Of a stretch of DNA of 44,068 nt, positions 1 through 44,068 are shown piece after piece. A program made the translations under genes and the position numbers. Under the pieces are notes generated by a model. That model saw only the letters and a list, made by a program, of their open reading frames with translations. It ran no database searches and was not told the DNA's origin. The stretch is from Folioceros fuciformis (Eukaryota). The first letter of the stretch is position 1. Each line of letters opens with the position of its first letter. The stretch covers positions 62,001 to 106,068 of the forward strand of contig JBNGIO010006060.1 of NCBI GenBank assembly GCA_049999805.1, given 5' to 3'.

Positions 1-2846
1 TCAGAGATCCTCTGTCGTAATGTCTGCATATTTTCAAGTAATAATTTCTATTTTAGTAACCACCACCAAAAACAAAAGGTGTACTTACTTGAACTAGTTC
101 TCACCTTGCAGCTTCCAGCTCGCTGTAACATGAACCTGTACAGTGCATTCCAAACAAGTGTCAAAAGCAGCAGGTAATGAAAGACTGAAGATAGATGGTG
201 CGAAAGTACTATCTGCGTATACAGTGAGGCAAGAAAGCTTACCAAGATATTGTTGTTTTCCATTTTGCTTTTTCGGTGTCTCCCTAAAAAATCACAAGAA
301 AACAGAAAAAGACAAAGGTCACTTCAGCGCTTCCCTGTTACAACTTCAGCTATATGCAGGGCCCCTGACAAACCATGAATTGGTGACAAGCGTGAAGGTA
401 GCCTTTAGCTCACGTACCATATGTGTGCCTCCCATCTGTTGGTGCGACGGTAGAAATTGACGCCCTGAAATTGTGACTTACGGGATTCCATCTTCCTGGA
501 CTTGGGTTGCATGTCTTTTGGTGGGCAGCATTGCCCTTGAGCAAGTGCCACCTGGTTGTCTTGCAGCCAGGTTCTCTCCATGATGGCGTACCTTAAGTAA
601 AACGACAGAGGTCCTGTCCTCTCCGCTGCTGCTAGTGTCGTCCCCGGCAGGCCGTTGAAAAGGTCAGCCGGAAGCCTGTCCCATGAAGACTGATCATTTC
701 CGCCAGGGCTCTCCAGTGAAGTAGCGGCCACGGGAGGCGCGTTGAGGTCGACAATTGGCGTGATCACCTCAGGGGACAGATCACGCCGAGGTGGAGACCG
801 ATCATAGGTTTCTGGAGCAGCTGCCGGTGCCACCTCCTGGTCCACATACCGAGCCTGAAAAGCACACAGTACAAGCATGTGAAGAAACTGCATCCATGCG
901 CGCATATGACAATCTGCATCCTTGCGTACAGTTGCACTCTGCCGAACTTTGATCAAACAGCGCAAAACCAGGAAGTATTGAGGGATCGCTTGCCAGATCG
1001 TGAAATTGAGGAAAACGAGTAATTGACAAACAACAAAATGACAGTCACATTGCACACTGGATCATTATGTCGACGCGATGCCCTGAAGTGCAGCTACTTG
1101 ACGTGCACAACCCCATGAGTTCCACGACAGAGTATGTCATATACCTGAATTCTACATGCAGCTATATAATACAAAGGTGCACAAGCTTGAGAAGAGTGGT
1201 GATACACTCACATTTGAAGATGAAGAGCTTTCTTGGTGTTGTCCAACGTCAGGCCCTGTGGACGAGCTTGGAGCCTACAGACATCGTCGAGGAGCATAAG
1301 AACATCGCAACTGCATCGAGATGCATCGCATCGGGCACCCAGGCAGACAATTCAAGCTTGACGACGCACACACATTCATACAAGTCTTCTATCACCGGGG
1401 TGGAGAACAAGACTGGGCTATGGAGACATTTAGGAATTCCGTCCCAGAAAGTTCGAGATGCATCTTGGCTCACGTACCGGTGGCTTGTTCAGGTCGATTG
1501 CTCTCATGGGCTGGTTCCCCTCGAATCCAGCAGAGTATCCGGACTCGGACAATGAAGCATATGCAGACGAAGCTCTCCTTCTTGGTATTCGCGAAGTTGA
1601 GCGCACCCGATGGTGAGCCCATCGAGTTGGACTCCATACTTTCCCACGGCCATCTGCATGGTTGGGAATAGCACTCGCGTGAAGATGAATGGGTGCTAAT
1701 GCGGTTGTAGGCCTGTCCTTGGCGGCGCCCGCCTGCACAAGGTCTCAGAAAATCAATCGTGGTGCTGCGCTCAGATTGGAGTGGAACTGAAACTGACCAG
1801 GCTTAAAAATAGCTCAGGCGTGAAAGCACGCATTACTTTAGGCTAAGCAGAAAAAGCAGTCATGAATAGCAACTTCCTTCAATTTCCCGTCATGACAGAT
1901 CGAAGAAAAAGCATGGTCATGACGTTAGCCATTTCACGACAGACATGTCCGAGCTTTCGCGAATAGACAGATCAGACGTGTGCTGCAAATACCCAAATCA
2001 CCAGCTGGTCAGTCCACAAACCTTCTCATTTGCAATTGCGTTGGTAGTATGCTTCCTCTTGCGGCCAGCGGCTTGTGGTGACCCTCCTCCAAGGGGCTTA
2101 GGGGCTGTCGCTAAAGGAGGCCCGGATTTGGATTGGCCTAGCTTCAAGGCCCGAGACGTCTTCGTCACTACGCACCGCGCACAGGTCGGGCCAACAATCA
2201 GAAAACGACCATCGTGAGCAGAGCTTTCAAGAGCAATGCAAATCCAAAATCCGATTAAAGTGCGCAGGAGAGAGCAGACGTTGGAGGATTTACCTGGAGC
2301 AGAGGTCGGAGGTGGAGGACCCGCCTCGCGGTGAGCCTGCGGTACGTGCGACGCCCGAGATGTGGAAGGAATGGGCACGGCAGGAAGGTATGGCGGAGGA
2401 GAAACGAGTGGAGTGACAGGAAGCACATGGGGATGTGCTGGTACCAGGCGAAGCTGATTGAAACTGGGCGGAACGAGCAGAGTCGAAGGAAGCAGAGCAA
2501 GCGAGGGTACTGACACAAGCACAGGCTGTGGAGCCCGTGCCGAGGAAGGCTTGCGCAGCAAAGGGCGAGCTCGAGCTCGCAGGGGGGCTGCGTCTTTGAT
2601 TTTCATACCTCGAAAGTCCAGCCTTGGCCTCCAAATTCGAATGCGGCTCCGGTGTCGGGCGATGGCCTCCTCACGCTTCCGTCGAGCTTCCCAAGCTGCA
2701 ATACGGCGATCGTTTTCGGCAGGATGCAGATTCAGGTCCACTGCGGCGTGGAGCCGGGGTTTTGTTACCGGCGCCGCCAAAGGACCCGCTTCAACGAAAG
2801 GAAGCACCACCGGCGCCGGGGGTCTCGATACCCGAATGCGAGCCAT
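1..2846 (-). CDS. Divergent euAP2-type AP2/ERF transcription factor with three DLN (EAR-like) motifs; 3'-partial (gene X, copy A)
   Basis: Manual GT-AG model with concordant phases: 2846-2294, 2167-2022, 1732-1478, 854-418, 283-243, 135-105, 23-<1 (about 495 aa in window). The spliced AP2 repeat reads KSRKMESRKSQFQGVNFYRRTNRWEAHIW|ETPKKQNGKQQYL|GSCYSELEAAR|HYDRGSL, with introns at the euAP2 positions. Motifs: AVDLNLHP, AIDLNKPP, IVDLNAPP and basic GRKRKH. The AP2 exons are secure; joining of the first three exons is inferred from phase and splice signals. Confidence 0.82.
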
Positions 2847-3519
2847 CTTCCCGTCTGGCTATCTGGAGCTGCAGACATCCGAACAGTGCTGTTAGCAGAT
2901 TCTATCGCAAAACTCCTCCTCCTCGTGAATCTACTTACGACAATCCAGCAGAAGGGCGTGGCGAAAGGAATGCGGAGGTTACCTGGCGCTCTCAAGCGAA
3001 CGAGAACCGATCCGGAATGCTGGAGAGCTACCACGAGGAGTGACAGACACCTGAAGCAAGCTTTGGATAAAAGGGAGTAAGCTTTCAACTGCTTTGCTAT
3101 AGCTGGAGACAGAAGGAGGCAACAAGAAGGACTTCGGGCTTTTTTGGTCAGCTGGATAGTCGAATTGCTTACCGCTGAGCCAGAACGGGGCTGGCCGAGG
3201 AATGTCGGGTCGGCGAGCAAGCTTGGACGCTCCAAGAAGCTCGGCGGACGAATGCGATGCAGGACCTCAAGGTCGCTGGCCTCGCGGGGTCTCTGGCTGA
3301 AAGTGAACTGCTTGAGGAAACCGAGGCCAGGGGAGAGTGGGGGGGAGAGACAGGCCAGAGAGAGGGACCAGACGACGACGAGGGAGGTGGAGAGAGGAAG
3401 TAGAGAGAGGTACGAAATTAATCCTGTGGTAAAGCGCCACAGCAAACCCTCACATCACATTACTCTTCCCTTGCTTTTGCTCTTGACAGAGACTGACCCT
3501 CGTGCTCTCCCTTAAGTTC

Positions 3520-3528
3520 AAACCCTAA
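3520..3528 (+). promoter_or_regulatory. Telo-box-like motif AAACCCTAA upstream of gene X copy A
   Basis: Exact AAACCCTAA about 670 bp upstream of the ATG, near a GA-rich tract (3335-3410). Copy B has a similar CACCCTAA near 13898. Short motif that could be chance. Confidence 0.25.
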
Positions 3529-3639
3529 TTGTCGTGACTTGTGACGGGATGATAATCGGCCTGTCAAGTGAACCCGCCTGTCCTTAGCCTCTGAGAATCA
3601 GGCGCCTGAGGGCCCTCAGGCCCTCAGGCCTCAGGTGGT

Positions 3640-5420
3640 GGGGAGAATCTGACGTAACCGACTCCACGTTCCCGGTACTGCGCTCTAAATTGGGTGGACG
3701 CGGTTGAGGGAGCCAGAATTCCCGACCGAGACACTGGTACCCCTAAACCTACCACATGAATCTTCGACTGCCAGACACTGCACTGCCCGAGCAGGCGACG
3801 GGCGGGACAGGCAAGACCGGAACAGGACGAGCGGGTACAGGCGAGGACGGGCTTGGGAATAGGCACTGACATGAGAGACTACCTTCGACGGCACGGCACA
3901 GAGACGGCATCCTCACTGAAAGCCACGCATACGCTGAGCCCCCCAGCGGAATGAAGTAGGCTTCCGCTCAGCATGCGCCCAAGATTCCAGTTCTTGCCCA
4001 GCGAGCCACTGAGCCTGTTTTCTTTTTGTTTGAGCTTACTACACATCAACCCAGTTCGCGCTTTGCCGTCCCGGCCATGTCCTGGCGGGACAGATGAGGA
4101 GCACAGATGCATCTGGTGAGCGACTTTCCCGAGCTCTCCAATGCAAACTGGTGGCAGTCCTATGAGGCATGGACATTGAGTCTTCCAAGGCTGCATTCCC
4201 ACACTCCTTTAAATTTAGAATTCGAGCCATTTCGGACCTCGTCCTTGCAAGCAAAGCGTGTGACAACAGCGCTGCTGGCAATGCTGATTCACATCCGGAT
4301 GTGGTTCCAAGGTTCTCAGGTGGCGGATGGGTGCGGGAGGGAATCAAGCGATGCTGCGAAGAAAGGGAGGTTGATTCCTGGGTCTGGGCTCGCGCTGAAG
4401 AAAACAATCAATTGCGCACTAAAGTAGGAGCAGGAGCAGTCACATCTCAGAGCTTCTTGATTTAAATTGACAAGCCGGGTGGCCGTAACCAGAACCCGCG
4501 CTGCCCAGTGCTGTACACCACTTTAGTTAGAGGCCTGACAACACTCAAGCCTCTGGCTCTGGCAGGGCCCAGCACGGACAACCGCATTCACTAACCTCCC
4601 TTTCAGGCGCACGGCCTCCGCTCAAGTCTGGGGTTTGAGGAAAGGATGAGCTTGAAGGGCGGCAACAAGACAGTATGTATGTATGTATGTCTGTATGTGT
4701 GCATGTATGTCCTTACGCACAGATGTACTCTGTCCAAGAGTCCTGACCCTGGCCCTGGAAAATTGCCCTGAACACTTGGAGTTGCATGCATGACCCTGGA
4801 CGACAGGTGACGCTCAGGCAGGCCCAGCCTACCTGCTGCACTTTGCCTGGAGACTTCAACACCAGCTGACACTTGCAAGTCGCAACTTGCCATTGTAATG
4901 TATGTACATACCTGCTCCTCTCCGTAGATCCGGACTTCCTGCGCATGCCGAGGTGCTGATAACTCACTGTGTCTCCCATGCTCGGACACCGGTTTAGCAG
5001 AACGTGTCATCCCCCATCCCTGGTGGTGCCCTCTACCTGTCTGTGGAGCAGGCGCGGCTAGGTCAGACCGGGAAATTCACGGCCCAGGCTAGGGGAGGGC
5101 TACGCATTGCTGCTACGAGTCGTGACTTCGATTAGTATTAATAAAGCAGACGGTCATTAGCCACTAACAGCAGTTAATATCGGAAGTTAACACGAGAAAG
5201 TAGCTTCAAGCACGGGGCAGTTCATGGCTTTCTACAGAAGACATGGTTGGAGGGCTTTCCGTCACCAGCGAGACGTCTAAATCTGCCCTTCCAGCTTGAC
5301 GTTACTTGAGGAACATAACATGGTGTGTATGATCCATCAACAAAAAGCAACTCTCAACAATATTATCGAACCAGTTGCACCGTTATCTAATCAACAGCAC
5401 TTTATGCCCTTTCACATGCC
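3640..5420. other. Conserved intergenic module of the triplicated unit, copy A (possibly a decayed gene)
   Basis: Shares blocks with 19250-20960: gcaggagc(a/g)gtcacatctcag, tgtacaccactt, gttgcatgcatga, aagtcgcaacttgc, ggctaggtcaga. Shares gagacactgg and gattccagttc with 14000-14700. No reading frame is conserved across copies. Confidence 0.7.
4673..4708 (+). repeat. (GTAT)n imperfect microsatellite
   Basis: gtatgtatgtatgtatgtctgtatgtgtgcatgtat. Confidence 0.8.
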
Positions 5421-5828
5421 TTTATGATTCAGCGCTGTCACTCTTGCACCTGACGGCTCCACTTCAGAATTTAGATTGAGCATTCTGCAATGATCAGTTG
5501 TCCCTAATGTGGGGCCTGCCTCATACGCGAAGGGAGGAAAGACTCAGTGATTATTAGAGTTAAGGCAATCCAGTACTACCCGCTGAAGCCTACAGACTGT
5601 GCAGCCATTCATGCGAGGTCACAAACAAACAGACACTATGGATTAACACAAACTCGTGGAAATAGATTCGAAGTAGGGATCCTACATGCCCTCTTCATGA
5701 AAATGTGTAGCAGCACAAACGTCACCACGCCATGGAAATAAGCTCCTTCAGCCCAGCCGTGGAAAGAAGCTCAGTAAGTCCAGCAATGGAAACAATCTCA
5801 GTCAGACTAGCCTTCTACGTACCTCAGA

Positions 5829-6233
5829 CTACCCGCGACGCTGCTTAGAACCACCCTGTGACTGGCTGGATCTGGCTGCCCCTGCCAGCGAGCCCTGAAG
5901 ACGTAGTTGGTTGCCAGAACGACGAGGTACGTCATTCGGACGGAACACGGATACCAAGGTCGATCCGGGGAGGATCGGAACCCGATCAGAAGCCGTCGTG
6001 GGCGGCGGACCCGGGGCAGAAGTTGCAGTTAGAGCTAGCTGTGCTTCACCAGAAGAACTGTGGGCCAACAGAATCAGCTGCCCCAGGATCAAGAGCCTGA
6101 TATCTACACCTGCCCTTTCCACCGTTTCCACAGGCACCAGACAACGCAATGGTAGCGGTGCAGAAGACTCTGGCTCCGGATCCACACAAGGAAGAGACGG
6201 GCGTGGCGTTTGTTCATCTTTCCCCCTCCTCAT
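5829..6233 (-). CDS. Orphan Pro-rich, disordered protein (gene Y, copy A), 134 aa; may be a pseudogene
   Basis: ATG context (gccATGaggagggggaaag) and upstream sequence are homologous to copies at 15693 and 22448. Peptide PPPTTASDRVPILPG matches SPPTTVLVPILDPG (B) and APPTTSRDPLLL (C). No recognisable domain. Confidence 0.45.
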   Translation of the reverse strand: MRRGKDEQTPRPSLPCVDPEPESSAPLPLRCLVPVETVERAGVDIRLLILGQLILLAHSSSGEAQLALTATSAPGPPPTTASDRVPILPGSTLVSVFRPNDVPRRSGNQLRLQGSLAGAARSSQSQGGSKQRRG

Positions 6234-6899
6234 GGCTATTGGCTAGCCTGTGAGACAAGCCGATCGTGGTCATGAGCACGCAAATTACCAAGCGCTCAGT
6301 TTCACAAGCGCAAACACAAGCAAGGCATACGTTGCACAGCGAGCACAACATCCTTGGAGCTCAGGCCACAAGGATCGAAATGCCATCGCTCTGCAAAGTA
6401 CGAGGATTTAACGCATTGCAACCAGGCCGAATGGGAAGGCGGGGAAGAAGCTCGGCAGCGAGCAAGGCGTTTGCAAACTCCAAGATACTCTTTACCTGCG
6501 ATATCTGTTAGCGCAGTAGTGGCGCCGGCGCCTGGCTCCTTTGTGCTGGACGTTCCTCTGCTACCGTCGTGAAGAAGCTGTCCTTGCTGTCTCTCCGACC
6601 ACCAGGTCAGCTAGCTCTCCCGCCTTCTTTCCCATTTAGGTCTGTTGTGTCACAGCAAACCCAGAAACCGGGGTAACACGGAGACTAATGATTTAACTTG
6701 TCCCACCTAACCCGGGTGAAGGCTGTTCCCGGCTGCCAGGATGTTTAGGCTTTCTATGTACATATTTGGTAGTTATTTGAGCTTTCTATGCCTCTCGCAA
6801 GCTATTTCATCTCTGAAAAAAATATTTGAATTCTTTTCAGCGTGGTTTGTGTTCTGGTTTCACAGCAAGTCTCCATAGCTGTACGCAGGGCCCTCTTTA

Positions 6900-9800
6900 C
6901 CGCTTTTTTCTTCACTCGGCCTTACCACCTTGCTCCCCCAAAGAAAACTCACATGCTGGAGGGAGACCATGCTAGAGGCTGATTTCACTTCTTAAGCTGT
7001 TGGGAATGCCATTGTAAAGCTCTAGCACATTGGATATGGCCCCACATGCGAACGTAGGTGCATTCTTCATAATGAGGATTTGTAAGGGGGGTGGTGCATA
7101 CATGATAATTTGCTATTATGAGGAACTCAAACTCCATATTCTTAGGCCAATTGTTGCATGAGATCCTCATCTCCTGTCCACACTCCAAGCCTCTTTGCAT
7201 CGCAGGGAGGGTCAATGGTTTGAATGTGGATTGCCTAGCCCCACTAAGACCATTCTAAAAAACATGATTAAAAATTATAGTGACTTGTATAACGTCAAAC
7301 ATGAGAAATTTACAAAGGGGGAATGTCATGATCCTCTTAGGAAGGGGGTAGACCTTCTTGATGAAAAAGACACCCTTCTTGAAATAGAAAAAATGAATGG
7401 TGCTTGTTAATCACATACCCTCTTCCTTGCCTACGAAAAGAGTGAAACATGAATTAGATGAAAACTAGTTAGCATGCAACGTAGGGAGAGGGCGCCAGCC
7501 GAAAGGACATGCATATTGCAACACCTTGCTTCACTGACACACATTATAGACCATTTTGGATCACAAGGGTTCTTGAAGTGAAGCTAAAGGCGCAGAGGCC
7601 AATCTTTGTTAGTGTAGTGATACAAGACAGAGCACACTAATGGATTCGAGGGGAAGTATGTCAAGGAATACGTCGTGTGAGGGAGGGTGATTGACGAACG
7701 AGGGCGTTCTAGGCCGCATGGGTGGAAATCTGTTTACCCTAAAAATGTACAAGAAATATATTTGAATGATATAATTATCTTGTACTATGGTTTCAACTTA
7801 ACCGCATGGAAACACTTATATGCAGCGGACAAGACGGCCATTAGAGACAAACTGATTGCCTCGTGTGGGTGCATCGAGCCACCAAGGAGATGGGTTGCGA
7901 TGATAGTGAAGATAACAATGATGGTGATGTTTACATAGACAATGTATGATGATGTTCTGGATGAAGTCGTCAATGATGCTTGCGAGCTATAGTTCAAAAA
8001 TTAGGTCATAGGTAGTAGTAAACAAAAATTGTCCTGTCCCTGTGAACCGTTGAGAAAGGGTTGGGATTTACATGTTTTCATCTACTTTGCTGTAATCCAT
8101 TGTGAAAGAAAGCATCCATAGTAGGCAACACTCGCCTTGTGAAAAAGATAAACCCATCTGTATAACAAGGTAGTCACCATATGCGATATGGCTGACCATT
8201 GTTATTGTCTACCAATACACCATGGGGGTACGTACATATCAACACAAGCAGTATGATTAGATGCTAAAGGCAATGGATGTCGGGCGGCACCCACGCAATG
8301 TCTCGGGCCTAAAGATTCCTAGTGTTGAACGTGTATGTGATCTAGTGGTACGTAACCTTGTAAGTGCTTTCAGAAACCTTTCCCTTCAACATGTGATACA
8401 TATCCCCAACGTTGATGTTGGGCTTCACCATCGTTCCCCCTTAATGAAGAAGATATTGTGAAGGTGATAGTGGGACATTAGAGGCAATTGTAACACAGCT
8501 CTCATCACTCACGCTCACTCAAAACCCAGACGGAAAGAAAGGAAGGAGCGGCTTACATGGTTTGGCTCATGGGCTCAAAACAAGGAGATTGATGCATTTC
8601 TTACAAATCATCGACCATGCATGCAGACACCGGGCTATGAGAATGGTAGGATTGGCTAGCACACTGACCTTGTTTTCCGGCGTTCATTTCTGACAAAGGT
8701 TTAAAAAAGCCCTAGCTAACATCATCGTTGACCTCAATACAAGAATATTGTACATTTGCCACCCTTCATGTATATTCCTCCCCTTGCAAATTTCTCTTGT
8801 TGTCATAGGTGTTTATCATTGGAATTAATAAGAGAAAAGGTGTGCCACCTTTTCTAAAGAGCGACCACACACCACCTTTTCCAAAGAGCACTAGTGTGTT
8901 GAGACTCTTCAGAGCAAAAGTTCTACTCATGAATGCATTTTAAGCAAATACAAATGAATCTTATCTTTGGCTTATCTAACCTTTTTTTTTTGCGAAGAAA
9001 AAAATTCATGTTAAAAGAACAGCTCAAGGCTGCAGTAGGGATTGCCAAGGAACAACATTAGTAATTGGATTATGAGTTAGTGCTTAAAGCTAGCTGTAGA
9101 CTGAAAGAAAAAAACTACTCTTAACCTATACTAGTATCTGAGATGTACCCCACCTCCGGAGTGGGGGGAAAGACTTTACCTGCCCCACGGACAAGAGTGA
9201 TTCCACTGTCTACTATGCCCAAGAAAGCCAGCTGATTTCCACTCTTTCCACTTGAACTTGTTAGGAGCAAAGGCACGAATGTTGTCAGCAACCACTAGAG
9301 CTTGTTCCCAAATATGCTGTAGGATTTGGAGAGTGGGCCGTAGGGTTTTGTGCGAAAGAAAAAACAAAAGAAGGGTTTAAGGAGAGACCCGACTTATTTC
9401 AGACGCTATTAGTTCTTCCTCTGACACACATTCTATCAAATTCTCTATGAGGTTGCACTTTTGCACCTTGCTAAGTGTCACAATATGGTCATCTTCTCTA
9501 GTTTATCTCGTTAGCCTGACAGCTCTAGCAATTCCTTTCTTAGCAATGAGGGACTTTTCTCTAGTATGCTAGACTATGTTATCGGTGATGTTCATCTCGT
9601 TTCAGGCATTTCCATGTTGAATACCTTTGACTTAGACTACATGGAGTCTGTGGGCGAGCAGGTATGGTACCCCTACTAGACACTGCTCACATGTATCGTG
9701 GCCACATCAATCCCACAGTCGTTGTAGGCTTCCTTGGAATCGCTCCCTTCGAGCCCGGTGGTCAGCTTCCCCCAACTACGTCTATTGTTCACCTATGACA

Positions 9801-11600
9801 GTCATCACTCTCAATCACATACCACCTACCAATCCTACAACACATCCAGTCAGTAGGAGGACACCATTCACTCAGCTAGAAGGACCCTAATACACTCCCT
9901 ACCGACTTCTACCTCCCTACACTAAATACCCCTTGTTCAACAAGACACCCTACGACACCTTTCTTAACCCAACAATCTAGCTGCTCTTCGCACTACATCC
10001 AACAACCAACAAGTTTTTCCTTGGGCTGGTTGCTGTGTGCTTGCACCTGTTAGTGAGAACTTCCAAGGAGTCTTTCCCTAAAGTCTACCCTCAAGCCAAT
10101 AGTCTCGTAGGTATTGCCACACACCTATGGCAAATCAACTCGCACAACAACCATTCACAAGAGAAGCAACTTGCAAGGGTGCCCATGGAAGAATTTCAGC
10201 CCTCTGCCAAGCACTACGACCACTACAACTGTAGCCACAACTAGGCGTTGTGTTGGCACACGACCGGCAATGAAATCCCTATGCTTAGTTGAGCATGAGA
10301 ACTCACCATGAGAAGAGTGCAAAATTGTGGTGGTTCATTTCTTTGTGTAGCCCCTTCTTATAGGAGAGATTGACACATGAACCCTCCCCTACATATACCT
10401 AGGTGGTGGGCTACCCTCCTCTCACACTAGCCACCACCAACTTTAACTACGCATACCTACCAAGAGACTAAGACCTACCAATAATTGCCAAGGGAGTGCG
10501 CCCCGCTGAAAATTGGGATAGTGAGCTCCGCCATAGAAGATTCTTAGACCCCCCCTTCCAAAAGGGAGTGGCTAGGACTAATCCTGAAGGCAAGTAGAGT
10601 CAGTGGGCTGAGTCGCTAGGCCCCCTTCATTATTGGAATCCGTCTTCTCTTAGGTCTGCCAGCTTCCATCATACCTTTTTCTGCATGAACCTCTTGGGAC
10701 ATCCCTTCATTACCACCTACTGGTCTACTTGTTTTGACCCTTTGGAAAAACCATTGCATCATATTTTTATTCCCCTTGCTCTAGAGGCCAAGGACTTCTC
10801 AAGACTTATCAAAACTTGCACAAAGGCTTATCATAGTCACAAGAATAAGTTTCTCCCTCTTTCTTTGGTGCTGGCCTTTTTTTGGCAGCATGCTTATGGA
10901 CGTGACAAAAAGCTTTGGCAAACACGATTTACCAAGGAAAGAGTTTTAGTGGATGTGGTTTATGCGGCAAAAGAGCTTTGGTGAATGCAGTTTATGTGGC
11001 AAAGAGCTTTGGTGAACGTAGTTTGTGTGGCGAAAGAGCTCAAGTGAATGCAGTTGAAAGGTCGTCCCACCAGAGCAAGTTTTGTGGCATCAACAATTTC
11101 AGTGGCATCAATAGGTCCAAATCCAAGTATGCTGTGTATCATATCCAACCATGATATTCTAAGGGTTGTAGGTACTGAGGTGGTATTCATAGGGGCTAGT
11201 CCCTTCTTTTTCTTTCAGACCTCTTCGGATCTCTTTTTCTTCTTGTTTGAGGTAGATGGGGATCTCCATCTCTTTTAAATAAGTTACACAAAGTGCTTTA
11301 GAGCATTACATACTACCGCATGACACACATATGGATGTGGACTAACCAATATATGTATCGAGACAAATAACAATTAAAAATCGCTGTATAGTAAAGGTTG
11401 ACAATGGTAGTCTAAGATGGTCATCTACGGATATCAGCCAGCATGCATCTACGTACTCAAACTTAAACGCCAAAACAAAAATGGACTTACACCACGATGA
11501 ACCTTTAGAGGTTCCAACACTCTCTCACAACGGTAACACGCGCAGGTCATACTGGCCAGGATACAAGGAAAATCAGTACTCGAAGATCGCGACTAAGTAA
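6900..11600. mobile_element. Degenerate, probably transposon-derived insertion between units A and B
   Basis: Drop in GC, only short broken ORFs, internal short tandem repeats, and no counterpart in the other units. It begins where homology of X copy B to exon 4 of copy A stops (about 11630). No termini or TSD identified, family unknown. Confidence 0.4.
10950..11057 (+). repeat. About 33-bp imperfect tandem repeat (3-4 copies)
   Basis: ggcaaaagagctttggtgaatgcagtttatgt / ggcaaagagctttggtgaacgtagtttgtgt / ggcgaaagagctcaagtgaatgcagttg. Confidence 0.75.
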
Positions 11601-11629
11601 AGACTAACACAACCCTTGTTTAAGAGCGT

Positions 11630-12524
11630 CGTCCACATGTATCAGCCTGCATGCACCTACGTACCAAGGTTCGAAGGTGAGATCTCAATCTCGTTACGTA
11701 GGTCCATCCTACACGAGATCCTCTACTTTTCTAGAATAATGAGGGTAGACTTGCATTTGAGGCAGACGAACTTAGCTCTAGTGTCCCTCAATTAAGCCAT
11801 CTCCGGACGATCGTGAAGCCTGCGCACATTGTTGACGAGCATAAGAACCTTGGAACAAGCAGGCGCGGAGGCACACGTTACAAGAAGCTTAACGCTGGTG
11901 CTAGTCTAGAGGCTTACGTACCGGTGTCTTCATAACGTCGATCCATCTTATCTGCTGATTTCCCAGGTTGGCGAGAGCTGAGGATCTAGACTCAAAATAC
12001 TGTGGCCTCTGCCAACATTACCGTGGCATCTGCCATCGGCCATATCTTCCTACTGATACTGTGACATCTGGCCATATCATCCCCGTTATTGTGTCCCCTA
12101 TGACCCTTCTTCCAGCTGAGGAGCATGATTGCGCCACACAATTGGACCCAATATTCCCCCACTGTCAGGCTCGCAAGAGAGAAAAAAAGGGTAGGTGAGG
12201 GGGGGTGTAGCGTCGTCCTTATTGCTGTTGTTAGCCCCTGCCTGCAAGCATTCAATTAAGCATCAAATGACGATGCGCACATGGGGGACTGAACAAGTGA
12301 ATCCGGTTAAAAATTGGTCGTCAAGGCAAACTTTATTTTATTATGAGGACAGAGTCTTCCAAAGCAAGCTGCAGTGAAGATGCATTGTCATGAATTGTTA
12401 GCCATTTCAGGACAGGCTATTGAGCTCTAAGTTAGAGGTAAGCTTAGGCAAATGTGCAGCGAAAAGTGTGCTGCGTAACGCCAGGTGTGAGTTCACAAAC
12501 CTTCCTAATGCCATTGCCCGCTTG
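11630..12524 (-). pseudogene. Decayed remnants of exons 3-4 of gene X copy B
   Basis: Homologous splice sites are retained (donor after 12501, acceptor before 12241, donor ccg|gtacgtaag after 11922, acceptor near 11646). The exon-3 frame has a stop, AIDLNKPP has become WIDVMKTP, and no AP2 exons follow. Confidence 0.65.
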
Positions 12525-13598
12525 CTAACGCTTCCTCTTGCGACCGGGGTCTGCTGGTGATCCTCCTTCAACGGACTTTGGACCACTCCTTTCAGGGCGC
12601 CCGGAATACCTTCCGCCTGGGAAATGCCCATGGGAGCTGCTTCTCCTCACTGCGCAGGTTGAGCAGACGTCCAGCAAGCAATCATGCCTTCAAGTGAAAT
12701 GAAAATCCCAAGTCGCTTGAAATTCGCAGGATGAGAGGCAGCAGACATAGCAGGCTTTACCTGGAGCAGCAGCTGGAGGCGGGGGACCCGCTGTGGGGTG
12801 AATCCACTGTATCTGCCTCGGCGGAAATGTGGGAGGTAAGTGCCTCGGCTGAAATGTGGGAGGTAAGGGCCTGGGCGGAAATGTGGGAGGTAAGTGTCTC
12901 GGCGGAAATGTAGGTAATATGTGACTCGGCGGACAGGTGGGTGGTCCGTGCCTTGGCGGATATGTGGGTGGAACGGGCCCGACAGGAAGGTATGGCTGTG
13001 CAAGAGCGTGTGGAACAAAGGGAAGTCCAAGGGGATGTGCTCTTGGTCCATGCAGCGGTCTGCCATTGGGCGCAGGAAAGGAAATCGGAGGACCGGACAG
13101 AGTGGGGGGTTGGGGATGCACAAGCATAGGTCTAGGATCAGGCACAGCCATAGGCGCAGGCCCAAGTAAAGACGGAAGAGTTTGCGGTTGCAGAGGCAGA
13201 GAGAATGGCGGACGATGAGGCATCCGCACATCCAGGGGCAGAGGGCCACGCACAGGCTGTGGAGGACGAGCAGGGGGAGCCCTGGGCAGAAAAGGGCGAG
13301 CAAAAACTGGCGCCCGACCTTCATTTGTGTTTCGCGTACCTTGGTGGGATATCCTGTCCTTTCTGATCAGCTGCCGCACGCCCCGAGGTCGGGTGAGCAC
13401 CATTGCCGCTCCAGGCTCCCTTCCAGACTCCCGTCCAGCCTCCCAAGCAGCAATGCGGCTATCGTTTTCGTCGGGAGTCAAATTCAGGTCCACTGCGATG
13501 TGGAGCCGGGGTGATGCCTTCGCCACAGAACCAGCTTCAACCGAAGGAAGCTTCACCTCGCCACGCCCCGGGGTTCGTGACGGACTGCTTTGAGCCAT
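12525..13598 (-). CDS. AP2-less paralog of gene X (copy B): EAR-like motif, Pro-rich repeats and basic C-terminus, 320 aa
   Basis: Exons 13598-12761 and 12649-12525 use splice sites homologous to copy A (gctccag|gtaaa; gcag|tg). N-terminal PRLHIAVDLNLTPDENDSRIAAWEA; ends GGSPADPGRKRKR* where copy A continues GGSPQAAGRKRKHTT. Confidence 0.62.
12817..12932 (-). repeat. 27-bp coding tandem repeat (about 4 copies) encoding PPRHLPPTF-like units
   Basis: Plus-strand unit ctcggcggaaatgtgggaggtaagtgc at 12817, 12844, 12871 and 12898; absent from copy A. Confidence 0.9.
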
Positions 13599-13999
13599 CG
13601 TCCCCCTGTGTAGATATCAGGAACTGCAGGCAGCCCAACAGTGCTGTTAGCGATCGCAATCGCAGCATCCTCCGCAGAATAGCTATATTCACGAGCAATG
13701 AACAACGAAAGCAGTACCTGGCAGCACTCCCAAGCGGTAGCGTTCACGAACGTCAGATCTGGAATGCTGTGCTACAACGAGAATGGGAAGGAGCTTGAAT
13801 CAGAGCTCGAGGAGAGCGCGAGGGGACAGCAAGGAAGGAGACATGTCGAAGAGTGAGCTGAGAGGAGAAAGGGGAGAGAGGAAAGAAGGTAGGTTCACAC
13901 CCTAATTCTTTTTACCGGTTACTGTGAACCCCAACATGGTCTGGACATTTCTGGTCTCTGTGACTCTACGGGAAGTACATCTCACATCTCCTGTGTCCA

Positions 14000-14700
14000 T
14001 TGCACTCGGCTTTGGGTGGTTTTCGAGCAACCGGCAGCGACAACGAGTTTGTCTGCACTGTGATGCGCCTCGGTGTTCTAGGGGGGCTCCCCCTGACCAC
14101 ACAGAGACACTGGGGCGATTTACTGCAAGCATATCGGGTCTTCCAGACAATGCCGTGCCGTCGACGGGCATGGACTGGCACGAGCGGAACAGGCCGGATT
14201 TGAGAACAGCGCCAACAGGGACATTGAAGCTCCAACGGCAGTGCAAATGATTCCAGTTCGTCCCCAGAGTGCCACTGAGCTGGTCTTTTCACTACACACC
14301 AAGACCCGCTCGCGCATTACCGTCCCGTGACATCCTATCCACTCCGTGTAGTGACCTCGGAATCAACGAGCTCAATCCCAGGCTTCCCCACGCAAAGGTT
14401 CTGACTGGTGAGCAGTCTTCCCCGTCTCTTCTAAGAAGACTGGCATACCGCATATATATGTGGGTAGTTATGTACATACATGGACAGAGCGGCTCCCAAG
14501 AGCCCCACTTCCAACGCCTTCAAGTCTAGCATTCCAGCCATTAATTTGTGGCCTCGTCCTTGAGTTCAGGAACGTGAGAACATTGTTGCTGAAAAAATGC
14601 GAGTTCATAACCGGATGTCCCTTAACATTCGTCCATGATCAGTTGTCACTCTTGCAGCTTGTGGTTCCAGCCCGAAACTGGCATTTATGCAGTGCGAAAT
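14000..14700. other. Conserved intergenic module, copy B (shorter, more diverged)
   Basis: gagacactggggc...ccagacaatgccgtgccgtcgacggg and gattccagttcgtccccagagtgccactgagc match 3729-3800, 3983-4015 and 19346-19411. Confidence 0.55.
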
Positions 14701-14998
14701 GCTCAGTTGTCTCCAATGTTGTGGCCCTACGTTCCGGAGGGATCAGCTTCAGTGATCAATTTCAGAGTTAAACTGCAACCCAGAACCAGCCCTTGGAAAC
14801 TGCAGACTGCGAAGGCCTTCATGCCGAGGTCACAATTGAGCAACCACCACAGATCCAGGCAAACACTTCCAAAGCAGGGACCACATATGTTTTCTTGAAA
14901 AGGTGTGGCAGCGCTAGCCCCCACAGCAGGTCATAAAAACAAACTCAGTGGGCTATAGGCATGTACCTCCAAAACTTTCTTGTGCTGCCCGAGGCTGC

Positions 14999-15693
14999 TT
15001 ACTCCGCGTCGAAGCTGCCTGCACCGATCCAACGAGGTGCGTCGCGTCTTCGTGGGAGCCATGGTTCCAAGGTTGACGGCGATCCCGGCAAGAAAGATGG
15101 ACCGGATCCGCTGGCCGGATCCGGATCACGTGTGCCATCATCCTTTGCCGCACGGTCATCCTCACCCGGATCCGGATCACCTGCGCCGTCATCCTCTTCA
15201 GCAGGGCCATCCTCACCCGGATCCAGAATCGGAACGAGAACAGTTGTGGGCGGGGAGTCCGGGGCCGGATCGTTATCAGAATCCTGTGGTCCAACAGAAG
15301 CAAACGGAAGATCATGGCCAGGCCAGCAAAGGTGGCTGGAGGTAGTATTACCGCTGCGACACTCCGCAGAAATGCCAGGGGAAACCAAAGCAATCTTACC
15401 TCTGGGGACGAGCTCGCGCCCGTCAAGAACATGCTGTGGAACAATTTTACAACGTCGAGATTAGCATACGCCCGCAACCGCCCTTGTGCAACCGGTGCTT
15501 CTTTCACCGCGGTACCTTCGCCGTCCGGTACCTTCTCCTCCGGTATCTTCTCCTCCGGTGCCTTCTCCTCGGGTACTGGTCGCTCCTCATCCGGCAGAAT
15601 CCGAATGCTGGTGGTAAACGTCCTTGGCAGTTTCCCTCGCCTCAGTCGCCGCTGTCGTTCAAACCAGAGTCGTGTAGCTTTCCTCCTTATCAT
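14999..15693 (-). CDS. Orphan acidic, Pro-rich protein (gene Y, copy B), about 192 aa, two exons
   Basis: ATG at 15693; a phase-0 intron at 15399-15284 (gag|gtaag ... ccacag|gat) joins the two ORF-track frames. Contains PEEK(A/I/V) x3, a 51-bp duplication (DPDPGEDDRAAKDDGTR-like) and DPDPASGSG, which matches DPDLASGSG in copy C. The intron is inferred. Confidence 0.5.
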
Positions 15694-16539
15694 GACAGCT
15701 CGCCTGGGAAACAAGCCGAGGTCACGAGTACGCAAATTTCCAAGCTCTCAATCTCGCGAGCGCAAACACAGCTGGAACAGACGGTGCAAGGCATGCTCAC
15801 ATGTGCGGAACAACCCTGGAACTCGAACCACACACGGCAGGATGAGAGCCCAGCGCCATGGCTCGTCAGAGTAGGAGGAATGGGCAACACATCGCTACCA
15901 AACCAAGGTCGGAGGCGCGGAGGTAGCGAACAAGGTGTTTGCAACTTCGCCTGCAGTCAGCAAGCACCCTTGCAGGCGGAATGCAGTGTCAAGAAGAGTG
16001 CAGAGCAGCGGCTTCTAGCCTGCGCACTCCAGCTCCCCACGTTGGCAAAGAACTCTGCTGCTGTCCGTGCTGTCGCTGCCTCCACCAGCTCAGCTCTGCC
16101 CTTACTTCGTCTCTTTGATGACAGACCAAAAACCCCAGAACCCTCCATTGTCGGAGTGTCGTTGAGCCGTACGGGGAGCCGTCCTCTCTGACACATGTCA
16201 GCCTTCTACCCCCGCGGACTGCAAAGCTGTTTTCTACGCATCCTCCTGGGGCATCCATCCTGGGTACGTGTGTTTTCACCAACGACAGCATAGTAGAAAG
16301 CTATCTATTTTATTTTTATTTTGATATCAGTATGCAATACCTATTAGAATACATACTTAAGATCTTTTACAATTATTGAATAACACTCAAGTGTTATTTG
16401 TAACTAACAAACAATCTCAGCAAACATATGTATATGTAATTACTTATGTTCTCGCTAAAAAAGCTACATATACTCTATATAACATCAATAACCTATGCCA
16501 ATTGTTAACTCGAAGGAGATGAACAAGATACAGCCACTA

Positions 16540-16985
16540 TTGAGGTGAGGAGATGAGGAAGATAAGTCTCGATTAAGCGAGATAAGTCTCCATTAAGCAG
16601 AAGAGACGAGGAAGATAATGTCAAAGGAGATGAGGAAGCTAAGGTCTCTATTGAGGTTGAGGTGGAGTACATGGAGACAAGGAAGATAAAGTCTCAGCTG
16701 AGGTCAGGGTGGAGCACATGAGAGATGAGGAAGATAAGACCTCTCTGAAGGTTGAGGTGGAACACATGGAGACGAGGAAGATAAGGTTTCTATTGAGGTC
16801 GAGGTGGAGCACTCTATTGAGGTTGAGGTGGAGCGTATGGAGACGAGGACGATAAGGTCTCTGTCAAGGTTGAGATGGAGCACTCTGTTGAGGTTAAGGT
16901 GGAGCACATGGAGATGAGGAAGATAAGGCTTTTGTTGAGATCAAGGTAGAGCACTCTATTGAGGTTGAGGCTCAGGTGGAGCCAT
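16540..16985. repeat. Complex purine-rich tandem repeat (gaggtggagcac / gaggaagataaggtctc modules)
   Basis: Repeated ttgaggttgaggtggagcac and ggaga(c/t)gaggaagataagg modules inside an AT-rich block (16290-18100) that is absent from the other units. Confidence 0.8.
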
Positions 16986-17448
16986 TTCAAGTAGAGAAAG
17001 TTTGTGGAGGTCATTGTTAGAGAACTCAAGATAACATAGCTAGTAACCTCTCCAATATGACCTTTACAATTAACAGGGAGGTGGGTCTACTGATGGTAAC
17101 AATTATGCAGACAATAGCTGTAGAGCTCGATGACCCATGGATATTGCAACAAAGGCTTGAGGTCACTTGAAAGCATGGGCCAAGGGTAGCACCGAATTGT
17201 ATTTTCGTGCATCAATATGGCAGCACTACTTGATTGGTTAGGTAGCACAAAGAACTAGAGCTAGTGATTGCTTCAAATGCACTATAACATAAAGTAAACA
17301 TATATATTAACCTTAGCTTACATACAAGAAACCAAAATCTAAACCTAAACATATGTTAGTTATGCTTCTTGAAACCATTCCAAAAATAAATAGTTCTCAT
17401 CCATGCATCGGGTAATTGATGGATTCCCATAAGCTTGATATTTATGAC

Positions 17449-17469
17449 ATATATATATATATATATATA
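17449..17469. repeat. (AT)n microsatellite
   Basis: Perfect AT run of about 10 units. Confidence 0.9.
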
Positions 17470-17796
17470 GAAAGAATAAAAATATGTTAATAGTATAAAA
17501 TATGATTAAAAGGAATAATTAATTATTCTATTCAATATTAAGTCTGATATGTATATCTGAAAAAGAGATTAACAAAAGCTGCCATGAAACGTTGACCTCT
17601 TTCGATGTTCAATAGATGTGAGCATACAAAATTCAAATTTATGAGAGTTTCTGATCGGGTGGAACTTGATGTCTACACATTTTTGAGTAATGTGTGAAAC
17701 TCGATGTCTACATAGTTTCAATTAGAATGCCCAAGTCCTAGAAAAACTTGATGTCTAATGGAATACACAAACCTTAGAAAACATGATGTCTAACAC

Positions 17797-17892
17797 AATG
17801 CTTCAGCATCAAAAAACTTCAATGCTTCAGCATCAAAAAACTTCAATGCTTCAGCATCAGAAAACTTCAATGCTTCAGCATCAGAAAACTTC
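17797..17892 (+). repeat. 24-bp tandem repeat x4 within a more degenerate aacttgatgtcta array (about 17660-17985)
   Basis: aatgcttcagcatca(a/g)aaaacttc four times; flanks repeat aacttgatgtcta and gaatgcgcaagcctt. Confidence 0.9.
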
Positions 17893-18146
17893 ATGGCTAG
17901 TAGAATGCGCAAGCCTTAATAAACTTGATGTCTTGTAGAATTCACAAGCATTGATAAACTTGTCTAAGAGAATGCGCAAGCCTTAAAATGGCTGCAGAAC
18001 AAATGCAGAATCTTAAATAATTGGATAGATATAAACCTTTCTACATCCAGATCGTTACAAAATGAACTGAAGATAAGCATCCGGAAGGCGTATGGGATAG
18101 CACGAATTTCTGAGGTTACTCCCATTATGGAAGCTTCATTTGATTT

Positions 18147-18395
18147 CTACTGGAGGGCAGCGTTCTCGGGAGTAAGCCGCGCAGGTGAAGATGCAAGGTC
18201 GCGACGATGCACAGCCTCCCAAGCTGCAATGCGGCGATCATTTTCCTCCACGCTCAGGTTCAAGTCCACTGCCATGTGGAGCCGAGTTGGTGCAGGCGCA
18301 ACGGGACCAGCTTCGTCCGAAGGACTCGTCACCGCCTGTGGGACTGCCATGGCCCCGCTGACTGACGACAGCGACGACGCCTCGATGCTAGCCAT
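18147..18395 (-). CDS. 82-aa EAR-motif-only paralog of gene X (copy C); candidate microProtein or truncated pseudogene
   Basis: ATG at 18395 in a context similar to copies A and B. Encodes MASIEASSLSSVSGAMAVPQAVTSPSDEAGPVAPAPTRLHMAVDLNLSVEENDRRIAAWEAVHRRDLASSPARLTPENAALQ*. No splice donor was seen before the stop, and AT-rich repeat DNA follows. Confidence 0.55.
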   Translation of the reverse strand: MASIEASSLSSVSGAMAVPQAVTSPSDEAGPVAPAPTRLHMAVDLNLSVEENDRRIAAWEAVHRRDLASSPARLTPENAALQ

Positions 18396-19249
18396 GTTCC
18401 GAGATCCCCAATAGCTCTCGGAAGCTGCAGCCGGACCAGAAAGGCTGTTTTCAATTGCTATTGCAATCGCAATCTGAATAGCAAGCCTCCTCCTCCGGAT
18501 CACTGTACTCAGGAGCGAGGGGCAAGGAATTCAGTGCCGGCAGGCCTCCGAAGCGCTCACCAACAAATCCGCGATGCTGTACCACCACGAAAGCGAGGAG
18601 AAGTCTAAAGCAAGCAGTGGAACGAAGCCAAGACTAGTCAGCTGCTGGCTATGGTTCGGCGTAACAGGCTGTGGTTAGTCGGGACCTTGAGGTAGTCAAC
18701 GGAGAGCAGAGATTGGCGAGGACTGTAGGGTACCAGTGGTGATGAGCAACCTTAGAGAAAAATGTGGAAGGTTGGAGCCGGTCGTTGTAGTCAGGTGAGG
18801 CAGGAGGAGCTTGGGCCGCGCGGGAATTCGCTGTGAGTCAGGGTCGGTATTGGTCAGGGGCAGAGCTGAAAGACACAGCGCATGGGGGCTCTCAGGAGAC
18901 ATCGTCAAGAGAGAGGACAGAAGAGGCCCGAAACTCCACAGTAAAATGACACTTCACTTCACTTTTACCGTTGCGGCTCTTTCATATTCCAGAGCGCTTC
19001 TTCCACCCTGTATGGCTATTTTCTTATTTACTTATGATCTCCTTTGATCCTCCTAATGTCCGACTTTAATACCAAATGTTTAAATTATTCCTGGGTTCTG
19101 TAATGGACTGGTTAATGGTAAACAGCTGGGTAAGTTGATTCCGGGATGTGCTTAAGGCCTCCGATTGAGGGGAAAGTTACCTCACCCCGCCCCCACGCCG
19201 ACGAAGCAACTGGGATGGACCACCTTGGGCAGCGGGCAGCGGGCAGGAT

Positions 19250-20960
19250 AGGCCGATGACGCAGTTGGCCGGTACTCTGCGCCGGCGAACATGGTTGGCG
19301 ACCGGTGGGGGCAGTTGGGGGTTGCCCGCTGTGACTGATCGGACCGAGACACTGGGGCCCTTAAAACCCACAGCACGATTGGCCGACTCCACTCTGCCGT
19401 GCTGTTGACGGGATTACAGGGCGCAAGCTAGCTGAACGGGGAGGGCTATGGGACAGGCACCAAGAGGAACGGCCGTAACCAATGGCAGGCATTGGGAGGC
19501 AATCACCAAGGATGTTCCAAGCCCTCAGTGTGACGCAGTAGCCTTCCCCTCAGCATATGCCAAAAAATCAGAGTTCGTCCGCGTCGAGCCACCGAGGGGG
19601 TCGCTTTGCCGTCACGTCTCTACCGGGGCCCTGTACCGGCCGCCGGACGAAGGAGCTCATCTGCAACTCCTCCCACGCAAACTGGTATGTGTACATTTCT
19701 ATTGGTGAGCGGCTCTCCCCTGCAAACCATGCCATACCCCATACGTAAGTGCGTACGTTCCCCCCATGGGCAGAGGGTGCGCTCCAACTCCTTCCGATCC
19801 AGAGGTCCAGCCACTCTAGGCCCCATCCTTGAGTTCATCGCTGCTGATGAAGCAGGTTCACATCAGGATGTGGTTCCAAGCACTTCCTTGGAAAGCAATC
19901 AAGCGGTGGTGCGCAGAAAGAGAGAGTGCGGGCTCCCGCATGCATACGAGTAATTATGTACGCACTTGAGGGCGGGCAGGAGCGGTCACATCTCAGCGCT
20001 GCTTGATTTTAAAATGACAAGGCGAGCGCCTGTAAACAGAGCCCCGCGCTGCCCTGTGTTGTACACCACTTAAGAGGCCTGGCTTTGGCGGGGGCCAGCA
20101 CGGCTTGCCGCATTCATCAACCGCGTAGCTTCTAGCGCTCTGCCACCACTCAAGGCAGAGTAGTTTGAGGAAAGGATATGCTTGAAGGAGCTGTCGACCG
20201 TGCTCTGTCCAGGAGGCCTGCCCCTGGTCAAGTTGCATGCATGAAAGTACTCTGGGCAAAAGCTGAATCAGGACATGTCCGTCGGTTGCCCTGGCCCCTG
20301 CTCCCGTCCTCTGTCCTCTGTCCTCTGCCCTTTGCCTTCTGTCCTGCCCTGCCCTCCGCTGGGGCCCTGTGGACTTGAGCAGCGGCCAGCCATTGCAGCA
20401 AGTCGCAACTTGCAATCGCCAGGGAAGGATCCAGCTCGCAAGGTCCGGATATCCTACCGAGGTGCTGATGTCTCTCCGTGCGTCTGGTTCTCGGGCACCG
20501 GTTTTGCAGACCACGCTTCCCCGATCTCTGGTGCTTATACCTGTCCAGAATCTATGTTGTATGTATCGGGGTACAGCGGCTAGGTCAGAGGGAGTGCAAG
20601 GCAGTGCAGGGCTGCGCATTTCTGGTACTGTATGATTTATGCCTTCGATTAATAACATCTACGAAGTAGGAGATGGAATTATACGTCCGATAGCTGCCTT
20701 GGCAGTGGCCGCCGTGAGCTCACGCTGACTCACTTCAGCGATTGAGGCAAGGGGGCGCATGGGTAGAGTTCTCAGCTTCTACGACTAGAGACGAATTTCA
20801 ATAGCTCTTTCGGTCACCAGCGTGCGCCTAGATCCTACGCTGACAGCCTCACATGACTTCACGCACATACATTGTTTGCGTAACTGTCAACCCAAAAACA
20901 AAGAGAAAAAAAAGACAACTCGACAGTGCATTGCACCTTTTATCTTATTAACTAGACTTC
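19250..20960. other. Conserved intergenic module, copy C
   Basis: Colinear similarity with 3640-5420; contains a (tcctctg)n run at about 20307-20330. Confidence 0.7.
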
Positions 20961-21361
20961 ATCTTCGCTTGAAGTTGGCATGATTCGTCGTCAGTATTGC
21001 AGCTTGGAGTTGGCCAGCCCGCAACTGGAATTGCCTACACCACAATGCTCCAAGTCCGTAAGTCCGCGGGCCTGGATGCAGGAGGGGACCAGTGATCATG
21101 ATTGGAGTTTAAGATTAAGGCAACAATCCACAGCCACCCCTTGGAGCCTGCAGGACGCCCAGGTCCAGAATAAGCAGCCACAGGATCCACGCAAACATCT
21201 TGAAAACTGGTCCAAAGCACGAATCAGAAAACAAATAGCAGCTCCCATGCCAAGCTCTGGAATGAAGCTCTGGCCAAGAGTCAGCCCAGTCATGGAGGCA
21301 AGCACAATTGGCTCTAAGTACGTACCTCCATAGCTTCCACTTGTCCCACTTCCGCTCGCGG

Positions 21362-22448
21362 CTAAGAAGTGCAAGCTCCCGGTGAGCGGGTTAATCCGGC
21401 TGCCTGTGCCGGAGGAGATGCATCATCCCCTGGGAACACGGTAGGCAAGCTTGATGTGATTCGAAGGAGAGGCAGCGCACCAGATCCGCTGGCCAGGTCC
21501 GGATCCGCGGGGCCAGATACCGCGGTCGGCTCATCTTCAAGAAGTAAGAGCGGATCACGGGAAGTCGTTGGCGGGGCATCCCACTCCGGACCCGCACCAG
21601 GAGCATTGGCATGAACCTCTTGGTTGCGAAGGAGCGGCACCCGCGGAGCGTCACCATACACTTCGTGTCCCGGGCCGGCGCCCGTTGCGTAGGGCTGCAA
21701 GGTTGGGAGCTGCCGGCCGCNNNNNNNNNNNNNNNNNNNNNNNNNNNNNNNNNNNNNNNNNNNNNNNNNNNNNNNNNNNNNNNNNNNNNNNNNNNNNNNN
21801 NNNNNNNNNNNNNNNNNNNNNNNNNNNNNNNNNNNNNNNNNNNNNNNNNNNNNNNNNNNNNNNNNNNNNNNNNNNNNNNNNNNNNNNNNNNNNNNNNNNN
21901 NNNNNNNNNNNNNNNNNNNNNNNNNNNNNNNNNNNNNNNNNNNNNNNNNNNNNNNNNNNNNNNNNNNNNNNNNNNNNNNNNNNNNNNNNNNNNNNNNNNN
22001 NNNNNNNNNNNNNNNNNNNNNNNNNNNNNNNNNNNNNNNNNNNNNNNNNNNNNNNNNNNNNNNNNNNNNNNNNNNNNNNNNNNNNNNNNNNNNNNNNNNN
22101 NNNNNNNNNNNNNNNNNNNNGTTCCTGTCGAAGCGCTGCCAGCTCGGCCGTTTGCCGCAACAGCAGTTCCGGCTGCCGCTGCTTCCGCCGCTCCCACATG
22201 AGGTCGTGCAGGTGGAGCACTACTTGCTGCTCCATAAACTGCCGCCGCTGCTCCTCCTCCTGCTCCTGCTGCTGCTCCTCCTCCTGCCGATGCGCCATCA
22301 TGGTGAGAGCGGTCGCGGCTGCCTCTTCCATGGGCAGCAGCCCTTCGTCAACGCCACGCACGGGAGATGGCGGCGGCGCCGGAGGAGGATGACTGGGCCG
22401 CGGTCGTGGCGCAACGAGTTCGTTAGCCTCACCTTTCTCCGTTGCCAT
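21362..22448 (-). CDS. Orphan protein with Glu/Gln-rich predicted coiled coil (gene Y, copy C), spanning an assembly gap
   Basis: ATG at 22448: MATEKGEANELVAPRPRP...QEEEQQQEQEEEQRRQFMEQQ. After the gap: ...PEWDAPPTTSRDPLLLLEDEPTAVSGPADPDLASGSG...*. Continuity across the 400 Ns cannot be verified. Confidence 0.5.
21721..22120. other. Assembly gap (400 N)
   Basis: Run of n characters. Confidence 1.
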
Positions 22449-22875
22449 GGCTAGCACCTGGCCTCGCCTGCAAGTCCAAACAAGCCTTGGCCATGAGCAC
22501 TTTCTTCGACGTTACACCACAAACAGCAACATCGCAAGCTCTAACGCTCAGTCTGCAAGGCTCTGCAAAGTAGGAGGAATGTGCGACACATAGCTCGCTA
22601 GCAGACCAAATTCCGAGGAGCAGGGGAAGCTGGCTAGCACGGTTACCTGTAGCGAACCGAAAACACACCAAGAAACGGGTTACCTGCAGTAGCGCCTGCC
22701 AACGGAATGCAGTGGCGCCGCTGCTGATGCCGCTGAAGAAGTGCTGCTGTACTCACGATCCGGCTCCTCCTGCCACCTTGTGTGCCACCAGCTCTCCTCT
22801 CCCTTGGGTTTAATCTCTCTCAGCAGCCCCAAATCGTTGTAAGAGAGTGTTGAGCCCGTACTGCTTGCCTGGGCT

Positions 22876-22984
22876 AACTGGTCCCCTAAGATATCACAAG
22901 GCTTTGCCCGGTCCCAGATCCCCGTTTCTTAACTGGTCCCCTACCCTATATCACGGCTTTCTCCGGGTCCCCGATCCCCGTTTG
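22876..22984 (+). repeat. About 55-bp direct repeat x2
   Basis: taactggtccccta...atatcac..ggcttt..cc.ggtccc.gatccccgttt occurs twice. Confidence 0.8.
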
Positions 22985-23924
22985 CCCTGGACCACTTCGC
23001 TCGTCCCTACCCCTTTATACACATACCCAAAGATCATAAATCAACAGCTTACAACAAAATCCTACCTCATACATACATATCTAGGTGAGATGCTAAGCCT
23101 TTAAGGGACATTATATTGTTATCTAAATTTATTATAATATTATTTATATTAAAATTATCATAGTTTGGCATACATTATAACTATGATTGGTTCCTCTTTA
23201 CCTTATCAAATGATGACAAGGGCAATACATTCATGTAGGTAGAAACGCTATTCATATCAATGTCACATGGTTGGAAAACTAGGTCACCCATATTAGTCTC
23301 AAATCTTCCCATATGACAAGGAAGTAAACCACAACATGACAACTAAGTCTATCCATATACCAACTCTTTTTGCTCAAATCTTTGTCCTACAGTAGGAAAA
23401 GAAAATAAGTCGTAACAAACAAAATACTAGTAAAAGGGTTACTCATGTTTTGTTCACATGATTTAGAAAACTAACCCACTATACCAAATAAAACAGTCAC
23501 AGTTCTTGGTCAGATAAATATCTAGAAAGTAAACCATAATATACAAGAAAGATGAAACAAAGCACATTCGTATTGGCAAAACAGTTATTCATGCCTTTGT
23601 CACGCCATGGGGAAAAGTAGTCAATCATTAGGGCAGAAAGAATAATCTTACTTTGTGTCCCAAGATTATGTGGATGTCAATACAACAACCCATGAAAAAT
23701 CTACCTATAAAACGTTTTTGGTGCACAACTTAGGGTATAAAAGACTAAGAAATTTCAAGTACAAGAGACAATGGTATCGTTTCACTCACATATGCATATG
23801 TGGTCTATTGCAAGTAGGAAGGCTCATGAAGAAGAGTGAAATTTCAAACATAAATGAAGGTTCATTTATTGTTCTTGAAGAATGACCATGGAGAAGAAGA
23901 TAGGAACAACTTAAATACTTCAAT

Positions 23925-25100
23925 TCAAACCATGTGGATATGTGTAAATACAAACAGACTCCGATAGCTCAAACCATGTAGACGTACGTAAACACGAACC
24001 AACCCTGATAGCTCAAGCCATGCAGACATACCCGATAGCTCAAACCATACAGAAGTACGTAAAGACGAACCAACCACCTTGCAAACATACCCCGATAGCT
24101 CAAACCATGCAGATGTACGTAAAGGCAAACCAACCCTCGTAGCTCAAACCATGCAGACATACCCCGATAGCTCAAACCATACAGACGCACCCCAATAGCT
24201 CAAACCATGCAGACGTACCCCGATAGCTCAAACCATGCTGACGTACCCCGATAGCTCAAACCATGCTGATGTACCCCGATAGCTCAAACCATGCTGACGT
24301 ACCTCGATAGCTCAAACCATGCAGACGTACCCCGATAGCTCAAACCATGCAAACATACCCCGATAGCTCAAACCATGCATATGTACGTAAAGACGAACCA
24401 ACCCTCATAGCTCAAGCCATGCAAACATAAGTGAACACGTGTAGATGTACGTAAACAAGAACCAATAGCTCAACCTCAAGCCATGCATATATACGTAAAC
24501 ACAAACAAACCCCGATAGCTCAAACCATGCGGACGTACGTGAACTCTGACAAACCGTGAACTCTGACTAACCTAATAGCTCAAACCATGCTCATATACGT
24601 AAACAAAAACCAACCCCGATAGCTTAACCCATTCAAACGTATGTAAGCTCCAACCCTAAACCCTAATAGCTCAAACCATGCAGATACACGTAAACACAGT
24701 AGCTCAAACGGTCCTTCCATGCAGACGTAGATATGAACCAAGCTCTATAGCTCAAACCATGCAAACGAGCTCTATAGCTCAAACCATGAAGACATACCTC
24801 GATAGCTGAAACCATGCAAACGTAGATACAAACCAACCTTCTTGACTCAAACCATGTAGATGTAGATACGAACCAAGCTCTATAACTCAAAACATGCAAA
24901 CGAACACACAAAGACAATCACCACAAGTCAAATCATGGAGACGTTTCTAGATTGCTAAAACCATGCAAATGTAGATACAAACCAAGCTCTTTAACTCAAA
25001 CCATGCAAACAAATACACAAAAGACAACCTCCATAAGTGAAACCATGGAGACGAACCTCGATAGCTGAAACCATGCAAACGTAGGCACGAACCAATCTTG
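23925..25100 (+). repeat. Satellite/minisatellite array with a 28-bp core unit and about 44-bp variants
   Basis: Unit gtaccccgatagctcaaaccatgc(a/t)gac at 24215, 24243, 24271, 24299 and 24327. About 30 copies of the core atagctcaaaccatg; longer units add gtaaa..cgaaccaacc. Confidence 0.95.
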
Positions 25101-25819
25101 ATAGCTTCATTAATAGGTTGGACTGTGTCGTCGCGCACACAGACCAACCTTGGTATGATCAACCTGGGTAACATGTCAAACCTTGTGGATGCAGATCCAA
25201 AGTCTTTATGTAATAGAGAAAGTCTTTATGTGAGGATAGACTCTAACAACTACATGCATTGAGAAAGATATATAACGAAAGCCCACATTGAAAGAGAGTC
25301 AGTAAAAACTTGCATAGTTAAGAGAGAGAGAGACAAATAAACAAAACCACTTATAAGAAACTAAGGTCTTATCCAAGGGGAAACACTAAGATAACCAACA
25401 AAAAAGAAAAAAACCACACAAAAGAGGCTACATGTCAACTATAACACCTTAGCAAACATCACACTACCTATGATAATGTTGTTTTGTCTACCACATATAC
25501 CAGGAAAATTCCTTATTAAAATATATTTTTTTATTAACTTAATAACATGTCAAGACAAATAATATTATTTTACTCTAAAATAAAGCCCATCAGTGAATCT
25601 ATTTGCATTAAAAATGCATGAGCTGTCATGGTCTGTCCTAAAAGTAGCAAAATAGCGCTTAAGAGGCATTAATGTATGACAATTTAAGCTTTCGTTTAGG
25701 GATGGTGTGCATAGGAGACAATGAGCTAAATATGAAGTTATTATGGTCCAGTTGGATAGATGTGAGTGACACGGGTAACGGGAGTGTGTGGAAGGCAGCA
25801 AATTCACAAACTGGGAAGG

Positions 25820-25829
25820 GCCACGTGTC
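25820..25829 (+). promoter_or_regulatory. G-box/ABRE-like GCCACGTGTC upstream of the TTC1-like gene
   Basis: Exact motif about 100 bp before the proposed ATG; mutated to gccgcatgtc in the pseudogene copy. Confidence 0.3.
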
Positions 25830-25921
25830 CTCAAGTCACTCATGCGACCAAGGCACTACTGGCAGCATCGCTGGCTTCCAACCCAGCTCGCAACAGCAGC
25901 AGTGGCAACCAAAAGGCGTGG

Positions 25922-26942
25922 ATGGAGGTAAGCTGCTTCCGCAAGGTGGTTCAGCATTTCCTAGCTAGCATTTTCATTCGAGTCTAGGCCTTCCACGACA
26001 GGGCAGGACGAGGGAGCGGAAGAGTGGATTTTGCTTTGCAATTTGTCAAACGGGAAGCCAAACCCCAGTGCCTTTGCAGGATCCGGCAGCTGAGGATGCT
26101 CTGGCTCAGGCGAACACAGCCAAAGCACAGGGAAACATCTTCTACCGAGAGGGGAAGTATGAGCAGGCCTTGGAATGCTATGCTACAGCCCTGGGATTCA
26201 CGTCCGAGGACCCAGATTGGAGGGAACTGCGGGCTATGTGTCATAGCAATAGAGCCATCTGCTTTCTTCAATTGGTAAACCAGCCTGTGCATCACCGTAG
26301 GATTTGGTGCTCTGTTCCGGGGCTCGTAATTTGTTGAAGTGACAACAATTGTGGTGTGAATGTGTGCAGAATCAGTATGAGGGAGCGGTGACAGAGAGCA
26401 CGAAAGCACTGGACCTCAACCCGTCGTATCTGAAAGCGTTGATACGGCGAGCTCAGGCATATGAAAAGCTTCAGCGGTTTGATGAGGCTATTGGAGGTGA
26501 TTCGGGAGCTACATTCAACTACTCCGTGTTCGTCCACAAGAAGTGCATGCTTTGTGCTGCAAATTCTTTTTTAACTTGATTTACTCTGTTGCAGATATTA
26601 AAAAGATTCAGGAGTTGGAGCCGGGTAACAAGCAAGCCGCTGAATCTATCAGACGGCTTACACCACTGGCTGAGGTAAAACGAGAAGAGATGAAGGAGGA
26701 GATGATTGGTGAGCTCTCTGTGGAACAACGCTTGTTACTGGCAACGCTGTAGGGTTCTTTCTAGCCCTTGCATTTTCTTGACCACCTTTTTTTATTGACT
26801 CAGGTTTTCCAAATGTATGCCTGTAGGAAAGCTGAAAGAGATGGGAAACTCTGTGCTGGGGTATTTTGGAATGAGTCTTGATAACTTCAAGGCCGTCAAG
26901 GACCCTGTTACGGGCTCCTATTCAATATCCATGCAAAAATGA
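25922..26942 (+). CDS. TTC1: Tetratricopeptide repeat protein 1-like co-chaperone (TTC1/TPR1 family), about 185 aa
   Basis: Exons 25922-25927 (ME, tentative), 26080-26274, 26370-26496, 26595-26708, 26827-26942; phases concordant. Three TPRs (KAQGNIFYREGKYEQALECY; CHSNRAICF; LDLNPSYLKALIRRAQAYEKL) and the family-typical C-terminus GKLKEMGNSVLGYFGMSLDNFKAVKDPVTGSYSISMQK. Confidence 0.92.
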
Positions 26943-27449
26943 TACCCATCGAAGGCCTTGGCCCCAAAGACGAGGTCTCTGCCCAGGATGTGGCAATCAG
27001 CGCTGTTGTTCAGGTAGCTCCTGTTCTTAGCCTAGTGAGCGTGTTGCGTCCCCATGCACCCTTCTCATACGATGCCCTTCTGATCTGGCGCTCTTGATCT
27101 CTCGTGTGTTTACAGTTGCGGGCTCCTTGGTATTTGCTGCTTTAGAGGAGCAAGGGCTCTTTCCACCTGTTGGTGACAGACTTGCGTACTTAGTCATCCA
27201 AGCTAGGTGGTCAACTATCTTGTATTGTATGATGCGCTGTATTGAGACAAGCCAACCAAACAGGGGTTGCTGTTTTGGAGAAGCTTTTATAGCCTGAATG
27301 GCGGGAAGTTAGTGGAAACTGTGTGATTGCAACTCTTTCGTATAGTCAGAAGTGTTGGAATGGTGGAAGGGGCCTTCCGGCAATGGGGTTCACGCATTGT
27401 GCCTCAGGAAAAATCCGGTTACCCCGTGAAACCTTCACATACTGTTCTT

Positions 27450-29632
27450 AAGGTTTTAAATTCAGGTAGCTTCTAGGCGGGTTTTTCCAACAAATCGCCG
27501 TTCGTTTAGCTGTCATCCTCATAGGAGGAGGCGTTGATGGTCTGGCCACCGACCTTCCCACCATGCAAGGTGGACTTGGCCTTCGTATCTCCTTGAGCCA
27601 AGTTCCTTGGCCTTGGCAGACACGTCCAAGAGTCGCAGTCGAGTAACAAGGCTCCAGATGGTGAAATGTGTGGTACCGAGGTGTCGTCTGCAGGTGCTGC
27701 AAGGCCTGTGGTGGATGTGCTCTTGGCTAAAATGGCTGATACTGACGACCTGGACGAGGAAGGTGGGGGTTTAACTCATAAGACAGTACTGAGTGCTGGA
27801 GGTGCCACTGTTGCTGGTAAGCTCTTACCTTGTCTTCTCATCAAGAAAGATGAAGAGACAAACCCTGGATTTGGTATGTCAAATTGCAGAGAGGCTTGCC
27901 ACTCATTTTGCAACTAGGCACTAGAGACAGCGATGTGTACTCCAGCCGCCCTCATTCATGTCCTACTATTTGCCGCACGTTATATCCCCATTAGTATTGC
28001 TGAAGTCGAGAATCCGAAAACGTGGAATTTCGTGACCATCTTCGCTGGTGCATGTCGTTCCCCATGGGATACGTTTGCCCTCTGACTGCAGTTACCACAG
28101 TTCTGTCCTGTATTTTCTTTATTGGACTTCATTAGATGAACTGGCTTCGGGAATCTGGGTAATGTCTGGGCAGTGACAAAGCAAGAGGTCAACGGTTTCG
28201 GTTTACTTGCTTTTTCCCAGTCTGACCTGTTCCTCCTTTCTGCCAGATTTGTAGAGCAAGCGGTGTGCTAGATGTAATCCAGTGTCTCAGATGTCATTCC
28301 TTGACTGTCAGAAATCTGTGGGAATGGCTCACGACAATAGCTGAGTGATCCAAGATGGGAAGTCACTTGATCTAACGCTTGCTCTAGAGCAGGCAATATG
28401 TGGTGAGGAGACTCGTGGTTCAAGCCACAAAGTCCAATTTGATGGAACGAGCTCAGGGTCATTTAGACCTGGAGAAAGCCGTTGGCATTATGTGATGGAT
28501 GTGCCTTTGTCACATGGTTATACATAGAGTGATTTGCAGACAGAGGGAGCGGTGGGGAGGGGGGATGATCCTCCATCATTTGGAGCTGGTGCTGGAGTGC
28601 CTTGGCTGGCTGACAATGGCGAAGCAATGGCAGCCGCAGAGGAAAGTGCTGCACTAAGATTGCACCTTGATATCCCTTCCTCTACCATCCAAAGCTTTAG
28701 TGGGGCGGCAATTTTCAGATGCCTCACCCTCTGGAGCCTTAAGTACCTTGCGGGTTTTTCGTGGAGGAAAATCAACAAATTGACATCTCATTCACTGGTC
28801 AAAATGCGTTGGAGAGCGTGTGTTGTTCTTTCGGCAGCTGTGGAATTTGGCTGTGCAATGTCAGCAGCATCTCTGCATTGGATCTCAACTCAGAAAGCAG
28901 TCTGGAAAATGCTGTCATGTTAATGAATGCCGTGATTTCTTTGAATGTTATTACTCTTATGTTGTTGTTGTGAATTCTGTTCTTCTAACAAGGGAGGCAT
29001 TTGCCCACGCGGGAACACATCGCAGGCCAGCTGGGTAATCTGCAAGTTGCAGCTGGGACTCGGCAAATGGAGGCAATTTGGGCTGTGGCTGAACAGAGTC
29101 CAAGGCCTTGCAGCCGGTCGCCGGCTCTCCAGCTTTCGGTAGATGCAGCAGATTTAGCAGGAATCAGTGTACCTCTATTGCTGGTTAAAATGCTCGGCAC
29201 TTGGTTAGTGTGGTGTCTTGGAGAAAGGGGAAGAAAACGGCTGATCGAGCGAAGATTGAGAAGAGACACGAGGAAAGATTGCTGCCCTGGTAAAACGGTT
29301 GCTCACGCAGAGTCAAAATAATGTTGTTAAATTCATCTTTACAGCAGTGTCCTGCTTCTCAGAGTCTGCAGTCGGTGTGCCTATGGGTTGCAGAAGAAGC
29401 TGTTATCCTCCTTGGCAGACATGAGTTTTACAGAGGCAGTACGATGCGAGGTGATGTTCAGAGGCTGTTGGATGGTTGTCGAAGGTGGTACCGGATGGTC
29501 CCGGAAATTATCTCCATACAAATGTCTGCTGGTGGCAGATCCACTTGATCTATTGGAGAACGCATTAGTGAATGAGCATCTGGTCAATGTTGGACTCGTA
29601 ATTGGCCCACGGTTGCTGTCACTGAAGTTCAT
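27450..29632 (-). pseudogene. Possible decayed coding sequence for a long Ser/Pro/Gln-rich disordered protein
   Basis: Successive coding-like minus-strand fragments broken by stops and frameshifts, e.g. MNFSDSNRGPITSPT..., QMPPLLEEQNSQQQHKSNN, PPRKTRKVLKAPEGEASEN, VKPPPSSSRSSVSAILAKSTSTT. No domain recognised. Confidence 0.3.
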
Positions 29633-29925
29633 TCCCTAGTGCATTTCGTGCTTGATTGCCTTCGTCTCAACCAGGTTGGTCATGGCTATTTTTCTCAGTA
29701 TTGTTCGTGATACAATTTCAGTATTGTATCCAATTTCAGTGGTATTGGTTCAAGGAGCTCTCGAACTCGACAGATCCCAACATTCGTCGACATAGATACT
29801 TTTATTGCACACATATCGTCCCTTTATAGACCTCTCTAGAGCGAGGTCTGCGGCGTGAGATCACCAATCTTTTGGATTGGTTAGCGATTGCACGCTCGTG
29901 CTTTGCAGGTGAAAAGAGTCTTGCA

Positions 29926-30123
29926 GATATCTCATGTATAGGCGGCTGGTTGTGCCATCAAATGATAATCGAGCTGTAGTATCTGCAGAGATATTCGTCG
30001 CCGATGGTGGGCTGGAAATGCTTCGCACCTTGTCGCAGTGCGAAGCAGGGATTGGAGAACTTGGTGTACAGGAGGAGCTCATGTTGCAGGAGATCGCGTA
30101 GACGTATCTGAGCAACATACAGG
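29926..30123 (+). pseudogene. Isolated exon-like fragment with a weak ARM-repeat-like look and an in-frame stop
   Basis: ttgcag|a...acag|gt boundaries; frame reads YLMYRRLVVPSNDNRAVVSAEIFVADGGLEMLRTLSQCEAGIGELGVQEELMLQEIA*TYLSNIQ. Confidence 0.25.
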
Positions 30124-30144
30124 TGGGAGAAATCTTTGGAGAGC

Positions 30145-30715
30145 AAGATGTGAGGGATCAACATCATCTAGTAGTGGTCAGTGTCTGACGGCACTGGTGA
30201 TTCTGTACGGGGCGCCGCATGTCCTCAAAGTTTGCTTCATGCGACCGAAGCACTGGCTGTGTACACAGCAGGAGACCCAGCTCGCAAGGCAGTGGCAACG
30301 ACTGGCATGGAATCGAGTTGAGCTGCGTGGCCGAGCATTTCCAAGGCCGTCAAGGATCCTCTCACTGGCTCACTTATTCATTTGGCAGCCATAGAAACCA
30401 ACTGGGCCCCAGTGTCCGGGCTGTGGCCTTCAGTGCTGTTGTTCAAATAGCTTCTGCTCCTAGCCTCGTGAGCGATTTGCCTCCTCTTGCTCGTTGGATC
30501 AGAGGACTCTCCTAGTTAGCTATGCCTTTGGGTGAGAGGGTTATTGCTAGCAGATGTGGGAAGACTCCTGTATTGAGCCAAGCAAGCAAATCTTCACCGG
30601 CCAGCTACCTGGCATCCTGGTGCCCAATGTTTTGAGACAAACCCACAGACAGTGATTGCCGTAACGGAAAGCGCTCATGGCCGGCGTATTAGGGAGTCAG
30701 TAGAAACTGTTTGGT
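30145..30715 (+). pseudogene. Internally deleted duplicate of the TTC1-like gene
   Basis: 30215-30312 matches the 5' region 25820-25925 (tgtcctcaa..catgcgacc..cccagctcgcaa..gcagtggcaac). 30340-30380 matches the last exon (caaggccgtcaagga). 30420-30480 and 30565-30710 match the 3' region (g.gctgttgttca..tagct; ctgtattgag.caagc; agt.agt.gaaactgt). All TPR exons are missing. Confidence 0.8.
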
Positions 30716-30876
30716 CGTAACTCGTTCATATCATCAGTGTGAAAGAGCGGGAAGGACATGTCAGCAGAGGAGTCGCGCACTGCGGTCTGGAAAAATCCGA
30801 GGGAAGTTCCCTCGTGAAACTTCGAATACTTTTCAATGCCTTAACGCTCACATTTGAGATAGCCAATCACGGGGTA

Positions 30877-33800
30877 TTATCCACCAAAATCGCCATGTGT
30901 GAATTTGTCCTCCGCATAATAAGAGGCAATGACGCTATTGCCACCAAACTTCCGACCATGTAAGCCGGCCTTGGCCTTAGCAGCCCCTTGAGGGTCGACG
31001 TATTCCACGAACACCTGCAGCAAACAACTTATGAGAAAACGTTCCACCCGCAGGCTCTTGAGACACAGGAATCCACTAATACTCACCATTCCCACGCCGG
31101 GAACCTCCTCGCCAGAATCGTTGGGTCTAGGTATTACCAAGTTCGTTATTGTTCCTGACCACGTCCAAAAATTAAATTTGAGAAAACAAAATTCCAAGCA
31201 TTCAGACACGACAGCCTGTCAAATCGAGTATGCTTTACCGTATTTCCCACATTCGTCCTTCATATCCTCGACTATTTCGTCATACTCACTGTCGTCCCTT
31301 AATTCATCCGCTGACACAACCTTGTGACGTGCCAATCCACGTTTGTGAAAAGTCAGATCCAGAAACACGTGGCAAATGTCAACACACCGATCACCGCACA
31401 GACATGCCAGCACATACATACTGCAATGTTAGCATGGGCGTACCTGAGATAGACAGACAACTCTGGTTGGCACCTCGTTTGTGGTCAACAAGGTCATTCC
31501 CGAGATCATGCCTGGCATCATCCCTCCAGGCAAACCTGACATCGTCCCTGGTCCAAGACTCACAGCATTTGCACCACTTGCTTGAAGGGCAAGCTTCTGG
31601 AGAGGTCACACGCACTGTCGCAATTAATACTTAACTCAAGCGCAACACTCAACCAGTATTAAACAGTAAATCAGCCGATACCTGCAAGGCAATTTGCTGT
31701 TGTGCTTGAACAAGAACATTTGTTTGATCAGGCTTTGGTTGACCACTGCAAGCACAAGAAATGAAAACTTCCCATGTCAGGAGTTGGATATCATTTTAGT
31801 TATTGTCTCGTCAGAAGAACTATGCGTGCCGACCTGGCAGTTGCCCGCCTCACAGTCAGCGTCTTGTCACCCATCTTCATGCCATTGAGGGCTGCACAAG
31901 CGATATCGGCAACAGAGAGGTCCTGCCAGCCACATGCAGAGTTAAAAAAATGCTGCCGTGCCACTTTGTGAGCCCAACAAGACTGTGACCAAAATGCCGG
32001 ACCTGATACACGCAAAAGCCGTATCCCTTTGAGTTACCAGTGTCCCGGTCCTTCACAAGGTCAAAGGCACGTAGTGGCCTGTGCACCAACCACATTCAAC
32101 CAGCTGAGACCGCTGTCATACAGACACCTGCTACAAGTGGAATAAAGTGGGCCCCCTACTGCAACTGGTCTAGACAAATACCCAAATGCGGAAAGGAGAT
32201 CCATGATTTGCTCTTCACTTAGGTAGTATGGTAAACCCCCTACAAATATTCGATCGGGGCCATCTGCTCCTCCAGAAGCCCTGATAATAGACCGTTAAAA
32301 CGGTGAGGACCTGGAAAACGCAAACAGTCGGTACATAACTGAGACCCAAACATGGTTACTCACCCTGGAGTTAGCCCAACAGCAGCAAGATTTAAATTGG
32401 GGCTTGGCTGGCTGGGTCCTAGAGTGGCTGCCATGGATGGATTGTAGTCACTTGGTCTCCTGACACGCACTGATACTCCCTGAAAGATTCCAGCTATATG
32501 AACATGGGCCTGAGCAAAATGCATATTTCAACCCTTTTACACAGAGAATCACCTCATAGATGATACCATCAAGAGCCATGGCATTGCTAGCCTCTTCCAC
32601 AGTCCGCATCTCTACAAATGCAAACCTCTTTTCCTGATTGATGTATACGTTGACAACAGCATCGCCTGCAGTGGTCAATTTCCTTCTTTATATTCATAGT
32701 GAACAATAGTTACCCATGACAAACTTTAGCGCATCAAGAGCGAGATATCTAACAAGAAATTCCTTTTAGTACCTGGCCCAGCAGTGTTACCTCCAACAGC
32801 AGCCATTATCTGGCTAAAGAATGTCGCAACACTCTGTTAAAAAAACCGGCCCAGTCTGAGTGAGCTCGGCAAGTGGGTTGTGTTTAGAAAGCCAAAAACT
32901 GCCCAAGAACAGAAAAGGAGAAAATACGGAAAACACATAAATAGATAAGAAGTGCCTTCATAAGTAAGAACTTGTCCAAACAGAACCAAAGATTTCACCT
33001 GCTCATTTGCCATAGGAGGGAGCCCTCCGACATAAACCCTACGAGCATGTCTTGTTGCCTGCAATTCAACGAAATTTCAAGGTTGCAGAAAATTCTGTGA
33101 GAACAGAGCAAGCACGTAGTGCAACCACAGCAAAATCGGGAGAGCTGGAACTTTGGTCACGGTCCATAGAATCTATGCTTAATCTTAGAGAATAAAAGAA
33201 GGTTTGTTCACAGCATACCTGTGTTCCACCAGCAAATGGGAACATCGATGTGAAAACACCAGAAAGAGTCTGTCCCATCCCAGTTATCTGACCTGCAAAA
33301 TTAACAAAGCCGGTAAGTTTCATGAGTGCAACCCAGTGGAAGATCAAACCAACCGATCTGTCTCAAAATCCACACAACCTTGCTGTTCATAGGAACGTGC
33401 AGTACTCCTCAAAAACTGAAACCAGACAGGAGGAGACATAACTCTTCTGTCTTTCAATTTGCTTACCTAAGGGAGATAAACCAGTCCCTGCACCTGCAGC
33501 TGCTGATGATAGCACCCCTGTTTGTGAGTTGAGTAGTGCACCTATTCTCATGCATGGTCAGCCACTGTCTGTGGTAGAAGCCCTCTTGCTGCACTAACAG
33601 GTTCCTGGGAAGCCCTAAAAATGGACGCAGCATCCAACAGTGGATGCCCTATATATACAATACACCACTTGATGCAGTTCGGAAAGCAAAATTCCTCCTG
33701 ATTGGAAAAGAATGGGTGACAGTGGCCATAGAAGATAAATAGAGGTGTTCATTCGATGCACTAAAGAGGCAGCACCAAACTCTTCTCCATTTGCAAATAG

Positions 33801-35386
33801 CCTTCCAGGAAATGTTGTTGAGAGGAACAAAGGGCTACCAGGTTCGTGATGCCATCCGCAACGTGGAGCAAGCAAACAAGGAAACAACAAACACGAACCA
33901 CCCAAAGACGACAAGAACCAGCAAACAATACCCCTCAGTGTCCGCTCATGATAATTGAAATGCTCAATAGATAGACAAACGACTCTACTCCAAGTATAGA
34001 AAATCAAGTACAGAAGCAGCTGTAGTGTGGCATAACTTCGACGTTTAGAGCACAACACATCTTACATCCTAACAGCCTAGATTAATTTCACATCCAAATG
34101 TGCTTACAAGATGCTGGTATCTATGTGCCGCTTGCCATCAGTGAAAACAATCATGTGACTCTGCCTATTGACTCAGTAAAACAGGTTTCAGGTAGTAGCA
34201 CACCTGTCATAGCAGCAGCTGTGACTACAGTAGCACCAGGTGGCGCCATGTCAAACCCACTAGTTCGCTTGCTGTAAAAGAAAATCCCTGGTCAGAGTTA
34301 GCAATAGGAGACCAGGAGGAACTGTCTGCGTGACTTGTAGAACTCCCTACTCACGATTAATACCTTTTTCGATCTCTTGAGCCTGATCTAGAATTTGAAC
34401 GCCTATCTCGAGATCGACCACGTGAACGAGATCGAGACCGATGTCTGTGTCTACGTTCTCTATCACGGTCATGGTCATGTCGCCTGCAGTAATGAAGCAG
34501 TCAGCCGATAAGAGACCAAGGAACAGCAGATAACCAAGTTGAATGTTCACCAGAGTGTTACTCCTCACAACCCCACAAACTCCAAACGCTGCGATATACA
34601 GTGAGGCAAAATGGACAAAGGACATGCCCTGAGCAGAAGCCAAAAGTGCGACACACATGGAAGAATGGCCCCAGACTTCAGAAGCGAAGACAAAACAATG
34701 ACCAAGGCGAAAGAAAATGAACTGACCTATCTCGATCGCTCCTGTCTGCCCTGTCTCCTCTATCTCCTCTGTCACCATCGTCCCGTATACGGCGTTCCCT
34801 TTCAAATCTGTCTCGATCCCGATCCCGGTCCCGATCACGGTCATCCCTTCTGCGGCTGTCTCTGTATCTGCCGCCATCCTCTCTCATCTTCTCGGACCTC
34901 CTTTCATCCTCGCGGGAAGGCCGCTGAAAACACAGTCAGTGACAGAGAAGCTGGCTCAGGAGGCCGGAAAAAGCGGTGGAGCCCAACTGGAAGCAGAAGG
35001 AAAAGGGACCTCTACACACACATGTCGGCCAGCAGCAAGACGAGATAATACCAAATTTGCGAATGAATGAACCTAGAATGCCCTGCCTGCGGACGCGTCC
35101 GTTACAGAAGCATTTGAGAAAGAGCTTGAGCTGCATGGCTTTTTCGAAAACGAGAACAACCCGTCGGCGGATCCTGGAGTGCCCGTCAAGAGCGCACGCG
35201 CATGCCCCAATTATCACGACGAGCTCCCTCTCACCTCGGCACAGCAGAAGGTGTTAACCTGGCTGGCTGGGGTCCTCTTACCGTAACTTGTTTTTGGAAT
35301 GGCGCAGCAGCAGCTGTCTCGGGTGGCCCCCTGTCTTCTTCAATTAACCCAGCGCCTGAGGCCTTCCTGGACATCTCTCCCTCCAT
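30877..35386 (-). CDS. U2AF65: Splicing factor U2AF large subunit (RS domain, RRM1, RRM2, UHM), 560 aa or 577 aa with the optional exon
   Basis: Exons 35386-35282, 34923-34727, 34483-34364, 34271-34204, [33517-33467 optional], 33292-33219, 33058-32999, 32833-32773, 32665-32553, 32479-32364, 32280-32182, 32078-32003, 31922-31834, 31745-31682, 31596-31444, 31320-31239, 31154-31087, 31014-30877; all phases concordant. Motifs SKRTSGFDMAPP, ATRHARRVYVGGLPP, DRIFVGGLPYY, TGNSKGYGFCVY, LHGRKFGGNSV. The first exon is less certain. Confidence 0.96.
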
Positions 35387-35438
35387 TTCTACGGGAAGGC
35401 CACAAGGGCCTGAGACGTCGCTTGGCCGGCGCCGCACC

Positions 35439-35507
35439 CCTTCCTTCTTTCCTTCCTTCCTTCCTTCCTTCCTTCCTGCCGTCCTTCCTTCCTCCCTTCT
35501 TCCTTCT
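35439..35507 (+). repeat. (CCTT)n microsatellite in the U2AF65 5' region
   Basis: ccttccttctttccttccttccttccttccttccttcc... Confidence 0.9.
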
Positions 35508-37220
35508 TGACAGCTTGTGAAGCGCGTGCAGGCAGCAGCATGAGAGGTCTCCTAAGCGCAGGGGGAAATTGTTGCCATTCTGTTGGAAACGATTACATAT
35601 GAATGTACCTACATATTTGAACTGCTATTCCGACTAAAGGCCTTCCTTACATACAGTACTCCCGCGACCAAAAATCCGCCAGTGCTCCCGGTGTTGAGAG
35701 TAGGTAGTTTCTAGTGGTTTGTGCAATGTCGCCAGGTATCGCTTGGACCATTCGGGAACGAAGCAGCGCGTGCCGTGGAACAGGCTAGTCTACACGTTGG
35801 AACGAGCTGGATTCAAGCCATGCTCCGTCGCTTGCTGTGCGCACGGTGGAGGCAGGTATCCGTACCTTCCGTCTTCTCGAACGCAATGTCGTCCCTTGCG
35901 TTCTAGGGGTTTAGGACACGGATTCGATCCCCGCAAGGCAGCCATTGCCGTGGATGACGGATGCACAGTTCAGTGTTTGTGCTGAGGGAGATGCCTACCT
36001 ACTCCCGTCATGAGGCAACGCAGCATCTCCAAGATCAGCATTCCCTGGACGATACTCTTCGCACCCTGGTCACCACAACGCCGATAGCCATCACTTGCAG
36101 AACGCACAGCTTCGAAGCCCCAAAAAAGCTTCGTAGTGTCTCATGTGAGTCCTGTTAGCCCGCCAGGGACATTTGTACGATGACGAAGGGAGTGATTACG
36201 ACAACATTATCCACCTTGCTTTCTGTTTTGTAAACGTAATCGTTAGGCTTGCTTCACCAGACTGGGAATCGTTTTTCTATTCTGGCCACGGAATCGGTTG
36301 CTTGAAAACGTTGTAGATAACTTTCACTTAGTTTGGATATAAGTTTTTCCTTTAATCCTAATCGGATTATGGTCAAAGCAGCCTATAACTTTTTTACTGC
36401 ATATGTAAGCAAAATTAATAGACTTATAGTTTCACAGTTACTGTTACTACCAATTGGTCTTATGACATGAATCCATTGCCCCTATGATAGGCTATTGAAA
36501 TCAAGTAAGTTTGAGTTGCAAGAAAATCTCACAATTTGTTAGGTCGGGAAAGAGATTTTAATTAAATAAATCTCCGAGTGCACATTGGTCATTCAAACCT
36601 ACCTACGTAGCAAAATGGACTTAGAGTTAATAGAACATCAAAGGGTGAGTAATGGGTCTAAGGCTACGGACTTCGAGGCCTGGAGTGGCCTGACAAAAGC
36701 TCAAGGAGCGCAGCTTTGGTATCTCTTTTCCCGTGAGCGGAGCGCCCCTTTCGGATTGGCGCAGCGTGGAGGCCTGTTCTCTCGGCGTGCTCGGTCCCTT
36801 TAGATTGGTGTCTTCTCTGATAGATCTGGCTGCTGTTTCGGAGGAGCTTCTGGAGTTGTGGTGGTCGGTGTCGCGGGGCCTAGTGCAAGTGGACAGCAAG
36901 GGGTCTTGCGATCTCACTCTGTTTAGGAGGTATGATGTGTGGTTTTCACCTGAAGATGGATCTCAGATACCTTTTGGAGGATGTTGTGCTTTTGAGTCGG
37001 CACTGTCACCTGATCCAGCTGGATCTACGGTGCCGCCTCGAGGTTGATTCTTGGAGTGGGTGGGTGGATCTCCTGACCATCTGTGCAGATTCACCTTCAC
37101 CTGTGGCTTGGTTTTGAATGACTTGTTGCTGACTTGTGACGGAAGGTGGAGCGGGTTTCGGAGTAACAATGTCGTGGTGCCACGGTTGCAGAAGTTCCTT
37201 GCTTGTCCCTTTCCTTCACC

Positions 37221-38329
37221 ATGGTGGCATCTCAGAACGGTCACGCCACCGAGTTGAAGTTTCTCATCTATGGTCGGACTGGTTGGATTGGGGGCCTGCT
37301 AGGGAAGTTGTGCGATCAGCAGAAAATAGCCTACGAGTATGGAAAGGGTAGGCTGGAGAACAGATCTCAGATCGAAGAGGACATTAAGAATGTGTCGCCG
37401 ACGCATGTGTTCAATGCAGCGGGGGTAACAGGTCGCCCGAACGTAGACTGGTGCGAGAGTCACAAGGTGGAGACCATCAGGGCCAATGTGGTTGGGACGC
37501 TGACCCTCGCTGATGTGTGCCGGGAGAATAGGCTTCTTCTCATCAACTATGCAACAGGGTGCATTTTCGAGTATGATGCTGCCCATTTGGAAGGCAGTGG
37601 CATTGGCTTCAAGGAGGAGGACAAGCCTAATTTCACTGGATCTTTTTATTCCAAGACCAAAGCAATGGTGAGCAAGAAAATGCCATATGTGTCTGTCGTC
37701 ACGTTTCTTTCCTTTTGACTGCTGTGGCCAGTGCCAGCCTTTGAATTCAGCGAACACAGTTACAATGGCAGGGCAATGCTTGTTCACTTCGTACCGGATT
37801 CATCGATCGGTCTTCGTTGCTCTCTGACCTAGTTACTGTTCTGACGTGATACTCTAATCCGGTTTTGCGCGTGCAGGTCGAGGAGTTGTTGAAAGAGTTT
37901 GACAACGTTTGCACATTGCGTGTGCGGATGCCCATTACTGGGGATCTGACCAATGCTCGCAACTTTGTGACCAAAATTTCCCGCTATGAGAAGGTTGTGA
38001 ACATCCCCAACTCAATGACCATCCTGGATGAGCTGCTGCCAATCTCCATCGAAATGGCCAAACGCAATCTAACTGGCATCTGGAATTTTACCAATCCTGG
38101 CGTCATCAGCCATAACGAAGTCTTGGAGCTGTACAGGGACTATATCGACTCCAGCTTCACTTGGAAGAATTTCAGCCTTGAGGAGCAGGCCAAAGTCATT
38201 GTTGCTCCCCGCAGCAACAACGAGTTGGATGCGTCCAAATTGAAGAACGAATTTCCGGACTTGCTTTCTATTAAGGAGTCTTTGATCAAGTATGTGTTCG
38301 AACCGAACAAGAAGACCCTGACTGCTTGA
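37221..38329 (+). CDS. UER1: Bifunctional nucleotide-rhamnose 3,5-epimerase/4-reductase (NRS/ER), 299 aa
   Basis: Exons 37221-37667 and 37877-38329 (phase 0). Motifs KFLIYGRTGWIGG, NAAGVTGRPNVDWCESHK, YSKTKAM|VEELLK, LRVRMPI, APRSNNELDASKLK. No N-terminal dehydratase domain, so not RHM. Confidence 0.96.
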
Positions 38330-38899
38330 GTTTCATCTGAAAAGTCCCATCAGGGCTTGGGGCCAGAATAAGCAGGTTGGACAGAGACAACGGTAAGGAG
38401 CACTGCCCTTGCAAAGGGAGGTCTGGAAAACTCTTGAGGTGCCTACTACTTCTACCCACCGAGGATGTTACGCAAGGTATATAGAAAGGGACAGGTGTCA
38501 GTTGGAGTGACCCTTGGTTTTGCTCGCAGAACTACGCACTTACTGGCTAGCAGGGGCTGTTCGTTACTAGCCGCACGACGTCGAGCCATCTGATGGTTCG
38601 GAATATTTATTAACCATTGAAAAGCTAGGTTGGCAATTTTTCTGTATACACATACTGTGCAATGCCAGGTTTGTGGGGCCTTGTGCTACCCAGTGTGTGG
38701 TCTTGACGGGCTCGTTCCAGAGAATCCGTGGCTTACGCTCTCGTCAGTAAACCCACAAAAGCCTAGACACGTTGTATGGTATGGACCTGAGATCCTATGT
38801 ACCCCTCAACGACGGACCCTTGAGCTATTTCCTATGTGGAAATTTGTAGAAAACTTTGTAAGAGTCTCTAAGCCCAAAATAATAAAGTGAAATTTCGAA

Positions 38900-41450
38900 A
38901 AGTGCCAGATGTTGATGGTGTCAATGAGGACTGACTGATGGAGGCGAGTGAGCATGATGTGGGAAGAAAGCACAATGGGCAAGTGGTTTAATATGGGAGT
39001 TATCTCTCTACTTCCTAAGCACGAAGGGAGCCTAACATCTCCAATTGGCGCCCGAATGGATAGAGGAGGAACAAAAGGGGCTTCATTCATAACAGATGTA
39101 TTCTAGAAAAGCTTTTGCTCCTGCAAGAAGCCAAAGCTAAGGCCTTCGTGGAAGGTAAGCCAACTATCTTTATTTGCCTGGACTTCTACAAGGCATATGA
39201 CTTTGTGGAATGGCATTTTCTGAGGAGGTGCCTTCAGAATTTTGGACTAGGGACCAACTTCTGTCGCTGTGTGGCCATCTTATGTGAAGACGCTGGGGCC
39301 AAGGTTGCAGTCAATGGGGCTTTTATGGAAAGGTTTGATACTTCTTGATCCGTACGTCGAGACTATCCGTTAGTACCCTTTTTATTCATCATTGTGACTG
39401 ACTCTTTTTTAAGGGCAGTGAAACTAGACTCAAAGATAGAAGGCCTACACCTCCCAGATGGGTCCCAGCTGTAAATCTTAGCATTTGCAGATGACACTCT
39501 CCTCTTTTCATCTCATAAGGAAGCATCTCTACGTACTCTTGTGCATCATGTGCAAGTTTTTGGGCTTCTCTCTGGCTGCAAAGTAAATTGGAGTAAAACT
39601 TGTATGATGTGTATTAATATGGAGGAGGAAATGCCCAAATGTATCAAGCATATTAACAAGGCTCAGGTTGGCTCGCCCCATAAGTATTTAGGGTTGCTAT
39701 TTCAAGAAGCGGAGGAAAATCAGGAAATTTTTGCCTCAAGTTTGTTCGGAAAGCCACAAGTCTTAAGCTCCTTAACCTAACCTTGGCTGGTAGGCTGGTA
39801 GTGACTAATCATATTTTGTCCTGTCCTTATGGTACTACCTCTTTGTATGGGCTCCTTCTAGCCAGGACATAAAGAGGTTGCAACAAGTGATGACTATTTT
39901 CTTATAGTGCAGGTCCAGTGAGTTGGTTAACTCCCCTCACAAAGTGGTGTGGCATCATGTCATCCAACAACGGAGATTGGGCGGCTTGGGCCTAGTGGAT
40001 CCCATGTGTAAGATGAAGGTCTTACACATGCAATGGGTGATTAAAGCAAGCGACCCAGCTTGCTATCCGTGGAAAAGCATTTTGAGGCAGTTCTTGGATT
40101 GCACACAAGCAGTCTTGCAAGGTAGAAGGTCTTATGTCAACATCCTAGCAGATAACCCTCTACTAGATACCAAGGACTGTTCTCCGCTATTCAAGTCTAT
40201 ATGGAGCAGCCTCCTGGAAGTCAAGCCTTTACTGGTACAAGACCTCCCTTTTGAAATGTATAATGTTTTAGGTATCCCCCTACAAGGCTTTCGAAGGTTG
40301 TGGGCGCCCAAGTTCATAGAGCGTGTGTACCATTCACAAATTTTTGGGGCTGCTGGTCGCAAAGGGTTATATAAACTAGAAAACCTATGGAATAGAAAAA
40401 AGGGCTGTCGGAAAGAGATGGGGGAAATCCAGGAGGAATTTGGCATCCTGGTATGACATGTTTGTTTTATGTCAAACTGGTTACAGGAAGGTATGGCAGT
40501 GGTGGTGAAACAAGCTCTACTTCATAAACCGATAATGGCCAAGGAAACCTGGGGAGCCTATGGCATGGACGAATGGAGAGGAAACTCAGACATCGAAGAC
40601 CAAGAGGTCTTTTTGGAACTTGACCGAGCATTCTACGTATCCATGCAGGCAAGGGATGGAGGTAAAAGGTCTTTTAGGGTGGTTGCACCAGGGGCTTCCT
40701 TAGAGAAGCAAGGTAGGAGAGAAGAACAAGTTTCTCGACAAATCCTGCACCCAATTACAGTTTTAACGAGAGCGACACGGGCAGGAAGGTGGCTTACTCG
40801 GGAGGAGCAAAACGCCCACGCCGTTTCCTTAAGCAAGCCTTTGACTCGATGTTGGTTTCGTTTGGTGGACAATTGGCAATTGACTTTGCAACCAAATCTT
40901 TATAGGTGGCTAAAGAGGCCGAAGGCCCAACAGGGGAGCTCTAGGTACTTCTTCAACTTTCAAACGGTGGATGTTTATCTTTGTTTGGTTTGCTTGCAGA
41001 AAGTTAGACAACGTCCGCCGATGGCCCCACGCTGGAGTATATCCATATGGCGTCAAAAGGTTGCCCTTCGCCTCCTATAGACGGCAGCTGGCATCCCCCC
41101 TAAGGCCAGATTTACAGTTTTGTGCCTCTTCCAGGCTTGTTTGCCTAATGTAGATTGCTGGGATGGGTTGTTAGTAGCAGCAGGGGAGGAAACATGCAGG
41201 TTGTGCAACAGTGGGGCTCCTCACAAAAGCCAACATATTTTCTTCCAATATGAGTTTGCGCGAGAGGTGGAGGCCTGGATGCAAAGACTCTTTCTTTTGG
41301 TGAATCCAGTGCTCGCCGAGCAATCCGCCCTCTTTGGGCTAGACCAAACTTCTAGTAACCCATTGACGCCACATCTTGGACAATGAAGCAACACATTGGT
41401 TCAACACCTCTATTCCGAGCCGCTTCCAGTTGTGGGCTCTGAGAGCGGGG
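38900..41450 (+). mobile_element. Degenerate L1-clade LINE ORF2 (reverse transcriptase to C-terminal zinc-binding region), 5'-truncated
   Basis: GVISLLPK, LDFYKAYDFVEW, YPLVPFLFIIV, LAFADDTLL, SGCKVNWSKT, KYLGL, GGLGLVD, CRLCNS..QHIFF. Several stops and frameshifts; no endonuclease domain seen. Confidence 0.92.
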
Positions 41451-41749
41451 AGAGATGGAGTGGTAGGTAGAGGCATGACGCTACGATGGAAGCATTGAGC
41501 CCCCTACGGGGGGGCTCGACAGTCCACACATGGGCCAAAGTGGTCGGCATGTGCTCAGACGAGCAGAATGGATGGAAGCCTAACAAGGGAGCGCAAGCAA
41601 CTAATCTGGTAGAGCTTAAGCGAAAGAAAGCAGTGCCTGAGCAGGAGGCTCAGGTACGGACTCTCGGGAAGGACACAGCTTGGGAGAGGCCAATCGAGAG
41701 CACAAGTACAAAGTCGGTCTCGGCCCTGACGAATGAGGGGCCCGGCATA

Positions 41750-42400
41750 CAACTCGGTCCTTTAGCTGATCTCCTTACCAAGGAGTGTTTCTTTCAACAA
41801 GAGGAGGTTAGGTTATCAGGTAGCTCGGTGGTGGGGAGGCTCTCTTCTGGAGGGCCGCCCTTGGTAGGCGAGTTGGAGGCGTGGGTAACTCACGTCACAA
41901 GATGTCCTCCTGCTTACGTCTTCCTGAAATAAGATGGTTCGTTTCAGCTTAAATGCGATGAAGCTGCTGGCGCCCTTGCACTCCAACAAACAACACTGCC
42001 CTTTAGAGGCTCAACCCCGGTGATGGTCGAGGTGTGGTCTCCAGGAAGCACAATCATGCAATCCAAGATCAAGAGGCATTTTATTTGGGTGAGGTTGCCC
42101 GCCTTACCGATGCAGCTTATTCCATTGATCGATAGGATGCTGGAAACAATCGAACGGGTGGTTGGGGTCCTGTAGGTGGACTCCCGTTTTTTCGACAAAA
42201 GCAAGCCTCCCCGCTTCGGTGTGAGGGTTGACAACCTCACTTCCTTGCCCGCTGGGGTGCTGGTTCAAGATCCGGTTGATTCTTCAAAGAGCTATACACA
42301 GCTCTTCGACTACCCAGGTCTTCCTGTAAGGTGTGGAATCTTTGGCCTTACTAACCACCTTAAGCTGGAGTGTCCGCTCCGCTCAGGTTCAGAAGGAAGG
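41750..42400 (+). mobile_element. Degenerate LINE ORF1 (DUF4283-like region plus CCHC zinc knuckle)
   Basis: One frame with stops: SVVGRLS...EVWSPG...FIWVRLPALPMQL...RVVGV...FDYPGLPVRCGIFGLTNHLKLECP (decayed CX2CX4HX4C). Confidence 0.8.
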
Positions 42401-43649
42401 AATGGCAATTTTGAGAAGACCCAGTCTGAACCCTTACCGGGGTTTCAAGGTGTCCAGAAAAAGCCTTGGAGGGCAAACTTGGCAACGCAACGATGGGCTT
42501 GCCGAATTCAAGAAGATGTCTTCCCGAGGTTTGCTGACACAACCATCACACAGGTGAAAATTTGTGTAATCTTGCGGAAGAAGGTGGAGTACACCTTCTA
42601 CTACTGGATGCCAAAAGGGGAGGAGATGCATGTGTTGCCTACTTGGTCACTTCAGCTAGGAGCCGCAAATGGTGTTTGAATAGCTTTGGTGTGGGAGACA
42701 GTCAAGAGGAGGGCAAGGAGCGTTGTTCAAGGGGGCCTGGGTGTGGGGGAAGATTATGCAAGCAAGTTTTCGAAGGAGGCTAGGTTTAGCGCAGTCTGTC
42801 ATTGGCTTGAAGGATCCTCGGCGATTCTTTATTTCAACACGCTGCTTGACTTGGGGAGGGAGTGTCGGATCCCGAGCTCCAACCAGTCACAATGTTTGAG
42901 GGAGTCGAAGATGCTTGCCTTTTGTCAGAGATGCTAAATTTGGCAGAGGCTGGGTCACCCTTGCTACCAGAGTTGTGGTTAAAGCTCACTTTGGATTCTT
43001 AGGATTGCTCACCTCGCCGATCACGATTAAACTGCCAGGGGAGTGGGAGCTCAGATGGAAGGAGGATATGGAGGAGGACGATGTTGTGTCGATGAATGTC
43101 GAGACTAGTGAAGAAGTGGCTTTCCATCATTCGGGTACGTAAGGAGGTCTGGACCCGCAGGAACAGGAGAAGGCTGCCTTGAAGTCAAGTCCAGGCACTG
43201 CACCCGAACAGAGGTCGTCGGCAAGGGCAAAAATGGTGCAAAGCGAGCCCATTCCCCAGCAAAGACCCGCAGGAGACTTAAGTGATGGGTTGATAGGAGG
43301 GCAGATGTTTAGTGATTTAGGTTGCGGGCCAACAGGGGTGCTCAAGATCACCCCTTCCTCATTGCCGGGGGCAGACTCAGGCAATATTCAACTGCTTGGG
43401 TCACGTCTCGCTCAAAAGCAGTGTTCAGGTGTAGGAGCCAAGGGGATGGAAATCTCGGGGAGACCTAATGAGGCTCCGAGCCGGAAGATTCATAAAGATG
43501 CAAGGCCGAGGAGGGCAAGGAGGGGATGTTCTGTCAATAGGGAGACGAGCAGGAGGGCCTGGGAAGTGCTCCTTATCGGGTGGAATAGTGGGAGCATGAC
43601 CCCAAATAGAAGGATGCCCCTTTTGCGCGGAATTCGGTCCACCGCCTTC

Positions 43650-44068
43650 CAAGTGTAGCGGCCGACATGCCGCTGGTTGGCGCCCTTGGAGGTGTGTCAC
43701 ACACCCATTCAGGGAGTGGATTGCATAAGGAAAGAAGTGATGGTGGAATTCCTGAATCCGGAGGTAGCAGAAGGAGTGGTTTGCAATGGGGTGGTGTTAC
43801 AGATGGTGCAGAGCCAACCTCAAGTTGGCACCAAATCTCGTTCTTGGAGTAGAAGGTTTCCCACAAGCCTACTGGGGAAGATACGCCTCCGGGTGGCAGA
43901 TTTATGGTGCTGACTAGTGGTTTTGGTGAGGCTAGACGGCCTCTGGGATGCGAGCTGGTTGGCAAACGGGCTGAGGTACTACAGGATTTGCTTCTATCTC
44001 AACATAAGGAGGATCTCGGTGCAAGGGTGACTGCTCTTGGCCAATCGGATTGCATGACGGGCAAGGCC
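43650..44068 (+). mobile_element. Further ORF1-like LINE fragment, running off the right edge
   Basis: VMVEFLNPEVAEGVVCNGV...RSWS...VVLVRLDGLW resembles the same DUF4283-type pattern; contains stops. Confidence 0.4.

Follow-up and report, generated by a model that had tools for sequence, protein, structure and literature searches.

An AP2-family gene and two truncated paralogs sharing an extended EAR-type motif in Folioceros fuciformis: a plausible EAR-only decoy system

Codon comparisons show that a 24-residue motif, RLHxAVDLNLxxxENDxRIAAWEA, has been under purifying selection at the peptide level on the tree of its three copies taken as a whole. All three copies lie on the minus strand of the window, which is the whole 44,068-nucleotide stretch of Folioceros fuciformis DNA that was analyzed, and they belong to three paralogs, A, B, and C. 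The tentatively favored reading, given somewhat less than an even chance, is that A is a repressor, while B and C are selected and translated EAR-only decoys without a DNA-binding domain. Such a decoy system is plausible from the sequence, yet it is hard to tell from old pseudogenes.

The tandem array and the shared motif

The sequence-only reading had described three motif copies in three tandem paralogs, and both claims hold, with the coordinates corrected as in Table 1. Self-blastn of the window paired A with B (2676-2919 vs 13428-13673, E=4e-33), B with C (E=4e-21), and A with C (E=3e-10). These E values indicate that the motif copies are homologous and not chance resemblances, and they support a tandem segmental triplication in which A, B, and C are paralogs of one array. 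The duplicated segment would have consisted of a fast-evolving neighbor gene and an AP2-family repressor gene, duplicated twice in tandem. The neighbor gene N2 contains an ORF encoding an acidic, low-complexity protein of 215 aa that matched no Pfam family. DNA blocks of N2 recur upstream of A (5404-5624 and 6218-6318) and of C (20979-21032), so N2 belongs to the repeated unit. Further blocks upstream of C match blocks upstream of A (4267-5041), and the C unit therefore reaches well past the motif. The flanks had been said to barely align, which is correct for C and for the A and B proteins (about 32% identity) but not for A and B at the DNA level, where colinear blocks of 66-80% identity link 1260-6318 to 11805-15770.

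Table 1. Features of the array, in window coordinates
Feature	Position	Strand	Remarks
Gene A	1..3300	-	AP2-family, spliced, expressed; cut by the window edge at base 1
Gene A 5' exons	at least 3171-? (5'UTR), 2983-3048, 2294-2868, 2021-2167	-	ATG 2846; contig junctions
Gene A 3' exons	1477-1731, 1211-1273, 417-853, 241-282, 105-133, 1-23	-	contig junctions
Motif copy A, RLHAAVDLNLHPAENDRRIAAWEA	2685-2756	-	DLNLHP = DLNxxP at 2721-2738
Basic cluster GRKRKH, A exon 2	2049..2066	-	GGSP..GRKRK island conserved in B
Second DLNxxP of A, DLNKPP	1478..1495	-	residues 313-318; consensus match
Third DLNxxP of A, DLNAPP	732..749	-	residues 375-380; consensus match
Start of A's AP2 domain, FQGVNFYRRTNRWEAHIW	417..470	-	hallmark scan, weak Pfam match
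Motif copy B, RLHIAVDLNLTPDENDSRIAAWEA	13437-13508	-	inside B exon 1
B exon 1 CDS	12761..13598	-	ATG 13598; 279 codons + 1 nt
B counterpart of A exon 2	12525..12649	-	A's frame, ends GGSPADPGRKRKR, then TAG 12525-12527
B remnants of A exons	11733..11993	-	decayed; no AP2 exon after
Neighbor gene N2, between B and C	14237..16120	-	spliced, expressed; 5' limit approximate
Motif copy C, RLHMAVDLNLSVEENDRRIAAWEA	18213-18284	-	inside 82-codon ORF
Copy C ORF	18147..18395	-	82 codons; ATG 18395, TAG 18147-18149
Blocks upstream of C matching blocks upstream of A	19836..20545	.	self-blastn

Within the motif, 19 of the 24 residues are invariant across the three copies, and the variable positions read A/I/M, H/T/S, P/P/V, A/D/E, and R/S/R in the order A/B/C. 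Differences at the conserved residues are synonymous, as had been listed: more than one codon is used at seven of the 19 (CTG/TTG twice, AAT/AAC twice, CGT/CGC, GCA/GCT, and GAA/GAG). The ATG and a GCT second codon are also common to A, B, and C. The motif was compared with the strict EAR consensus, LxLxL or DLNxxP, as given in a passage of PMC8126959 citing Kagale et al. 2010. The earlier description of the core as EAR-like is supported: A and B match through DLNxxP (DLNLTP at residue 37 in the B model), while the VDLNLSV of C fits neither strict consensus, as position 6 lacks the P and position 1 has V instead of L. A strict LxLxL was searched for in A and in the B model, and none was found. 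As a lead only, the VDLNLSV of C is similar to LDLNVE, the 'atypical' functional motif that part of PMC5787848 describes for wheat Q.

The ENDxRIAAWEA part, noted before as an unrecognized helix, is predicted with moderate confidence to be helical. AlphaFold2 placed a helix at residues 49-68 of C (pLDDT 86 for residues 51-60) and predicted disorder outside it (mean pLDDT 62, pTM 0.29). No relative of the motif was detected among about 1.8 billion representative proteins in a search whose plant control passed, a word search for the ENDxRIAAWEA tail gave no match, and Pfam matched 0 families in the three motif-bearing ORFs. If the helix were a self-association surface, B and C would be microProteins in the strict sense, binding protein A rather than a co-repressor and forming non-DNA-binding or altered complexes. 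The helical prediction, the position of ENDxRIAAWEA outside the EAR consensus, and its standing as the best-conserved part agree with this explanation, and known microProteins from duplicated transcription factor genes can carry a TPL-binding motif (miP1a/b, in the excerpted part of PMC4807768). It is nevertheless improbable, as there is no recognizable dimerization domain, the Pfam result was empty, the surroundings of the helix are predicted to be disordered, and N-terminal pairing of AP2-lineage proteins lacks support.

Gene A, the intact copy

Copy A has stayed whole and is transcribed and spliced. Besides its N-terminal extended EAR-type motif it has two further DLNxxP motifs, the start of an AP2 domain, and a basic cluster. 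Gene A holds 9 of the 12 junctions found in the contigs of run X1, all of them CT..AC on the plus strand (GT..AG on the minus strand). Its joined CDS of 516 codons is open up to the window edge and contains three DLNxxP motifs (DLNLHP at residue 37, DLNKPP, and DLNAPP). GRKRKH in exon 2 looks like a nuclear localization signal. In the spliced frame, the AP2 domain continues over three introns as ETPKKQNGKQQYLGSCYSELEAARHYDRGSL to the window edge. This domain is divergent and cut by the edge, and on the unspliced exon it falls below the Pfam cut-off (PF00847, E=0.17, 12.6 bits vs 33.3, profile positions 2-20 of 54). The start of the domain resembles double-AP2 proteins, with WRI1 (7wq5_A, E=0.74) as the sole PDB match.

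That only A continues to an AP2 domain was borne out for the window. A six-frame AP2 hallmark scan gave two hits, both at 417-470 in A, and blastn with A's exons found a counterpart of the AP2 exon in neither the B nor the C region. In tblastn with A's AP2 exon, the only AP2 counterpart in the window at E<1 was A itself. One further match of 18 aa (E=0.82) was unrelated.

Truncation of copies B and C

Copy B has lost its DNA-binding half, with a TAG in exon 2, decay of the later exons, and no AP2 exons. The indels in its exon 1 all have lengths divisible by 3, and at 12814-12968 the exon carries a 27-nt unit repeated in frame about 5.7 times, which enlarges the proline-rich part. The model protein has 320 aa with 24% Pro and a C-terminal RKRKR. 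B keeps from A the ATG context, the exon 1 donor, the acceptor, the donors of exons 2 and 3, and the GGSP..GRKRK island. Past the TAG every frame is broken. The remnant of A exon 1477-1731 lies at 11911-11993, where the second EAR now reads IDVMKTP in a broken frame, and the remnant of A exon 1211-1273 lies at 11733-11848. With the TAG, the broken frames, and the absent AP2 exons, B carries the lesions of an unprocessed pseudogene. Exon 1 is intact while the downstream exons have decayed, so the truncation is not very recent.

Copy C is reduced to its 82-codon ORF. Its homology to A ends at about codon 65-82, which is likewise a lesion of an unprocessed pseudogene, and blastn with A's exons found no homology past this point. 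The sequence downstream of the ORF is AT-rich, full of stops, and contains tandem repeats. GT sites found 3' of the motif are weak, and most of them would not keep the phase. The same blastn search found no counterpart of A's 5'UTR exons in B or C.

A different possibility is that gene A uses B exon 1 as an alternative first exon: transcripts starting at B would be spliced from 12761 to 2167 and give an AP2 isoform with a different, longer N-terminal region, and the motif would then be conserved as a piece of a full-length repressor. The donor of B (CAG|GTAAAG) is almost identical to that of A (CAG|GTAAAT). The two exons share phase 1 at their ends, and joining them yields 611 codons without a stop. 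This is still very improbable. The B-to-A join occurs in 0 of the 12 X1 junctions, A exon 1 is joined to A's own 5'UTR exons, and B retains an exon 2 acceptor of its own, with the frame kept as far as the TAG. B and A are separated by 10.6 kb and an expressed-looking neighbor block, and C, with its poor GT sites, would be left unexplained.

Selection on the motif

Selection was evaluated by comparing the motif core with its flanks. The core had ω of 0.33 (AB), 0.21 (AC), and 0.18 (BC) against 0.7-1.0 in the flanks, where ω was near 1 in A as well as in B and C. The deficit of non-synonymous changes gave Fisher p = 3e-4, 2e-5, and 2.5e-6 for a core that was picked because it looked conserved. 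Synonymous rates did not differ between core and flanks (p = 0.38-1), and gene conversion was therefore rejected as the cause of core conservation. Core pS was 0.29-0.48, and dS was about 0.36-0.45 for AB and about 0.63-0.75 for AC.

Across the tree, the changes in the core divide into about 10 synonymous and about 10 non-synonymous, against an expected non-synonymous share of 76% (P = 0.009). These are very small numbers, with about 20 core changes altogether and dS per branch derived from 2-4 changes. A per-branch check of the motif codons, which the sequence-only reading had proposed, found the core non-neutral. B's branch had about 2 non-synonymous changes vs a neutral expectation of 6.6-9.5 (P 0.04-0.004), so purifying selection on the motif is moderately supported there. 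It is strongly supported along C's branch, with about 4 changes vs 19-28 (P<1e-3), and under a clock C's own lineage would be expected to carry 16-19 (P 5e-4 to 4e-5).

In a six-frame comparison, the claimed frame was the best, with 19 of 26 positions invariant vs 10-16 and no stops. It had the lowest pN/pS on all pairs and was the sole frame low on all three, whereas the best antisense frame reached 1.10 for A-B. Plus-strand ORFs over the motif are open in all copies (2458-2895, 13219-13593, and 17968-18414), which would suit a tract kept for a DNA- or RNA-level reason, such as a regulatory element or an antisense ORF, instead of a minus-strand peptide. That explanation is hardly credible in view of the frame comparison, the transcription of gene A from the minus strand, and the lack of any Rfam family match in the window.

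A real possibility, only slightly less likely than the decoy reading, is that tandem duplication left B and C as ordinary pseudogenes of the unprocessed kind, or as gene fragments, without present function, whose motif signal comes from a long full-length past or from sampling noise over 24 codons. The lesions of B, including its lost second EAR, the stump-like C ending in AT-rich repeats, the flank ω values, and the loss of the DLNxxP proline in C all agree with it. The constraint on the motif may be older than the truncations, which are undatable because no orthologous loci were found in any collection searched. The retention tests for B are also moderate only, as its 279-codon exon 1 would stay open in neutral simulation with P = 0.16-0.04 at d = 0.1-0.2, beside the motif values given above. 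In contrast, the core in B and C does not show the ω of about 1 of a pseudogene (0.18-0.33), its invariant residues persist despite large synonymous divergence, and the C lineage shows a strong deficit of non-synonymous changes. The retained ATG and GCT codons, the undecayed exon 1 of B beside decayed downstream exons, and transcript contigs at the C locus also speak against pseudogenes.

Transcription of the locus

The stated kind of run X1 in its record is only a guess, and its spliced contigs identify it as RNA-derived. X1 gave no cover in 17 of 30 bins and in all introns of gene A, so its cover is not DNA background. One contig (18403-18870) ends 8 nt upstream of C's ATG. The bin 18010-18676 has a depth of 3.34, of which this contig accounts for only about 1.6; the cover on C carries no strand information and shows no splicing, and how far it reaches over the ORF is deduced from bin depths.

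Comparison with known systems

According to the available part of PMC5787848, AP2-lineage repressors recruit TPL through N-terminal EAR motifs, and the N-terminal LDLNVE of wheat Q is needed for TaTPL binding and repression. Gene A is like wheat Q, and like Arabidopsis AP2 as cited in that paper, in that an EAR-type motif close to the N-terminus is followed by an AP2 domain. It differs from these repressors in its three DLNxxP motifs and in the 24-aa extended first motif with the predicted helical tail.

MicroProteins are described in excerpts of PMC4807768 and PMC7534434 as small, single-domain proteins that are kin to a larger protein and have a compatible protein-protein interaction domain; under the strict definition, the domain in common must bind the parent protein. 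B and C are indeed related to a larger multi-domain protein, as both are paralogs of A. The B-box microProteins miP1a and miP1b, which bridge CONSTANS to TOPLESS, are similar in their origin from a duplicated transcription factor gene, the loss of the parent's DNA-binding function, and a TPL-interaction motif, putative in B and C (PMC4807768, in part). However, their folded B-box is retained and binds the parent, which qualifies them as microProteins, whereas B and C retain a short motif without any recognizable domain. With 320 aa in the model, B is not a small protein, unlike miP1a/b, and C has 82 aa.

In Arabidopsis, the small proteins of the AtAUE family have the EAR motif as their sole recognizable feature and no other assigned function, and they repressed reporters (PMC11644342, excerpt). 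B and C resemble them in having a putative EAR-type motif as their one recognizable feature, although the AtAUEs carry LxLxL and are not described in that excerpt as truncated paralogs adjoining a DNA-binding repressor. No search returned sequence similarity of B or C to the AtAUEs. The Ustilago maydis effector Jsi1 contains DLNxxP and no plant DNA-binding domain, binds the WD40-2 of TPL, and is proposed to interfere with endogenous DLNxxP repressors and EAR-TF-TPL function (PMC8126959, in part). Jsi1 is a precedent for mechanism only, since it is a secreted pathogen effector, whereas B and C are endogenous paralogs. B and C are also like unprocessed pseudogenes of tandem arrays in being partial and in showing an early stop codon, frame disruption, or the absence of exons, but unlike them in the non-neutral core, in the open exon 1 of B with only 3n indels, and in the transcript contigs at the C locus.

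Proposed mechanism and significance

The decoy reading starts from a motif held by selection on the peptide in the three lineages, with the support given above. Under this reading, B (about 320 aa, with the motif, a proline-rich region, and RKRKR) and C would still be translated as EAR-only proteins and would engage the partner that the N-terminus of A binds, in all likelihood a co-repressor of the TOPLESS family. They would compete with A and with other EAR repressors for this co-repressor by titration or as decoys, and the conserved ENDxRIAAWEA helix would make the area of contact larger. A fuller version, which is rather unlikely, holds that B with a nuclear-targeting tail and C as an 82-aa peptide are selected, translated, and adjust repression through competition with the parent for the co-repressor, that the lineage-specific helix beside the DLNL core is an undescribed extension of the EAR/co-repressor interface or a site for a second partner, and that the locus is a self-contained repressor/anti-repressor cassette.

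If B and C are non-functional, the tandem array is decaying in the ordinary way and is mainly a warning that a short conserved stretch in an old duplicate may be the mark of selection that preceded truncation. If they are functional, a transcription factor regulator would have been born by partial duplication that kept a short linear motif and no folded interaction domain. The microProtein concept would then widen to motif-only decoys of the TOPLESS hub, and the DLNL with its amphipathic-looking helix would provide a natural extended EAR variant for structures of co-repressor recognition.

Gene A and its transcripts

Nine contigs of a single sequencing run (X1) were placed on positions 1-20000 of the window and gave 12 junctions, all 12 of which read CT..AC on the plus strand, that is, GT..AG on the minus strand. 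Because its contigs are spliced, X1 is regarded as RNA-derived; the run's listed kind is a guess. X1 cover is missing from 17 of 30 bins and from every intron of gene A, which indicates that it is transcript-specific. Gene A and the neighbour gene between copies B and C are both spliced in X1. The joined exons of A form a single open frame of 516 codons that reaches the window edge.

The Pfam AP2 profile matched A's unspliced exon over its first 19 positions (12.6 bits where the cut-off is 33.3; E=0.17), and the sole PDB sequence match for the AP2 portion was the double-AP2 protein WRI1 (E=0.74). The spliced continuation, compared by eye with the consensus, presumably fits the AP2 pattern YLG...EAAR.YD. 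Judged by sequence, A is probably a member of the AP2 family and bears an EAR-type motif near its N-terminus; its Pfam score lies below the cut-off on a sequence limited by the window and split by introns. A six-frame scan of the window confined the AP2 hallmarks to 417-470, and tblastn found no second copy of A's AP2 exon there. The statement of the sequence-only reading that A alone continues to an AP2 domain is thus upheld within the window, and B and C carry no AP2 domain.

Features of gene A, copies B and C, and the neighbour gene (window positions, or residues where stated)
Feature	Position	Strand	Remark
Gene A exons	at least 3171; 2983-3048; 2294-2868; 2021-2167; 1477-1731; 1211-1273; 417-853; 241-282; 105-133; 1-23	minus	9 X1 junctions
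Gene A ATG	2846	minus	in exon 2294-2868
Gene A DLNLHP	residue 37		
Gene A GRKRKH	residues 219-224		basic cluster
Gene A DLNKPP	residue 313		further DLNxxP motif
Gene A DLNAPP	residue 375		further DLNxxP motif
Gene A AP2 portion	residue 468 onward		FQGVNFYRRTNRWEAHIW / ETPKKQNGKQQYLGSCYSELEAARHYDRGSL
Motif copy A	2685-2756	minus	RLHAAVDLNLHPAENDRRIAAWEA
Motif copy B	13437-13508	minus	RLHIAVDLNLTPDENDSRIAAWEA
Motif copy C	18213-18284	minus	RLHMAVDLNLSVEENDRRIAAWEA
B counterpart of A exon 2294-2868	12735-13651		
B counterpart of A exon 2021-2167	12481-12605		
B counterpart of part of A exon 1477-1731	11911-11993		
B counterpart of A exon 1211-1273	11733-11848		
Copy C ORF	ATG 18395; TAG 18147-18149	minus	82 codons
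Neighbour gene between B and C	14237 to ~16120	minus	spliced in X1; 215-aa acidic low-complexity ORF

The triplicated unit

The shared motif RLHxAVDLNLxxxENDxRIAAWEA (the core) occurs, as first proposed, in three copies; all lie on the minus strand, with 19 of the 24 residues invariant across A, B and C. Seven of the 19 invariant residues differ in codon between copies, which bears out the synonymous differences noted earlier. Self-blastn of the window gave E=4e-33 for A-B, 4e-21 for B-C and 3e-10 for A-C; the copies are therefore homologous and a chance match is excluded. The flanks had been described as barely aligning. At the DNA level this does not hold for A and B, which share colinear blocks of 66-80% DNA identity beyond the motif (A 1260-6318 against B 11805-15770). 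A and C also share blocks besides the motif (4267-5041 against 19836-20545), so that the upstream neighbour gene belongs to the repeated unit. Partial tandem duplicates are common.

The neighbour gene at 14237-16120 belongs to no Pfam family, does not match its sister copies at the protein level, and is fast-evolving or possibly non-coding. DNA blocks related to it lie at 5404-5624, 6218-6318 and 20979-21032. Over the 20 kb, X1 contig depth peaks in bin 4670-5336 (19.3 versus 2-5 elsewhere). This bin lies inside a block common to the A and C units (4430-5041 and 19976-20545); the ORF overlapping it has no Pfam family, and 0 Rfam or tRNA matches were found in the window. The idea of a transposon-carried exon was tentatively set aside: of 8 ORFs lying between or next to the copies, 0 had a Pfam family, and the two ORFs that did have one were the TPR and RRM genes situated elsewhere in the window.

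Other features of the window include a satellite-like tandem array at 23925-25100 (nested periods of 28-110 nt, strong AT skew), a TPR-repeat exon at 25969-26337 on the plus strand (TPR_11, E=9e-7) and an RRM-type exon at 30877-31218 on the minus strand (E=7e-4). A second local duplication pairs 26980-27597 with 30413-30992 at about 66-78% identity. Two adjoining long ORFs of 182 and 207 aa at 39908-41080 (plus strand) have no Pfam family and are, by eye, presumably retroelement-like.

Copies B and C

No counterpart of A's AP2 exon was found in B. Its acceptor ahead of the ATG exon, ATGGCT start and donors of exons 2 and 3 are conserved, and the exon 1 donor reads CAG/GTAAAG in B versus CAG/GTAAAT in A. 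Under A's splicing, B is modelled as a 320-aa protein with 24% proline, ending in ...GGSPADPGRKRKR at a TAG (12525-12527), past which every frame is broken and the second EAR now reads IDVMKTP. All exon 1 indels relative to A are multiples of three. The exon is open for 279 codons, and a neutral simulation (n=4000, d=0.1-0.2) keeps the frame open in 16% to 4% of cases. An in-frame 27-nt tandem repeat at 12814-12968 on the minus strand (about 5.7 copies, unit roughly PPRHLPPTF) enlarges the proline-rich region compared with A. B exon 1 could also act as an alternative, in-frame first exon for gene A, since the phase is 1 in both genes and joining them leaves 611 open codons; the B-to-A junction was not seen in X1, however, and this arrangement is very unlikely. 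X1 cover is absent over B bins 12007-14007, which is uninformative about B expression.

At the C locus, an X1 contig covers 18403-18870, stopping 8 nt upstream of the ATG of C. It accounts for about 1.6 of the mean depth of 3.34 in bin 18010-18676, and the surplus suggests more contig sequence within 18010-18402, over or beside the C ORF. The cover at C is unstranded and has no junction. The sequence 3' of the ORF is AT-rich and stop-filled, with tandem repeats. Those in the spacer directly downstream, at 16560-16970 (periods of 20-95 nt) and 17796-17986 (24-35 nt), may be traces of the rearrangement by which C was truncated. A 400-N assembly gap at 21721-22120 is flanked by GC-rich open frames rich in Ala, Gly and Glu, and the assembly may lack part of the C unit at its upstream end.

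AlphaFold2 on C, run with a three-row alignment, gave a mean pLDDT of 62 and a pTM of 0.29. A single helix was predicted at residues 49-68 (VEENDRRIAAWEAVHRRDLA; pLDDT 86 for 51-60), immediately preceded by the DLNL core, with the remainder disordered. The helix proposed earlier for ENDxRIAAWEA is plausible on this model, at moderate confidence. A true microProtein, in which B or C would pair with A through the helix, is unlikely; the shared interaction domain that such a protein needs is putative here. The predicted complex of the A N-terminus with C scored 0.00 without control runs, and this counts neither for nor against pairing.

Selection on the core

Nei-Gojobori counts were made on a three-way codon alignment, with the core taken as 24 codons. 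Core ω (dN/dS) was 0.33 for A-B, 0.21 for A-C and 0.18 for B-C, compared with 0.7-1.0 in the alignable flanks. The non-synonymous deficit against the flanks was significant for each pair (Fisher p = 3e-4, 2e-5 and 2.5e-6), and synonymous divergence was no lower in the core (pS 0.29-0.48 versus 0.45-0.59, p 0.38-1). Together, these results indicate selection on the peptide and argue against recent gene conversion; the undiminished synonymous divergence rules out gene conversion as the source of motif identity. With the flanks left aside, the tree shows about 10 changes of each type, synonymous and non-synonymous, where 76% non-synonymous was expected (P=0.009). A caveat is that the core was chosen for its conservation.

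On the three-taxon tree, core dN/dS values were 0.081/0.239 for the A branch, 0.038/0.120 for B and 0.078/0.514 for C; these estimates draw on small core counts, with just a handful of changes behind each branch dS. The B branch had about 2 non-synonymous changes where 6.6-9.5 were expected under neutrality (P 0.04-0.004), and the C branch about 4 where 19-28 were expected. If a clock is assumed, C's own lineage makes up 67-83% of the C branch, with 16-19 changes expected there (P 5e-4 to 4e-5). The per-branch dN/dS check proposed earlier showed a non-neutral core on both B and C branches. The core constraint may partly be older than the truncations. The evolutionary signal in the core is real.

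The main rival explanation takes B and C as old pseudogenes in which the motif was protected solely for as long as the genes were whole. Both copies have the disabling lesions of unprocessed pseudogenes, but the core evolves non-neutrally. This explanation is a real possibility, slightly less likely than the decoy reading given below. In a six-frame comparison, the claimed frame had 19 of 26 invariant residues versus 10-16 in the others, and it alone had low pN/pS on all three pairs; an antisense ORF as the selected product was rejected on these grounds. A function of the tract at the DNA, RNA or antisense level is highly improbable.

Relatives of the motif

A profile built from the N-terminal regions of A, B and C was compared with 1.84 billion representative proteins, and the 2 matches at E<=1e-3 were both unrelated repeat proteins. 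In word-indexed searches, none of 243 candidates among longer proteins reached E<=1 for the first 65 aa of A, and none of 799 reached E<=0.01 for its AP2 exon. ESM Atlas gave no usable match for C. The strings RIAAWEA and AVDLNL were not found in the papers listed by a full-text search (10 of 116), and the IAAWEA matches were text noise.

The window holds a conserved NRS/ER-type (RmlD-like, PF04321) rhamnose-synthesis gene at 37167-38329 on the plus strand, in two large ORFs with 80-88% identity to land-plant proteins, which was used as the database control. For its segment 37221-37664, 2649 of 3094 candidates reached E<=0.001. The 120 matches listed had 61-88% identity and included angiosperms, Physcomitrium (80%), Diphasiastrum (82%) and Adiantum (82%); among these 120, none was near 100%. 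Plants are therefore represented in the protein collection, whereas the proteins of the source species are not. Since no relatives emerged although the control passed, the extended motif appears to be lineage-restricted, as far as sequence searches indicate.

Proposed function of the truncated copies

LxLxL and DLNxxP are the two forms of the EAR consensus, and TOPLESS (TPL) is contacted by LxLxL at its N-terminal part and by DLNxxP at WD40-2, according to PMC8126959. The same paper describes an effector with only DLNxxP that binds TPL, for which disturbance of endogenous EAR repressors was proposed. In PMC5787848, the AP2-family protein Q is reported to need its N-terminal LDLNVE for TaTPL binding and repression. 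The microProteins miP1a/b, derived from duplicated genes, bind CO via the B-box and TPL via PFVFL (PMC4807768), and AtAUEs are small EAR-only proteins (PMC11644342).

By analogy, A would recruit TPL as a repressor. If translated, B and C would display A's motif without a DNA-binding domain and would compete for the co-repressor. This reading is a serious possibility, short of probable. In our own reading, the RKRKR at the end of B would promote nuclear import, and the small size of C would let it diffuse into the nucleus. The locus is likened to EAR decoys or adaptors in its mode of action, and the membership tests are mixed: A and B contain DLNxxP, whereas C has neither DLNxxP nor LxLxL. The decoy hypothesis is directly testable. 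If real, it would mean that truncated transcription factor paralogs can act as regulators while retaining just a short linear motif.
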